From the NCBI GenBank assembly GCA_021162065.1, contig JAGGZK010000049.1:11952-75951 (forward strand): 64,000 nt of DNA, given 5' to 3'. Below the pieces are notes generated by a model. It had not been told where the DNA came from. It did not search any database and saw nothing but the letters and a program-made list of their open reading frames with translations. A program made the translations under genes and the position numbers. Shown here piece after piece: positions 1 through 64,000 of this stretch; positions within the stretch are counted from its first letter, which is position 1, and the number at the start of each line of letters is the position of its first letter. Source of the DNA: Thermoplasmata archaeon (GTDB taxonomy: Archaea > Thermoplasmatota > E2 > UBA202 > JdFR-43).

Positions 1-1
1 A

Positions 2-1030
2 GTGGTGGAGAGGATATGGTATTTTGGAGACGGAAATGGCTCCGTGGATAAGAATCCCACTCATGCCTATGCAAGGCCAGGCACCTACACCGTCACCCTT
101 GTGGTGGTGTGGAACATAAGCGGAAATAAAACGGCCGATGTGGCAACAAAAAATGTCACCGTCCAGAACAGGGCGCCCGTCGCCAATGCGGGGCCTGACC
201 AGGTGCTGGCTACGAAGACAGTGAAACTGAATGGGAGTTTGAGTTATGATCCCGATGGGGAGATCGTCTCCTATGTATGGAGTTTTGGAGACGGAACCAT
301 GGGGAATGGTAAGGTGGTGCAGCACACCTATGCATCGGATGGCGTCTACATTGTCAGCCTCAATGTTACCGACGACTATGGAGCATATTCGGAGGATAGC
401 TGCCAGATAACCATAGACAGCTCGGCCCCCCATACCACCGCCCAGATTAATGGTACGGAGGGCAGCAATGGATGGTATACAAGCGATGTGAAGGTGAAAC
501 TGGTGGTCAATGAAACGGTGAGCGGCGTGAATGCCACCTTCTACAGGATAGATGAGGGCAACTGGACGTTATACGAGGGGCAGTTCAACATCACGGGAGA
601 GGGCATCCATCTTCTGGAATTCTATTCAGATGACAATGCGGGAAATGTAGAGGAGGTTCAGTCCGTCACCGTCAAGATAGATAAAACCGCTCCCCAGGTT
701 GACATACTAACGCCTCAGGAGAAGAAGATTTACATATTCGGCAGGGGCATACTTCCCACCTTCAAGAGGACATTCATCATAGGGAGAATTACCGTGCAGG
801 TGAATGCTGTTGACAACCTCATGATGGACCAGGTTAAGTTCTTTGTGAATGATGAAATAATGGAGAATGACTCAACACCCCCATATGAGTGGGTGTGGGG
901 CGGCTCCATAGGCTCCAAGACTCTGAAGGTAAGCGGCTATGATGAGGCAGGGCATGAGACGAGTAAAGAAATGGACGTGTTTATAATAAGCTTCTTCAAA
1001 CCCAGAGGCACAAATCTGAGTATGGCTTAG
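2..1030 (+). CDS. PKD-domain surface protein, C-terminal fragment (5' end outside window); ends with an OmpL47-like beta-barrel plus Ig-like domain
   Basis: Open frame from the window edge. PKD signatures 'NAGPDQ' and 'DPDGEIVSYVWSFGDGT'. The C-terminal ~150 aa is paralogous to the C-terminus of the 16317..18779 protein. Confidence 0.6.
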   Translation: MVERIWYFGDGNGSVDKNPTHAYARPGTYTVTLVVVWNISGNKTADVATKNVTVQNRAPVANAGPDQVLATKTVKLNGSLSYDPDGEIVSYVWSFGDGTMGNGKVVQHTYASDGVYIVSLNVTDDYGAYSEDSCQITIDSSAPHTTAQINGTEGSNGWYTSDVKVKLVVNETVSGVNATFYRIDEGNWTLYEGQFNITGEGIHLLEFYSDDNAGNVEEVQSVTVKIDKTAPQVDILTPQEKKIYIFGRGILPTFKRTFIIGRITVQVNAVDNLMMDQVKFFVNDEIMENDSTPPYEWVWGGSIGSKTLKVSGYDEAGHETSKEMDVFIISFFKPRGTNLSMA

Positions 1031-1042
1031 ACGGAAGGCAAA

Positions 1043-2215
1043 ATGCACGAGGAAGTCAATAAACTTTTCCAGTTTAAATTATGCGATTCATGTCTCGGCA
1101 GACAGTTCGCCAAACTGTGGCATGGGATGACCAATGAAGAGAGGGGAAGGAAGATAAGGGAGGAGCACGGCCTGAAAGAGATTCCACCCGAGGAATGCTG
1201 GCTGTGCGAGGGGATAATGGGCGAGATGGACAAATTCGCCTCCTTGGTGGTGGATGCCCTGTCAGACTATGAGTTCAACACCTTTCTTGTGGGATGCAGG
1301 GTTGATGAGGATATAATCGAGAGGGAGGAGAGAATAGCAACGCAGTACAGCGAATCCATAAAGAGGGAGATAAACAGGGAGGTGGGAAAGAAGGTTTACT
1401 CCTTCATTGAGAAACCCGTGGAGTTTGTGCGCCCCGACATAGTCGCCATAATAGACACATCCTACGATACCGTTGAACTGGATGTGAGGCCCGTCTTCAT
1501 ATACGGGAGATACAGGAAACTGGTGAGGGGCCTACCCCAGACAAAATGGTACTGCAGGAAATGCCATGGAAAGGGGTGTGAGTACTGCAATTTCAAGGGA
1601 AAAATGTATGAGGAGAGTGTGGAGGAGATAATAGCAGCCGAGCCTCTTCGCATATTTCAGGCGAAGGAAGAGGAATTCCACGGGGCAGGAAGGGAGGACA
1701 TAGACGTGAGAATGCTGGGCAATGGAAGACCCTTCATTCTGGAATTGAAGGAACCTCGCAAAAGAAATGTGGATATTGAGAAAGTGGAGAAGGCCATAAA
1801 CGAATTCGCCGCCGGAAAGGTGGAGGTGGTTTCCCTTAGATACGCCTCAAGGAATGAGATAGAGATGCTGAAATCCGCCAAATACCCGAAAACATACAGG
1901 GTGGTCGTTGGCTTTGAGGAGAAGGGAAAAATTAATGAAGCAGTTAATGCATTAAGGAGTAGTATAATTGAGCAAAGAACACCCCGAAGGGTGGCTCACA
2001 GAAGGGCCGACAAGGTTAGACGTAGGAAGGTAATCGATATAAGGGTGGAAGAGATGAAGGAAAATGAGGCAACGCTGGTGATAAAGGCGGAATCAGGCAC
2101 ATACATAAAGGAACTCATAACGGGAGATGAAGGAAGAACCGTCCCTTCTTTAAGCCATCTGGCGGGTGTTGATATGGAAGTGAAAATGCTGGATGTAATT
2201 GAAATAGGTGATTGA
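1043..2215 (+). CDS. pus10: tRNA pseudouridine synthase Pus10 (archaeal)
   Basis: 390 aa with an N-terminal CxxC...CxxC zinc finger ('CDSCLGRQF...CWLCEG'). The length and position upstream of rpl21e fit the conserved archaeal arrangement. Assigned from motif recall, not a search. Confidence 0.55.
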   Translation: MHEEVNKLFQFKLCDSCLGRQFAKLWHGMTNEERGRKIREEHGLKEIPPEECWLCEGIMGEMDKFASLVVDALSDYEFNTFLVGCRVDEDIIEREERIATQYSESIKREINREVGKKVYSFIEKPVEFVRPDIVAIIDTSYDTVELDVRPVFIYGRYRKLVRGLPQTKWYCRKCHGKGCEYCNFKGKMYEESVEEIIAAEPLRIFQAKEEEFHGAGREDIDVRMLGNGRPFILELKEPRKRNVDIEKVEKAINEFAAGKVEVVSLRYASRNEIEMLKSAKYPKTYRVVVGFEEKGKINEAVNALRSSIIEQRTPRRVAHRRADKVRRRKVIDIRVEEMKENEATLVIKAESGTYIKELITGDEGRTVPSLSHLAGVDMEVKMLDVIEIGD

Positions 2216-2507
2216 GATGAGAAGGTCTAGGGGATTTAGGAGTAAAAGCCGCGGAAAAATGACCAAAAGGATAAGAAAGGGCATGTCCAACGTGATTACG
2301 AGAGCGATGCAGGAGTATGAGGAAGGAGAGAAGGTGGCAATAGTTATAGACCCGTCGGTGCACAAGGGCATGCCGCATCCGAGATATCACGGACTTACAG
2401 GAGAGATAGTCGGAAAGCAGGGGAGGGCTTACATAGTCAAAATAAGGGACAGAAAGAAAATAAAGCATCTGCTTTCCTATCCGGAGCATCTGAGGAAGGT
2501 AACATGA
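2208..2507 (+). CDS. rpl21e: 50S ribosomal protein L21e
   Basis: 99 aa, 'RSRGFRSKSRGKM...KGMPHPRYHGLTGEIVG' matches the L21e family pattern. It is followed by the conserved rpoF-DUF655-ksgA neighbours. Confidence 0.85.
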   Translation: MIEMRRSRGFRSKSRGKMTKRIRKGMSNVITRAMQEYEEGEKVAIVIDPSVHKGMPHPRYHGLTGEIVGKQGRAYIVKIRDRKKIKHLLSYPEHLRKVT

Positions 2508-2815
2508 AGATAATGCTGATATCTGAGGTTAAGGAAATGCTATCCAAACTGAGCGAGGAACAGGAGTTGAACAGAGAGCAGAAGATAGCGCTGGAGCACA
2601 GCGAGAGGGTCGCCCGCCTTCCCCCGGAGAAGGCGAGGGAACTTGTGGAGCGGCTCATGGAGATAGGGAAGGTGGAGGAGAAGCAGGCATGCAAGATGGC
2701 GGATTTACTGCCGGAGGACAGGGAGGAGGTTGTGGCAATCTTCGCCAAGGAGACATATATTCCGTCTGAGGAGGAGATAGAGCAGATTCTGGAGGTAATA
2801 AGGGAGTATCTTTAA
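2504..2815 (+). CDS. rpoF: DNA-directed RNA polymerase subunit Rpo4/F
   Basis: 103 aa acidic helical protein in the conserved position between rpl21e and the DUF655 gene. Start overlaps the rpl21e stop (ATGA). Confidence 0.6.
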   Translation: MKIMLISEVKEMLSKLSEEQELNREQKIALEHSERVARLPPEKARELVERLMEIGKVEEKQACKMADLLPEDREEVVAIFAKETYIPSEEEIEQILEVIREYL

Positions 2816-2824
2816 GGAGGGGAA

Positions 2825-3379
2825 ATGGAGGATTATGTTTATATTCTGGATTATTTACCAACAGGACGTGTTGGACACAGAAGGGGCGCCATCGCCTATG
2901 GCATAGGGGAGAGCCAGTTTACCCTCCTTGAACTCATTCCGAAGCCCGATGTAACTCTCTCCATAGGGGAAAGGATATACGTGGGAAAGGAACTGGAGAA
3001 AAGAGAAAAGATAGCGAAGGTCAAGGGAAGGGTGAATTACGATGACCTCACCCCGACCGCCCACGGAGAAATGCTGTATGTGATACAGGAGATAGTGGAA
3101 AAGAATGAGGACAGATTTGTGAAATTTTTCAATGAGGCGCCCGCCATCACAACGCGCTTCCATTCCTTGGAGTTGCTTCCTGGTCTTGGCAAAAAAACGA
3201 TGCTGGAGATACTGGATGAGAGAAAGAAGCAGCCCTTCAAAAGTTTTGAGGATATAAAAAACAGAGTGAAGAGCATTCATGCCCCCGAGAAAATAATAGC
3301 AAAGAGGATACTGGATGAACTTGAAAACCCGAATGAAAAGTACCGCCTTTTCACCAGGCCTCCCCTCATAAAAAGATGA
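2825..3379 (+). CDS. DUF655-family RNA-binding protein (HhH motif)
   Basis: 184 aa. 'LELLPGLGKKTMLEILDER' is helix-hairpin-helix-like. Position between rpoF and ksgA is conserved in archaea. Confidence 0.6.
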   Translation: MEDYVYILDYLPTGRVGHRRGAIAYGIGESQFTLLELIPKPDVTLSIGERIYVGKELEKREKIAKVKGRVNYDDLTPTAHGEMLYVIQEIVEKNEDRFVKFFNEAPAITTRFHSLELLPGLGKKTMLEILDERKKQPFKSFEDIKNRVKSIHAPEKIIAKRILDELENPNEKYRLFTRPPLIKR

Positions 3380-4119
3380 GGCTGAGCCAGAATTTTCTCA
3401 TAGACGAAAGGGTGGCGGAAAGACAGATAAGATATGCCGATTTGAAAAGCACGGATAGGGTTCTGGAGGTTGGCCCGGGCAACGGCATTCTCACCAGAAA
3501 AATGGCTCAGGTGGCAAGGGTCATAGCCATAGAAATAGATGCTTCCTTAGCCAAAAAACTGGAGGGATTGAAAAATGTGGAGGTGATTAACGAGGATGCC
3601 ATGAAGGTTGATTTTTCCTCACTGGATTTCAATAAAATTGTGTCGAACATACCATATCACATCTCCTCCCCCCTCACCTTCAAATTTCTGGATGAAACCT
3701 TTGATGTGGCCATCCTGATGTACCAGAAGGAGTTTGCGGAAAGAATGGTTGCCTCCCATGGAAGCAAAAAGTATTCCCGTCTTTCCGTCATGGTTTACCA
3801 GAAGGCGGACTGCAGAATTCTCGAAAATGTGCCGCGAACCGCCTTTCGCCCCGTGCCCAAGGTGGACTCCTGCATAGTTGAGATGAAACCCGTGGGAAAA
3901 AGATTTGATGTGGATGATGAGATATTTGACAGGGTTGTGGCATCCCTCTTCTCCCATCGCAGGAAAAAGATAAAGAATGCCCTCATGATTGACGGAATAA
4001 TAGATGAAGAGATGGTGGTGGCGAGGCTTCCTTTCATGGATGAAAGGGTGGAACACCTCTCCCCTGAGCAGATAGCAGAACTCTGCAGAAAACTGGAGGT
4101 GTTGAATGAAGGTGTTTGA
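3376..4119 (+). CDS. rsmA: 16S rRNA (adenine1518/1519-N6)-dimethyltransferase RsmA/KsgA
   Basis: 'QNFLID', SAM-binding 'VLEVGPGNGILT', and 'NIPYHISSP' (the KsgA NxPY motif). Confidence 0.85.
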   Translation: MRLSQNFLIDERVAERQIRYADLKSTDRVLEVGPGNGILTRKMAQVARVIAIEIDASLAKKLEGLKNVEVINEDAMKVDFSSLDFNKIVSNIPYHISSPLTFKFLDETFDVAILMYQKEFAERMVASHGSKKYSRLSVMVYQKADCRILENVPRTAFRPVPKVDSCIVEMKPVGKRFDVDDEIFDRVVASLFSHRRKKIKNALMIDGIIDEEMVVARLPFMDERVEHLSPEQIAELCRKLEVLNEGV

Positions 4120-5053
4120 AAAGGTGGACGCCGTTATTGTAAAAACGCCGGATGCCAGCTTTTTCTATTTCACGGGACTGGAGGGAACATGGGAATCCAG
4201 CTATGCCATCGTTTTTCCAGATGCCGTGGAGGTGGTGGCCCCGCCGCTGGAAAGGGGAAGGGCACACTTCTACACCAGCAGAAGGGAGATGGAGGCACTG
4301 CTTAAGGAGCTGGCAACAGCAGAGAAAATCGGGTTCAACTCCCGCGGTTTATCCCATGCCGATTATCTTTATCTGAAGAAGATTATTGGAGGAAAATGGA
4401 TTGATGTTGGAAAGGAAATTATGGAGGCGAGGGTGGTTAAGAGAAAAAGCGAGGTGGCCCTCATAAGAAGGGCATGCAGGGAGACGAAAAGGATAATGGA
4501 ATCCCTCTCCATGGAGGGCAAAAGCGAGGCGGAGGTGGCGGCAGAGGCGGAATATGAGATGAGGAAACGGGGCATGAAGGCTGCCTTCGATACCATAGTG
4601 GCCTTTGGAAAAAACTCGTCATCTCCCCACCATACCGCGGGCAAAAAAAGATATGCCACACCCGCCATACTCGATATGGGGGCAAGATACAGAAACTACT
4701 GCTCCGACATAACGAGAACTTTTGTGGAGAGAAGGGGCAGAAAAATATACGAAATTGTGGAAGAAGCGCTTAACATTGCCATAGATGAGATGATGGAGGG
4801 AGTTAAAGCATCTGAAGTGGTGAAAAAGGTGGAGGATTTTCTCAAAAAACATGGCCACGGGATGAGACATTCCCTGGGCCATTCCATAGGGATAGAGGTG
4901 CACGACGGCTTTTCCCTCTCCTCCGCCTCCAACTTCATTCTGAAGGAAAACATGGTTTTTGCCGTGGAGCCGGCGATATACACGGCAGGGATGGGCGTGA
5001 GAATTGAGGAGGATGTCATTGTAAAAAAGGGGAAGGCGGAAATAATCAGATAA
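4106..5053 (+). CDS. M24-family metallopeptidase (Xaa-Pro dipeptidase/aminopeptidase P-like)
   Basis: Pita-bread fold motifs 'HSLGHSIGIEVHD' and 'AVEPAIY..G.GVRIEEDV'. 315 aa. Confidence 0.75.
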   Translation: MKVFEKVDAVIVKTPDASFFYFTGLEGTWESSYAIVFPDAVEVVAPPLERGRAHFYTSRREMEALLKELATAEKIGFNSRGLSHADYLYLKKIIGGKWIDVGKEIMEARVVKRKSEVALIRRACRETKRIMESLSMEGKSEAEVAAEAEYEMRKRGMKAAFDTIVAFGKNSSSPHHTAGKKRYATPAILDMGARYRNYCSDITRTFVERRGRKIYEIVEEALNIAIDEMMEGVKASEVVKKVEDFLKKHGHGMRHSLGHSIGIEVHDGFSLSSASNFILKENMVFAVEPAIYTAGMGVRIEEDVIVKKGKAEIIR

Positions 5054-5082
5054 TCTTATATCCAAGCTGCCATTCAATTTCC

Positions 5083-5760
5083 ATGAAGAATCTTGATGAC
5101 ATCCTCTCTGCCATAGAGGAAGAACTGAACGAGAAGGATGACCTGAGAGAGGAGACGCTCAAAAACTGCAGGGAGATCATAAGAAACAGCAGAAAGGGCA
5201 TAAAGAGCATTCATGAGGGGAATATGGAGGAGGCGAGAGAATATATGAACGAGGCGGGCAAAATTCTCAAGGCAACCAGAAAAAAAATAGAGAGGCATCC
5301 CGACATACTGACTGCTGGCTATATGGAAAATGCGATGCAGGAGGTGGCGGAGGCGGAGATATTCATGGCAATAATGGAGGATAGAGATATACCACCTCCC
5401 GAAGCCATAAATGTGAGCAGCACATCATACCTTCTTGGCTTAGCGGATGTGGTGGGGGAGCTGAGGAGAAGAGGCGTATATCTCATGAAGAGCGGAAACA
5501 TAGGAGAGGTGGAGGAAATACTGGGAATGATGGAGGAGATATGCGACAGGGTGGGGGAGTTTGACTACCCCTCTGGCCTTCTTCCCATAAAGAGGAAGCA
5601 GGATGTCATAAAGAAGGTGCTGGAAAAGATGAGGGGAGAGGTGGCCATATTCAAGAAAACAAGGGAACTGGAAAGCAAGATGGAGGCACTGCTCAGAAAA
5701 ATGAAGGGAAAGGGGGAAGGGGAGGAAGGGGAGGCGATGGATATCGATTCAATCCTCTGA
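5083..5760 (+). CDS. Translin-family protein (tentative)
   Basis: 225 aa helical protein with an acidic C-terminal tail. Family assignment is from recalled archaeal translin-like features and is weak. Confidence 0.3.
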   Translation: MKNLDDILSAIEEELNEKDDLREETLKNCREIIRNSRKGIKSIHEGNMEEAREYMNEAGKILKATRKKIERHPDILTAGYMENAMQEVAEAEIFMAIMEDRDIPPPEAINVSSTSYLLGLADVVGELRRRGVYLMKSGNIGEVEEILGMMEEICDRVGEFDYPSGLLPIKRKQDVIKKVLEKMRGEVAIFKKTRELESKMEALLRKMKGKGEGEEGEAMDIDSIL

Positions 5761-6921
5761 ATAAACCAGCTCTCCCTCTTTAATGACCTTCCTTACCATA
5801 TTCACCCCTATCTTGTAGGGGATAAATTTATGAGATGCTACATTCGTTATGAGAACATCTCCCTTCTTTCCCCGCTCTATGCTTCCCACTTCCCCATCCC
5901 TTTTTATTGCCTTCGCAGCATTGATTGTCGCCGCTCTCAATGCCTCCAGGGGCATCATTCCCATCTTGTAGCATGCAAGCTGAACAATGAACTGCATGTT
6001 TGCCACATAGCAGTTGGGATTGAAGTCCGTGGCAAGAGCGATGGTGAGGCCGATTTCCTTCATCCTTCTGGCATCTGGGTATGAGGTGTTGAGGACAAAG
6101 GGAGTGGCCGGAAGAAGTGTGGCCACCACGCCCGCCCCGGCAAGCGTTTTCATCTCTTCCTCCCCAGCCATAAGAAGATGGTCGGCCGAGACAGCATTTA
6201 TCTCTGCTGCCATCCTGCTGCATCCGATGCATGAAAACTCGTCGGCATGGATTTTGGGCAGCATCCCGTATTCCCTTCCCTTCATGAGGATTCTCCTTGA
6301 TTGCTCCACATCGAAATAGCCCTTCTCGCAGAAAACATCGCAGAACTCCGCCAGTTTCCTTTTCCCCACCTCAGGTATTATCTCCGAAATTATCTCCTCC
6401 GTGTACTCTTCTGCCTCTCTCCCGGAAGGAATGGCATGGGCGAGGAATGTTGGAACTACGTCCATTTTTGTTTTCCTTTTCACCTCCTGAATCGCTTCCA
6501 GCATCTTTATCTCCGTTTCCCTGTCCAGTCCATAACCACTTTTTATCTCCACCGTGGTTGTTCCGTGGGAAAGCATTTCCCTCAGCCTCTCCTCCATCTG
6601 TTTCACCAGTTCTTCCTTACTCGCCCTTCTTGTTTCCTTTACCGTGTATAATATTCCCCCTCCCATCTCCGCAATCTCACTGTAGCTCTTCCCCTCAATC
6701 TTCCACTCAAGTTCGAACTCTCTGCTTCCGGCAAAGACGGTGTGGGTGTGGGGGTCAATAAAGCCGGGCATTACAAATTTGCCTTCCGCATCTATCACCT
6801 CATCGGCCCTCTCCCTCACCCCTATGCTCTCTATCCTCCCCTCCTTTATGTGAATGCACGTATCCCTTATTATCCTGTGGCCGTCAAAAAGTTCCCCTAT
6901 GTTATCAATGAGGATTTCCAT
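5749..6921 (-). CDS. hutI: Imidazolonepropionase (amidohydrolase superfamily)
   Basis: 'PGFIDPHTHTVFAGSREFELEWKIEGKSYSEI' is the HutI N-terminal metal-binding signature. 390 aa. Confidence 0.8.
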   Translation of the reverse strand: MEILIDNIGELFDGHRIIRDTCIHIKEGRIESIGVRERADEVIDAEGKFVMPGFIDPHTHTVFAGSREFELEWKIEGKSYSEIAEMGGGILYTVKETRRASKEELVKQMEERLREMLSHGTTTVEIKSGYGLDRETEIKMLEAIQEVKRKTKMDVVPTFLAHAIPSGREAEEYTEEIISEIIPEVGKRKLAEFCDVFCEKGYFDVEQSRRILMKGREYGMLPKIHADEFSCIGCSRMAAEINAVSADHLLMAGEEEMKTLAGAGVVATLLPATPFVLNTSYPDARRMKEIGLTIALATDFNPNCYVANMQFIVQLACYKMGMMPLEALRAATINAAKAIKRDGEVGSIERGKKGDVLITNVASHKFIPYKIGVNMVRKVIKEGELVYSED

Positions 6922-6956
6922 GGAGATAATATGTAATGGCTAAATAAAGAATATGC

Positions 6957-7631
6957 TCATCTCCAGAAGGCATGGACAGCAAAGAGGATGACAAGGAATA
7001 TGAGACCCAACTTGGTTATGAGGATGCTTTCATTCCTCTTCTTCGCACTCCATCCGTAGTCATCGAGGCGATAGAATAAAAGCCATCCGTACTGACTGAA
7101 GAAGGCAAATAGAGATAGCAGGATCGCCTCTATCCATGCCCTTGTGCTGGAAAATGCTTCCGCGACATCCGCATTATAAAAATATCCCATCTGAACATAG
7201 AAGGAGCCGATGACAAGAAACATGGCGCCGAAGGCCATCTGGGACTCATGATGTATGAGCCCCTCTGCATACAGGGAAACGAGAGCCCCTATGACGGAGA
7301 AGAGGATGACGGGCCATCCCGTTTCAATGGCGAGGTATGCCATTATGGAAAGAAGTATGATGAGGGAGACAATCAGCAAAATCTTAAGAGTGTTCTTGCT
7401 CAGGGTATGCCTCGCCTCTATGTCATAATGATAGAGGTCGTGGATGGTGTGGGCAAGCACGTAATGAGCAAGGAAGCCACCAAAGGAGGTGAGAACAACG
7501 CCTATAATGTAGATGTCATCGATGAAAAGGGCGGCGAAAAAGGAGCCGAGAAGGGGAAAGAAGCCACCTGTGATTATGGAAGTAAATAGGGTGAAAGGCG
7601 AGAGCATTCCCTTCTGCTCAATTGCCATCAA
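6957..7631 (-). CDS. Polytopic membrane protein, possibly a UbiA-like prenyltransferase relative (uncertain)
   Basis: Six to seven predicted TM helices. Start overlaps the stop of the GGPP synthase gene. No clear NDxxDxxxD motif. Confidence 0.35.
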   Translation of the reverse strand: MMAIEQKGMLSPFTLFTSIITGGFFPLLGSFFAALFIDDIYIIGVVLTSFGGFLAHYVLAHTIHDLYHYDIEARHTLSKNTLKILLIVSLIILLSIMAYLAIETGWPVILFSVIGALVSLYAEGLIHHESQMAFGAMFLVIGSFYVQMGYFYNADVAEAFSSTRAWIEAILLSLFAFFSQYGWLLFYRLDDYGWSAKKRNESILITKLGLIFLVILFAVHAFWR

Positions 7632-8611
7632 ACCACCATATCCACATTGCTTATCATGGCGTTTACTATATACGCCGGTGCCTCCTTCAGAAGTTCCTTA
7701 TATGGAGTGTCAGGTATGAGCGGAGAGGAGGCAAGTTCGACGGCGCTGGCAATTCTCTTCCTTATCTCCTCCAGATACACCTTCTTGAGATCAAATCCAT
7801 TCTTGGACAGCACCTCTTCCAGAATATGGGTACCGTTCTCCTTCAGCATTTCCAGAAGTTCCCTCCTTATATTCTTGCCATACGCCCTTATGAGAGGGAT
7901 TATTATTCCTTCCTCCAGCTTCCCATTGGCTATGTCAACAAGGTCGTCAGCCAGCTGGTACGCCATGCCGACCTCTCTCCCGTAAAGCCTCATGAGTTCC
8001 CTCAACTCCTCATTCGCCTTCGCCTCTATGGCGCCCGCCCTGCAGGCGGTGGCGAAGAGGGAGGCGGTCTTCATCTCTATGATTTTGAAATATTCCTGGA
8101 GCAACTTCTCCGGCTCATGCCCGTTGAGAAAATCCTCAAGATGGGCATTGAGATCTATATCCTTTAGCTGGCCTATGAGCGTCTCCTCCCAGGTGTTCAG
8201 AAAAATCCATGCGTTCTCCATTCCATGAGAAAGGGAGATTCTGAAGGCCGTACTTATCATTTTATGGCCTGTGAGGATGGCCGTTCCAAGCCCCTTAACC
8301 ACATGAAGGGCCAGTTTGCCCCTCCTCTCATCATCCCCATCCATTATGTCATCATGAATGAGGGAAGCAGAGTGAGCAAGCTCCATGCCCATGGCACTCT
8401 CAAGGGCATATCTGTAATATTCATCCGCCCCATCGCATGCTCTGAACGAAAGCATAAGCATGGCAGGACGGAGCATCTTTCCGCCCTCAAGAGCATAGAG
8501 CATGTCCTCGTCATGTATATTATGCTCTATCTCCCTCCACACCTCTTCCTGAACCTCCCTGAAGAATTCCTGAAAGGTTATGGTTCTGGATTTTAAGGGC
8601 ATGAAATCCAA
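7628..8611 (-). CDS. idsA: Geranylgeranyl diphosphate synthase (trans-polyprenyl synthetase family)
   Basis: First Asp-rich motif 'LIHDDIMDGDDERRGK' and second motif 'YQLADDLVD'. Confidence 0.85.
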   Translation of the reverse strand: MDFMPLKSRTITFQEFFREVQEEVWREIEHNIHDEDMLYALEGGKMLRPAMLMLSFRACDGADEYYRYALESAMGMELAHSASLIHDDIMDGDDERRGKLALHVVKGLGTAILTGHKMISTAFRISLSHGMENAWIFLNTWEETLIGQLKDIDLNAHLEDFLNGHEPEKLLQEYFKIIEMKTASLFATACRAGAIEAKANEELRELMRLYGREVGMAYQLADDLVDIANGKLEEGIIIPLIRAYGKNIRRELLEMLKENGTHILEEVLSKNGFDLKKVYLEEIRKRIASAVELASSPLIPDTPYKELLKEAPAYIVNAMISNVDMVV

Positions 8612-8698
8612 ATAGCATTTTAGTATAAGTATTTAACCAATCAAAAATAGAATTATAAAAAGAAAAGAAGGGGAAGAGAGGAGGATGTAGGGGGCAAA

Positions 8699-9412
8699 TC
8701 AGCGTGCCCAGATGCCGTTTATGTGCATCACCATAATCCATCCATCATGCATCACTCCATCAACTGTAACATCACTGCCCTCCAGTCCAGCAAACTCCTC
8801 GTACATTCTCTCCAGCAATCCATCTCCGTCTATATCGCTTCTTGAATAGCCTCTCTTGATCCCTAACTCATAGCCATTCACGTAAAAGCTGCCGTTTATG
8901 TTCTCCAGTGTGCCCTCTATGGTGACAACATCCACATCCCTCGGCACTCTGAACCATATTCCGTTTATGTGACTCACATAGAGGGTGCCGTTGTTCAGCA
9001 TTCCATTAACAACGACGTGGCTGCCCTCCAGTCCTTCCAGTTCCTCCCATATCTGCTCATAGACGCCATCCCCGTCATAGTCGCTCCTTGCCAGCATGTT
9101 GAGAAAAGCATCATCGCCGAAGTACAGAGATGTGTTATTTACGTAATAGATCCCATTCACATTCTCAAGTGTTCCTTCAACCCTTGTGATTTCCAGCATA
9201 TGTCTGGCGACATGCTGCCACGCGTGCTGCTGCATCTGCATCCCTCTTCCATGTCCTCGAGCCATCAATCTGCCCAGCATATGTCTCCATTTAGCCATCT
9301 TGCCCGCTGCGTCGTCTCCTCCACTAGCATCTATTCCATTTATTCCGGCCTCCACCAGTGCCACCATCCCTATGATGGCGACAAGGGCGATAGCCATATA
9401 CCATCTCTTCAT
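8699..9412 (-). CDS. Secreted protein with internally duplicated DxDGDG-containing module and a His-rich segment
   Basis: Signal peptide 'MKRWYMAIALVAIIGMVALVEA'. Two ~80-aa repeats ('EGTLEN(V/I)NG..YV.....DGDG...E...LEGS.V.V.G...G...V.HINGIW'). Confidence 0.5.
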   Translation of the reverse strand: MKRWYMAIALVAIIGMVALVEAGINGIDASGGDDAAGKMAKWRHMLGRLMARGHGRGMQMQQHAWQHVARHMLEITRVEGTLENVNGIYYVNNTSLYFGDDAFLNMLARSDYDGDGVYEQIWEELEGLEGSHVVVNGMLNNGTLYVSHINGIWFRVPRDVDVVTIEGTLENINGSFYVNGYELGIKRGYSRSDIDGDGLLERMYEEFAGLEGSDVTVDGVMHDGWIMVMHINGIWAR

Positions 9413-9536
9413 TTTTTATCACCGGCAAAAGAGCATGCCATTATTTATATCGATTTACCAGATTTGTTACAAAATCATTCCCAAATCATTCCCAAATTTT
9501 TACCAGAAAAGTTAAAAATAAAAGAGGGAGAGGGAA

Positions 9537-10889
9537 TCAGTAGATTCCCTGGTCTATCATAGAGTCGGCAACCTTTACGAAGCCGGCAATGTTGGCTCCA
9601 ATAAGCAGGTTGCCGGGATGCCCGAATTTCTCCGCATACTTTGCGCTGGCATTGTAGATGTTCACCATGATATCATGCAGTTTTCTGTCCACTTCCTCTG
9701 CCGTCCACTGCAGTCTTATGCTGTTCTGGCTCATTTCCAAGCCGCTGACGGCAACGCCCCCAGCATTTGCAGCCTTCGCCGGTCCAAAGAGCACGCCGTT
9801 CTCGTGGAAGTAGTCAATTGCCTCCAGCGTGGATGGCATGTTTGCTCCTTCCACCACAGCCATCACTCCTGCATCCACAAGCTTCTTTGCATCATTCAGG
9901 TCAATTTCGTTCTGTGTTGCATTTGGAAATGCAATGTCTGCAGCATCAACAATATCCCATGCTTTCTTTCCGGGATGCCAGTCCAGACCGAATTTCTCCG
10001 CCACTTCCTCCAGTCTTCCATGCTTTATTGCCTTTGTCTCATACACAGCCTGCCATATCTCATCGTTTATTCCGTCTGGCAGATACATTGCTCCCTTGGA
10101 ATCGGAAAGTGTTATCACCTTTCCTCCGAGTTCCGTAACTTTCTTTGCAGCAAACTGGGCAACGTTACCGCTTCCGGACATTACAACCTTCTTTCCATTT
10201 AAGTCCGTTCCCTTTGACTTCAGCATCTCCATGAGGAAGTATGTTGCTCCATAACCAGTTGCCTCAGGCCTTATATATGAACCGCCCCAGTTCAGTCCCT
10301 TTCCTGTGAGCACGCCTTCAAATCTATTGACTATCTTCTTATATGTTCCGAACAAATAGCCGATTTCTCTTCCTCCAACGCCTATATCTCCGGCTGGCAC
10401 ATCAGTATTTGGTCCGATGTGGCGGTACAACTCGCTCATGAATGCCTCGCAGAAGCGGCGAACCTCGCTGTCGCTCTTTCCATGCGGATCAAAATCGCTG
10501 CCGCCCTTGCCGCCGCCCATTGGCAGCCCTGTCAGTGAGTTCTTGAATATCTGCTCGAAACCGAGGAATTTGAGAATGCTCAAGTTGACGGTGGGATGGA
10601 ACCTCAATCCTCCCTTATATGGGCCGAGTGCGCTGTTGAACTCGACTCTATAACCCCTATTTACATGTATCTCGTGATTGTCATCCTCCCATGAAACACG
10701 GAACATTATGACGCGCTCTGGCTCTGTTATCCTCTCCAGTATCTTGTGCTTCATGTATTTTGGCTCCTTCTCTATTACAGGTATCAGTGAGGTCAAAACC
10801 TCCGTTACTGTCTGGTGAAACTCCTTCTCCCCTGGATTCTTCTCCTTCACTTTTTCTATAATATCTTCTACATATTCCTTGGCATTCAT
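9537..10889 (-). CDS. gdhA: NADP-specific glutamate dehydrogenase, bacterial GdhA-type
   Basis: Near-colinear with E. coli GdhA as recalled: 'RVIQFRV.W.DD...I.VNR..RV.F.SA.GPYKGG.RFHP.VNLSILKFLGFEQ.FKN.LT.LPMGGGKGGSDFDP.GKS..EV.RFC'. Start chosen at 'MNAKEYVED' (the in-frame upstream ATG at 10955 is probably not used). Confidence 0.9.
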   Translation of the reverse strand: MNAKEYVEDIIEKVKEKNPGEKEFHQTVTEVLTSLIPVIEKEPKYMKHKILERITEPERVIMFRVSWEDDNHEIHVNRGYRVEFNSALGPYKGGLRFHPTVNLSILKFLGFEQIFKNSLTGLPMGGGKGGSDFDPHGKSDSEVRRFCEAFMSELYRHIGPNTDVPAGDIGVGGREIGYLFGTYKKIVNRFEGVLTGKGLNWGGSYIRPEATGYGATYFLMEMLKSKGTDLNGKKVVMSGSGNVAQFAAKKVTELGGKVITLSDSKGAMYLPDGINDEIWQAVYETKAIKHGRLEEVAEKFGLDWHPGKKAWDIVDAADIAFPNATQNEIDLNDAKKLVDAGVMAVVEGANMPSTLEAIDYFHENGVLFGPAKAANAGGVAVSGLEMSQNSIRLQWTAEEVDRKLHDIMVNIYNASAKYAEKFGHPGNLLIGANIAGFVKVADSMIDQGIY

Positions 10890-11026
10890 TTTTTCACCGC
10901 GGGTAATACCAATACTAAATATAAACTTTAGTTGAGAAATGCTAACATTTATCACGAAAATGAATTAAAGGGTTAGATGCTAATAATCCAGAATGGATAA
11001 GGAACCACCTCCTGAAGGCGATATGC

Positions 11027-12229
11027 ATGGTGCCCGGGATATTCAGGGAAAGCACAGTGGCAAAGGACCTAAAGGAGAGTTTACTCTCTCTTCTTCTATC
11101 CACCTTTGGTGATCTGATAACCGGGGTGACCATCGGCTTTTTTACCGGGAGACTAAATGCTGTTCCTGCCCTTCTGATTTTAATACCCCCTGCCATAGGT
11201 ATGAGGGGCAATATATTCGCCTCTCTTGGCTCACGGCTCGGCACATACCTCCATACTGGAGAACTTGTAATAGGAAAGAGAAATAACATTTTTAAGGAGA
11301 ATCTGAACTCCTCCTTTGCCCTGACCTTCATCATGAGCATCTATATAGCCATAATAGCGTGGATGATAGCAGTGCATCTTGGAATGGAGGTGACAATTAT
11401 CGATATGATTCTCATATCCTCCCTGGCAGGAATCTTCTCCGCCCTCATCATGATATTCTTCACCTTCTTCATAGCATTCATGTCATATAAAAGGGGATGG
11501 AATCCCGACAACATGACGGCGCCCCTCATCACGCTCGCCGGCGACATAATAACGCTTCCCCTTCTCTTCTTCTCCATGGAGATGGTTCTCATCATGAACG
11601 ATGTGGAAAAGGAGATTCTTCTCTTCTCCGTTGTTTCATTCACCCTAATAAATTCTCTTCTATCCATGAAGCAGCCCCTTGCCAGAAGAATTCTCATAGA
11701 GAGTGTGCCTGTCTTTCTGGTATGTGGCCTCCTGAGCAGTTTCTCCGGCAGCGTGCTGGGCTCGAGGTTTGACGCCCTCATGGGCAGCGCCGCCATCCTC
11801 ACCATAGTGCCGGCCTTTCTGGAAGATGGAGGAGCCATAGGAGGCATACTTGCGGCCCGTTTTTCCTCAGCCCTCCACATCGGTGAGATGAAGTATGGAA
11901 GAAAGATTCCGAGGAATGCCCTCAATCTTTTTGTGGTGATGCATCTGATAGGGCTGGTGATATTCCCCCTCATCGGTATCTTTGGCTATTTCATAGGCGG
12001 ATGGATGGGGCTGGAGAGCTACAGCATCCTAAGAATGATTTTCATATCCCTTATAGCAGGAGAATTGATGGTATTTATTGTGAATATTCTATCATATCAT
12101 GTATCCGGTGTATCATTCAAAATGGGAGTGAATCCGGACAATGTGGCAATCCCAATACTCACAAGCCTGATGGATTTCATTGGCGTGAGTTGTCTTATAG
12201 GCGTCGCCCTTGTTTTAGGTTCTGGCTAA
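11027..12229 (+). CDS. Divalent-cation (Mg2+) transporter with tandem MgtE-like membrane domains
   Basis: Two copies of the MgtE/SLC41-like segment ('PPAIGMRGNIFASLGSRLGTYLHTGEL' and 'PAFLEDGGAIGGILAARFSSALHIGEM'). Multi-TM. Confidence 0.55.
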   Translation: MVPGIFRESTVAKDLKESLLSLLLSTFGDLITGVTIGFFTGRLNAVPALLILIPPAIGMRGNIFASLGSRLGTYLHTGELVIGKRNNIFKENLNSSFALTFIMSIYIAIIAWMIAVHLGMEVTIIDMILISSLAGIFSALIMIFFTFFIAFMSYKRGWNPDNMTAPLITLAGDIITLPLLFFSMEMVLIMNDVEKEILLFSVVSFTLINSLLSMKQPLARRILIESVPVFLVCGLLSSFSGSVLGSRFDALMGSAAILTIVPAFLEDGGAIGGILAARFSSALHIGEMKYGRKIPRNALNLFVVMHLIGLVIFPLIGIFGYFIGGWMGLESYSILRMIFISLIAGELMVFIVNILSYHVSGVSFKMGVNPDNVAIPILTSLMDFIGVSCLIGVALVLGSG

Positions 12230-12490
12230 AAGGATCTCTATGGCCGATACGTTCCTGTCCTCCATCTCCTCGGTAAAAATCTTTATGTCCTTTATCTCCA
12301 CGCCCTCCAGGAACTTGTTTATGCTTATCTGGCAGGCGTCAACGGCTGTGGATATTGCCCTCCCCCTTGCCTTTATGGTAACCTCGTTTGCCCCCTTTTC
12401 GAACTCTGTCACCACTGCCGTGGCGTATTTTATCGGTGCCTTATTCCCTATATATATTACTGCTTCGGATTCCATTGAATGGCAATCCAT
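12215..12490 (-). CDS. albA: DNA/RNA-binding protein Alba
   Basis: 91 aa. 'IYIGNKAPIKYATAVVTEFEKGANEVTIKARGRAISTAVD...VEIKDIKIFTEE....NVSAIEI' is the canonical Alba pattern. Confidence 0.85.
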   Translation of the reverse strand: MDCHSMESEAVIYIGNKAPIKYATAVVTEFEKGANEVTIKARGRAISTAVDACQISINKFLEGVEIKDIKIFTEEMEDRNVSAIEILLART

Positions 12491-12574
12491 TTGTTTATAT
12501 AAAGTTTTTTATAAGATTCCCTGATGCATGCGGCTGCCCCAAAACTAATATAATAAAAAAACATAACAAAATTA

Positions 12575-12997
12575 ATGAGAAAGGATAGGGATGGCGAGAT
12601 AAGGATTGGCATTGTCGTTTCGGAATTCAACTATGACATAACCATGATGATGCTTGAGCGCGCCCGAGAGCATGCGGAGTTTCTTGGGGCGAGAGTGGAG
12701 AGGGTCGTTAAGGTGCCGGGCGTCCTGGATATGCCCATCGCGGTGAAAAAGTTAATGCAGGATATAAACATAGACGGCGTTGTTGTTCTCGGGGCGGTTA
12801 TAGAGGGTGAGACGGAGCATGATGAAGTGGTGATGCAGCAGGCAGCCAGGAAAGTTGTGGATTTATCCGTCGAATTTGAAAAGCCCCTTGGCTTTGGCAT
12901 CACGGGCCATGGCATGAGCCGCCTGCAGGCGGAGGAGAGAATAGAGAGGGCGAAGCAGGCGGTGGAAACGGTGGTAAAGCTCTGCAGGAGACTGTGA
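12575..12997 (+). CDS. ribH: 6,7-dimethyl-8-ribityllumazine synthase (archaeal type)
   Basis: 'IGIVVSEFNYDITMMMLERAREHAEFLGA...VPGVLDMPIAVKKL....IDGVVVLGAVIEGETEHDEVV...GHGMSRLQAEER' closely parallels archaeal lumazine synthases (recalled MJ0303). Confidence 0.8.
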   Translation: MRKDRDGEIRIGIVVSEFNYDITMMMLERAREHAEFLGARVERVVKVPGVLDMPIAVKKLMQDINIDGVVVLGAVIEGETEHDEVVMQQAARKVVDLSVEFEKPLGFGITGHGMSRLQAEERIERAKQAVETVVKLCRRL

Positions 12998-13006
12998 TAG
13001 CATAAA

Positions 13007-13741
13007 ATGCTGGATGGAAAGAATGCTCTCGTCACTGGAGCAAGCCGTGGAATCGGAAGGGCCATAGCCGTAAAGTTTGCCCAGCACGGCACCTTTGTTG
13101 GTGTCAACTATTTTAAAAGCCATGAAAAGGCAAAGGAAACCATGGAGGACGTGAGGCGTTACTCCGATGGCATCCTTCTCCAGGGAGATGTGGGAAAGCT
13201 GGATGAAGCAAAAAGAATAGTGGAAAAATTTGTTGATGTCGCGGGAGGAATAGACATCCTGGTAAACAATGCCGGCATATATCATAGAACGAGTTTCTTG
13301 GAAATGGATGAGGAGATATGGAATAAAACCATGGAAACCAACCTCAAATCATGCTATAATATGTGCATCCATGCCATCCCCCACATGAAGGAGGGCGGGA
13401 GAATAATATTCATCTCCTCCCAGCTGGCCTTCAAGGGCTCGCCCCACGGTGCTGCCTATGCGGCCAGCAAGGCGGGAATGCTCGGGCTGATGAAAAGTCT
13501 TGCCCTGGAACTGGGGGAGAGGAAAATAACGGTAAATGCGGTGGCTCCCGGAACCATAGAAACGGACATAATCTCAAACTACACTGAGGAGATGAAGAGG
13601 AGGAGGGCGGAGGAGGTGCCGCTAAAACGGCTGGGGGAGCCGGAGGATGTGGCCAACGCCTGTTTATTCCTGGCGAGCAGGATGGCAGATTACATAACAG
13701 GGGAGACGATAGTGGTGAGCGGCGGACTTTACATGAAGTGA
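13007..13741 (+). CDS. SDR-family oxidoreductase (3-oxoacyl-ACP reductase-like)
   Basis: 'ALVTGASRGIGRAIA', 'NNAG', and the catalytic 'YAASKAG' (YxxxK). Confidence 0.8.
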   Translation: MLDGKNALVTGASRGIGRAIAVKFAQHGTFVGVNYFKSHEKAKETMEDVRRYSDGILLQGDVGKLDEAKRIVEKFVDVAGGIDILVNNAGIYHRTSFLEMDEEIWNKTMETNLKSCYNMCIHAIPHMKEGGRIIFISSQLAFKGSPHGAAYAASKAGMLGLMKSLALELGERKITVNAVAPGTIETDIISNYTEEMKRRRAEEVPLKRLGEPEDVANACLFLASRMADYITGETIVVSGGLYMK

Positions 13742-13816
13742 TTTTATTTACGGAAGCACCGCTCGTGTAAAAATCATCCCGCAGTTGCATTTTTATTCCT
13801 TTAGCCCTTTTGAATC

Positions 13817-14620
13817 ATGGAGCAGGACCGCATCTCCGGAGCGGCTGAGATAGAGGTAAAAGTGATGGAGCATATTCTTCATGCAGAGGACAGATTCTCA
13901 ACCGCCCTGCAAATCCTGCAGGCCTATCCATCTATGGGTTCCATATGGAATGTGGTAAACAATGCCTTTCTGTATGGAGAAAGAGCAGCAGAAAGGTTTG
14001 ATGAGATGAGGAGGGCGCAGGAGAGGATGGTGAAAAACGCCTCTTCCATTATGGAAGATGGCATAACCATAGCCACCTACAGCAGAAGTTCCACCGTGGT
14101 GAGGATACTGAAAAAATGTGCCGGCAAGAAACTAAAGGTAATATGTTCGGAGTCCCGCCCGAACATGGAGGGAAGAAAACTTGCTATAGAGTTGAATGGC
14201 ATTATGGACGTCATAATTACAACAGATGCTGCCCTCCTTTCGTTGGTGGAGGAGGCGGATATGATTCTCATCGGGGCAGATGCCATCACGGAAGGAGGGG
14301 TGGTAAATAAAGTGGGGACAGCCGCCCTCGCATTTCACGCGAAGGCAAAGGAGATACCGATATATGTGGCCGCTCCTTCCTCCAAGGCATTTCCCTTTGT
14401 TTTCATTAAAGAGGAGAGGGGCGAGGAGATATGGGATGACCCTCCTGGAGGGGTGAAAGTGAGGAATGTTTACTTCGACTTCACCCCATCCCATCTGATC
14501 ACCGGCTTCATAACAGAGAAAGGGGTGGCAAAGAATAAACCGGAATTTAACGGAAGAATATCGGAGGAAATAAGGAGAATAGAAAAAATTTTTGTGGAAA
14601 GATATCAGCGGGTGAGATGA
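13817..14620 (+). CDS. eIF-2B alpha/beta/delta-family protein (ribose-1,5-bisphosphate isomerase / MTR-1-P isomerase-like)
   Basis: 'VICSESRPNMEGRKLAIEL...IGADAITEGGVVNKVGTAALAFHAK' is the IF-2B family core. 267 aa, shorter than canonical R15P isomerases. Confidence 0.55.
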   Translation: MEQDRISGAAEIEVKVMEHILHAEDRFSTALQILQAYPSMGSIWNVVNNAFLYGERAAERFDEMRRAQERMVKNASSIMEDGITIATYSRSSTVVRILKKCAGKKLKVICSESRPNMEGRKLAIELNGIMDVIITTDAALLSLVEEADMILIGADAITEGGVVNKVGTAALAFHAKAKEIPIYVAAPSSKAFPFVFIKEERGEEIWDDPPGGVKVRNVYFDFTPSHLITGFITEKGVAKNKPEFNGRISEEIRRIEKIFVERYQRVR

Positions 14621-14985
14621 AATTCGTATTTGACCGGCATCTCATCCATCTTCCCGCTATATCCACACAACCCACATTTATAGCCCAGCACCACCTTCTC
14701 TCCCAGAAGAGAGATGCTTCTGATTGGCTTCATTTTATTTCCGCAGACGGGGCAGTTCTTCCCCTCCATTTTTCCCTTCCCCTTTTTAACCTCCACCCTC
14801 ACAAAACCGGAGCGGGCTGCTATTATCCTTGCCCTCCTCATGCTGAGGCGATAACTGCTGTCCATTTTCTTTAACTCCTTTGCCATCTCGTCTCTTAATT
14901 TCTTTAGGGAGGAAACATAGCCATACTTTTTGAGCACGGCATAAAGAGCCTTCCTTACTTCCTCCTCCTTGGGGATTTTGTACAT
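14605..14985 (-). CDS. Hypothetical zinc-ribbon protein
   Basis: 126 aa. 'CPVCGNK...C.LCGYSG' Cys4 pairs. Basic N-terminal helical region. Confidence 0.4.
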   Translation of the reverse strand: MYKIPKEEEVRKALYAVLKKYGYVSSLKKLRDEMAKELKKMDSSYRLSMRRARIIAARSGFVRVEVKKGKGKMEGKNCPVCGNKMKPIRSISLLGEKVVLGYKCGLCGYSGKMDEMPVKYEFHLTR

Positions 14986-15025
14986 CCATTTTTAAATGTT
15001 TTCCCGATTTATAAAGTAATATGGT

Positions 15026-16105
15026 TCAGTCCCTCATCACATCTATGGAGTAAAGGTCATTGGTCATTATGCTCCATCTGTAGTATTTCCCGCTGCCCCC
15101 CTTCACTATGCCTCCTACGGGAAGGCCTCCCAGATATGGAGACATGAGCGGGTCTGCCACCAGCCAGTAGCCAAATTCATCTTCAAAGAAGGCATAGCTC
15201 AGATTTGCACTATAATAGGAATCCACATTTTTGAGTATTGAAACATCCTTTCCAATATAAACGGCGGCAAAGGCATGATTGTGGGTGATGTATACTCTTG
15301 CATTTCCCCCGGCTGCGGTAATCATGGCGGCAATGAGCATCGCAAATTCTTCGCAATCTCCCCCATGGTGGAGAGCGTATGATGGAGTATTCCATTCGTC
15401 ATCGCTCTCATTAACATATTTTATGTTTGAATAAACCCAGTCAAATATGGCACATATTTTTCCCACATTGTAGCTGCTTCCATATTCCTCCGTTATCTCC
15501 CTCGTCTTCTCCACCACCTCCACATCATTGGTGTTCACAAGTTTGTTTATTTTGTCGAAATAGGTGTAGTAGTTTTTGTGGAGTTTGTATCCCCCGCTCT
15601 GATAACCATTCACACTCATATTCCATTCCCCTTCCAGATATTCCAGCCCGTGGTCATACCATCTCCCTCCTCTGCCCGCCATGGCATAGGCGCCAATCAT
15701 ATATGTGTGATTCCCCTCGCCTGGGCATCTGAAGGAGAGGAAGAAAACCTTGCTCTCTCCGGGGAAAATCTTCTTCCCGCCATGGAGCATCATGCTCTGC
15801 TCCACCCCATCTATCTTTATGGCAAAACCGTAAATGAATATGTCCGTATTGCCTGTATTATTTATCTGGAGGCGGATGGCACCCATGTAGTTCTTGTAGA
15901 GAGGTGAGAGTTCCCATCTTGCCTCATATTTGTAGTAAATTGGAAGGAGATGGGTTGCTATGGGTTTTTCCACCATGTAAAAGGAGTAGGGCAACGGGGG
16001 CGTTAAATCCCCCTCCTTGAAACCCTCCCTTTCCACATTCTGTATGAAGATGCAACCGCTGAGAAAAAGCATGACTGCAACTGCTGCGGTGACATAAACT
16101 TTCAT
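15026..16105 (-). CDS. Lipoprotein with transglutaminase-like cysteine-protease domain
   Basis: Signal/lipobox 'AVMLFLSGCIF'. 'HHGGDCEEFAMLIAAM' matches the transglutaminase-like G-x-C-x-x-F-A catalytic motif, with downstream His/Asp candidates. Confidence 0.55.
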   Translation of the reverse strand: MKVYVTAAVAVMLFLSGCIFIQNVEREGFKEGDLTPPLPYSFYMVEKPIATHLLPIYYKYEARWELSPLYKNYMGAIRLQINNTGNTDIFIYGFAIKIDGVEQSMMLHGGKKIFPGESKVFFLSFRCPGEGNHTYMIGAYAMAGRGGRWYDHGLEYLEGEWNMSVNGYQSGGYKLHKNYYTYFDKINKLVNTNDVEVVEKTREITEEYGSSYNVGKICAIFDWVYSNIKYVNESDDEWNTPSYALHHGGDCEEFAMLIAAMITAAGGNARVYITHNHAFAAVYIGKDVSILKNVDSYYSANLSYAFFEDEFGYWLVADPLMSPYLGGLPVGGIVKGGSGKYYRWSIMTNDLYSIDVMRD

Positions 16106-16152
16106 ATGATGGCAAATTTGTTTGCCCTATAAATGCTTAACCCATGGTAAAG

Positions 16153-16161
16153 TTTTAAAAA
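16153..16161 (+). promoter_or_regulatory. Putative TATA box for tRNA-Leu
   Basis: 'TTTTAAAAA' lies ~22-30 bp upstream of the tRNA 5' end. Confidence 0.4.
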
Positions 16162-16182
16162 TCCGTATATCATTATTCTCGG

Positions 16183-16266
16183 GCGAGGGTAGCCAAGCCA
16201 GGTCCAAGGCGGCAGACTCAAGATCTGCTGGCGTAGGCCATCGCCGGTTCGAATCCGGCCCCTCGC
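16183..16266 (+). tRNA. tRNA-Leu (anticodon CAA)
   Basis: 7-bp acceptor GCGAGGG/CCCTCGC, anticodon stem GCAGA/TCTGC with loop CTCAAGA, long variable arm, T-arm GCCGG-TTCGAAT-CCGGC, discriminator A. CCA not encoded. An A/T box 'TTTTAAAAA' lies ~25 bp upstream. Confidence 0.85.
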
Positions 16267-16316
16267 ATTTCCAGATTACACACAAAACTTTTTAATCCCC
16301 TTTGGTATAAATATCT

Positions 16317-18779
16317 ATGAAGAAGTTTATAATAGCGGGCCTTGTTTTTGCAATCGCCATTTACGCCTTTGCACAGCCCACCATCAACAGTGTAAGCGAT
16401 TCTCCTGATCCCGTCGAGATGCCGGGTTATAACAACATCACCGCCGACATAACCAACGCCACAGATGCATGGGTGGAAATAAGCTATCCCAATGCCACCC
16501 TCATGGGCAACTTTTCCATGAGCAATGTGGCAGCCACAACAACATGGTATTATAACCACACATATACATATCCCGACCCACTGGGAACGTATTCATATGT
16601 TGTCAAAGCCCACAACGGTACGGGGTGGAGCACATCAGCCACCTACACTTTTGTTCTGCAAGATACAACAGCTCCCTCATCAAGTGTTGATACCCTGTCA
16701 AAATACTGGTATAACTCACAGCCCATTACCATTACCGCCACAGCAACAGACAATTATGCTGTAGCAAACGTTTCCCTCTGGTATCGCTATAGCACAGATA
16801 ACGCAACATGGGGTGCATGGACATTCTTCGGAAAGGATACAGCCTCACCATGGCAGTGGGATTTTACATTCCCCAATGGAGAGGGTTATTATGAATTCTA
16901 CACCATAGCCAATGATACCGCCGGCAATACAGAGGCAGCCCCAGGTTCTGCTGACGAGACTGCCGGCTATGACATTACGGCACCGTCAAGCAGCGTGGAC
17001 GCCATATCAGGATACTGGCAGACATCTCTTCCGTTGACCATAAATGCCACCGCTTCTGATGCCCTCTCGGGCCTGGCTCAGGTGAGCCTGTATTACCGCT
17101 TCTCCACCGATAATGCCACATGGGGTGCCTGGCAGTTGTTCTCCACCGATTCCGCATCTCCCTGGCAGTGGAGCTTTACCGCTCCTTCAGGAGATGGATA
17201 TTATGAATTCCATACAAGGGCAACGGACAATGCAGGAAATGCTGAAGCAGCACCTCTCTCCGCTGATGAAATTGCTGGTATCGATACCACTCCGCCTTCC
17301 ACAACCATCTCCGCCAGCCTGGCATATCTCTCATATGTGACTCCCTCGTCCGACATATCCCTTTCAGCCACCGACTCTGTCTCGGGTGTTAACACCACCT
17401 ACTATCGCATATGGAACGGCTCCTGGAATCCGGCGCCGGGAACAGGGGTTGGAAAATCGAACAACTTCTATGTTTACTCGGGCGTTTTCCATCTTACGAA
17501 AGAGGGAACAAACTATGTGGAGTATTACAGCACCGACAATGCGGGAAATGTGGAGAGTACCCATAACAGAACATATACCGTTGATAACTCTCCTCCATCC
17601 CTTGGCGCCATCGTAGCCAATCCATCCACACAGGTTCCGGGAGGAAGCGTGAATATAACCTGTACTGTTGAAGACACCCTCTCGGGCGTAAATGCTGTTT
17701 ATCTGGAAGTGACATATCCTGACTCCTCCTTTGCAAACTTCACCATGAACCACATTCCATGCACCACCTATTACAGGGAGGAGATATACAATGTGGAGGG
17801 GATGTACAACTTCACCATATATGCTGTCGATAACTTAGGAAATGCGGTTAAAAGCGGAGTATATCACTTTAACATCACCAGCGTAAATCACCCGCCCAAC
17901 ACACCAACGCAGCCCTCTGGAGTTACATCCGGCTATACAGGTGTGTCATACACCTACTCCACCTCCACCGTCGACCCCGATGGAGATAACATATACTATT
18001 TCTTCGACTGGGGAGACGGAAGCAACAGCGGATGGGTTGGCCCCTATGCTTCCGGTGTCACTGCAAGCGCATCCCACATATGGAGCAGCAGCGGCACCTA
18101 TCATGTGAGGGTAAAGGCGAAGGACACGAACAATGCGGAAAGCAGCTGGTCTTCTTATCTTTCCGTGACCATAAGCCCGTCCAATGCTCCACCCGTAACC
18201 ACCTATTCTCTTAATCCGCCCACCGCAGATGGTAAAAATGGATGGTATCTCCAGAACGTCACCGTCACCCTCTCAGCCACAGATCCCGAAGGAGATGCGA
18301 TACTGTATACAAAGTATAGAATAGATGGTGGCTCATGGATTACCTACACGGCCCCCTTCACCATAAGCAGCGAAGGTGCCCATCTTCTGGAGTACTACAG
18401 CCAGGACGATAAGGGAAGCACGGAGGACATAAAAAGCACCACCATAAAGATAGATAAATCGAAGCCGCACATAACATTGCAGCGTCCCCTCACCGGCTAC
18501 CTCTACCTCTTCGACAGGCAGATATGGCCTCTCGCCAGCGGCAACACCATCATAATAGGGAGGATACTGGTGAGAACTGTTGCCTATGACAGCGACTCGG
18601 ACATAGAGAATGTCACCTTTTATGTGAATGGAATGGTGGAGAGCATAGACACCATGTATCCCTATGAATGGCTGTGGAGGGGAAGCGTCGGCTATTATTA
18701 CCTCCATGCGGTGGCGTATAACAAGGCAGGACTGAAGGAGGAAACGGAACCCATCTTGGTATACATATTCAGCCTGTAA
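16317..18779 (+). CDS. Large secreted surface protein with two ~100-aa tandem repeats, a PKD domain and a C-terminal OmpL47-like/Ig-like module
   Basis: Signal peptide 'MKKFIIAGLVFAIAIYAFA'. Repeated 'SSSVD..S.YW..S.P.TI.ATA.D......VSL.YR.STDNATWGAW..F..D.ASPWQW.FT.P.G.GYYEF.T.A.D.AGN.EAAP.SADE'. PKD 'DPDGDNIYYFFDWGDG'. C-terminal 'YRIDGGSW..YT.PF.I..EG.H.LEYYS.D..G..E.....IKIDK..P'. Confidence 0.7.
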   Translation: MKKFIIAGLVFAIAIYAFAQPTINSVSDSPDPVEMPGYNNITADITNATDAWVEISYPNATLMGNFSMSNVAATTTWYYNHTYTYPDPLGTYSYVVKAHNGTGWSTSATYTFVLQDTTAPSSSVDTLSKYWYNSQPITITATATDNYAVANVSLWYRYSTDNATWGAWTFFGKDTASPWQWDFTFPNGEGYYEFYTIANDTAGNTEAAPGSADETAGYDITAPSSSVDAISGYWQTSLPLTINATASDALSGLAQVSLYYRFSTDNATWGAWQLFSTDSASPWQWSFTAPSGDGYYEFHTRATDNAGNAEAAPLSADEIAGIDTTPPSTTISASLAYLSYVTPSSDISLSATDSVSGVNTTYYRIWNGSWNPAPGTGVGKSNNFYVYSGVFHLTKEGTNYVEYYSTDNAGNVESTHNRTYTVDNSPPSLGAIVANPSTQVPGGSVNITCTVEDTLSGVNAVYLEVTYPDSSFANFTMNHIPCTTYYREEIYNVEGMYNFTIYAVDNLGNAVKSGVYHFNITSVNHPPNTPTQPSGVTSGYTGVSYTYSTSTVDPDGDNIYYFFDWGDGSNSGWVGPYASGVTASASHIWSSSGTYHVRVKAKDTNNAESSWSSYLSVTISPSNAPPVTTYSLNPPTADGKNGWYLQNVTVTLSATDPEGDAILYTKYRIDGGSWITYTAPFTISSEGAHLLEYYSQDDKGSTEDIKSTTIKIDKSKPHITLQRPLTGYLYLFDRQIWPLASGNTIIIGRILVRTVAYDSDSDIENVTFYVNGMVESIDTMYPYEWLWRGSVGYYYLHAVAYNKAGLKEETEPILVYIFSL

Positions 18780-18780
18780 C

Positions 18781-19488
18781 ATGGATGCATTCATAATACT
18801 TGTCGAACCGAAATACCCAGGCAATACTGGCTCTGTCGCCAGGGTCATGAAGAACTTTGGCTTCAGCAATCTTATTCTGGTGAATCCGGCCTTTTCCATA
18901 GATGAGGACGAGTGCAGAAAGTATGCCATGCATGCCCAAGATGTTCTCGACAATGCCCTCATTCTCTCCTCCTTTGAGGAACTGGTTGATAGCATAGACT
19001 ACCTGGTGGGAACCACATCCATAGAAAGCAGGAACGACAGGCATCATCTGAGAAAGGTGATGATGGTCAAGGATTTTGCCAGAGAGATATACAAGATGGA
19101 TGGCAGAATAGGCATCGCCTTCGGAAGGGAGGACTACGGGCTGCTAAACAGCGAGATAGAAAAATGTGATTTGCTGGTGAAGATACCCACGAGCGATGTT
19201 TATCCGTCGATGAATCTCTCCCATGCAGTTGCTGTTCTTCTCTATGAAATCTTTTCCAGCAGATACGAGCCGGAGGAGCGCATACTCGCCAGCGGGATGG
19301 AGAAAGAAAAGATGTATGAGTTCTTTGATGCCCTTCTGGATGCCATAAACTATCCTGAGTACAAGAAGGAAAACACCCGCATACTCTTCCGCAGGGTCAT
19401 GGGGAGAAGCATGCTCTCCAGATGGGAATACCACACCCTCATGGGAGTTTTCAAAAAGGCCATAAGGGCAGCGGAGAAGAAGAAATAA
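18781..19488 (+). CDS. SpoU/TrmH-class RNA 2'-O-methyltransferase (TrmJ-like)
   Basis: 'LVEPKYPGNTGSVARVMKNFGFSNLILVNP' is the SPOUT motif 1, and 'IAFGREDYGL' fits the family. 235 aa. Confidence 0.75.
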   Translation: MDAFIILVEPKYPGNTGSVARVMKNFGFSNLILVNPAFSIDEDECRKYAMHAQDVLDNALILSSFEELVDSIDYLVGTTSIESRNDRHHLRKVMMVKDFAREIYKMDGRIGIAFGREDYGLLNSEIEKCDLLVKIPTSDVYPSMNLSHAVAVLLYEIFSSRYEPEERILASGMEKEKMYEFFDALLDAINYPEYKKENTRILFRRVMGRSMLSRWEYHTLMGVFKKAIRAAEKKK

Positions 19489-19539
19489 GGCACCGAATAA
19501 CTGCAAAAGATTTTTATTTATTAACTCCCTTATGTATCA

Positions 19540-20088
19540 ATGGATGAAATGGAGCATCTGAGGCAAGTGCTTGATTATATGCCCTGCAGTATATGCGAAA
19601 ATGTTGTGCCGGAGGAGGAAAGGAGATACATGTGCAGCATATGCGCCAGGATAAATAGAATCGTCTCCGCCGACAGGGCCATTCCCAAATGGAGGGTGGA
19701 TGAGGATGGTAACATAGTCCCCATAGAGGGAATGGACATGGAGGAACTCAAGCCAAGCATAAAGGTTATTGAAGAAGGAGAGGAGGAGGAAGAAAAGGAG
19801 GAGAAGGTTGAAATAGAGGTTCTCGAGGTTGGAGAGGATATAAAGGAGGAAGAGCTCACCATAGAGGAGGAGCTCCCAGAATGGGAGGCAATGGGAGATG
19901 AGGTTTACAAACATGGCGACTACACTCTTTACACCAAGGAGGTTATTCTGAGGGGTGGGAGAAAACAGAGGATATACTTCTTCAGCAAAAAGGAGGTGCA
20001 GGACGCAACCCCTTCACCGCTGCCAGAAGGTTATGAAGTGGGCATAAATAAGAGGACGGGACTTCCATATCTGAGAAAGAAGAAATAA
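19540..20088 (+). CDS. Hypothetical protein with N-terminal CxxC zinc finger and highly acidic E/K-rich linker
   Basis: 'CSICEN...CSICARI'. A ~50-aa Glu-rich low-complexity segment. Basic C-terminal end. Confidence 0.4.
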   Translation: MDEMEHLRQVLDYMPCSICENVVPEEERRYMCSICARINRIVSADRAIPKWRVDEDGNIVPIEGMDMEELKPSIKVIEEGEEEEEKEEKVEIEVLEVGEDIKEEELTIEEELPEWEAMGDEVYKHGDYTLYTKEVILRGGRKQRIYFFSKKEVQDATPSPLPEGYEVGINKRTGLPYLRKKK

Positions 20089-21059
20089 TGCTGGAGCAAC
20101 TCGACTATAATCTTCCCAGGGAGAGAATTGCACAGAAACCGTGGATTCCAAGGGATGAGTGCAACCTTCTTGTTTTGAATGGAGACGAGATAGAGCACAG
20201 GAAGTTCTATCATATTCTGGATTATGTTGGAAAAGGGGATGTTGTCATAATGAACAACACCCGTGTCATGAAGGTGAGATTGAAGGGGATAAAAGAAACG
20301 GGAGGAAAACTTGATTTGCTGGTGATAGGAAAGGAAGGAGAATATTACAAATGTCTGGTGAAGGGAAAATACAGGGAGGGCACATCCTTTTATCTGGGAG
20401 AGCATAGGGCTACAATAATAAAAAAGGATGAGGGAATGTGTCTCATTTCCATCCCACTTGAAATGGAGGAGATAAAGAAAATGGGCATCATGCCCACTCC
20501 GCCATACATAAAGGAGGAGGTGAGGGATGAAGAGTGGTATCAGACGGTGTTTGCAAGGGAAAAGGGCTCCATAGCAGCACCTACAGCAGGTCTTCATTTC
20601 ACCCCGTCGCTCCTCAAAAGGATGGAGGAGAAAGGAGTGAAAATTGTCTTTATCACCCTCCATGTGGGCCTTGCCACCTTTCTTCCGCCTGAGAGAATAA
20701 GGGAGGCAAGGGAATACTATCGCATTGGGGCCAGAGAGGCGGAAATCATTAACAGTGCTGATGGAAGAGTTATTGCAGTAGGGACAACCACCGTCAAGGC
20801 TCTGGAGAGCGCCTCGGAAAATGGAAGGGTGAGAGCATCTTCCGGCTGGAGCAATCTTTTTATCTCTCCCGGCTATGAATTCCAGTCGCCCATAAACGGA
20901 ATGCTCACCAACTTCCATATGCCAAAGTCATCACCTTTGCTTCTAACAACCGCCTTTGGAGGAGTGGAGAGGGTGATGAAGGCATATGAGGAGGCACTGA
21001 AAAGGGATTACAGATTTCTCAGCTTCGGAGATGCCATGCTCATACTCAAAAATGTTTGA
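20088..21059 (+). CDS. queA: S-adenosylmethionine:tRNA ribosyltransferase-isomerase (QueA)
   Basis: 'LDYNLPRERIAQKP...R..LLVL', 'GD.V.MNNTRV...RL.G.K.TGGK...L', 'PTPPYI', and 'GSIAAPTAGLHFT' are hallmark QueA blocks. Confidence 0.8.
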   Translation: MLEQLDYNLPRERIAQKPWIPRDECNLLVLNGDEIEHRKFYHILDYVGKGDVVIMNNTRVMKVRLKGIKETGGKLDLLVIGKEGEYYKCLVKGKYREGTSFYLGEHRATIIKKDEGMCLISIPLEMEEIKKMGIMPTPPYIKEEVRDEEWYQTVFAREKGSIAAPTAGLHFTPSLLKRMEEKGVKIVFITLHVGLATFLPPERIREAREYYRIGAREAEIINSADGRVIAVGTTTVKALESASENGRVRASSGWSNLFISPGYEFQSPINGMLTNFHMPKSSPLLLTTAFGGVERVMKAYEEALKRDYRFLSFGDAMLILKNV

Positions 21060-22062
21060 AATAACGGCTGAAAATGGAAGGGCAAGAACAGGGGTGCTCA
21101 GAGCGGGCAATATGAGTGTGGAAACTCCCGCCTTTCTCCCGGTGGCGACAAAGGCCTTCATAAAGACTCTGACTCCCGATGAGGCGAAGAGGACAGGGGT
21201 TAAGGCGATAATAGTCAATGCCCTCCACATATACAGGAGAGCGTATGATGTGGTGTCGAAAATAGGGCTGCATGAATTCATGAAATGGGACGGCATAATA
21301 TTTACCGACAGCGGCGGTTTTCAATCCATAAAGAAGTTTCCCGCCGATGCTGGCCAGGACGGCGTAACCTTCATGATGCCCGATGGAAGAAAGGAGATAT
21401 TCACTCCTGAAAAGTCCATGGAGGTGCAGAAGGCGATAGGAAGCGATTTTTTATTTGCCTTGGATGATTGTCCATCATATCCCTACACAAGAGAGAGGGT
21501 GGAGGAATCGGTGGAGAGGACAATAAAATGGGCAAGGAGATGCCAGGGAGAGAGACATTTTGCCATTCTTCAGGGAGGGGTGTATGCAGACCTCAGAAAA
21601 AAATGCGCAAAGGAGATATCGCAGATGGACTTCTTCGGCTTTGCCATAGGTGGGCTCTGCATAGGGGAGCCCAAGGAGGAGATGCACCATATGGTGGATG
21701 TCACAACACCTCTGCTACCAAAGGAAAAACCCCGTCATCTCATGGGAGTGGGCTCGCCGGAGGACATAATGGCATGTGTGGAGAAGGGCATAGATATATT
21801 CGACAGCGCCTTTCCCACGAGAAATGCGAGGCATGGAACCATCTTCACAAGCCATGGAAAAATAAATCTCGGAAAAGGGAAAGTGAGAGGGGATGCCATA
21901 GATGAAGAGTGCAATTGCTACACATGCAGGAACTTCTCCTTAGACTACTTAAACTATCTTTTCAGGGAGAAAGAAACCCTGGGAATGAGGCTCGCCACCA
22001 TACACAATCTTGCCTACATGAACGACCTTATGGAAAGAATAAGGGAGAAGATAAGGGGCTAA
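21052..22062 (+). CDS. tgt: Queuine tRNA-ribosyltransferase (tRNA-guanine transglycosylase), short bacterial-type without PUA/C-terminal arcTGT domains
   Basis: 'FEITAENGRARTG', 'VETPAFLPVATKA', 'LHEFMKWDGIIFTDSGGFQ', and the Zn site 'CNCYTCRNFS...H'. ~337 aa from the chosen start 'MFEIT' (the ORF track starts 21 nt earlier at 21031). Confidence 0.85.
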   Translation: MFEITAENGRARTGVLRAGNMSVETPAFLPVATKAFIKTLTPDEAKRTGVKAIIVNALHIYRRAYDVVSKIGLHEFMKWDGIIFTDSGGFQSIKKFPADAGQDGVTFMMPDGRKEIFTPEKSMEVQKAIGSDFLFALDDCPSYPYTRERVEESVERTIKWARRCQGERHFAILQGGVYADLRKKCAKEISQMDFFGFAIGGLCIGEPKEEMHHMVDVTTPLLPKEKPRHLMGVGSPEDIMACVEKGIDIFDSAFPTRNARHGTIFTSHGKINLGKGKVRGDAIDEECNCYTCRNFSLDYLNYLFREKETLGMRLATIHNLAYMNDLMERIREKIRG

Positions 22063-22664
22063 ACATTTCTGAGCATCACCACCTCTATATTGCCGTGATA
22101 GAAGGCTGCCCTCTCCACCACCGGGAGATTGAATTCCTCTATTATCCCCTCCATGTATCCTCTCCCTTCATATCTTTTGTAATTCCTGTGATGCTCCTCT
22201 GCCGCCATTCTTTCTACCATCTTAACGAAACGGGAAAGCATTCTCCCCTTCCTGCCTCTTGGAGCGCCGTAATCTGCTATTATTATGCCCCCGCCTTCCC
22301 TCACCACCCTTCTTGCCTCATCGGCGATTTTTCTTATGGATGCCATATCATTCAGATGAAAAACGAAGGAGAGTAAAGCGCAGTCAAAGGTGCTGGAAGG
22401 AAAGGAAAGATGTGCGATATCTCCCCTGACGCATTCAAGGCCCTTTTTTCTTGCCCTGAAAAGCATGTATGGATTTATATCGATACCCGCCACATCCAAG
22501 CCATTTTTACGGAGGAGGGAGCACTGCATTCCTGTTCCGCATCCCATATCCAGAATGTTTCTGCACCCATGTTTTTTCACCATCTCAACAACTTTTCTCT
22601 GCACTCTGTGGAGGATTGGTCCGAAAAGAGCATCATAAAGCCATGCCATCCGTCCCTCTCCCAT
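22059..22664 (-). CDS. Class I SAM-dependent methyltransferase
   Basis: 'ILDMGCGTGMQCSLLRKNGLDVAGIDI' is the Rossmann motif I. 201 aa. Confidence 0.7.
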   Translation of the reverse strand: MGEGRMAWLYDALFGPILHRVQRKVVEMVKKHGCRNILDMGCGTGMQCSLLRKNGLDVAGIDINPYMLFRARKKGLECVRGDIAHLSFPSSTFDCALLSFVFHLNDMASIRKIADEARRVVREGGGIIIADYGAPRGRKGRMLSRFVKMVERMAAEEHHRNYKRYEGRGYMEGIIEEFNLPVVERAAFYHGNIEVVMLRNV

Positions 22665-22670
22665 TTGATC

Positions 22671-23699
22671 TCATCTCCAGGGCTCTATTATCACCTTTAT
22701 GGAGTCCTTTGCTTCCGCCACCAGTTGAAAGCCCTCGCCAGCTTTATCTATGGAAAGGCGATGGGTTATCATATCCTCCACCTTTATTTTCCCACTGGCT
22801 ATTAAATCAATTGCCTTCTGTAAGTCTGAAGGGGAAGCGGCATATGTGGATTTTATCGTCACCCCATCATGCCAGAGGTCAATTATTGGAAAGGGAATCT
22901 CCACTCCCGGCTCGGCAGGGGCAAAGAGAAGGATTGTTCCCCCTCTTCCTATGAGTTCAAATGCCTGTTTGAATGCGGGGGGAGCGCCAGTGCATATGGA
23001 TATGAAATCCGGAAGCATGCCATTATTTGCTTCCCTTATCTTTTTCTCGAGATTTGGGTCGTTGGCAAGGAGGGTGGCATGCGCTCCATATTCCCTCGCC
23101 TTTTCAAGGCGGAATGGGTTTATGTCCGTCGTTATTATTCTACTGGCACCCATTGCCTTGGCCAGTTTCACATGCAGCAACCCCGTTATTCCGCTTCCGA
23201 TGATGAGTATGCTCTGCCCCTTTTTGAATTCCGCAATTCTCAACCCTCTGACAACGCAGCCCAGCGGCTCTATGAAAACCGCCTGCTCGTAGCTCATGTT
23301 TTGAGGCAACAAAAAGGTCCCCTTCTCCACATTTATGGCCGGCACCCTTAAGTATTGAGAGAAGCCACCCGGATAGAAGTTGGTGGAGCGGAGCGTATCG
23401 CAGAGCGTCTCCTGCCCGTTGAGGCAATATCTGCACTCTCCACATGGAACATGATGGGAGACAAAAACTCTGTCCCCTTCGCTGAAATTCTTCACTTTCT
23501 CCCCAACCTTCACAATTTCTCCCACCATTTCATGCCCAAGGACTCGGGGCGCCTTCTTTATGCGATACCACTCCATGACATCGCTCCCGCATATGCCACA
23601 TGCCATAACTTTGACGAGCAACTCATCATCTCCTATCTCCGGCACGGGCATTTCCTCCACTCTGACATCGCTGTTGTTGTAATACATGGCAACCTTCAT
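22671..23699 (-). CDS. Zinc-dependent alcohol dehydrogenase family (threonine/sorbitol dehydrogenase-like)
   Basis: 'ACGICGSDVMEW', catalytic Zn 'GHEMVGEIVKVGEKV', structural Zn 'CGECRYCLNGQETLC', and NAD motif 'IIGSGITGL'. Confidence 0.8.
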   Translation of the reverse strand: MKVAMYYNNSDVRVEEMPVPEIGDDELLVKVMACGICGSDVMEWYRIKKAPRVLGHEMVGEIVKVGEKVKNFSEGDRVFVSHHVPCGECRYCLNGQETLCDTLRSTNFYPGGFSQYLRVPAINVEKGTFLLPQNMSYEQAVFIEPLGCVVRGLRIAEFKKGQSILIIGSGITGLLHVKLAKAMGASRIITTDINPFRLEKAREYGAHATLLANDPNLEKKIREANNGMLPDFISICTGAPPAFKQAFELIGRGGTILLFAPAEPGVEIPFPIIDLWHDGVTIKSTYAASPSDLQKAIDLIASGKIKVEDMITHRLSIDKAGEGFQLVAEAKDSIKVIIEPWR

Positions 23700-24213
23700 G
23701 AAGCCATATCCTGAAAAAGTTTTAAAGATTATGCACTATCATCAGGCAAACTTTAAATATCCCTCCTGCCTTGAAATGAACATGCGTATAAAGAATATGG
23801 AAGTGAGGAGCATAGAGGCGAAGAGATATGTCAGAGACCTGTCCAAGCCCATGAATATAAGGATAGACCACAACAGCAGCGTGGTGAACTTCACCTACAT
23901 GGCGAAGAATGAGGCCCATGTGGAGTTTGAGTATATAACAAGTTATGGTGCCATAGGGGTAATAAAGTTCGAAGGAGATTTTGTTTTTGAGGACGAAAAG
24001 GCTGAGGATATTGCAAAGAGATGGCAGAGCAAGAAGAACATGCCCAATGAGGTGGCGTCCCAGATACATACCGCCATAATGCATTATTGCTTGCCCCAGG
24101 CAGTCATGCTGGCGAGAGAGCTTAAACTGCCGCCCCCCATACCGCTTCCGCAGATAAAGTTCGAGAAGGATGCGGGCAAGAAGGGAAAAGCATTTGGCCC
24201 TGAAGTTGCATAA
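23686..24213 (+). CDS. Hypothetical protein (start uncertain; probably an internal Met)
   Basis: ORF divergent from the ADH gene. First in-frame ATGs overlap the ADH start. The A/T box 'TTTTAAAG' at ~23710 suggests a later start (23731 or 23776). Confidence 0.35.
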   Translation: MATFMKPYPEKVLKIMHYHQANFKYPSCLEMNMRIKNMEVRSIEAKRYVRDLSKPMNIRIDHNSSVVNFTYMAKNEAHVEFEYITSYGAIGVIKFEGDFVFEDEKAEDIAKRWQSKKNMPNEVASQIHTAIMHYCLPQAVMLARELKLPPPIPLPQIKFEKDAGKKGKAFGPEVA

Positions 24214-24245
24214 AATATTTTAACGCATCCTCAATTCTCCTTCAA

Positions 24246-27200
24246 ATGGACGCCAGAAAATATCCAGAGATGGAGGAAGAGATTCTCAGATACTGGGAGG
24301 AAAACAGTATCTTCCAGAAGAGCCTGGAGAAAAGGAAAGGGGGCAAGAAATTCGTTTTTCTTGAAGGCCCTCCCACAGCCAATGGGTTGCCGCATCCAGG
24401 CCATGTCCTCACAAGAACCATGAAGGATGTGGTGCTCCGCTACAAAAGCATGCAGGGGTATTATGTGGAGAGAAAGGCGGGATGGGATACCCACGGGCTG
24501 CCAGTGGAGATAGAAGTGGAGAAGATGCTGGGGCTGAGCAACAAGCAGGATGTGGAAAAGTATGGCATAGAGAAGTTTAACGAAGAATGCAAAAAGAGTG
24601 TTTTCAGATACGAGAAGGCATGGAAGGATATGACAAGGCGCGTCGGCTTCTGGATTGATATGGAAAATCCCTACATCACCCTCAACAATACCTACATAGA
24701 GTCGGTATGGTGGTCCCTCAAAGAGGCATGGAAGAAGGGTTTGCTTTATCGTGGCCATAGAGTAACGCCCTACTGTCCAAGATGTGGAACAACGCTGTCA
24801 TCCCATGAGGTGGCCCAGGGCTATAAGGAAGTTGAAGACCCCTCCATATTCGTTAAGTTTAAGGTGAAGGGAAAAGATGAGTATTTCCTGGCATGGACAA
24901 CAACTCCATGGACTCTAATCTCCAATGTTGCCCTTGCCGTAAATCCGGAGGAGTGGTATGTGAAGATAAAATACAATGGCGAAATTTTTATCCTCGCGGA
25001 GCAGCGGGCGGCGGTGCTGCTGAAAAATGAAGAATATGAGGAGATTGACAGATTTTATGGAAAAGAGTTAGAGGGTATGGAATATGAGCCCCTTTACAGA
25101 TTCACGGAGCCGGATAAGAAATGCTGGTTTGTTATTCTTGCAGACTTTGTCACCATGGACGACGGCACTGGCATAGTCCATATAGCCCCGGCCTTTGGTG
25201 AGGAGGACTATGAGGCAGGGAAGAAATATGACCTGCCGGTGGTGCAGCTTGTTGACATGGAGGGAAAATTCAAGCCAGAAGTTAAACCCTGGGCGGGGAA
25301 ATTTGTGAAGGATGCCGACAGGGAGATAATAGAGGATTTGAGAAAGCGCAACATTCTGGTAAGCGAGCATCGCCATAAACATCAGTATCCATTCTGCTGG
25401 AGATGCGACTCTCCCCTTCTATATTATGCCGTTGAATCATGGTTCGTCGGCATGTCCAAGTTGAGGAAGGAGCTGGTGGCGAACAATGAGAAGATAAACT
25501 GGTATCCGGAGTATATAAAGCACGGGAGATTTGGAGAGTTCATAAAGGAGGCGAGGGACTGGGCTCTTTCCCGTAAAAGATTCTGGGGCACCCCCCTGCC
25601 CATCTGGGTCTGCCAGGATTGCGGAAAGGAAATATGCATTGGAAGCGTTGAAGAATTAAAGGAAATGGCGGAGGAGATGCCGGAGCATCTTGACCTGCAC
25701 CGCCCCTATGTGGACAGAATTGTGCTCAAATGTCCCGAATGCGGGGGAAAAATGAAGAGGGTGGAGGAGGTGATAGATGCGTGGTATGACTCCGGCTCCG
25801 CTCCCTTCGCCCAGTGGCATTACCCCTTTGAAAATGAGGAGAAGTTCAAGGAGAACTTCCCCGCTGACTTCATATGCGAAGCCATAGACCAGACGAGGGG
25901 CTGGTTCTACTCCCTGCTCGCCGTTTCCACCGTGGTTTTCAACGAGGCGCCTTACAGAAATGTGCTAACCCTCGGCCTAATCCTGGATGAGAAGGGACAA
26001 AAAATGTCCAAAAAGATGAGAAACTATGTTGAGCCCACGGAGATTTTTGAGAAGTACGGCAGCGATGCATTAAGATGGTATCTCATAACGGCCTCGCCCC
26101 CCTGGCAGCCGAAGAGATTTTATGAGAAGGCGGTGAAGGACACGCTCAGCAAATTCCTGCTTACCCTGTGGAATGTGTTCTCCTTCTACAGCACCTACTC
26201 ATCTCTGGACGATTTTGATTACAGCAGAGATGCCGTTTCTGTTGAGAGAAGAACTCTCCTGGACCGCTGGATTCTCTCGAGATTGAACAGTGTTGTTATG
26301 GGGGTAAAAGAAAAAATGGATGGGTTCGAGGTGCACAAGGCGGGCAGGCTGCTGGAGGATTTCATAGTGGAGGATTTGAGCAACTGGTACGTGAGAAACT
26401 CCCGCAAAAGATTCTGGAGCGAGGAGAGGGATGAGGCAAAGATGGCCGGCTACTCCACGCTTTATGAAGTGCTCACCACCATTGCAAAACTCATAGCCCC
26501 CTTCACCCCCTTCATAGCAGAGCGAATATATCTGGATATGGAGAGGGGAGAGAGCGTTCATCTCTGCGATTATCCCACGCCAAATAAAACCATGATTGAC
26601 AAAGGGCTTGAGGAAAGGATGGAGATGGTCAGAAAAATCGTGGAGGAGGCAAGGGCTCTGAGGGCAAAGGCAGGGATAAAGTTGAGATATCCTCTTCAAG
26701 AAGTGATGATTTTGGCCCCGCAAAATCTCCAGGAAATGGAGGGAATCATAAGGGAGGAGATAAATGTTAAGGAGGTGAAATTTGTCTCGGACATCCATCA
26801 CTTCATGGAGAAAAAGGCGAGGCCGAATTACTCAAAACTCGGCCCCAAATACAGGGAAATGGCAAGAAAGGTGGCGGAGGCAATAGAAAAGGAAAAGGCG
26901 CTGGAGCCGGGAATGAAGGTGGAAGTGGATGGCAAGACATATGAGATAGAGGAGGATGACATCATTCTGGAGGAGGTGCCAAAGGAGGGGTATGAAGTTG
27001 GAGAGGTGGATGGAATAAAAATTGCCCTGAATATTGTTCAGACACCCGAACTCATAAAGGAGGGCTTTGCGAGAGAGATAATCAGAAGAATACAGGAGAT
27101 GAGAAAGGAGATGGACCTGGAGATGGAGGAAAGGATAGAAGTGGAAATGGATGCCAATGAAGAAATGCTGGAAGGGTGGCTCGAGTATGTAAAAAATGAG

Positions 27201-27305
27201 ACGAGAAGCAGGGAGATAAGATTTGTTGCCGAGCCCAAAGGAGAGCATGTCAAAAAGTGGAAGATTGACGAAAAGGAGATAACCATAGGAATAAGAAGGG
27301 CATAG
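24246..27305 (+). CDS. ileS: Isoleucine--tRNA ligase (archaeal/eukaryal type)
   Basis: HIGH-region 'PPTANGLPHPGHVLTR' and KMSKS 'KMSKKMRNYVEP'. 1019 aa with a C-terminal zinc-knuckle region. Confidence 0.95.
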   Translation: MDARKYPEMEEEILRYWEENSIFQKSLEKRKGGKKFVFLEGPPTANGLPHPGHVLTRTMKDVVLRYKSMQGYYVERKAGWDTHGLPVEIEVEKMLGLSNKQDVEKYGIEKFNEECKKSVFRYEKAWKDMTRRVGFWIDMENPYITLNNTYIESVWWSLKEAWKKGLLYRGHRVTPYCPRCGTTLSSHEVAQGYKEVEDPSIFVKFKVKGKDEYFLAWTTTPWTLISNVALAVNPEEWYVKIKYNGEIFILAEQRAAVLLKNEEYEEIDRFYGKELEGMEYEPLYRFTEPDKKCWFVILADFVTMDDGTGIVHIAPAFGEEDYEAGKKYDLPVVQLVDMEGKFKPEVKPWAGKFVKDADREIIEDLRKRNILVSEHRHKHQYPFCWRCDSPLLYYAVESWFVGMSKLRKELVANNEKINWYPEYIKHGRFGEFIKEARDWALSRKRFWGTPLPIWVCQDCGKEICIGSVEELKEMAEEMPEHLDLHRPYVDRIVLKCPECGGKMKRVEEVIDAWYDSGSAPFAQWHYPFENEEKFKENFPADFICEAIDQTRGWFYSLLAVSTVVFNEAPYRNVLTLGLILDEKGQKMSKKMRNYVEPTEIFEKYGSDALRWYLITASPPWQPKRFYEKAVKDTLSKFLLTLWNVFSFYSTYSSLDDFDYSRDAVSVERRTLLDRWILSRLNSVVMGVKEKMDGFEVHKAGRLLEDFIVEDLSNWYVRNSRKRFWSEERDEAKMAGYSTLYEVLTTIAKLIAPFTPFIAERIYLDMERGESVHLCDYPTPNKTMIDKGLEERMEMVRKIVEEARALRAKAGIKLRYPLQEVMILAPQNLQEMEGIIREEINVKEVKFVSDIHHFMEKKARPNYSKLGPKYREMARKVAEAIEKEKALEPGMKVEVDGKTYEIEEDDIILEEVPKEGYEVGEVDGIKIALNIVQTPELIKEGFAREIIRRIQEMRKEMDLEMEERIEVEMDANEEMLEGWLEYVKNETRSREIRFVAEPKGEHVKKWKIDEKEITIGIRRA

Positions 27306-27318
27306 TCTCAAAAATTTT

Positions 27319-27858
27319 TTAACCTTCTTCCCACCAGATTTCAATCCCTCCCGCATATCCTATAAAAACATCCATGCAGAAAAAAGGATATCCAATTGGT
27401 TTTATGATTGTTGGCAACTGCAGCCATATTCCTGTAAAGTTTTCCATCAGCATATAGAAGGATTTTCCAGTATCTCTGGACCACACTGCCCACTTCTCCT
27501 CCAATCTGTATGTCCATACATACCCCAGAGCCCCATAGGCCATCATATATCTCAGATGGGGCATCTTCATTCCCGGAATGTTGTTTGATATCAAAATATA
27601 AATCAGCATAACTGTAAAAAGCACCACATCTGTTATTATAATGATATGTTCCAGTAAAAAGAGCATAAATTTTATGATCATATCGCCCGCTGAACCTTCG
27701 TCAGGAAAAAAACCAATGCCAAACACCAGACAATTATGGTTCTCCATCTCATTTATGGTATTTGCATCATTTTTGTTTGCATCCTTATAAACGGCCGATG
27801 AAAAAGACGGAATCACAATGCAGAATACAAGAGCAATTGCAATGATTTTCTTAATCAT
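27319..27858 (-). CDS. Hypothetical membrane/secreted protein
   Basis: N-terminal signal/TM 'MIKKIIAIALVFCIVIPSFSSA', further hydrophobic segments, aromatic-rich C-terminal half. Confidence 0.4.
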   Translation of the reverse strand: MIKKIIAIALVFCIVIPSFSSAVYKDANKNDANTINEMENHNCLVFGIGFFPDEGSAGDMIIKFMLFLLEHIIIITDVVLFTVMLIYILISNNIPGMKMPHLRYMMAYGALGYVWTYRLEEKWAVWSRDTGKSFYMLMENFTGIWLQLPTIIKPIGYPFFCMDVFIGYAGGIEIWWEEG

Positions 27859-28060
27859 TGAATTTAGATAATTTAAATAAATTTAAATTTTTTCAGATTG
27901 GAGGGGTTGCCAGATTTTGTGGCGGATGAAAAATATGGAATTGAAAAAACGTCATCGCGGAAATCATCGCCCTCAGAGATACTTTAACCGGTAAAGAAAA
28001 TAAACGCCTTTCAATCGCTTCCGTTCCATTAAATTCCCTGAATTGCTCTCACCAAAAAGA

Positions 28061-28067
28061 TTTATAT
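28061..28067 (+). promoter_or_regulatory. Putative archaeal TATA box for pdxS
   Basis: 'AAAGATTTATAT' lies 20-26 bp upstream of the pdxS ATG (leaderless-type spacing). Confidence 0.4.
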
Positions 28068-28086
28068 CTCTCCATATATCACACTC

Positions 28087-29079
28087 ATGGATATTGAAAA
28101 ACTTCGCTTTGGAACAGAACTCATCAAAAGAGGCTTTGCGAAAATGCAGAAGGGCGGCGTCATCATGGATGTCACCAACTCACAGCAGGCGGAGGTGGCC
28201 GAGCAGGCGGGGGCGGTGGCGGTGATGGCGCTCCATAGAGTGCCTGCGGACATAAGAGCAGAGGGTGGCGTGGCGAGAATGGCCGACCCCAGAAAAATAG
28301 AGGAGATTATGGATGCTGTCACCATACCCGTGATGGCTAAATGCAGGATAGGTCACATTCTTGAGGCAAGGGCGCTGGAGGCGCTGGGAGTAGACATGGT
28401 TGATGAGAGTGAAGTGCTTACTCCCGCTGATGTATTCTTCCACATAGACAAGAGAGAGTTTGTTGTCCCCTTTGTCTGCGGAGCAAGAAGCCTGGGAGAG
28501 GCGGTTCGTCGCATATGGGAGGGGGCTGCGATGATAAGAACCAAGGGAGAGGCAGGGACAGGCAACGTGGTGGAGGCGGTTCGCCACATGCGCCTCATGA
28601 ATTATGCCATTGAGAGGGTCAAGGAGATGGATGAGGGAGAGATATCTCAACTGGCTCAAAAATATGCCATGCCCTATCGCCGCCTGGCGGATGCGATAAA
28701 GGATGAGGGAATAAAAATAGATGATGACGACCCCATCTTCGGAAAATACAGCCTCGAGGAAATAGTCAAGGGGCTTACGGAGGTGCTGAAGGAGGTAAAG
28801 GATATGGGACGCCTTCCCGTGGTGAATTTTGCAGCCGGGGGCATAGCCACGCCCGCCGATGCGGCCTTCATGATGATGCTGGGCTCCGATGGCGTATTTG
28901 TTGGCTCGGGAATATTTAAGTCATCCAATCCGCCGGAATATGCTAGGGCGATAGTGGAGGCAGTGGAGAACTGGGAAAAGGCAGATGTGGTGGCTGAGGT
29001 ATCGAAAGGTCTTGGAGAGGCGATGAAGGGCCAGGAGATAGACAAACTGGAGGAGAAGCTGCAGACAAGGGGATTATGA
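28087..29079 (+). CDS. pdxS: Pyridoxal 5'-phosphate synthase, lyase subunit PdxS
   Basis: '[36 protein letters not shown]' and '[17 protein letters not shown]'. 'TTTATAT' box 20-26 bp upstream of the ATG. Confidence 0.95.
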
Positions 29080-29666
29080 GGGTTGCGGTAATAGCAGTGC
29101 AGGGGGCGGTAAGCGAGCATGTGGAGGCCGTTGAAAGGGCGATGGAAAGGATGGGAGTAGACGGCAGAGCCATCGCCACCCTCAAACCGGAAGAGGTGAG
29201 GGAGAGTGATGCAATCATTTTGCCTGGAGGGGAAAGCACCACCATAGGTAAACTCATATGGAAAAATGGCATAGCGGAGGAGATAATAAGGGCAGCCAAC
29301 GACGGCAGGCCAGTGATGGGAACATGCGCGGGGTGCATTTTAATGGCAAAGCATGGGGATGAGCAGATTGAAAGAACAGGGACGAGGTTGCTTGGATTGA
29401 TGAACATATGGGTTAAAAGAAACGCCTTCGGGAGGCAGAGGGAGAGCTTTCAGACCATGCTGAAAATAAAGCACATAGGCGATTTCGAGGGCGTCTTCAT
29501 AAGGGCGCCGGCCATTCTTAAGGCGGGGGAAGAGGTGGAGGTGCTTTCCACCCTGGAGGAATACATAGTGGGCGCTAAACAGAACAATATGCTGGCCCTT
29601 GCCTTTCATCCAGAACTGACAGGGGACACCAGAATTCATGAATATTTCATCAGAATGGCTTTATGA
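29076..29666 (+). CDS. pdxT: Pyridoxal 5'-phosphate synthase, glutaminase subunit PdxT
   Basis: '[18 protein letters not shown]' and '[11 protein letters not shown]' (catalytic Cys). 'FHPEL' His. Translationally coupled to pdxS. Confidence 0.9.
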
Positions 29667-30222
29667 TGCCCGCATGCTCCAGCGCCTTTCTGACATCCTT
29701 TTCAAAATATTCGGTGAGGGCCCTGTTGTATATGCAGGCGGCGGGGTGGAAAGTGGGAATTATTTTGATTGCATGAAGGGGACTTTCAAAGATTCTGCCC
29801 CTTATGGCGGTTATTTTTCCGTCCCTGAAACCGTGCATTTTTAGTAATGCCGAGGAGGCGAAATTTCCCATAGCAAGGATGATTATTGGCCTCACCACAT
29901 CAATCTGCCTCTGAAGATACGGAAGGCATTTCTCTATCTCCTCCTCCCTCGGATTCCTATTGCCGGGCGGCCTGCACTTCACCACATTTGTTATGTAAAT
30001 TTCTTCCCTCCCCACCCCATTTTTTTTCAATGTTTCAGTGAGCAATTTTCCCGCTGCCCCCACAAAGGGGCGACCTTCCACATCCTCCTTCCTGCCCGGC
30101 GCCTCCCCCACCAGCATGAGGGATGCATCGCTGCACCCCTCTCCCGGCACGGCGTTGGTACGGGTCTTCCAGAGAGGGCATTTTCTGCACTGCCTTATCT
30201 CCTCTTCAATTTCCTGCAGCAT
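29650..30222 (-). CDS. udg: Uracil-DNA glycosylase, family 4 (4Fe-4S, thermophile type)
   Basis: 'CRKCPL', 'MLVGEAPGRKED..GRPFVG.AG', 'NVVKCRPPGNRNP' and 'CLPYL' are family-4 UDG motifs. Confidence 0.85.
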   Translation of the reverse strand: MLQEIEEEIRQCRKCPLWKTRTNAVPGEGCSDASLMLVGEAPGRKEDVEGRPFVGAAGKLLTETLKKNGVGREEIYITNVVKCRPPGNRNPREEEIEKCLPYLQRQIDVVRPIIILAMGNFASSALLKMHGFRDGKITAIRGRIFESPLHAIKIIPTFHPAACIYNRALTEYFEKDVRKALEHAGIIKPF

Positions 30223-30538
30223 TTCTTCTCCTCTCCTTTATTTCCCTTATGTAGGGGTATCTTTTCTTTCCTCCACAGTTGTAGCATGTTATCACAACCC
30301 TGTGCTTTTTGAGTCTGACCCTGCATGTTTTTCCGGGAAGGAGATATGAGTTGCATTTTCTGCAGAACCTGTGCCTGTACTGTTTCGGTATTCTGACGAG
30401 ATACCTCATGGCTATCTTTCTTGCAAGATAGACATAGCGATTTGCCAGTTCCAGACGTCCCTCCATTGCCCTTCTGTCCGCCTCCCTGAAAAGATGATGT
30501 ATTCTCTGTCTGGCGATGGCCCTCCTCTCTCTCTTCAC
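30206..30538 (-). CDS. rnp4: Ribonuclease P protein component 4 (Rpp21/Rnp4), probable GTG start
   Basis: 'RAIARQRIHHLFREA...LANRYVYLARKIAMRY...IP....RFCRKCNSYLLPGKTCRVRL..HRVVITCYNCGGKKRY' matches the Rpp21 zinc-ribbon family. There is no ATG upstream of the N-terminal helix; a GTG at 30538 gives ~110 aa. It lies inside a spurious 319-aa ORF in the six-frame track. Confidence 0.55.
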   Translation of the reverse strand: MKRERRAIARQRIHHLFREADRRAMEGRLELANRYVYLARKIAMRYLVRIPKQYRHRFCRKCNSYLLPGKTCRVRLKKHRVVITCYNCGGKKRYPYIREIKERRRNAAGN

Positions 30539-30622
30539 ATTTCTGAAGGAAAAATCATTACTTATGGTTTGTGAAAGATGATGCCATGGTGACCAAAAAA
30601 ATATATATCTCTCTAAGGCATT

Positions 30623-31873
30623 ATGCTCGTGAACAGCACTGTAATCCAGAAGATAATGGGAGAAAAGGTGGGCAGGAAGGTGGAGGTGGGGGAGAAAATA
30701 CTTCTCCCTCTTGATCTGGTGGTTATGAGGGATTTTGGAGGACCGAATGTAATAAAAAAATATGTAGAGAAGTTTGGAGAGGAAAGGCCATTGGATGCCA
30801 GAAAAATTGCCTTCACCTTCGATTTGCATCTGCCGGCAAGGCAGATAAAGGAGGCGGAGAATCAAAAGGCATGCAGGGAATTTGCCAAAAAATACGGGAT
30901 AAAGGTTTTTGATGTCAACAATGGCATAGGGCAGCACACCCTGCTGGAAAATGGCATGATAAAGCCGGGAAGCGTCGTTATAGGAACGGACAGCCACATG
31001 AATCTGCTTGGGGCAGCCAATTCCTTTTCCACAGGCGTTGGTACAACAGACATAGTGGCGGGTATGAGATTCGGAAAAACATGGTTTAAAGTTCCGGAGA
31101 CAATAAAGATAAATGTGGAGGGCGGGCTGAGTAAAGGCGTGTATGCCAAGGATTTGATTCTTCATATTGTGAAGACGCTGGGCTCAGATGGCGCCGCCTA
31201 TAAGGCGGTGGAGTTCTATGGCGATATCATAGAAAAAATGAATCTGGCAGCGAGGATAACCATGGCCTCCATGGTAACGGAGATGGATGGGAAAATCTCA
31301 TTTTTCCCGATGAACGACGCAGCCAAGGAGGAACTCAGGAAGTACGTAAGCTTTGACAAAGTCTACAACGCCGATGGGGATGCGGAGTATGCGGAGGAGT
31401 ACACCATAGAAACGCCATCTTCCCCCCAGATTGCGTGTCCCCATTCCCCCGATAACGTAAAAAGCATTGAAGAAGTGGAGGGCGTGGAAATAAATCAGGC
31501 CTTCATTGGCTCCTGCACCAATGGACGTCTGGAAGATTTGAGGGAAGCGGCAAAGATATTGAAGGGCAGGAAAATCAAGGAGGGCTTCCGTTTAATAATA
31601 ACGCCTGCCACCATAAATGTGGCGAGGGAGGCGGAGGAGAGAGGTTACATAAAAATCTTCCTGGAGGCAGGGGCAATAGTGACCAATCCCTCCTGCGCTT
31701 TATGCACCATAGGGCATCCGGGCGTGCTTGCCACAGGCGATGCAACGCTTTCCACATCCAATCGCAACTTTCCGGGCAAGATAGGGAAGGGCAGCATATA
31801 TCTCTGCTCTCCTGCCGTTGCCGCCTACTCGGCGATAAAAGGAAAAATAGCAGATCCGAGGGAGGTATTATGA
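30623..31873 (+). CDS. leuC: Aconitase-family hydro-lyase large subunit, LeuC/HACN type (3-isopropylmalate/homoaconitate dehydratase large subunit), copy 1
   Basis: 416 aa. 'GIGQHTLLENG', 'VIGTDSHMNLLGAA', 'AFIGSCTNGR', 'NPSCALCTIGH', 'TSNRNFPGK'. Aconitase Fe-S ligand cysteines present. Confidence 0.8.
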   Translation: MLVNSTVIQKIMGEKVGRKVEVGEKILLPLDLVVMRDFGGPNVIKKYVEKFGEERPLDARKIAFTFDLHLPARQIKEAENQKACREFAKKYGIKVFDVNNGIGQHTLLENGMIKPGSVVIGTDSHMNLLGAANSFSTGVGTTDIVAGMRFGKTWFKVPETIKINVEGGLSKGVYAKDLILHIVKTLGSDGAAYKAVEFYGDIIEKMNLAARITMASMVTEMDGKISFFPMNDAAKEELRKYVSFDKVYNADGDAEYAEEYTIETPSSPQIACPHSPDNVKSIEEVEGVEINQAFIGSCTNGRLEDLREAAKILKGRKIKEGFRLIITPATINVAREAEERGYIKIFLEAGAIVTNPSCALCTIGHPGVLATGDATLSTSNRNFPGKIGKGSIYLCSPAVAAYSAIKGKIADPREVL

Positions 31874-32361
31874 GAGGGAAAGTATGGAAATTTGGAGATG
31901 ATATAGATACCGACCAAATCTACCCGGGAGCATATCTTACGGTTACTGACGAGGATGAGATGGCGAAATATGCCATGACGGGGGTGGAGGGAAGAGAAAA
32001 CTTTGCGGATGTTGTGAGCAAAGGCGATATAATCGTTGCCGGCAAAAATTTTGGATGCGGTTCTTCCAGAGAGCATGCCCCCATGGCCATAAAGAAACTG
32101 GGTATAGCATGCGTCATAGCCAAATCCTTTGCAAGAATTTTTTACAGAAACGCCATAAACATAGGGTTGCCAGTCATAGAATTAAAGGAGACGGATGAGA
32201 TAAATGAAGGGGATGAACTGGAAGTGGATGTGCATGAGGGCGTGATAAAAAATCTTACCACGGGAAAGGTTTACAAAGCAATGCCCATGGGAGAGCTGGA
32301 AAGGAAAATAATGGAAGCGGGAGGGCTTATAGAGTATTTGAGGGGAGAAAATGAAGGATGA
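31870..32361 (+). CDS. leuD: Aconitase-family small subunit, LeuD type, copy 1
   Basis: 'MRGKVWKFGDDIDTDQIYPG', 'GKNFGCGSSREHAP', 'FARIFYRNAINIGLP'. ATGA overlap with the upstream stop. Confidence 0.8.
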   Translation: MRGKVWKFGDDIDTDQIYPGAYLTVTDEDEMAKYAMTGVEGRENFADVVSKGDIIVAGKNFGCGSSREHAPMAIKKLGIACVIAKSFARIFYRNAINIGLPVIELKETDEINEGDELEVDVHEGVIKNLTTGKVYKAMPMGELERKIMEAGGLIEYLRGENEG

Positions 32362-32866
32362 ATATATAAGGCAACTGTTTCCAGAGGTGGAGGAGATAGA
32401 GAGCAAAGAATTAAGGAATAAAGTTGTTAAAATATGGGCTAAGGCCATGGAGATGGGAGGTTGGAATAAAATAGATGACATACCCTTCACCCTGCTCATA
32501 ACCACGGATAAATCACTTGTAAGCCATACACGAATGATTGTTAAAATGGCCATGGCGGTGGCGGATGAGAGAAAAGATTTGGACAGGGATGCGGTGATAG
32601 CAGGGGCATTGCTTCATGATGTGGGCAAGCTGCTGGAGTATGAGAGAAAGGATGGGAAAGTTGTGAAAAGCGGGATGGGAAAAAGAATAAGGCATCCCGT
32701 TTCCGGCGCCGCCCTCGCCATGGAGGAGGGATTGGACAGCATAGCCCACATAATAGCAGCACATTCCAAGGAGGGGGAGTTTGTGGAGCGCAGCAAAGAG
32801 GCGATACTGATTCATCATTGCGATTTCATAGATTTTGAGATTGAAAAGGCAAAGGTGAAGAAGTGA
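32351..32866 (+). CDS. HD-domain metal-dependent phosphohydrolase
   Basis: 'HTRMIVKMA...AGALLHDVGK' (H...HD) and a later 'HH.D'. 171 aa. Embedded in the leuCD/citF operon. Confidence 0.6.
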   Translation: MKDEYIRQLFPEVEEIESKELRNKVVKIWAKAMEMGGWNKIDDIPFTLLITTDKSLVSHTRMIVKMAMAVADERKDLDRDAVIAGALLHDVGKLLEYERKDGKVVKSGMGKRIRHPVSGAALAMEEGLDSIAHIIAAHSKEGEFVERSKEAILIHHCDFIDFEIEKAKVKK

Positions 32867-34272
32867 AGGGGAGGGAGGCAAAAATAACGGAGTTAAAAAA
32901 TGCACTGAAGAAGTGCGGGATTAAGGACGGCTGCACCATCTCCTTCCATCATCAGCTCCGCAATGGAGACAACGTCATCAATTTAACGCTTGAGGCGGTG
33001 AGGGAGTTAGGAATCAAAAACATACGGCTTGCCCAGACTGCCATATTTGATGTTCATAAGCCGGTGATAGAGTATATAGAGGATGGAACCATAGGAAGCA
33101 TAGAGGGAAGCATAAACGGCATTGTGGGCGATTATGTTTCAAAAAATCCCATGGAAAAGCCAGTCATCCTGAGAAGCCACGGAAGAAGATGGGGCGATGT
33201 GAGGAACGGCACACTTCATATAGACATCGCTGTCATAGCAGCCTCGGCGGCAGATGAAATGGGAAACTGCACGGGCATAATCGGAAAGAATCCCTTTGGC
33301 CCCATCGCATACTCTCAAATGGATGCCATGATGGCCGACAGGGTCATAGTGGTTACCGATACCCTTGAAGAATATCCCTGTCCCTATCAGGAAATAACGG
33401 AGAATTATGTTGATTATGTGGCTGTGGTGGATAACATAGGAGATCCATCGAGAATAGCATGGGGAACAACGAAAATAACCACGGATCCGGTAAAGCAGAA
33501 AATTGCCCACAACTGCGTCGATTTTATGGAAGCAGCGGGCATTGTAAGGGATGGTATGGGTTTTCAGTTCGGGGCAGGTGGAACATCGCTTGCAGTAACG
33601 AAATATCTTGGCGATTTACTGAGGGAGCGCAATATAAAGGCTTCCTTTGCCATAGGAGGAGTAACGAAGATACTGGTGGATATGTTTAAGGAAGGGCTTA
33701 TAAAGAAACTCTTCTACGGCCAGTGCTTTGATGACCATGCGGTAAAATTCTTTGCCGAACGCCCTTTGAATACGCCGGTCATGAACGTGGGCAACTATGC
33801 AGATCCGGAGGGCAAGAGCAGGGCAGTGGAGAGCTTAGATGTGGTGGTGCTCGGAGGGACGGAGGTGGACACAAACTTCAATGTGAATGTGAACACCCAC
33901 AGCGATGGCCGCCTCCTTCATGGCATAGGAGGACATCAGGACACGGCGGCGGGGGCAAAGGTGACGATGATAGCATTGCCCATATATAGAAAGACGAATC
34001 CCATTGTGAGGGAGAAGGTCACCACAATAACAACTCCTGGAGATGTGGTTGACGTTGTCGTCACGGATGTGGGAATAGCAATAAATCCCAGAAGAAAGGA
34101 TTTGATGGAAAAGGTAAGGGGAATGGATGTTTTCTCCATAGAGGAGCTGAAGGAAATGGCGTATGCCCATACAGGAGAGCCGTTGCCGCCATCCACTGGC
34201 AAGGAGGTTGTGGCGGAGGTCAAATGGATTGACGGGAATGTAATCGATAAAGTTTACAGAGTGGTGGAATAA
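32863..34272 (+). CDS. citF: Citrate lyase alpha-subunit family (citrate CoA-transferase, CitF)
   Basis: Colinear with recalled E. coli CitF: 'DGCTISFHHQLRNGD.V.N', 'HIDIAVI.A...DE.GN', 'QFGAGG.SLAVT', 'FNVNV.T.SDG...GIGGH.DTA', and the C-terminal 'TGEPLP.....VVAEVKWIDGNVIDKVYRV'. Confidence 0.75.
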   Translation: MKGREAKITELKNALKKCGIKDGCTISFHHQLRNGDNVINLTLEAVRELGIKNIRLAQTAIFDVHKPVIEYIEDGTIGSIEGSINGIVGDYVSKNPMEKPVILRSHGRRWGDVRNGTLHIDIAVIAASAADEMGNCTGIIGKNPFGPIAYSQMDAMMADRVIVVTDTLEEYPCPYQEITENYVDYVAVVDNIGDPSRIAWGTTKITTDPVKQKIAHNCVDFMEAAGIVRDGMGFQFGAGGTSLAVTKYLGDLLRERNIKASFAIGGVTKILVDMFKEGLIKKLFYGQCFDDHAVKFFAERPLNTPVMNVGNYADPEGKSRAVESLDVVVLGGTEVDTNFNVNVNTHSDGRLLHGIGGHQDTAAGAKVTMIALPIYRKTNPIVREKVTTITTPGDVVDVVVTDVGIAINPRRKDLMEKVRGMDVFSIEELKEMAYAHTGEPLPPSTGKEVVAEVKWIDGNVIDKVYRVVE

Positions 34273-35322
34273 ATGGAATGGGAGACGTATATAACAAAAA
34301 TAGAGCCCAATGTCATAGCCATAAGAGGATATCCCATACAAAAGCTGATAAAGGAAAGGGATTTTTTCGACTCCCTTCATTTAATAATCACGGGCGAGTT
34401 TCCCGATGGGGAGAAAAAGAGAGGAATGGAGGAGATGTTTGGGAAAGCAATATCTCTGCCTGTAAATAAATTTGAAAGGTTTGAAAAGGAGGACATATCG
34501 AAGGTGCTGGCGAGATATCTATTAATGGATGAGCATCTCGTTTCTTTTGATGGGGAAAAGGAGGAAAGGGCTGCGTTCATGGCAGGAAGAATGGTAACTT
34601 ATCTTTCCTCCATCTATTCCGTGGAAATCAATGGCCAGGAATTTTCTCATATCCTTTCTGGAGTTCTTTCAGGAGATGGAAATGGAAAATATGCGAGAAT
34701 GATGGAGGCAATGGTTATCGCTTCCTTAGATCATGGAGTTACGCCCCCTTCTGTTCAATCAGCCGTAATTGCCGCCTCTGTCCGTGCATCCCATGAGGTA
34801 GCCATGGCAAATGGCATCTCTGCCATTACAGATGTGCATGGAGGGGCGGGGATGAAGGCAGCAGAATTCTTCAAAAAATGTGTGGAGATGGCGGAAAGGG
34901 AGCAAATGGACATAGAGGAGGCGGCGAGGAAGATGGTCATGGAATATGTGGAGCAGGGAAAGAGAATAAAGGGACTGGGGCATCGTATTCATTCCGCCGA
35001 CCCAAGAAAAGATGCATTGCTGGAGATTGCGAGGAAGGAAGGCATAGATGGCGATGCTGTCAGGGTGGCAGAGATGCTTGAAGATATATTTTATGAGGTG
35101 AAGGGGAAAAGGTTGCCGCTCAACGTTGATGGAGTCATAGGGGCGTTGGTGGCGGATATGAATCTTAAACCTGAGGTGGCGAAGATATTATTTATATATG
35201 GTAGGGTTGCGGGGCTTTCCGCCCATTATTTCGAGGAAGTGGAAAATTATCCGCCCATGAGGAGAATAGATTTCTCCAGGGCGGTTTATAAGGGAAAGGA
35301 GGTGAAAGATTGGGAACCTTAG
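34273..35322 (+). CDS. Citrate-synthase-family protein, minimal (349 aa): candidate citryl-CoA lyase / small citrate-type synthase
   Basis: All three citrate synthase catalytic positions are recognisable: 'DVHGGAG' (His), 'GLGHRIHSADPR' (His), 'LPLNVDGVIGALV' (Asp). N-terminal 'IRGYPIQKLI...FFDSLHLIITGEFP' resembles CS 'YRGY.I.DL....F.EV.YLL..G.LP'. About 30-80 aa shorter than typical archaeal citrate synthases. Confidence 0.7.
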   Translation: MEWETYITKIEPNVIAIRGYPIQKLIKERDFFDSLHLIITGEFPDGEKKRGMEEMFGKAISLPVNKFERFEKEDISKVLARYLLMDEHLVSFDGEKEERAAFMAGRMVTYLSSIYSVEINGQEFSHILSGVLSGDGNGKYARMMEAMVIASLDHGVTPPSVQSAVIAASVRASHEVAMANGISAITDVHGGAGMKAAEFFKKCVEMAEREQMDIEEAARKMVMEYVEQGKRIKGLGHRIHSADPRKDALLEIARKEGIDGDAVRVAEMLEDIFYEVKGKRLPLNVDGVIGALVADMNLKPEVAKILFIYGRVAGLSAHYFEEVENYPPMRRIDFSRAVYKGKEVKDWEP

Positions 35323-36563
35323 CGGAGAATATTCTTGCAGAAGCAAGCGGGAAGAGTGTATCACCAGGGGAGATTGTTTATGCGGGCGTTGATACGGCCA
35401 TGTCCCATGAGAATGCCGCCCTCGTGATAAGATGGTTCAGAGAAATAGGAAGAGAAAGGGTGTGGGATAACGAAAAGATTGTTATAATATTCGATCATCG
35501 TGTGCCCGCTGAATCAATAAAAACGGCTGAGGGGCAGAAGAAGATAAGGAACTTTGTCAAGGAGCAGGGGATAAAGCACTTCTACGACATAAACACGGGC
35601 ATATGCCATCAGGTGCTGGCAGAGAAGGGCTTTTCACGCCCTGGAATAGTGCTTGTTGGCACCGACAGCCATACCACAACAGCAGGGGCATTCGGGGCAT
35701 TCGCCACAGGCATAGGGGCAACGGAAATGGCGGGAGTATGGGCAACGGGCAGAATATGGTTCAAGGTGCCGGAGACAATAAAGATAAATGTGGAGGGTGA
35801 GTTGAGCAAGGGTGTGTATGCTAAAGATGTTATACTCCACATCATAGGCCATCTGAGAGCAGATGGTGCCAACTACATGGCGGTGGAGTTTGATGGAGAT
35901 ACAATCAAAAACATGAGCATTGCATCCAGAATGGTTCTCTCCAATCTTTCCATGGAAATGGGAGCGAAGGTGGCCTTTGTCTATCCCGATGAAAAAACAA
36001 AGAAATGGCTGGAGGAAAGGAAGGCAAAGCCATACAGATTCATTCTTCCTGATAAAGAGGCAAGATATGTGGATGAATACAACTTTGATGCCTCGGAGAT
36101 AACGCCAAAGGTGGCATGCCCCCATACCGTGGATAACGTAAAAAGCATTGAGGAGGTTGAAGGCACAGAGATAAATCAGGCCTTCATCGGCTCCTGCACC
36201 AATGGACGCCTGGAGGATCTAAGGGAGGCGGCGAAGATATTGAAGGGAAGAAAGGTTAAGGAGGGGGTGCGTTTGATAATCGGCCCCGCATCATGGGAGG
36301 TTTACAGGGATGCCATGAGGGAAGGTTTGTTAGACATATTCATAGAGGCGGGGGGCGTGATAATAAATCCGGGTTGTGGACCCTGCTTGGGCGCCCATCA
36401 GGGAATACTTGCCTCTGGTGAGGTGGCCATATCCACCACCAACAGAAACTTCCAGGGAAGGATGGGCTCCCCGGAATCATTTGTGTATCTCGCCTCTCCC
36501 GCTGCCGTGGCTGCTTCAGCCATAGAGGGAAAGATAGCAGACCCAAGAAAATATTTGAGGTGA
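35310..36563 (+). CDS. leuC: Aconitase-family hydro-lyase large subunit, LeuC/HACN type, copy 2
   Basis: 417 aa paralog of 30623..31873 with the same motif blocks ('VLVGTDSHTTTAGA', 'AFIGSCTNGRLEDLREAAKILKGRK', 'NPGCGPCLGAH', 'TTNRNFQGR'). Confidence 0.8.
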   Translation: MGTLAENILAEASGKSVSPGEIVYAGVDTAMSHENAALVIRWFREIGRERVWDNEKIVIIFDHRVPAESIKTAEGQKKIRNFVKEQGIKHFYDINTGICHQVLAEKGFSRPGIVLVGTDSHTTTAGAFGAFATGIGATEMAGVWATGRIWFKVPETIKINVEGELSKGVYAKDVILHIIGHLRADGANYMAVEFDGDTIKNMSIASRMVLSNLSMEMGAKVAFVYPDEKTKKWLEERKAKPYRFILPDKEARYVDEYNFDASEITPKVACPHTVDNVKSIEEVEGTEINQAFIGSCTNGRLEDLREAAKILKGRKVKEGVRLIIGPASWEVYRDAMREGLLDIFIEAGGVIINPGCGPCLGAHQGILASGEVAISTTNRNFQGRMGSPESFVYLASPAAVAASAIEGKIADPRKYLR

Positions 36564-36567
36564 TGAG

Positions 36568-37050
36568 ATGGGCAAGGTATGGAAATTTGGAGATGATGTA
36601 AATACAGATGTGATTTATCCGGGATATGCTCTCAAGGTCACCAATCCGGATGAGATGGCAAAGTATGCCTTTGCGGAGGTGTATCCCGAATTCTCAAAAG
36701 AGGTGAAGGAGGGCGATATAATCGTTGCTGGCAAGAATTTTGGATGCGGTTCCTCCAGAGAGCAGGCGGCGCTGTGTTTAAAGTATGTGGGCATCTCATG
36801 CGTCATAGCCAAATCCTTTGCAAGAATTTTTTACAGAAACGCCATAAACATAGGGCTTCCGGTCATAGAATTAAAGGAGACGGACGAGATAAATGAGGGG
36901 GATGAGCTGGAAGTGGATTTGAATGAGGGTATTCTGAGGAATGTAACGCAGGGAAAGGAATATAAGATAAAGCCGTATCCTGAAATAATCAGGAGAATAA
37001 TAGATGCCGGAGGCCTGATAAATTATCTGAAGGAGGGAAAAAATGTATAA
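36568..37050 (+). CDS. leuD: Aconitase-family small subunit, LeuD type, copy 2
   Basis: 'MGKVWKFGDDVNTDVIYPG', 'GKNFGCGSSREQAA', 'FARIFYRNAINIGLPVIELKETDEINEGDELEVD' (nearly identical to copy 1 over this block). Confidence 0.8.
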   Translation: MGKVWKFGDDVNTDVIYPGYALKVTNPDEMAKYAFAEVYPEFSKEVKEGDIIVAGKNFGCGSSREQAALCLKYVGISCVIAKSFARIFYRNAINIGLPVIELKETDEINEGDELEVDLNEGILRNVTQGKEYKIKPYPEIIRRIIDAGGLINYLKEGKNV

Positions 37051-38149
37051 AATAGCCATACTGCCGGGAGATGGAGTGGGAAAGGAGGTTATAGAAGCGG
37101 CGATGATGGTGCTTGAAAAGGTTGAATTGGACGCGGAATACATATACGGAGACATAGGATGGGAGTTCTGGAGGAAGGAGGGAAATCCCCTGCCGGAGAG
37201 GACCATAGAACTGCTTAAGGAAACGGATTGCGCTTTAATGGGTGCCATAACATCCAAGCCAAAAAAAGAGGCGGAGAAGGAACTGGCACCGGAATTGCAG
37301 GGGAAGGGTCTGGAGTATTACAGCCCCATTGTGGCATTGCGCCAGCTCTTCAACCTCTACGCCAACATAAGGCCTGTGAAGGCGTATGAAGGCAATCCTC
37401 TGAATTTTAAAGAAAACATCAACCTTGTCATTTTCAGAGAAAACACGGAAGGGCTGTATACAGGCGTTGAATATCGCCCGGTTCCAGAGGAACTGGAGGA
37501 GGTGCTTGCGAAACATGAAAGATATAAGAAGTTCGTGGGAAAGGAGAAGGCCATATCCCTCCGCATAATATCAAGGGAAGGGGCGGAGAGGATAGTGAGA
37601 AAGGCCTTTGAGTATGCCAGGGAGAATAATCTTGGCAAGGTAACGGTGGCGGAGAAACCCAATGTGCTTAGGGAGACGAGCGGCCTTTTTGTGGAGGTGG
37701 CAAGAAAGATACATGAGGAATATGGAGAGATAGAGATGGATGAGGCGAACATAGATGCGATGGCCATGTGGCTGATAAAGAATCCGGAGAACTATGATGT
37801 CATCGTCACATCCAACCTATTTGGAGACATACTATCCGACCTGGCGAATCAGCTTGTGGGCGGCCTTGGCTTCGCCGCCGCCGGTAACGTGGGAGATGAC
37901 TATGCTTTATTTGAACCCGTGCATGGCTCCGCTCCAAAATATGCTGGCATGTATAAAGTAAATCCGATAGCGACGATAAGGGCTGCGGTGATGATGCTTC
38001 TTTATCTCGGCGAGAGAGAGAAGGCAGAGGCAATAGAGTATGCCATTGAGGAGGTTGTCAGAGAGGGTAAGGTAAGAACATATGACATGGGCGGCAATGC
38101 TTCCACTTTGGAAATGGCGGAGGCAATAGCAGGGAAGATAGAGGGCTAA
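37043..38149 (+). CDS. Beta-decarboxylating dehydrogenase (isocitrate / isopropylmalate / homoisocitrate dehydrogenase family)
   Basis: 'KIAILPGDGVGKEV', 'SPIVALRQLFNLYANIRPV', 'NLFGDILSDLA', and C-terminal 'YDMGG.AST.EM'. Substrate specificity is not assignable by eye. Confidence 0.8.
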   Translation: MYKIAILPGDGVGKEVIEAAMMVLEKVELDAEYIYGDIGWEFWRKEGNPLPERTIELLKETDCALMGAITSKPKKEAEKELAPELQGKGLEYYSPIVALRQLFNLYANIRPVKAYEGNPLNFKENINLVIFRENTEGLYTGVEYRPVPEELEEVLAKHERYKKFVGKEKAISLRIISREGAERIVRKAFEYARENNLGKVTVAEKPNVLRETSGLFVEVARKIHEEYGEIEMDEANIDAMAMWLIKNPENYDVIVTSNLFGDILSDLANQLVGGLGFAAAGNVGDDYALFEPVHGSAPKYAGMYKVNPIATIRAAVMMLLYLGEREKAEAIEYAIEEVVREGKVRTYDMGGNASTLEMAEAIAGKIEG

Positions 38150-38640
38150 AGCTCCACTATCTCCGCCTCCATTTTATTTAAATTTATTATGCCCACGGTT
38201 TTTTTCCCGGTTAGATAACCGCAGCATTCTCCGGGGTTGACAATGAGACAATCTTCCTTTCTTATATCCACCTCGTGGGTGTGGCCATATATCACCACAT
38301 CATATTTTAAAGATAAAGCATCCACTATCTCCGGCTTGTGGGTCATGGCGATGCTCTTGCCATTTATCACATCAATATAGGGGTCCCTGCGAAATTCACC
38401 TATCCCATGGAACTTTTCCCTCAGATATAATCTATCGCCATCATTATTCCCATAGATGAGGATCATCTTTCCTTTTAATCCTGAAAAAACATCGGCAGTG
38501 AAGGGGGATACGATATCTCCCGCATGAAGTATGAGAGAAGCATGATGCTCATTAAAAACATCCACTGCCTTTCTTATGGCATCCATATTGTCATGCGAGT
38601 CGGATATTACGCCAATTATATTGTCATTCGCCTCCTTACT
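38146..38640 (-). CDS. Metallophosphoesterase, YfcE/MJ0936 family
   Basis: 'IIGVISDSHDN', 'LHAGDIVSP', 'GNNDGD' and 'GHTHE' are the calcineurin-like motif series. Start chosen at 'MSKEAND' (the ORF track extends 12 codons further). Confidence 0.7.
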   Translation of the reverse strand, partial: SKEANDNIIGVISDSHDNMDAIRKAVDVFNEHHASLILHAGDIVSPFTADVFSGLKGKMILIYGNNDGDRLYLREKFHGIGEFRRDPYIDVINGKSIAMTHKPEIVDALSLKYDVVIYGHTHEVDIRKEDCLIVNPGECCGYLTGKKTVGIINLNKMEAEIVEL

Positions 38641-38717
38641 CATAAAAATTTCCTGCTGTATCATAATGATAAGCATTCTTTTTTATAAATTTTTTATACT
38701 CGAACGTCTATAACATT

Positions 38718-39425
38718 GTGTTTGGAAGATATGGCCTCAGCATGAACCTCCAGACAGAGGAGTTTGAAATAGAGGTGACAGGCAGGGGAAAGAGAAGATT
38801 ATACAGAAGAAGGGCAGGCGATGAGGAAGTGGAGAAGATAATATATGCGGATGATGGCAACATCGTCGTCTGCCCCGTGGAGCCGGTGAACATGCCCAAA
38901 ATAGGGGCGGCGGAGCATTTAATGGTAGAGTTGAAGAAGTCCGTTATCTTTGAACCAGATACAAAAAACACCTTTTATGTTAAATTTCCGATAGAGGTGG
39001 GCGTTTTTACCGTGGACAAGAAAGATGTGGAGAGAATAGATATATTCACAACTGTAAAGGCGAAATATGCCCTATATGGCCCGCCGGAGAGCGGAATAAT
39101 ATGCAGATGGTGGAGAAGCGATGTATATGCCGAGGAGCCGGAGGTGAACCCTCTCAAGGAGGGAGTGCTCAGAGTGGATGTGGAGAACAAGTACCACGAA
39201 TGGGTTGAACTCCAGAAGGTGGTTTTTAGAGCCTTTGATATGAAAATTTTCTACAACGAACATGCCTACATGCATGGCATGCTCACCCTTCTGAAGAAAA
39301 CCACAGGAGAAACGTCGTTTAATACAAGAAAGCCAAAGAATATGCATGGGGCCATAGACATATATGCCGCCAAGGGAATCAAAAAGTTTGATAAGAAGTA
39401 CTTCATGGAGTGGGGATTTAAATGA
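38718..39425 (+). CDS. Hypothetical protein
   Basis: 235 aa, no recognisable motifs. Alternative start at 'MNLQTEEF' (38742). Confidence 0.4.
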   Translation: MFGRYGLSMNLQTEEFEIEVTGRGKRRLYRRRAGDEEVEKIIYADDGNIVVCPVEPVNMPKIGAAEHLMVELKKSVIFEPDTKNTFYVKFPIEVGVFTVDKKDVERIDIFTTVKAKYALYGPPESGIICRWWRSDVYAEEPEVNPLKEGVLRVDVENKYHEWVELQKVVFRAFDMKIFYNEHAYMHGMLTLLKKTTGETSFNTRKPKNMHGAIDIYAAKGIKKFDKKYFMEWGFK

Positions 39426-40270
39426 ACATAGTAGCCACCATTCAGGAAACCCTGGACTATGAGATTGCGGGGATAAAGGTAATTGAGATGATAGAGTTCG
39501 CCGTCATATTCATAATTGCGGTGATAATCGCAAGGATAGCCAGAATGGCCGTGAGACGTCGTTTTAAGGAAAAACTCAGCCCCACAACGCTGAATAACAT
39601 GGAAAAGGTTGTGTATTACGGCATCATCCTCATAGGATTTTTCATAGCCCTGCCCAAGGGTGTTTCCCTGGGCGGCCTGCTGGTGGCGGGGGGCATTGCG
39701 GGCATAGTCATCGGTTTTGCCAGTCAGACGGTGGTCGCCAATCTGATAAGCGGACTGTTTCTCATGGTGGAGAGGCCCGTGGAGATAGGGGATAGCATAG
39801 CCGTGGGGGATGTAAGCGGGGTGGTGAAGGATATAAAGGTGCTCTCCACGACCATAAGGACATGGGACGGCATATATGTGCGCATTCCCAATGAAAAGGT
39901 TTTCAACTCCAATATTTACAACTATGTTGCCCATGGGGCCAGAAGGTTTGAGTACACCATAGGAATCCGTTATTCGGATGATGCCAGCAAGGCAATAGAC
40001 ATAATAAAGGGGATACTGGCGGAGCATCCCCTCGTGCTGAAATACCCTGAGCCGGATGTCTTTGTGAGCGAACTGGGAGAGAGCAGCGTCATCATAGCGG
40101 TGAAGATATGGGCTCCATCAAGCCACTGGTACTCGGTGAAGAAGGAACTTTTATGGAAGATAAAGACCATACTGGAAGAAAATGGAATAGAGATACCCTT
40201 CCCCCAGCGCGTCATATGGATGGCAGGGGGAGAAAAGAAGGAGGGGAGGGGGAAGGGAAAGCAACGTTAA
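39422..40270 (+). CDS. mscS: Small-conductance mechanosensitive channel (MscS family)
   Basis: Three N-terminal TM helices then 'LISGLFLMVERPVEIGDSIAVGDVSGVVKDIKVLSTTIRTWDGIYVRIPNEKVFNSNIYN', the MscS beta-domain signature. Confidence 0.8.
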   Translation: MNIVATIQETLDYEIAGIKVIEMIEFAVIFIIAVIIARIARMAVRRRFKEKLSPTTLNNMEKVVYYGIILIGFFIALPKGVSLGGLLVAGGIAGIVIGFASQTVVANLISGLFLMVERPVEIGDSIAVGDVSGVVKDIKVLSTTIRTWDGIYVRIPNEKVFNSNIYNYVAHGARRFEYTIGIRYSDDASKAIDIIKGILAEHPLVLKYPEPDVFVSELGESSVIIAVKIWAPSSHWYSVKKELLWKIKTILEENGIEIPFPQRVIWMAGGEKKEGRGKGKQR

Positions 40271-40588
40271 ACCGCATGTGCCCGCTTCAGGGCGCTTTAT
40301 TTACATGCGGTTCATCACCTTAATGATAGAACATGTGTGGAGTATATAAGCGGAGGAGGGGGTCTTAACTGCTTATAAACTTTTCGGTTAATTCTACAAA
40401 TTTCGCAAGTAATTCTACTTCTATCCCAACGTTATTCAATTCTAAGTGAAGATTCAATCAACCATTCCAATCAGCAAATAAATATGAAATAAGTTGATGA
40501 ACTCGGAAAAATTTTAAGAAAAGGGAAAATACAGTCCATAAAACATATCAAACAATGGGAATCCTTCCAAATTTTATGCGGTCAATCT

Positions 40589-40607
40589 GTTACTTGGGAA
40601 ATCTGTA
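40589..40607. repeat. 19-bp direct repeat copy 1 (GTTACTTGGGAAATCTGTA)
   Basis: Exact copy also at 41383..41401; the two bracket the gene 40608..41183. Confidence 0.7.
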
Positions 40608-41183
40608 CTAATATTTTACGATGTAATCATTCCCATATAGGGCACCGTTAGGGGCATAGTCCTTGACCAGTTCGCCGAGGGCACTGCTATAAAATCTCAA
40701 AGCTGTCCATGCAAATGTATTTGTGAGCGCATCCCCCGGTTCAGGATTTCCAATAACGCTCTTTGATATTTTCCAGGTAATGGTATCTGTTTCCAAGTCG
40801 AAGGAACATTCACATGGTTCAAGCCCTCCGTAATATTTTCCGGCAAATTGCTGTTCGAAATTTCCTGAAAATTGAGTATGGAAAACTGCCACATACTGGA
40901 TACCATTATACGTCCAGTGAACAGAATATATTGCCCTCAATAATGAACTGTATTCTAAGTTTTTAATTTTTATCGCTGTAAACAAATAATCTGGTTCATT
41001 TGGATCTTCATAAAACCATGCTGAAACAATATCTATATGAGCGAATGATAAAGGTAAAATAGCCAATGGTCCAAACACATCATTTTTTTCATCAACTATT
41101 TCTGGGTCACTAGAAATACATTTACCATTTATTGGAATTAACAACAACCCAATTAATATCAAGCATAAAGCTTTTTTCTTCAT
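40608..41183 (-). CDS. Secreted hypothetical protein (low-GC gene flanked by 19-bp direct repeats)
   Basis: Signal peptide 'MKKKALCLILIGLLLIPINGKC'. No recognisable family. Confidence 0.45.
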   Translation of the reverse strand: MKKKALCLILIGLLLIPINGKCISSDPEIVDEKNDVFGPLAILPLSFAHIDIVSAWFYEDPNEPDYLFTAIKIKNLEYSSLLRAIYSVHWTYNGIQYVAVFHTQFSGNFEQQFAGKYYGGLEPCECSFDLETDTITWKISKSVIGNPEPGDALTNTFAWTALRFYSSALGELVKDYAPNGALYGNDYIVKY

Positions 41184-41382
41184 GTTACTAATAGTTAAAA
41201 TCTTTATAAAAATTTCTTATAGCGCCTGGATAACCGATCTTGAATGAATAGTTTGATTTGCCCCAATATATATTCTACAGATTAAAAAGGTTGGATTTGC
41301 TCATCAAAACTATATGCTACCATTAGCCCTACTTCTCAATCTGAGATTGAATAGTTTATCGTGTGAAGTGTAATAACTATCG

Positions 41383-41401
41383 GTTACTTGGGAAATCTGT
41401 A
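41383..41401. repeat. 19-bp direct repeat copy 2 (GTTACTTGGGAAATCTGTA)
   Basis: Exact match to 40589..40607. Confidence 0.7.
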
Positions 41402-41638
41402 TGGTTATGCTGCAGTACCAGAGAAAGGTTTTAATTTCCCAGGGATATTACAAACGTGGAGAAAAAGATATGTCCCATATGCCATGGAAAGGGATACATA
41501 ATAAATCCCCTGCATACACATTCTGAAAAATTGAAGCCATCCGACAGAACTCCCTATGTGGAAAAGATATGCCCATTTTGCAGGGGGAAGGGAGAGGTGG
41601 CGGTATAAACTTTTAAAATCTCTCCCCCATATAATCTC

Positions 41639-42040
41639 ATGAAGAATTTCTATGATTTGAGGGTAAAGGACGTTATGAACTCATTTGTATGGGATATGCC
41701 CCTCATTGAAAGCGATGCCGACATAAGAACGGTGCTTCTCATAATAATCTCCAGATGTTATGTATGGGTTGTTAAAAGCACAGAAAGCATGGAAATGGTG
41801 GGCGTGATTACAGAGCACGATTTTCTCAAAATGTTCCAGAAGTTTGATCCCGATGCTACCGCAGAGGATTTTGCCACCAAGGATATAATATACTGCACCA
41901 TGGAAGAAAGCGTCGGGGATGTGATGGAAAAAATCAGGAAATATAATGTGAGGCGTCTCCCTGTGCTGGAGAATGGAAAACTGGTGGGGGAGGTGACACT
42001 TCGCAACCTTATAGGAAAATTCTACTCGCTCGTATCCTGA
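41639..42040 (+). CDS. CBS-domain protein
   Basis: 133 aa with two CBS-like halves ('VKDVM...' and 'VGDVMEKIRKYNVRRLPVLENGKLVGEVTLRNLI'). Confidence 0.7.
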   Translation: MKNFYDLRVKDVMNSFVWDMPLIESDADIRTVLLIIISRCYVWVVKSTESMEMVGVITEHDFLKMFQKFDPDATAEDFATKDIIYCTMEESVGDVMEKIRKYNVRRLPVLENGKLVGEVTLRNLIGKFYSLVS

Positions 42041-42444
42041 GATTTTTTTCTCATCTCCGACATAACCTCGCATGCGGCGGCGTAAACTTCATCCACCCCA
42101 TAATCCTCCCTGTGCTTCTTTATGAATTCGTCCATTAACTTTCTCACCGTGGGTCTCTCCATCTTTTTTGCCATCCTTCTAAGGCTTTCCATTATGATTT
42201 CCCTGTTTCTCACGCTGGAGATGTGCTCGTTTATCTCCTTTACAACGGCTATGATTTCAAGTATGGAGAGAAAAAGAACGAAAGAGGCGTTTATGAATAT
42301 GTAGAACTCCTTTTTCTGCCAGGCGAAGATAAATATCTCAAGATCTATGATGAGAACTATAAAGGGAATTATGAGAACTATCTTCTCCAGTTTGCTCGCC
42401 TTGAAAATCTCGCCCATGAAGCTTCTGATGAATCTGTGTCTCAT
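42022..42444 (-). CDS. Hypothetical small membrane protein
   Basis: Two hydrophobic helices in the N-terminal half, charged C-terminal half. Convergent overlap with the CBS gene. Confidence 0.35.
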   Translation of the reverse strand: MRHRFIRSFMGEIFKASKLEKIVLIIPFIVLIIDLEIFIFAWQKKEFYIFINASFVLFLSILEIIAVVKEINEHISSVRNREIIMESLRRMAKKMERPTVRKLMDEFIKKHREDYGVDEVYAAACEVMSEMRKKSQDTSE

Positions 42445-42466
42445 CTAAAATGAATGCTCAAGAAGG

Positions 42467-43048
42467 TTAAAACTCTTTTTCCTCTCCGCTCGCCAGTGCC
42501 AGAAAATGCTCCATGCCTTCCCTTGAGCCGCGGGCAAAAAGTATGTCGCCGCCCTTCAACTCAACATTCTTGCCCGGATCATAAATCCATCGCTCCCCCC
42601 TCTTAATGGCGATTATCCACATCCCTGTCTGGGAGGCGAGTTTTACATCCCCTATTTTCTTATTTGCAAGAACTGAGTTGGGCGAAAGCTCCACCCTCAG
42701 CACCACTTCTTCTGACTCCATCACGCTCTCCTTTATTATGGGGTGGAGTTCCACATCTCTTAGTTCAACATCTGCTATATCCCTGGCGGCATCTGCTATG
42801 GCTTCAGAGCTTGCCCCCAGCTGGATTATGGCCAGCGCCTCATTGACTTCAAGCTCTCCCTTTTTCACATCCTCTATGGCCAGTTTCTGCAACCTCTCAT
42901 TGAGAACGTCTATGAAATTCTCCAGCTGATACACCTCCTCTGCAATGTCCCTGTTGTCATATATGACGGAGGAATATGCCAGGTCAACCATGAGTTCCGC
43001 CTTCTCCTTTAACTCCAGCAGCAATTCCTCCGCTTCCTTTTCACTCAT
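42467..43048 (-). CDS. PhoU-like helical domain + TrkA-C (RCK_C) domain protein
   Basis: Helical N-terminal region then TrkA_C-like 'VVLRVELSPNSVLANKKIGDVKLASQTGMWIIAIKRGERWIYDPG..VELKGGDILFARG'. Start chosen at 'MSEKEAEE'. Confidence 0.55.
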   Translation of the reverse strand: MSEKEAEELLLELKEKAELMVDLAYSSVIYDNRDIAEEVYQLENFIDVLNERLQKLAIEDVKKGELEVNEALAIIQLGASSEAIADAARDIADVELRDVELHPIIKESVMESEEVVLRVELSPNSVLANKKIGDVKLASQTGMWIIAIKRGERWIYDPGKNVELKGGDILFARGSREGMEHFLALASGEEKEF

Positions 43049-43668
43049 TCCAGCACCTCTATCTCTCCTTTCAGAAGCTTTCTCAGATGCTTTATGCCCT
43101 CCTCCGGCCCCATGCATATGAGCAAATCTCCTTCCTTCAACCTCACCCTTCCCTTGGGCCCGTATATCCACCTGTCCCTTCTACGGATGGCGAGTATTCT
43201 CACCCCCGTTTCGGAGGATATCCTGAGTTCGCTTATATTTTTCCCTATTGCCTTGGAATTCTCCTCCACCCTTATCCTTCTTATCACCTCGTCCGACTCC
43301 TTTATGAGATGGGGAAGTATGGGATGGTCGAGTTTATAGGCCAGAAGTTTCACCATGTCGGCGGCGGCGTTGGAGATGGTATCCGCGGCCTGGGCAATCT
43401 GAAGTATGCCCGCCATTTTTTCTGCATCCTCAGCGTTCCTTGCAGCCATCATGGCCATTATTCTTATCTCGTAGTTGAGTTTGTCCATTCTGACCTCGAG
43501 ATATCTCACCTCTTCGGCAATCTCCCTGTTATTGAAAAGTATGGCGCTGTAGGCAAGGTCAACTATGAGTTCGCTTATGTTTTTCATCTCCTTCAAAAGT
43601 TCCCTTATGCTTGTTGGCTCGTACTCTATCTCCTCAAATTCCGCCTTTTTCCACCGGGGAAGTTTCAT
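43045..43668 (-). CDS. PhoU-like + TrkA-C domain protein (tandem paralog)
   Basis: Same architecture ('RRIRVEENSKAIGKNISELRISSETGVRILAIRRRDRWIYGPKG.VRLKEGDLLICMG'). ATGA overlap with the downstream paralog. Confidence 0.55.
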   Translation of the reverse strand: MKLPRWKKAEFEEIEYEPTSIRELLKEMKNISELIVDLAYSAILFNNREIAEEVRYLEVRMDKLNYEIRIMAMMAARNAEDAEKMAGILQIAQAADTISNAAADMVKLLAYKLDHPILPHLIKESDEVIRRIRVEENSKAIGKNISELRISSETGVRILAIRRRDRWIYGPKGRVRLKEGDLLICMGPEEGIKHLRKLLKGEIEVLE

Positions 43669-43858
43669 TTTGCAATACTATATGTTCTATACCTTAAATA
43701 GATTATGCCTCCTTCTCTTACAAAACAGCGAGATAAAAATTTGCTATCGACTTACAAAACATTTGGCAGGGATAAAAGGCAAGAATTAAAGAATCTCATT
43801 GGAGTTTCAAAAGCCACAAAAAATAAATATGGTGCTCTCTTAACTCTGTAGGGGTACA

Positions 43859-45193
43859 ATGAAAACAGATGTATTGATAATTGGAGGGGGGCCGGCAGGC
43901 ATAGTGGCTGCCATTACAGCAAGGCAGAACTACCCTGACAAAAGGATTCTTATAGTAAGAAAGGAAAAATATGTGGTTGTACCCTGCGGCATTCCATACA
44001 TATTTGGGACACTGAAAGATGTTGACAAGGATAAAATTTCAGATGGCATCCTTTTGGATAATGAAATTGAGATAATGGTTGATGAGATTGAAAGTGTTGA
44101 CCCCGATAATAAATTGGCAGTGAGCAAAAATCATGGAGAGATTTATTTTGAAAAACTCATTTTAGCCACAGGTTCAAAACCCGTAAAACCACCCATAAAG
44201 GGAATAGAGGGAAATAATATATTTTTTGTAAGGAAGGACCCGGATTACTTAAAAATGTTAATGAAGAAAGTTGAAGAAAGCAATGATGTAATAATCATAG
44301 GCGGTGGTTTCATAGGTGCAGAGTTCGCAGACGAGATAAGAAAATTGGGAAAAGGAGTCACCATAGTCGAAATGCTTCCCCATATTCTTTCCATCTCATT
44401 TGATGAGGAGTTCTGCGAATTGGCTGAACAGGAACTCAGCAGATTGGGGGTGAAGATTCACACAAATTCTAAGGTCGTTGAAATAAGAGAAGATGGAGTT
44501 GTTCTATCCTCTGGAGAGAAATTAAATGGAGATATGATTATTGTCAGTGCAGGAGCCAAGCCAAACATAGAACTGGCGGAAAAAATGGGACTGAAAGTAA
44601 ACAAAAATGGAATCGTGGTTGATGAATACATGCGAACATCTCATCCAGATATTTTTGCAATCGGAGATTGTGCAGAGAAGAGGGATTTTTTCACGAGGAA
44701 AATAAAACCCGTTATGCTTGCCTCTGTGGCCACAGCAGAGGCCAGGATTGCAGGTTCAAATCTATATAAAATTAAAGCCTTCAAGCAACTTAAGGGCACC
44801 ATCGGGATTTTTGTTACCAAAATTGGGGATATCTCAATGGGTGCTGCAGGGCTTATTGAAAGGCAGGCCATAGAAGAGGGCTTTGATTATGTTGTTGGGA
44901 GGAGTGAGGCGGTTGACAAACATCCTGGCTCTCTTCCTGATACAAGAAAAATAAAAGCAAAACTTCTTTTCACAAAACAGGGTGAATTCTTCTTGGGCGG
45001 TCAAATTGCAGGTGGAGATACTGTGGGAGAGCTGATCAATCTCGTGGGTTTTGCCATCGAAAGCGGATATACTGCATCGAGGTATCTGACTCTCCAGATA
45101 GGAACTCATCCTCTATTGACTCCGCCGCCAACGGCACCAGCAACGCTCAAAGCCGTAGAGGATGCTATACTAAAACTACACCATGGAAAATAA
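43859..45193 (+). CDS. NADH oxidase / CoA-disulfide reductase family flavoprotein
   Basis: FAD motif 'DVLIIGGGPAGIVAA', redox-active Cys 'VVVPCGIPY', second Rossmann 'VIIIGGGFIGAEFA', and 'FAIGDCA'. Confidence 0.75.
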   Translation: MKTDVLIIGGGPAGIVAAITARQNYPDKRILIVRKEKYVVVPCGIPYIFGTLKDVDKDKISDGILLDNEIEIMVDEIESVDPDNKLAVSKNHGEIYFEKLILATGSKPVKPPIKGIEGNNIFFVRKDPDYLKMLMKKVEESNDVIIIGGGFIGAEFADEIRKLGKGVTIVEMLPHILSISFDEEFCELAEQELSRLGVKIHTNSKVVEIREDGVVLSSGEKLNGDMIIVSAGAKPNIELAEKMGLKVNKNGIVVDEYMRTSHPDIFAIGDCAEKRDFFTRKIKPVMLASVATAEARIAGSNLYKIKAFKQLKGTIGIFVTKIGDISMGAAGLIERQAIEEGFDYVVGRSEAVDKHPGSLPDTRKIKAKLLFTKQGEFFLGGQIAGGDTVGELINLVGFAIESGYTASRYLTLQIGTHPLLTPPPTAPATLKAVEDAILKLHHGK

Positions 45194-45296
45194 ATTTGGT
45201 AATTTTAAATTTGCAAATTTTTACCTTTTTCTTATTTAAGAAGTTGGTTTTAAAGAAATTGTTAAATACTTTTCCGCAATTCACCAATGATGCCCT

Positions 45297-47559
<2,263 letters not shown>

Positions 47560-47724
47560 TTTTTGAGCGTCCCCTCACTTTTATTTAAAATCCAGAATTA
47601 TAATTTTAGGGCATTCAGTATTATAATTTTGGAAATTCTAATTGATTAAAATGCAAAAATTTACAATTCAACACCTCTCAAATACAAAAAATTTATTATT
47701 AGATATGGCATTAACACGTAAAGT

Positions 47725-48762
47725 GTGATAAATATGGGAGTGAAAATTGCTAAAAACAGAGTAAATGAATTCTTGAAATACCTTAAAGAGGAATACATTC
47801 TTTATGCTCCTGTTGAGGAAAACGGTGTTTCAAAAATTTCTAAGATAGAGGATACATCGGACATAATAAATCTTCCATATAGAACACAAATATCTTTAAA
47901 ACCCATATTTTTCCCCCCTGAACAAAAATTTTTCAGGTTTGAGAAAAAAAATGGAGGAGTTGAGATTGAAGACTATCTTCCGCAGGAAGGTGATGATAAG
48001 AGCATAATCTTCGGCGTGCGTGGTTGCGATGTTAATGCTATTGAGGTTCTGGATAAATATATGTTGGATGAATTTGAGGATCCCTACTACAGGAAAAGGC
48101 GGGAGAATGCTATAATTATAGGCATCTCCTGTGACTATCCAAAAGAATCCTGCTTCTGCACCGCCTTCGGAGGAATGGTGCCAGAGAGATATGATCTCTG
48201 GTTTACAGATATTGGCCCCCATTTCTATGTCGATATTGGCAGTAAGAGAGGGGAAAAATTGATTGATGACAAATTTTTTGAGGAGGCATCTGAAGAAGAT
48301 GAAATGAGAAAAATTCGAAGAATAAACTCCGTAGAAACCAAGATAAATCGGAAAGTGAAAACGAATCTACATGATATAAAAAAATATTATCATAAGATAA
48401 AAAACAGGGCTGATGATTCAATATGGGAAGAACTCGGAAGAAAATGTGTCTCCTGTGGAAAATGCAATTTCATATGTCCCACATGCCACTGCTTTGACGT
48501 GAAAGACATGACAAATATTGACGGCAGTGCTGGAGAAAGAATAAGAGTGTGGGACTCATGTCATCTTTATGATTATGCAAAGACCTCTGCAGAGAATTTC
48601 AGAGAGGAGAGAAAAGCAAGGGTGAGATACAGGATATATGATAAATTTGTTTTTCCGGTTATGAGATACGGTGTCTATGCATGCACTGGATGTGGAAGAT
48701 GTAGTGAGGTTTGTCCTGCCGGAATAGATATCCATGCAGTTGTAAGGAGGTTGATAAAATGA
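47725..48762 (+). CDS. hydB: Cytoplasmic NiFe sulfhydrogenase beta subunit (Fe-S)
   Basis: Cys clusters 'CVSCGKCNFICPTCHCFD' and 'CTGCGRCSEVCPAGI'. First gene of the hydBGDA-like run. Alternative start at 47734. Confidence 0.7.
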   Translation: MINMGVKIAKNRVNEFLKYLKEEYILYAPVEENGVSKISKIEDTSDIINLPYRTQISLKPIFFPPEQKFFRFEKKNGGVEIEDYLPQEGDDKSIIFGVRGCDVNAIEVLDKYMLDEFEDPYYRKRRENAIIIGISCDYPKESCFCTAFGGMVPERYDLWFTDIGPHFYVDIGSKRGEKLIDDKFFEEASEEDEMRKIRRINSVETKINRKVKTNLHDIKKYYHKIKNRADDSIWEELGRKCVSCGKCNFICPTCHCFDVKDMTNIDGSAGERIRVWDSCHLYDYAKTSAENFREERKARVRYRIYDKFVFPVMRYGVYACTGCGRCSEVCPAGIDIHAVVRRLIK

Positions 48763-49574
48763 ATAATCCATATCTTCCTGCTGTAGCCAGAATAACTGAT
48801 ATAATAGAGGAAACCCCAGATACAAAAACTTTTGTTATATCATCGCCCCTCAAATTCAAACCCGGACAGTTTGTGGAACTCAGCATTTTTGGATATGGAG
48901 AGGCACCAATATCAATTTCTGGTGGAAATGAAAAAAGTATAGATTTAACAATAAGAGCTGTGGGAAACATTACAAAAAAGATTCACAGGATGAACGTGGG
49001 AGATTATGTTGGAATAAGAGGGCCCTTTGGCAATGGATGGCCCGTAGAAAGGGCGGAGGGAAGGAATCTCCTCATAGCAGCAGGCGGCATAGGTCTGGCA
49101 CCATTAAAGCCCGTAATCGAGTATGTTTGCAACAACAGAAAAAAGTTCAGGAATGTGACATTGCTCTATGGCGCAAGAAAACCCTCTCTGATGCTTTTCA
49201 AATACAAATTAGAGGAATGGTCAAAACACATGGATGTTCTGTTAACAGTGGACGAGCCAGAAGAAGGTTGGAAAGGGAATGTGGGCGTTGTAACAACACT
49301 TTGTGACAGGATAAAACACGTTTCAGATACTGTAACACTGATGTGTGGCCCACCCATAATGATGAAGTACACATCCATTTCCCTTATGGAACTCGGCTTT
49401 CCAACAGGCGAGATGTATCTATCTCTGGAAAGGAATATGAAATGTGGCATAGGAATATGCGGGCATTGCGCCGTCGGCGGCCTGTATGTTTGCAGAGATG
49501 GCCCTGTATTCTCCCTGAATGACGCCCTTAAACTTATTGAAAAGCCGCACGAGGTGCAGGGGGTGATAGATTGA
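48759..49574 (+). CDS. hydG: NiFe sulfhydrogenase gamma subunit (FAD/NAD(P)-binding, 2Fe-2S)
   Basis: FNR-like 'GQFVELS', 'LLIAAGGIGLAPL', and C-terminal 'CGIGICGHCAVGGLYVCRDGPVF'. ATGA overlap with hydB. Confidence 0.75.
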   Translation: MNNPYLPAVARITDIIEETPDTKTFVISSPLKFKPGQFVELSIFGYGEAPISISGGNEKSIDLTIRAVGNITKKIHRMNVGDYVGIRGPFGNGWPVERAEGRNLLIAAGGIGLAPLKPVIEYVCNNRKKFRNVTLLYGARKPSLMLFKYKLEEWSKHMDVLLTVDEPEEGWKGNVGVVTTLCDRIKHVSDTVTLMCGPPIMMKYTSISLMELGFPTGEMYLSLERNMKCGIGICGHCAVGGLYVCRDGPVFSLNDALKLIEKPHEVQGVID

Positions 49575-50317
49575 ATATAGGCATATTTTCTCTTTCATGC
49601 TGCGAGGGTTGCTCTGTGCAATTTCTCAACTTGGAGGCAAAAATTCTTGAAATTCTTAAATACCTAAATATAAAAAATTTCAGGCTCGCCAAAGAGTACA
49701 ACGAGATGCCCGTAGATATAGCCTTTGTGGAAGGAACACCGACAACAAGAGAAGAGGTACTAAAATTACTTACGATACGAAAGGAGAGTAAAATACTGGT
49801 GGCTCTGGGAACATGTGCCGTCACTGGAGGAGTGCCTGGACTGGTAAACATGATGGCCAAAAAGGAAGCCATGGAGGTTTATGATGGTTTTCCTCCAGAT
49901 GTGCCCATAGATCCCAAACCGTTGGAATACTATGTAAATGTGGACTACAACATTTATGGATGCACCTTCTCAAAAGACGAGTTGATTGAACTCATAACCT
50001 CACTTATTATTGGTAAAGAATACCGGGATAAGGAATACAGCGTGTGTGTGGAATGCTCCCTGCGAGAGAATAACTGTCTCCTTGATGATGGCCATCTATG
50101 TTTGGGGCCCATAACAAGGGGCGGCTGCAAGGCACTCTGCCCAAATAATGGAAAAATGTGCCTTGGTTGCCGCGGCCCATATGAGGATGCCAATATCAAG
50201 GGACATATAAAGATTCTTCAGGATATGGGATTCACCAAAGATGAAATAATAGAGAGTCTTTCCCTTTTTTCATATGAAAAATTTAAGGAGGTTATATCAT
50301 GGCTAAAAGAAGAATAA
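49571..50317 (+). CDS. hydD: NiFe hydrogenase small (delta) subunit
   Basis: 'IGIFSLSCCEGCSVQF' proximal-cluster motif, 'GTCAVTGGVPG', 'CVECSLREN', 'CLGCRGP'. Apparent TTG start overlapping the hydG stop. Confidence 0.8.
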   Translation: MNIGIFSLSCCEGCSVQFLNLEAKILEILKYLNIKNFRLAKEYNEMPVDIAFVEGTPTTREEVLKLLTIRKESKILVALGTCAVTGGVPGLVNMMAKKEAMEVYDGFPPDVPIDPKPLEYYVNVDYNIYGCTFSKDELIELITSLIIGKEYRDKEYSVCVECSLRENNCLLDDGHLCLGPITRGGCKALCPNNGKMCLGCRGPYEDANIKGHIKILQDMGFTKDEIIESLSLFSYEKFKEVISWLKEE

Positions 50318-51564
50318 GCATTAAGGAGATAACAAAAATAGAGGGACATGCCAATCTTAGTGTAGAACTGGAAGATGACAAAATCAGGCGTGTGATATTT
50401 GGTGTTCACGAGGGTTCACGATACTTTGAAGCATTTATGAAAGGGAAAAATTACATGTATATCCATGAGCTGGCAGGTAAAGTGTGTGGGATATGCACCG
50501 TAGCCCATGAACTTGCAAGCATAAAAGCTGTAGAAAATGCCTTGGAGATTGAAGTTCCAGAAAATGTAGAGAGAATAAGAGAGATGATGCTCATAAGCTC
50601 CCACATCCAGAGCCACATTCTCCACCTCTACTTTCTTGCCCTCCCTGATTATGTAAATGCCGAGAGTGCAATAGAGATGGCTGAAAGAGATTATGACCTT
50701 GTCAAAAAGGCATTTCGCATAAAGGAGGCGACAAATTACATGACAGCACTGCTTGGGGGAAGGGAAGTGCAACCCTGCACTCTGGTTCCAGGAGGATTCA
50801 GTAAAAGAATAACCAAGGATGTGATAGAAAGATACATAAAAAAAATGAAAGAAATATATCCCCTTCTGGTGGAAACGGCTGAACTGTTTTCATCTCTCGA
50901 ATACCCACACTTCGAAAGAAAGAGCGATTATGTATCGCTTTACGATGGAAAAAGCATACCTCTCTATAATGGAAAAATAAAAACTCTTCATATGGAATTT
51001 GAAGGCGAGGAATATGAAAAGCATTTTGAGGAATATGTGGTGAATTACTCCTCTGCCAAGAGATCGTTAGTTGGAGGGAGGGATTACATGGTGGGCGCCC
51101 TCGCCAGATTGAATATAAATCCATATCTTAGGGAAGAGGCGAAGGATATCGCCCTCTCCTATTCCATTAAATTCCCCAGCGATAGAGTTGCCTGGATAAA
51201 TGTTGCCCAAGCCATAGAGAATGTGCATTACGCCATAGAAGCCATGGAAATAGCAGATAATGTTAAGGAATATGAGCCGATGCACATTTCTCCCAAAAAT
51301 ATTGATGGAGAAGGAATATCTGCTATTGAAGCGCCCAGAGGATTGCTGATTCACCATTACAAATTTAAGAATGGCAAATGCACCTATGCAAATATAATAA
51401 CTCCCACTGCCATGAATACAGAGAACATCGAAAGGAATCTGGAGGAATACCTTAAAGATATTGCAGGAGAAAGTGACGAAGTCATAAAAAAGGAAGCTGA
51501 GAAGATAATACGGGCTTATGACCCCTGTATTTCCTGTTCTGTACATGTGATCAGGACAAAATAG
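50299..51564 (+). CDS. hydA: NiFe hydrogenase large (alpha) subunit, group 3b-like
   Basis: N-terminal 'KIEGHANL', 'AGKVCGICTVAH' (CxxC Ni ligands), and C-terminal 'DPCISCSVHVI' (DPCxxCxxH). Confidence 0.85.
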   Translation: MAKRRISIKEITKIEGHANLSVELEDDKIRRVIFGVHEGSRYFEAFMKGKNYMYIHELAGKVCGICTVAHELASIKAVENALEIEVPENVERIREMMLISSHIQSHILHLYFLALPDYVNAESAIEMAERDYDLVKKAFRIKEATNYMTALLGGREVQPCTLVPGGFSKRITKDVIERYIKKMKEIYPLLVETAELFSSLEYPHFERKSDYVSLYDGKSIPLYNGKIKTLHMEFEGEEYEKHFEEYVVNYSSAKRSLVGGRDYMVGALARLNINPYLREEAKDIALSYSIKFPSDRVAWINVAQAIENVHYAIEAMEIADNVKEYEPMHISPKNIDGEGISAIEAPRGLLIHHYKFKNGKCTYANIITPTAMNTENIERNLEEYLKDIAGESDEVIKKEAEKIIRAYDPCISCSVHVIRTK

Positions 51565-51683
51565 TTCAGCCCTTCCTTTCCTCCTCACCCCCAAAAATTG
51601 ATAATGAAATCCACGCATGCAATAATCTCATCAAGCGAAACTATTATAGGCACAAAGAATATAACGTATTAAGAGGGATAAAA

Positions 51684-54353
51684 ATGGACAGGAAAAAACT
51701 GGCTATAATGGTTGTATTGGCTCTCTCCCTGCCTATTTTGAGCGGATGTGTGGAAAAATTTAATGAGGTGAGCGGTTTTGATATGGGCACCATAGACGGC
51801 ATAGAGTCAGAAAGAAATGAGGATGCAGTTCCTGTGGTGGTGAGTGAGGAAAATCCCTTCTACGCTCTCATAGCCACCCCCGTGGCTTTATATTATGATG
51901 ACAACGGAAGGCATGTGGAGCCACTCCTCGTGGAAAATTTTGATAATCCATCAAAACCTGTGGAGAGATTCATGGATTTATATCCTGCGCCTTATGAAGA
52001 GATAAGGAGGGGAAGTCCGGAGAATGTTTCCATAGAGATGAGCAGCATATGGAAGAGAAGCGATGCAGCCCTACTTATAGAAAATAATCAGCATGGTTAT
52101 GAGCTCGGAGTGGTGGCAACACCCATAGCCAGCTATCTCAACATACCTGTGTTTGTGACCAACGATACAAACAATGTGAGAAGTGTGTTAAAATCCTTGG
52201 GAGTGAAGTATACATTCGTATGCGGCAATCTCGAGGGGCATGGTCAGACATGGAGATTTGAGAGCGCGGATGAGATAACGGACTTCCTCATAGATTTGGT
52301 GAAGAACAGATTCGGAGGCGTTGACTACATCACCATGACGAATCCGCTGGATGTGACCTCTGTCAACGTTCTTAATGTCACCTCCTATGAATTTGAGAAT
52401 ACCACCGCCTCCGTTGATATACTGCCGGCTCAGACCTTCAACGCCATAATGAATGGCCTCTTCAGTCTGAACTCTTTTGTTATCCCCGAAGATTACAAAT
52501 ATGCCCGCCTCAAGATAGATTTGATAAATGAAAATTCCGAGCACGTGAGTGAGCTGGGCGATGATTTAATTCTTCTGATTTACAGCCCCGATGAGGAAGA
52601 GTATGTGTACACCTCCACCGCCGCCGGCATCCCGGAGGTGGAAAATGGAGATATTGTAACGGATAAGGTGCATTATGAAACGATAATATACAACAAGCCC
52701 GGGAAATATGTGACGGAGGTGCTTGGAAGATGGGTCTCCACACTCAACGGAAAATACAGATTGAAGATAGATGTGGAGGAGGTGGATTCTCCCCTTGAGC
52801 CATTGATGAACAACCTGTCCACCATGGCTCCCTATCTTGCATCATATCATCAGGGCATAGTATTCGCCAAGCCGGAGTTTGCCTTCGCGGGAAATGAGAG
52901 TGTTGGTGTGGAAGGTGTTGTTTATCCATCCACCAATCAGGAACTTGTGGACCCATGCAATGAGCATGTTCTAAAAATCCACGAGCAGCTCAACAACATT
53001 CTGGCGAAGATAGCGGAGATAAATGCAAGCGACACAAAAGCATTATGGGAGCATTACAGAGAGAATCCCATCTACATAGCCATAATGGCAGATCCGACCA
53101 TGGTACCCATGTATTACTACTACAACCCAGATAGCGATAATATAATAGGAGTACAGTTGCCCAGCGACTTCATATATGGAGACATAGATCCCAAACCAAA
53201 CGACATAGAAAATAACTCCTACACCTACTATCCGGAAATGGAGAATGCCGTGGGCAGGGTCACAGGATATGATGCTGAAGACTGCTCCGCCCTCATAGCC
53301 AGAACCGCCTTCTACAACGCCATAATAGACAAATTTGGCAGCTGGAAGAACAATGCGACGGTGCAGACGGGCGCCGGCTTAGAATTCCAGTGGGTCCCGA
53401 TAATTACGCCCCTCACCTCAATGATAACTGGAAGCGAGGAGCCGACGAAATGGCCCAGCGGAGAAAGTTTATTCATAAATCTCCGCCTTTCCCATGATCT
53501 TCAGGAGGCAGGATATAATGTTAGGAGGACTCATTTGCTGGCATCTCAGCGTGAGGGCTTCAAGGATGTGGCGAAATACACATCCCGCCTCAACATTCCG
53601 TTTCCGCACTTCCTGGAGTTCATAAGTGGGGAAAGAGTTGTCAAAGGAGGAGAATATCAGGAGAACAGCAACATCATCTTTGTTTTCAACCATGGAATAT
53701 ACTATCTCTACGAATCTGGAGACGTCCTTCTTGATTCCCGTGGCTTCCCACCCATAACCTGGCTCTCCAGATTTCTTGGACCCCTCGGCATATCGAGCGG
53801 GCTGTCAAGCCATGGAGCATATGCTGTGAGATATGTGGTGAACATGGATATGGGACCGAGCGTCATATTCGTGGAGAGCTGCATTGTGGGAAGAACAGAT
53901 GGACTTATTCCCGAAAACTGTCTCACACAGGCGTATCTACATGCAGGGGTAAATGCCATAGTGGCATCCACCCGTGTGACTGCAGATCCGGGTTATCTTG
54001 AGCCGGGACTGATATTCAAGGGATTCGGAGCAAAGGGATTTGTGAAGGCGCTCTTCAATTTGATCACCAAAGGTGAGTATCCTGACCCACACTTTGGAGC
54101 GGTGGTTGCCAACGACTTCATCCTGGACATAACGCAGAATGATAGCACCGTCGGAATGGCTCTGAGGGATGCAAAGAACATGTATCTCTACAAGGATGCC
54201 AACTCCACATTCCTGTGGACGCCGCCGCTGGAGAATGGATGGACCAATGCAAAATTTGAGGAAGGAAAATTCATGGACAAGAAATATGTGTGCCTGCATG
54301 AGTTCAATCTATATGGGGATCCTGCCTTCAACCCCTACAGCCCGAGTGACTAA
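51684..54353 (+). CDS. Large secreted lipoprotein with C-terminal C25 (gingipain-like) cysteine-peptidase-like domain
   Basis: Signal/lipobox 'LSLPILSGC'. Candidate His 'VFNHGIYY' and Cys 'VIFVESCIVG' spaced as in the caspase-like fold. Paralogous to 55610..57124 in this region. Confidence 0.5.
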   Translation: MDRKKLAIMVVLALSLPILSGCVEKFNEVSGFDMGTIDGIESERNEDAVPVVVSEENPFYALIATPVALYYDDNGRHVEPLLVENFDNPSKPVERFMDLYPAPYEEIRRGSPENVSIEMSSIWKRSDAALLIENNQHGYELGVVATPIASYLNIPVFVTNDTNNVRSVLKSLGVKYTFVCGNLEGHGQTWRFESADEITDFLIDLVKNRFGGVDYITMTNPLDVTSVNVLNVTSYEFENTTASVDILPAQTFNAIMNGLFSLNSFVIPEDYKYARLKIDLINENSEHVSELGDDLILLIYSPDEEEYVYTSTAAGIPEVENGDIVTDKVHYETIIYNKPGKYVTEVLGRWVSTLNGKYRLKIDVEEVDSPLEPLMNNLSTMAPYLASYHQGIVFAKPEFAFAGNESVGVEGVVYPSTNQELVDPCNEHVLKIHEQLNNILAKIAEINASDTKALWEHYRENPIYIAIMADPTMVPMYYYYNPDSDNIIGVQLPSDFIYGDIDPKPNDIENNSYTYYPEMENAVGRVTGYDAEDCSALIARTAFYNAIIDKFGSWKNNATVQTGAGLEFQWVPIITPLTSMITGSEEPTKWPSGESLFINLRLSHDLQEAGYNVRRTHLLASQREGFKDVAKYTSRLNIPFPHFLEFISGERVVKGGEYQENSNIIFVFNHGIYYLYESGDVLLDSRGFPPITWLSRFLGPLGISSGLSSHGAYAVRYVVNMDMGPSVIFVESCIVGRTDGLIPENCLTQAYLHAGVNAIVASTRVTADPGYLEPGLIFKGFGAKGFVKALFNLITKGEYPDPHFGAVVANDFILDITQNDSTVGMALRDAKNMYLYKDANSTFLWTPPLENGWTNAKFEEGKFMDKKYVCLHEFNLYGDPAFNPYSPSD

Positions 54354-55531
54354 CCTCCCTCCTCCCTTTTAATATATCTCCATAGAACTACTGTGGCGAA
54401 GGTGAGTGCAGAAAAAACTGCAGAGAACCCCGGAGATTTTTTATTGTAAACATATATCCGTCTTTCCGCAACGGTATCCCCGTTTCTCACCCGTATAATA
54501 TGTTCCCCATTTCCAAGTTTTTCAGTGTCTATGGCGAAGGACCAGAAAAAGGTTCCATTTGCCCTCTTCCAGGAAGCATTGTCCACCTGCCATTCCACCT
54601 TTCCACCCCCCTCATTCAGTCCCTCCACCTTCACCACACCAGAAACTCTTTCTCCCTCCTTCGGGCAGAATATCACTATCTCCATTTTTGAAGATATATT
54701 CAGGGCATATGGAGAGGATGCGGGACAATGGTCTATGTTATCCCCATAGATTACATATTCCCCGCTTCCATTGTAATCGTCCCAGTAATTCCCTCTTCCG
54801 CCAAAATCCCATCTGTTTTTTTCTCCATACACATAGGCATTCATCTTGTTTTTCATAAAATTATTCATGAAAACATAGTTTTCACTGCTCTTGCAGCACA
54901 TGTGGATGCCCTTCTCATCATTGCCCATTATGCTGTTAAGTTTGATGACATTTTCATAACTTGCCTGTATTTTCATACCTTCCGTATTGTTTTTTATGAT
55001 GTTCCCCGCTATTAAATTCCTGTCGGAATGTTCCAGATACATCCCCCACATGTTTTCGTAGAGTTCATTTTCTTCTACAATATTATCATTTGAAAAATCC
55101 AGGTTTATCCCATAGAACCTATTATCGAATATTTTATTAGAGAGGATGGTGTTGTTATTACCGTCTATCTTCATTCCGTAGGAATTTCCCGCCACCACAC
55201 AATTTTTTATCGTGTTGTTGTCTCCATGAACTTCCATGGCATGATAGGAATTTCTCACTATAAGGTTTTCAAGGGTGACATTGTCTGCATTTATTATTAT
55301 ATCTCCCTCTATCACTCCTCCCTCTCCCCTTAGAGTTATGGATTTGTTTATCTCTGTACCATTGTAAAAACCCTCCTTTATTATTATGATGTCCCCCGGC
55401 GAAGAGGCATCGACCGCGTCCTGAATGCTGGGATAGCCACCATCGCCCACGTAGAGGGTGGAAGCGGAGGAGGATATAAAAAAGATTGAAAGGGCAAAAA
55501 CGGAAAGATATGGAACAAGAATTTTCCTCAT
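54350..55531 (-). CDS. Right-handed parallel beta-helix (NosD/pectate-lyase-like) surface protein with PGF-CTERM archaeosortase sorting signal
   Basis: Signal peptide 'MRKILVPYLSVFALSIFFISSSAS'. Repeated 'N..I..N...G' beta-helix rungs. C-terminus '...SPGFSAVFSALTFATVVLWRYIKREEGG' (PGF + TM + basic tail). Confidence 0.65.
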   Translation of the reverse strand: MRKILVPYLSVFALSIFFISSSASTLYVGDGGYPSIQDAVDASSPGDIIIIKEGFYNGTEINKSITLRGEGGVIEGDIIINADNVTLENLIVRNSYHAMEVHGDNNTIKNCVVAGNSYGMKIDGNNNTILSNKIFDNRFYGINLDFSNDNIVEENELYENMWGMYLEHSDRNLIAGNIIKNNTEGMKIQASYENVIKLNSIMGNDEKGIHMCCKSSENYVFMNNFMKNKMNAYVYGEKNRWDFGGRGNYWDDYNGSGEYVIYGDNIDHCPASSPYALNISSKMEIVIFCPKEGERVSGVVKVEGLNEGGGKVEWQVDNASWKRANGTFFWSFAIDTEKLGNGEHIIRVRNGDTVAERRIYVYNKKSPGFSAVFSALTFATVVLWRYIKREEGG

Positions 55532-55609
55532 GATGATGCATTGCACAGGAGTTTAAAATGTTTCTCCACATCAAAGGTAGTTATTTATATGCCAAAACAT
55601 ATTCTTTCC

Positions 55610-57124
55610 ATGAAATGGCAGGTCAGCGTGGTTATTTTACTGCTGCTTCTATCATCAACCATGGCAGGGATAAATTTTCCTGCAACAAAGGACTTTTCCT
55701 TTACAGAAACTGAAAGAGTTTCGTCTGCGGAAAAGGAAATTCATTGGCTCTCACCAGAACATCCTCCGTGGGAAATGAAGAAGGTGATGGAGAAGGGGGT
55801 TGGTATAGAAAACGGAAGGAGGGTTATGATTTATTATGAGGACGGGAATCTCAAAAGAGAATACCTTCCGGAAAGTGTTGATGTATACGATTTTCTCATA
55901 ATAACTCCTGATGAATGGGCCTCCGAGCTTCAGCCACTCAAGGAGCACAAAGAGAAGCATGGAATAAAGACGATGGTTGTGGGGCTGAATGAAATTTACA
56001 GCGGAAAATACTTTACCCCTGAAGGAAGAGATGATGCGGAGAAGATAAAATACTTTATTAAAAATGCCATAGAGAACTGGGGAGTAAAATACGTCCTGCT
56101 GGTGGGGAGCGTCTACAAAATGCCCATAAGAAACGCCGTGTATAAATGGAGAGGGAGCTATAAAATAGAGACGTTCCTAATGCCCACGGATTTATATTAC
56201 GCAGATATATACAGAATAGAAGGATGCTGCAAGGTCGTCTTTTCCTCATGGGATACCAATGGCAACGGCATCTACGGGGAGGATTGCGAGGAGGGAGTGG
56301 GGGAAAGTGATATAATAGATCTGCATCCCGATGTCTATCTTGGAAGAATTGCCTGTGAGAATAAGAGGGTCGTCAGAAATGTGGTGAAAAAGATAATAGA
56401 TTATGAAAACAACGCCCATGGTTCAGAATGGTTTGATAAATTGATTCTGGTGGGCGGCGACACCTTTCCCGGATGGGGAGTGGTGGAGGGAGAGTTCATG
56501 AATCAACTTGTGGCGGAGATGATGGATGGTTTTGAAGCTTACAGAATATGGGATTCCCTTGGCAATCTCAATGCTTTGGAGATAGAGAAGGCCATGGAGA
56601 GTGGTGCAGGATTTTTGTATTATTCCGGACATGGCTTTCCCTATGGATGGGGCACACATCCAATAAATGGAAGCGATGAGGAATGGGTGGGGAGCTATTT
56701 CACCCCCTACATAATGGCCCTCTTCAACAATCCCCACCTTCCAGTGATTTTCCTGGATGCATGCTCCACGGCCAAACTTGATTTCAACACCTCAGATCTG
56801 GAGGAGGAGGGCATACCTGTACCCTTCGATGCCAAATTCCCATGCTTTGCCTGGTATTTTATAAGGCAACCAACAGGAGGAGGGATAGCGAGTATTGGCT
56901 CCACAAGAGTGGCCTTCACAGGCGTGGATGAAAGCGGACCTCACTGGGGCGCCGGATATCTCGCCTACCAGTTCTTCAAGGCATGGGAAAAAACGAACGT
57001 GCTTGGAGAGATGTTTGTTGAAATGCAGATGAGATACATTGCTGAAAATCCGGGAGATAACTGGACGATGGAGGAATTCATACTGCTCGGTGACCCTACG
57101 CTCAGAATAGGAGGATATGAGTAA
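55610..57124 (+). CDS. Peptidase C25 (gingipain/clostripain-like) family cysteine peptidase, secreted
   Basis: Signal peptide 'MKWQVSVVILLLLLSSTMA'. Catalytic dyad context 'FLYYSGHGFPYGWG' (His) and 'VIFLDACSTAKLD' (Cys). A 'TTTATAT' box sits 20-26 bp upstream of this ATG, consistent with a leaderless start (the ORF track begins earlier at 55541). Confidence 0.6.
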   Translation: MKWQVSVVILLLLLSSTMAGINFPATKDFSFTETERVSSAEKEIHWLSPEHPPWEMKKVMEKGVGIENGRRVMIYYEDGNLKREYLPESVDVYDFLIITPDEWASELQPLKEHKEKHGIKTMVVGLNEIYSGKYFTPEGRDDAEKIKYFIKNAIENWGVKYVLLVGSVYKMPIRNAVYKWRGSYKIETFLMPTDLYYADIYRIEGCCKVVFSSWDTNGNGIYGEDCEEGVGESDIIDLHPDVYLGRIACENKRVVRNVVKKIIDYENNAHGSEWFDKLILVGGDTFPGWGVVEGEFMNQLVAEMMDGFEAYRIWDSLGNLNALEIEKAMESGAGFLYYSGHGFPYGWGTHPINGSDEEWVGSYFTPYIMALFNNPHLPVIFLDACSTAKLDFNTSDLEEEGIPVPFDAKFPCFAWYFIRQPTGGGIASIGSTRVAFTGVDESGPHWGAGYLAYQFFKAWEKTNVLGEMFVEMQMRYIAENPGDNWTMEEFILLGDPTLRIGGYE

Positions 57125-57125
57125 A

Positions 57126-57135
57126 TTTTTATATT
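57126..57135 (+). promoter_or_regulatory. Putative TATA box for tRNA-CAU
   Basis: 'TTTTTATATT' lies ~22-31 bp upstream of the tRNA 5' end. Confidence 0.4.
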
Positions 57136-57156
57136 GAAAATCTATTTTGTTTCGAG

Positions 57157-57230
57157 GGGCCCGTAGCTTAGCCAGGTGGAGCGCCTGGCTCATAACCAGG
57201 TGGTCGCCGGTTCGAATCCGGCCGGGCCCA
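57157..57230 (+). tRNA. tRNA with anticodon CAU (elongator tRNA-Met, or tRNA-Ile2 if C34 is agmatinylated)
   Basis: Acceptor GGGCCCG/CGGGCCC (G1-C72, so not an initiator), anticodon stem CCTGG/CCAGG with loop CTCATAA, T-arm GCCGG-TTCGAAT-CCGGC, discriminator A. Oligo-T (TTTTTT) immediately 3'. An A/T box 'TTTTTATATT' lies ~25 bp upstream. Confidence 0.85.
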
Positions 57231-57237
57231 TTTTTTA
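57231..57237 (+). terminator. Oligo-T terminator after tRNA-CAU
   Basis: 'TTTTTTA' immediately follows the discriminator base; archaeal RNAP terminates at T-runs. Confidence 0.4.
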
Positions 57238-57309
57238 TGAGTAAGGCCTGTATGAGATACTTATAATTTTAGTGAAAGCAGTTTCCTCTATAAGTTATTT
57301 AAATGATTT

Positions 57310-58890
57310 TCAGTCGAATAATTCTTCAACAGCCATCAGATCAATCTTTATATTATCCTCTAATCTTGCTCGATATGCTTCTTCATATGCCCCTTTAGTA
57401 AAGCTAAACGCCACAATAATCCCTTTCAATATTTTCTTAGTGCTGGGATAATATCTTCTTAAAGCTGTTTCGAAATTATCAACAACATTTCTACCAACAT
57501 TTTCTGATTGTTTTACTTGTATGGGAATACCATCCGAAGTTATACCATCTATCCCCATATCAGCGACCTTTTTGTCGCTGGAAACACCGTTTAATGCCTC
57601 AATGATTCTGTCTTGAAAATCTTGCCAATCCATCTCTTTTAATTTACTTTCTGTTAACACGGCTAACTGGCTAAATTTTTTCTCCTTTAGATCATCCAAC
57701 ACTCTTCTTAATCTCTTGGGATAGGAAAGCATTTTCTCCATTTTTAGTTTTAGATCATCACGCTCACGAGAATATTGCTTTATCCCATAATAACCTCCTC
57801 TTTCTCTAAGTTTCTTAATTTTCTTCATTAAATTATTGATTTGACTTTCTATCTTCTTAATCTCCCTTTCTACACTTGTCAAAAGTTTCCTCACATCCTC
57901 TAAAACTCTAGGGTCTCCTATCTCGCCTAATGCTTCAGCGGCAGCAACTTTTACATCCCAATTTCTATCCTTTAACGCCTCTAAAAGCGGTCTAATCGCT
58001 CTTTTATCATGTGATATTCCTAATTTTAATGCTGCATCCGCACGAATATAATCTTTTTTATTTCCTAACCTAGATATTTCCTTTGTTAAATTAATCTGTC
58101 TCTGCATCATGTGTAAGAGGTTTCTTTTACCATATCTTCTAATTTTATTCCATAAATTATCCCCTAGTCTATCTCTTTGTTTTTTGTCAAGAGTCATACC
58201 ATATATTTTTTTTGATTGAGATATGAACTCCTTCTTCACTTCTTCATCAACATTTGTCCAATCATTTTCATACCTATAAACCAAATATAGCACTTTAAAA
58301 AAATTTTTTTTATTTTGTTCACCAGCCATAAATTTTCCAATTCTCTTTATGACGACTTTTTCTGTGACCTTTTTCCATACTATTTTAGCAAACTTATAAT
58401 CAATTTTTATACCATATGCTCTCTCTAAATGACTTATGAACTCTTCCTCTCCCTGTAAAAAGTTACCGTTACAACTTTCTACAATAGAGAAAAGGGGTTC
58501 GATATTATTATTTTTAATATCACATAAAATTTTTTTCTTAATTCTTTCTCTCTTTTCTTTCCTCTTTTTTTCCTTCTCAATCTTTAATTTTTTCCTTTCC
58601 TTTAGAGTCTCTACAATTTTTTCCCAAGCCCAACGTGCATCGTCAGCATCTATTTTGATGTCCCATCTTTGTTTTATATATTTTTTAAATTTATACTCAA
58701 TATATAGCCCCTGAGTTTCAAATGGCTCTAAAGTTCCTTCCATTACGATCTGTTCAAGATCTCCCCATTTCTTATTCTCTATGTCTTGTTTAAAATTATC
58801 AATCTGCTTTTTTAGTTCTTCTTTTCTTCTTGATCTGGAAAGTAGGCCCATCTTACAATCACCACTTTTGTATACTTTGTAGTATATCAT
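57310..58890 (-). CDS. Fusion protein: N-terminal triplicated ~25-aa module + K/E-rich coiled coil + PBS-lyase HEAT-like repeats + C-terminal Mrr-like PD-(D/E)xK restriction-endonuclease domain; encoded on an AT-rich island
   Basis: HEAT-like 'ADAALKLGISHDKRAIRPLLEALKDRNWDVKVAAAEALGEIGDPRV'. Nuclease core 'VADMGIDGITSDGIPIQVKQSE' (D...D-G...Q-V-K, Mrr_cat-like). The gene is markedly AT-richer than its neighbours and lies directly 3' of a tRNA. Confidence 0.5.
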   Translation of the reverse strand: MIYYKVYKSGDCKMGLLSRSRRKEELKKQIDNFKQDIENKKWGDLEQIVMEGTLEPFETQGLYIEYKFKKYIKQRWDIKIDADDARWAWEKIVETLKERKKLKIEKEKKRKEKRERIKKKILCDIKNNNIEPLFSIVESCNGNFLQGEEEFISHLERAYGIKIDYKFAKIVWKKVTEKVVIKRIGKFMAGEQNKKNFFKVLYLVYRYENDWTNVDEEVKKEFISQSKKIYGMTLDKKQRDRLGDNLWNKIRRYGKRNLLHMMQRQINLTKEISRLGNKKDYIRADAALKLGISHDKRAIRPLLEALKDRNWDVKVAAAEALGEIGDPRVLEDVRKLLTSVEREIKKIESQINNLMKKIKKLRERGGYYGIKQYSRERDDLKLKMEKMLSYPKRLRRVLDDLKEKKFSQLAVLTESKLKEMDWQDFQDRIIEALNGVSSDKKVADMGIDGITSDGIPIQVKQSENVGRNVVDNFETALRRYYPSTKKILKGIIVAFSFTKGAYEEAYRARLEDNIKIDLMAVEELFD

Positions 58891-59082
58891 AACATAATTC
58901 TAATATAAACTCATCGATATATTGTATAAAAACCCTCTCTAAAAAATGTTACTATAGTAAGAGTTTGAATAAAAGACCCACATGAGAATAGGAAAATAAA
59001 CATTTGTATGAGAAGGCAGAGGAAAATTATTCTTATCCATAAAATAAGTCTTAGAGAAAATGCCTCGGACTTTCCCTACTTT

Positions 59083-60285
59083 TCACCCAAATATCACCTT
59101 CTCTGCCTTTTCTGCCACTTTTTCTCTGTACTCTTCGGGGCAGGAAACCATGATGGCCCACTCCGTTATGCCCCTCATCTGAAGGGCGGTGGCCAGTGGC
59201 GTGTAATGGCTGAGAGGATTTATCTCGCTTCCCTCCATCACCTTTATGTCAATCCTCCTTATCCTGGGCTCGGAAAGAAAGATGTCCTTCCCGGGGATAT
59301 CCACTATTATATATTCCTCCGGCACTCCCGTAGCTGCCGAAATCTCCTCCTCCAGCTGTTTCTCATCAGGCAGGGATGCCATCGCCTCCTTTTCCTCTTC
59401 GCTCATCTCCTCCAATCCCATGGCAAAGGCTCTTTTGAACAATCTTCTGTATTTAAGGCGGGAAACCATGTCCCTCTGGTAGCCGCCCATTTCTCTGAGA
59501 TGTGAGAGCAGTTCGCAATCCGTCATGAAGGCAAAATCAAACCTTTCCGCCCTTTCCACCGCCTTTATGAGCATGAGTTCCGCTATCCTCACCGTTTTGT
59601 GGAGATATACGGAGGAATACATCAATGCTCTTGCCACCAGCATGCTTTCAAGTGCACTCACTCCCTTTCTCTCAAAGACGATTTCATCATCGTAAACTTT
59701 CATGGTCTGGATTATTCTGTCCATATCTATAACGCCGTAGGCGACTCCCGTGTAATATGCATCTCTCATGAGATAGTCCATCTGATCCGCATCGAGAGGA
59801 CCATGTATTATCTGCGAAGCAACCTCCTTTTTCCCTTCAAGTATTTCCAAAATTTCCCTCGCATCCATTCCATGTTCAGAAAGAATTTCCTTTATGGTTT
59901 TTCCCCCTTTATAGTCCTCAAGCCTCCTCTCCCCACTTATTATTTCCTTCGTTATCTCCACATGATTTTTTCCCTCCCTGGAATGCATCAGATATTCCAG
60001 AGTGTGGGAAAAGGGTCCGTGGCCTATATCATGAAGAAGAGCAGCAACAGCAACAACATCTTCCTCCATATCCAGAGCATGGGCCATCTCCCGGGCAACG
60101 TGAGACACGCCAAGAGAGTGCTCCATTCTTGTATGATTCGCTCCCGGATAAACAAGATAAGCAAACCCCAGTTGCTTTATCCCATGCAATCTCTGCATCT
60201 CCGGAGATTCGATGAGGTCAACGAATACCCCCTCGAACCTCAGATTTCCGTATATAGAATCCCTGATGTATTTCACATTCTCCAT
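59083..60285 (-). CDS. HD-domain phosphohydrolase (dGTPase/dNTP triphosphohydrolase-like superfamily)
   Basis: 'RMEHSLGVSHVAR....AALLHDIGHGPFSH' is the canonical HD motif. 400 aa. Confidence 0.7.
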   Translation of the reverse strand: MENVKYIRDSIYGNLRFEGVFVDLIESPEMQRLHGIKQLGFAYLVYPGANHTRMEHSLGVSHVAREMAHALDMEEDVVAVAALLHDIGHGPFSHTLEYLMHSREGKNHVEITKEIISGERRLEDYKGGKTIKEILSEHGMDAREILEILEGKKEVASQIIHGPLDADQMDYLMRDAYYTGVAYGVIDMDRIIQTMKVYDDEIVFERKGVSALESMLVARALMYSSVYLHKTVRIAELMLIKAVERAERFDFAFMTDCELLSHLREMGGYQRDMVSRLKYRRLFKRAFAMGLEEMSEEEKEAMASLPDEKQLEEEISAATGVPEEYIIVDIPGKDIFLSEPRIRRIDIKVMEGSEINPLSHYTPLATALQMRGITEWAIMVSCPEEYREKVAEKAEKVIFG

Positions 60286-63200
60286 ATTCCTATCCTTCGC
60301 CTTTTCATAAATATCAGTATGGCAGAGGCAGCCAGAAGTATCATGAGCTCAAATCCGGGCGTCTTCTCCTTCTCTCTCACATTCACCACAAAGGTGAAGG
60401 TGTCCTGCGCCCCATCGTCGTCCACAACCGTGAGAGTCACAGTATACGGCTTCTTTTCACCAAAAGCATGTTTCACCTCCTCTCCATATGCATCTATGAT
60501 GCCATCGCTTTCAAAATCCCAGGAATAATTTTTAATTTCACCATCTGCATCCTTGCTGGCACTGGCATTGAAGGTAACCACCTCATCCTGTCTGGGCTTC
60601 TCAGGCTTGAATGTGAAAAGGGCGGTTGGAGGCTTATTTTTAATCGTAAGCCATACCGACATCACTCCAATATCGTTGTCATCGTCTTTAACGATGAGTT
60701 TCACGGTGTAGTTTCCGTCATCGCCGTATCTATGGGTGGCATTCTCGGTATAGGAGATGTTGCCGTCTCCGAAATCCCATGTATGATTCACGATCTCGCC
60801 ATCCTCATCATAACTGTGGGAAATGAAACTCACATCCTGAATATCCGTAGGCTCCTCAGGTGTCCAGGTGAAATTGGCAACAGGAGGAACATTTCTTATA
60901 AGAATTGCACGGGATGTGCTGGATGTGGAGCCGTCGTTATCCACAACGGTAAGAACAACGGTGTAGATTCCATTCTCAGCATATATGTGCTCGGGATTCT
61001 TTTCATAACTGTAATTTCCATCTCCAAACTGCCAAGATATGTTGACTATCTCGCCATCCGCATCATAGGAGTGGTCCATGAATTTTACAGGCTCAACATC
61101 ATTTGGTTCATCCGGGGTATAATCGAAGAAGGCAGAGGGCGGAACATTCTTTATCTCCATTATCTTTGATATGAAATCTGTGCCCCCATCGTCGTCCTCT
61201 ATGGACAGCCTTACAATATATGTGCCATTATCCGGATATACATGCTTCACCTCCATTCCATAGGCAATGCTCCCGTCTCCAAAGTCCCAGGTGTAGTTAA
61301 CAATCATGCCATCTATATCGTAGGAGGAAGAAGCATTGAACACAATTTCATCAATATCAGTTGGCTCCTCAGGGGTCCAGGTGAAATTGGCAACAGGATT
61401 ATTGTTTTCTATCATTATTCCGTGGGAAATGCTTGCTGTGTCGCCATCATCATCCATAACAGTGAGTGTAATCTCGTAAACTCCATTGTCATCGTAACTG
61501 TGCTTCACCTCCATTCCATAGGCAATGCTCCCGTCTCCAAAGTCCCAGGTGTAATTAACAATAATGCCATCTATATCGTAGGAGGAAGAAGCATTGAAGG
61601 TGACATCCTCCTTTGCCATAATTTCACCCGTTGGCACAGTAAAGGAGGGAGATGGCGGAACATTCAGCACAGTAATCTCTAAAGATAGTTCATCCGTTCC
61701 TCCATCATCATCCATCACAGAAAGTGTAACCATATAGTTTCCATTGTTAGCATAGGTATGCTTCACCTCCATTCCATAGGCAATGCTCCCGTCTCCAAAG
61801 TCCCAGGTGTAGTTAACAATCATGCCATCTATATCGTAGGAGGAAGAAGCATTGAATGTAACTTCTTCAATATCTGTAGGCTTCTCTGGAACCCAAGTGA
61901 AATTGGCAACAGGATAGGTGTTAAGAACCGTTATCTCCTTCTCAATGCTTCCGTTGTTGCCATCGTTATCAAATATGGTGAGGTTTACAATATACACTCC
62001 ATTGTCGGCATAAAAGTGGGTAGGATTCTGCTCATTGCTTGTATTTCCATCTCCAAAGTCCCACTGCCATGCCACAATGGTGCCGTCAAGATCGACGGAG
62101 TTATCATAAAACGAAACGCTCTGGTACGTGTATGGAGTTGTGGGAGCGAAGGAGAAATACGCCACCGGCAATCCCGCCCTTCTTATGAGCGGACGGTAAT
62201 CCATTCCGTAGCCATTTATCCTGTATGGAACATCCCCTATGCCATCCTCATTGAGATCCGTGCCGGAATAATCATCCCAGTAGTTTCCAACACTGTCGTT
62301 CCATACATTTACGGTGTTGTCATACACATGCTCTCCATTCCCCACAAAGTTGTTGAAATGGAAAACATTGTTTGGAGAATACTGCAGGTAAACGCCCCAT
62401 GCGTTGTTCTCAAAATCGCTGTGATGAAATACATTATCGTGGCACTGGAATAGCCAAACACCGTTGACAAAGTTGTTGACTATCCTGCTTCCCTCCACAG
62501 TGTTATTGAAGGCATATCTCATTATCATTCCATTATTGTTTCCATATATCTCACAATCCTTTATTTCCGAAGAAGAGGTGTACTGCATCAGTATGCCCGC
62601 ATAGGAATTGTCGAAAATGCCGCATCCCTCCACCTGGATGTCCATGCCATTGGTTGTGATACCATAATAATTGTTGTAAACACTGCATCCCTCCACCCTC
62701 ACATTGCTTCCTGTAATCTTTATGCCCGCATCATCCCAGGCATTTCTCACATTTAGATTTATCATCTCCACATCATCAGAGTTTATATACACAACCATTT
62801 CCCCATTCCCGTCCAGAATGCTTCCTTCCTCTCCAGTGATAAACATTCTCTTGGATACTATTATATTTTCAACATATGTTCCGTCAAAGATGTGGCATCC
62901 TCCAGCCTCCACCACATTATCTATGGCATTTCCCACGGAAGTGAAATGGTCAAGTCCCCATCCGGGGAATGATGGATCGTATTTCCCATTCACCCATACA
63001 AAAAGGGGCGGATTCTGGACAGGATTCATCAGAGGATATTCATCTATGGCGCCGCCATTTATGAGATATGGCTCGTCACCCATTCCATCCCTGTTGGCGT
63101 CTGTACCATCATAATCCCACCAGTAATTTCCGATGGCATCCTCCCTTAATCCATTCCAGCTGTTGTCGCACTCGTCATAGGAAGGATTGTTCATGAAATT

Positions 63201-64000
63201 GTTGTGGTAGATGCCGTTTCCATTGGAGTTCTGCACAATGCATAATCCATAATTTCCGTTGTTTTCAAAGGTATTGTCGTATATCATATTATCCATGGAG
63301 CCATGGCTTATCTCCATTCCAAAGTAGGAGTTGTTGTGCAATTTGTTGCTCCAGATGCTGGAATGGGAAACATTGAAAAGAAATATGCCCTTCATGCAAT
63401 CGTAGAATTCACTTCCTCCTATGCTGCAGTTCATGGAGTTTATGAGATATGCTCCAAATATGGCATCCGTGGCAGAACAGTTGTAGATGCTTACATTCAT
63501 CGCACCCAACACCTTTATTCCATTCATGTCAGCATATATGGTAAAGCCCTCCACCCTCACATAGCTGGCAAGGATGAATATTCCCTCGCCTGGGGAATCG
63601 ATGACGGCATCCTCTCCAACCAACGTCAACCTCTTTTCGACCACAATCTCCTGGGCATAGTAACCTGGGTAGACATAGCATTCTCCTCCCTCCTGCACCG
63701 CATCTATGGCCATCTGTATCTCATCAAAATGGTCTATACCCCATCCGGGAGTGGTGGAGTCATAGTCATCATCGACCCACACAAACATTGGGGAGGAGGA
63801 TATTTCATACACCAGCGGGCGGTAATCCATGTTGCTCCCCACTGCATAGGACACATCTCCTATGCCGTCCTGGTTGGCGTCTGGAGCAGAGTAATCATCC
63901 CAGTAGTTTCCAACGCTGCTATTCCATATGTTGGCTCCAGTATCGTAGGCATTTATTCCATTTCCTATAAAATTGTTATGATGAATGAGGTTGGCATAGG
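60273..64000 (-). CDS. Very large surface protein (more than 1,200 aa; N-terminus outside window): NosD-like beta-helix repeats + six PKD domains + PGF-CTERM sorting signal
   Basis: The frame stays open to the window edge upstream of the annotated Met. Beta-helix rungs ('NNFMNN...GNYWWDYDGTDANRDGMGDEPY', 'NNFVGN...GNYWDDYSGTDLNEDGIGDVPY'). Six PKD repeats ('VANFTW.PE.PTDI.EV.FNASSSYDIDG.IVNYTWDFGDGS...HTY..NG.Y.V.L...DDDG'). C-terminus '...KTPGFELMILLAASAILIFMKRRRIGIWRM'. Confidence 0.75.
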   Translation of the reverse strand, partial: YANLIHHNNFIGNGINAYDTGANIWNSSVGNYWDDYSAPDANQDGIGDVSYAVGSNMDYRPLVYEISSSPMFVWVDDDYDSTTPGWGIDHFDEIQMAIDAVQEGGECYVYPGYYAQEIVVEKRLTLVGEDAVIDSPGEGIFILASYVRVEGFTIYADMNGIKVLGAMNVSIYNCSATDAIFGAYLINSMNCSIGGSEFYDCMKGIFLFNVSHSSIWSNKLHNNSYFGMEISHGSMDNMIYDNTFENNGNYGLCIVQNSNGNGIYHNNFMNNPSYDECDNSWNGLREDAIGNYWWDYDGTDANRDGMGDEPYLINGGAIDEYPLMNPVQNPPLFVWVNGKYDPSFPGWGLDHFTSVGNAIDNVVEAGGCHIFDGTYVENIIVSKRMFITGEEGSILDGNGEMVVYINSDDVEMINLNVRNAWDDAGIKITGSNVRVEGCSVYNNYYGITTNGMDIQVEGCGIFDNSYAGILMQYTSSSEIKDCEIYGNNNGMIMRYAFNNTVEGSRIVNNFVNGVWLFQCHDNVFHHSDFENNAWGVYLQYSPNNVFHFNNFVGNGEHVYDNTVNVWNDSVGNYWDDYSGTDLNEDGIGDVPYRINGYGMDYRPLIRRAGLPVAYFSFAPTTPYTYQSVSFYDNSVDLDGTIVAWQWDFGDGNTSNEQNPTHFYADNGVYIVNLTIFDNDGNNGSIEKEITVLNTYPVANFTWVPEKPTDIEEVTFNASSSYDIDGMIVNYTWDFGDGSIAYGMEVKHTYANNGNYMVTLSVMDDDGGTDELSLEITVLNVPPSPSFTVPTGEIMAKEDVTFNASSSYDIDGIIVNYTWDFGDGSIAYGMEVKHSYDDNGVYEITLTVMDDDGDTASISHGIMIENNNPVANFTWTPEEPTDIDEIVFNASSSYDIDGMIVNYTWDFGDGSIAYGMEVKHVYPDNGTYIVRLSIEDDDGGTDFISKIMEIKNVPPSAFFDYTPDEPNDVEPVKFMDHSYDADGEIVNISWQFGDGNYSYEKNPEHIYAENGIYTVVLTVVDNDGSTSSTSRAILIRNVPPVANFTWTPEEPTDIQDVSFISHSYDEDGEIVNHTWDFGDGNISYTENATHRYGDDGNYTVKLIVKDDDNDIGVMSVWLTIKNKPPTALFTFKPEKPRQDEVVTFNASASKDADGEIKNYSWDFESDGIIDAYGEEVKHAFGEKKPYTVTLTVVDDDGAQDTFTFVVNVREKEKTPGFELMILLAASAILIFMKRRRIGIWRM
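61243..62020. repeat. Three near-identical ~260-bp tandem DNA repeats inside the PKD-domain gene
   Basis: The string 'CTTCACCTCCATTCCATAGGCAATGCTCCCGTCTCCAAAGTCCCAGGTGTA(G/A)TTAACAAT(C/A)ATGCCATCTATATCGTAGGAGGAAGAAGCATTGAA' recurs at ~61243, ~61503 and ~61763 (period 260). Confidence 0.75.

Follow-up and report, generated by a model that had tools for sequence, protein, structure and literature searches.

A HEAT-repeat protein with an Mrr-type nuclease-fold domain encoded by a laterally acquired single-gene islet in a Thermoplasmata archaeon

Archaeal defence and conflict systems are much less charted than those of bacteria, and solitary genes such as the one described here, which joins HEAT repeats to an Mrr_cat domain, escape searches that rely on defence islands. 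Among characterised enzymes, EcoKMrr, the type IV methyl-directed enzyme of Escherichia coli K-12, carries the same Pfam catalytic domain as the protein encoded by this gene and, like it, is a single polypeptide that operates without a methylase. EcoKMrr is regulated through its oligomeric state, and its D203A exchange is a published catalytic mutant (PMC5435990). The same catalytic domain also occurs at the C-terminus of beta-class N4/N6 DNA methylases (PF01555 plus PF04471, about 390–460 aa) which are encoded by solitary genes and number in the hundreds, and the HEAT repeats have counterparts in PBS-type HEAT proteins such as archaeal MTH187 (PDB 1te4) and the designed alphaRep proteins. Literature searches for a HEAT plus Mrr system returned nothing specific, in line with the first-pass annotation, made from the sequence alone, in which the domain combination was not recognised as a described system; searches for the PF01555 plus PF04471 fusion likewise returned nothing specific.

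The gene lies in a 64-kb stretch of a Thermoplasmata contig, the whole of which is referred to below as the window. The open reading frame extends over positions 57310..58890 on the minus strand and encodes 526 aa, as first described, and every motif quoted at that time was located in the translation. Both the list of open reading frames and the public record (MCD6481640.1, labelled 'HEAT repeat domain-containing protein') run to 58890, whereas the true start is probably M14 at 58851, giving a coding sequence of 513 aa (57310..58851, minus strand). Homologs begin with MGLLS or MGLFS, which matches a start at M14, and residues 1–13 have pLDDT values below 50 in the AF2 model. A Shine-Dalgarno-like GGTGAT motif (58858..58863, minus strand) was read 6 nt 5' of the M14 ATG, and a TATA-like sequence, TTTATATTA, at 58901-58909; both are putative signals.

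A helical scaffold N-terminal to the nuclease

From the N- to the C-terminus, the protein carries three helical modules, with a linker rich in E, K and R between copies 1 and 2, then two HEAT repeats, a connector containing a heptad helix and, finally, the Mrr_cat domain. The overall layout proposed at first holds, with an Mrr-type PD-(D/E)xK domain, catalytic residues intact, at the C-terminus; the remaining 400 or so residues that precede it are predicted to form an all-helical scaffold.

The triplication of the N-terminal module was borne out, with three homologous copies, but the repeating unit is about 65 aa and not about 25 aa as originally estimated. The copies extend over aa 27-97 (58600..58812), aa 119-182 (58345..58536) and aa 186-256 (58123..58335), all on the minus strand, and they were defined with hhalign, supplemented for copies 1 and 3 by an alignment of modules; the helices of copy 1 have pLDDT values above 90. 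When sub-alignments from eight homologs were compared, hhalign gave 99% for copies 2 and 3 (E 8.4e-17), 96% for copies 1 and 2 (E 1.8e-9) and 91% for copies 1 and 3 (E 1.4e-7). A single-sequence BLASTP self-comparison of the N-terminus did not detect the repeat, and profile comparison was required. The pattern common to the modules in an alignment of 22 of them is K..DI.N...L..V....G.(F/W)....F...L...YG..I....A...W..I, and one homolog (P0008) lacks copy 2 in the homolog alignment.

This three-fold helical module appears to be previously undescribed and specific to its family. A Pfam scan of the N-terminal 271 aa to E 10, and a Foldseek search of the N-terminal model against PDB and BFVD (best E about 0.8-1), both yielded noise only, with no fold match. 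When a module profile was searched against the representatives of 1.84 billion protein clusters, just seven clusters contained it and nothing was found outside the family itself, the sole functional lead being P0121, in which two modules are joined to an unrelated C-terminus that has no Pfam match.

The segment following copy 1 (aa 96-122) had been taken for a K/E coiled coil, but it is not a canonical one: E, K and R make up 78% of its residues and the best heptad a/d occupancy is 0.38, as estimated by a crude register count and not by a dedicated coiled-coil predictor. The linker proper (aa 98-118; 58537..58599, minus strand), which varies in length among the homologs and falls inside a continuous helix spanning residues 82-126, is probably a single, charged alpha-helix and not a coiled coil. 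The PBS-lyase-type HEAT repeats, for their part, were confirmed, two only, and together with a capping helix they occupy aa 268-337 (57880..58089, minus strand). Pfam profiles HEAT_2 (E 1.1e-11, 45.3 bits against a cut-off of 27.7) and HEAT_PBS (E 1.7e-8, 34.6 bits against a cut-off of 20.9) both matched aa 274-342, the region strongly matches the alphaRep and MTH187 structures, and the AF2 model places the helix pairs at 280-293/296-305 and 311-324/327 onwards. Foldseek results for the full-length model were also mostly alphaRep HEAT matches.

Beyond the repeats, the second proposed coiled coil does bear heptads, with an a/d occupancy of 1.00 over aa 327-364 by the same crude register count. 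The helical connector (aa 338-411; 57658..57879, minus strand) extends this heptad helix and adds two more, the AF2 model having helices at 327-364, 367-387 and 389-411, and both its length and its sequence vary in the homologs. It may serve in dimerisation or packing.

The Mrr_cat domain and its relatives

The C-terminal 115 aa (aa 412-526; 57313..57657, minus strand) can be assigned as an Mrr-type PD-(D/E)xK nuclease-fold domain with a complete D...QxK set. Pfam Mrr_cat (PF04471) matched the C-terminal 122 aa, when these were scanned alone, with E 1.5e-7 and 31.9 bits against a cut-off of 21, bearing out the nuclease motif first noticed there, and the match was not reported in the full-length scan. 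Mrr_cat was also matched by all 22 relatives of the domain (22/22; best E 7.8e-10). The catalytic motif DMGIDGITSDGIPIQVK (57511..57561, minus strand), identified from the translation and alignments, contains D444, D448, Q458 and K460, each of which is invariant in 32 out of 32 archaeal and bacterial sequences. In an hhalign comparison with the single EcoKMrr sequence, at a modest probability of 60%, D448, Q458 and K460 align to D203, Q219 and K221 of EcoKMrr, with GDMGIDG placed on GDGGID203G and QVK on Q219-A-K221. The predicted order of secondary structure elements in the AF2 model is alpha-beta-beta-beta-alpha-beta-alpha-beta (H422-432, E435-437, E449-451, E456-459, H467-480, E488-494, H499-512 and E514-520), which is compatible with the alpha-beta-beta-beta-alpha-beta core of the fold, and the only nuclease structure matched by the full-length model in Foldseek was NucS (2vld_B), with a probability of 0.98 but an E value of 0.24. 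Searches of PDB with the sequence and profile of the C-domain gave nothing usable.

The nearest relatives of the domain, as judged by sequence identity, are the C-terminal domains of the solitary beta-class N4/N6 methylases, which are 50-60% identical to it over about 110 aa. The motifs DMGIDG, PIQVKQS, VGRNVVDNFETA(L/I)RR and GIIVAFSF are common to both, whereas helix 1 reads DWQDFQD in the window protein and F(D/E)FQNWV in the methylases. The fusions carry the source label 'DNA modification methylase' and, in one instance, 'restriction endonuclease'. Given this kinship, and the presence of methylases of the same type in Thermoplasmata (P0144), the window protein could be pictured as the restriction subunit of a conventional restriction-modification system with its methylase encoded elsewhere in the genome. 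We consider this the least probable of the explanations discussed here: no methylase adjoins any homolog and none is encoded in the 64-kb window, where tblastn with two of the fusion methylases matched only the C-domain region, and the nuclease domain is near-invariant and accompanied by no recognisable DNA sequence-recognition domain.

A different explanation is that the Mrr_cat fold, here and perhaps in the methylase fusions too, does not cleave at all but serves in DNA binding or oligomerisation, the protein being a DNA-associated scaffold or regulator that, for example, uses its near-identical C-domain to pair with the methylase-Mrr_cat proteins and modulates them. This we consider unlikely. 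Inactive restriction endonuclease domains normally lose their catalytic residues, whereas D448, Q458 and K460 are retained in every one of the 32 sequences; active EcoKMrr has the VGR...F..A helix motif as well, and no methylase-fusion gene occurs in the window. A scaffold would nevertheless fit with the extent of domain identity between unrelated fusion partners, which includes the whole GRNVVDNFETALRR helix and is compatible with a conserved interaction surface, with the weak matches of the 'inactive REase' model NA-iREase1 to 4 of the 22 domain relatives, and with the alignment of Q426 to the helix-1 glutamate of EcoKMrr (E172), a position at which the short-form relatives have E. EcoKMrr is itself subject to regulation by oligomeric state (PMC5435990).

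Relatives lacking the methylase are few and patchily distributed. About 25 clusters were found in 5.8 billion proteins, and those members that could be assigned to genomes are all from Thermoplasmata; a survey of 185,579 species genomes yielded only four family loci, each of them in a metagenome-assembled genome of Thermoplasmata, and a metagenome scan contributed just two further short contigs. Plasmid and phage records contained no relative in a tblastn search with the C-domain, nor did viral contigs when these were scanned. Among the long-form homologs, the C-domain is 73-90% identical and, in the same set, the N-terminal region 28-47%. The core of HEAT repeats, linker and nuclease is constant in the family, while the N-termini carry the triplicated module, a zinc ribbon, or a multi-pass membrane or PLDc_N-like segment. 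The HEAT region is degenerate in two of the short forms (P0012 and P0014), and one homolog is interrupted by a DDE transposase.

A single-gene islet beside a tRNA gene

The gene constitutes a sharply bounded low-GC islet of 1.85 kb (57231..59083) with a GC content of 0.27-0.37 against 0.45-0.53 in the flanks, and its GC3 value is 0.28 compared with 0.47-0.61 for its neighbours and for housekeeping genes. A tRNA-Met (CAT) gene (57157..57230, plus strand; ARAGORN, and Rfam tRNA with 70.3 bits), 80 nt past the stop codon, delimits the islet on one side. We considered whether the low GC content was a mere effect of the K/E-rich composition of the protein, and rejected this because GC3 is also low and because homologs in low-GC Thermoplasmata match their hosts in composition.

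At the other edge, a strain breakpoint (59083..59084) falls within the stop codon of the HD-domain gene that lies upstream. Two contigs from sister strains (L027 and L030) are 99.2-99.9% identical to the window down to 59084 and then differ (GGGTGGTAA... vs GGGTGAAAAG...), while two others (L028 and L029) carry the allele of the window at the breakpoint. In a search for the alternative allele beyond the breakpoint, all of the sister-strain contigs stopped 0-196 nt from it, and contigs approaching from the opposite side stopped within the gene at about 58197. No integrase was found in the islet flanks, where att-like direct or inverted repeats amounted to short AT-rich chance matches. This genome acquired the gene laterally, and the locus is a clean example from nature of gene gain among the strains of an uncultured Thermoplasmata population, at a hotspot flanked by a tRNA gene.

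Such a locus invites the suggestion that the gene, mobile and encoding a nuclease or toxin, is purely selfish in a homing- or addiction-like manner and persists by lateral spread and not by benefit to the host. The islet holds a single gene of foreign composition and is bounded on one side by a breakpoint that falls exactly on a stop codon and on the other by a tRNA gene; related methylase fusions occur as solitary insertions, one of them in an ATP synthase operon with GIY-YIG and HicB genes close by; and the transposase-interrupted homolog is a copy destroyed by an IS element. Against this, neither repeats nor the signature of an intein, an intron or a target site were seen, no partner ORF resembles an antitoxin, and in low-GC Thermoplasmata the gene is both native in composition and full length, which suggests long-term retention there. 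We regard a purely selfish gene as distinctly unlikely.

Clustering of the homologs in defence islands, for which the first-pass annotation proposed a check, was not found. In the neighbourhoods compared, those of the window and of L001-L004, L006, L008, L009, L013 and L014, a small sample of short contigs, all long-form loci lie among housekeeping genes without a conserved neighbour, and the adjacent genes encode metabolic, translation or surface proteins, none of which is common to the loci. An all-against-all comparison among nine loci revealed no conserved partner gene, apart from HTH proteins of weak similarity that are encoded near two short-form genes. PADLOC-DB v2 contained no matching system, the only match being to HEAT-ARM_XIII (E 2.7e-5), confined to the HEAT region at aa 282-378.

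Consistently housekeeping surroundings had been named at the outset as grounds for abandoning a defence role; the loci do have such surroundings, yet the criterion is too strict. A housekeeping factor of Thermoplasmata, acting in DNA repair, recombination or chromatin, would be at home beside malic enzyme, ThiI, glycine cleavage, ThrRS, succinyl-CoA ligase and a ribosomal-protein/SecY cluster, and its fold would be shared with archaeal repair nucleases such as NucS. It would hardly be expected at so few loci and in so few clusters, without synteny between the loci, with one copy disrupted by a transposon and, in this genome, at a strain-variable locus of foreign composition, and we judge such a role improbable. 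Since in this genome the gene stands alone in an islet that is foreign in composition, differs between strains and adjoins a tRNA gene, we infer that it is accessory and laterally transferred.

Proposed function and comparison with known systems

An uncharacterised defence or conflict nuclease fits these observations better than a housekeeping gene does, and a putative role in defence, in abortive infection or akin to type IV restriction is the best reading. We tentatively propose that the protein is a self-contained, laterally mobile 'sensor plus nuclease' which most likely acts in defence or genetic conflict. The asymmetry between diverged N-termini, as putative sensors, and a conserved C-domain, as putative effector, speaks for this proposal, as does the variety of N-termini on a constant core. 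A nuclease domain that is near-invariant across two fusion contexts is what would be expected of a cleavage module that has no sequence specificity of its own and is targeted by its fusion partner. The helical scaffold may bind a trigger or target, either an invader protein or nucleic acid or modified DNA, and may gate or position the nuclease, while cleavage would probably need the protein to dimerise through its heptad helices, as Mrr and FokI-type enzymes do. As there is no linked methylase, and always-on cutting of unmodified DNA would be toxic, the nuclease would be expected to be either conditional, as in abortive infection, or modification-dependent, as in type IV systems.

A bolder version, which is possible but rather doubtful, holds that the protein is an unrecognised archaeal single-protein immune sensor in which a new fold, present in two to three copies, senses viral proteins or nucleic acids and sets a generic Mrr-type module free; the methylase-Mrr_cat proteins would then be an undescribed class of single-chain restriction-modification enzymes from which the HEAT proteins arose by exchange of methylase for sensor. 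Should the protein prove to be an active gated nuclease, the known single-protein immune effectors would gain a new sensor fold, a protein publicly labelled only by its HEAT repeats would gain a function, and attention would be drawn to the many unstudied methylase-nuclease fusions that have the same cleavage module. The importance is moderate, since the family is tiny and has no bearing on a long-standing open question.

The protein thus shares parts with several known systems and differs from each. Like the window gene, the methylase fusions are solitary and occur in housekeeping surroundings, including the ATP synthase operon mentioned above, but the window protein has no methyltransferase domain, with no match to PF01555 or any other methyltransferase profile, and its N-terminus is instead the helical scaffold of HEAT repeats and novel modules. 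In the short-form Thermoplasmata relatives (P0010-P0014, P0126-P0132 and L014; 270-342 aa), the core of HEAT repeats, linker and nuclease is shared at 35-48% identity, but the triplicated module is replaced by a CxxC...CxxC zinc ribbon. MTH187 and alphaRep align repeat-for-repeat with aa 272-345, at no more than 43% identity, but they are stand-alone solenoids, whereas the window protein has only two repeats, placed internally in a nuclease fusion. With EcoKMrr, finally, the D...QxK motif and the VGR...F..A helix that follows it align, the spacer from D to QxK being 10 residues in the window protein as against 16 in EcoKMrr. The winged-helix Mrr_N DNA-binding domain of EcoKMrr is absent from the window protein in Pfam scans, and the N-terminal architecture of that enzyme is unrelated to the predicted helical repeat scaffold described here.

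Domain anatomy of the fusion protein

The gene at 57310..58890 on the minus strand was found exactly where the first-pass annotation had placed it, encoding 526 amino acids, and its start codon is revised here. M14 (58851) is probably the true start because the aligned homologs begin with MGLLS or MGLFS, residues 1-13 form the sole long segment of the AlphaFold2 model with pLDDT below 50, and a Shine-Dalgarno-like motif, GGTGAT, can be read in the sequence 6 nt upstream of the ATG. The source contig belongs to a MAG recorded as 'Thermoplasmata archaeon', and the only name carried by the public entry (MCD6481640.1) is 'HEAT repeat domain-containing protein'.

The AlphaFold2 model, built from an input alignment of 32 sequences, is confident (mean pLDDT 90, pTM 0.65) and is all-helical through residue 432, after which a terminal mixed alpha/beta domain follows. 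Three helical modules (aa 27-97, 119-182 and 186-256) were delimited by hhalign of sub-alignments, with copy-to-copy probabilities of 96%, 91% and 99%, and an alignment of 22 modules revealed a common hydrophobic and aromatic core with invariant F and W. The proposed triplication is therefore real, with a unit of about 65 aa rather than 25 aa, the shorter strings noted earlier constituting the C-terminal third of each module. The E/K/R-rich linker at aa 96-122 (78% E/K/R), which varies in length across homologs, had been described as a coiled coil; its heptad occupancy is poor (0.38) and its composition fits a charged single-helix spacer better. It is followed by two PBS-type HEAT repeats (aa 268-337), supported by profile and structure matches, and a helical connector (aa 327-411), whose long first helix has full a/d occupancy, with two more helices after it.

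The C-terminal domain (aa 412-526) matches Pfam Mrr_cat above threshold if scanned alone, as did 22/22 domain relatives tested. In a profile alignment D448, Q458 and K460 fall on D203, Q219 and K221 of EcoKMrr, the type IV methyl-directed restriction enzyme of E. coli K-12, for which D203A is a catalytic mutant (PMC5435990). D444, D448, Q458 and K460 are invariant across 32 archaeal and bacterial sequences. Judged from sequence, the protein belongs to the Mrr_cat family and its predicted active site is complete and conserved, which bears out the Mrr-like PD-(D/E)xK assignment made earlier.

Relatives and shared nuclease domains

The long architecture was found in only about a dozen proteins (39-58% identity). 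In short-form relatives a zinc ribbon replaces the modules, and still others begin with membrane or zinc-ribbon/PH-like segments. In total, the non-methylase family amounts to about 25 clusters among 5.8 billion proteins. Scanning of 185,579 species genomes yielded 4 family loci, all in Thermoplasmata or Thermoplasmatales MAGs, a JGI metagenome scan yielded 2 and an IMG/VR scan none. This is a very small family, restricted to one lineage. A profile search of 1.84 billion representatives with the module retrieved no more than 7 clusters; the module has no Pfam match, and the three-module model gave no significant fold match in PDB or BFVD. The family-specific helical module is also combined differently in some relatives: in P0121 two copies lead into a beta-rich segment and then a hydrophobic stretch rich in glycine, without a Pfam match, in P0009 the module is preceded by a zinc ribbon and by a further domain without assignment, and in P0005 and P0125 the N-terminus is of the multi-pass membrane type and weakly matches PLDc_N.

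Hundreds of N4/N6 DNA methylases from archaea and bacteria (about 400 aa, PF01555+PF04471), themselves encoded by solitary genes, end in a C-terminal domain with 50-60% identity to this nuclease domain. This sharing could suggest a scaffold that binds DNA or oligomerises without cleaving and may partner the methylase fusions, a reading which, set beside the invariant catalytic residues, we consider unlikely. On two contigs (L024 6001-7227 and L025 1536-2762) an F-type ATP synthase operon is split by a solitary N4/N6 methylase with a C-terminal Mrr_cat-type domain, which separates the gene for the OSCP/delta subunit from that for alpha. The methylase gene has a GC3 below that of most neighbours, GIY-YIG and HicB-like genes occur nearby and it looks like a selfish insertion.

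Lateral transfer and genomic context

The gene (GC 0.32) has a GC3 of 0.28 versus 0.47-0.61 in surrounding and housekeeping genes, and lies in a sharply bounded islet of 1.85 kb with tRNA-Met 80 nt from its end. Since homologs are near host composition in low-GC Thermoplasmata (contigs of 33-37% GC), the present copy looks to have been acquired from such a lineage. The homolog P0006 (745 aa; ENA contig of 2593 bp) is probably disrupted by an insertion sequence, since its nuclease domain breaks off after ...ETALRRYYQDSDKKLLEG and runs into unrelated sequence with DDE transposase domains PF01609 and PF13751. The foreign GC3, the bounded islet at tRNA-Met, the low-GC-host match and this interrupted homolog show that the gene is accessory and laterally transferred rather than a resident housekeeping gene.

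The strongest evidence for this status came from strain comparison. Over the HD gene, sister-strain contigs agree at 99.2-99.9% identity, and two alleles part exactly in its stop codon at 59084/59083 (…IFG* versus …IFGW*): L028 and L029 continue with the islet that holds the target gene, while in L027 and L030 unrelated sequence opens a different ORF (MSELMVEIMAVV…). Metagenome contigs all break at this locus. A purely selfish mobile nuclease would agree with such mobility; the islet has neither an integrase nor att-like repeats, and we regard this explanation as distinctly unlikely. The module-coding part (about 58197-58890) is unspanned by the independent assemblies ENA ERZ23499206 and JGI 3300017593, the contigs L031, L032, L028 and L029 ending at about 58197 on one side and 58887-58952 on the other, possibly because the putative sensor region is microdiverse among strains or because DNA of 27-30% GC is poorly covered.

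Clustering of homologs in defence islands, raised earlier as a check, was not found: the gene neighbours an HD phosphohydrolase, PKD/NosD surface proteins, C25 peptidases and a sulfhydrogenase operon, and homolog loci are surrounded by unrelated housekeeping genes with no neighbour in common. These surroundings might suit a housekeeping repair factor, which the accessory status of the gene renders quite improbable. Close to short-form genes with the zinc ribbon-HEAT-Mrr_cat architecture, L008 (378-929, minus strand) and L009 (1989-2720, plus strand) encode weakly similar HTH proteins (24% identity, E 2e-11) with faint HTH_7/HTH_23-type matches, which could be transposase or resolvase-like DNA-binding proteins.

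Elsewhere in the window, GC falls to 0.40-0.42 at 40000-52000, compared with 0.47-0.49 over the first 38 kb, and four sulfhydrogenase-type genes (47725-51564; Fer4, NAD-binding, Oxidored_q6 and NiFeSe hydrogenase) show a GC3 of 0.35-0.42, against 0.54-0.61 for IleRS, GDH and CitF; they may represent a second, older acquired block. The NosD/beta-helix surface protein at 60273-63854 on the minus strand (1193 aa, seven PKD domains) has PKD-coding units about 92% identical at the DNA level, with repeats around 61242-61915, and sister-strain versions are longer (1440 and 1526 aa), so that repeat number differs between strains. At its 3' end this gene shares 13 nt with the beginning of the HD gene.

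Predicted mode of action and known systems

In long-form proteins the C-domain is 73-90% identical versus 28-47% for the N-terminal scaffold. The near-invariant nuclease module may thus serve as a generic cleavage domain, with the fast-evolving helical scaffold recognising a target or trigger and restraining the nuclease. Cleavage of duplex DNA by PD-(D/E)xK enzymes usually requires dimerisation, which the heptad helices would probably provide. No methylase linked to the gene was found, which points to an enzyme that is conditional (abortive-infection-like) or modification-dependent (type-IV-like), and we tentatively prefer this reading of the predicted nuclease. That it is an R subunit whose methylase is unlinked would accommodate the same result and the restriction-type domain, and we consider it very unlikely. 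A putative defence role is plausible on the basis of accessory and mobile behaviour, not of island context; the two proposals of the first-pass annotation that the C-terminus is a nuclease domain and that the combination is new both stand.

PADLOC matched the protein to no listed system, and a literature search found neither the architecture nor the module described. The lack of an Mrr_N domain sets the protein apart from EcoKMrr-type enzymes, and having no methylase domain it is not a restriction-modification fusion either. In its predicted mode of action it would be closest to a stand-alone nuclease of the Mrr type (type IV) or of the abortive-infection kind; the Mrr-type nuclease is its known part and the putative sensor scaffold the new one.
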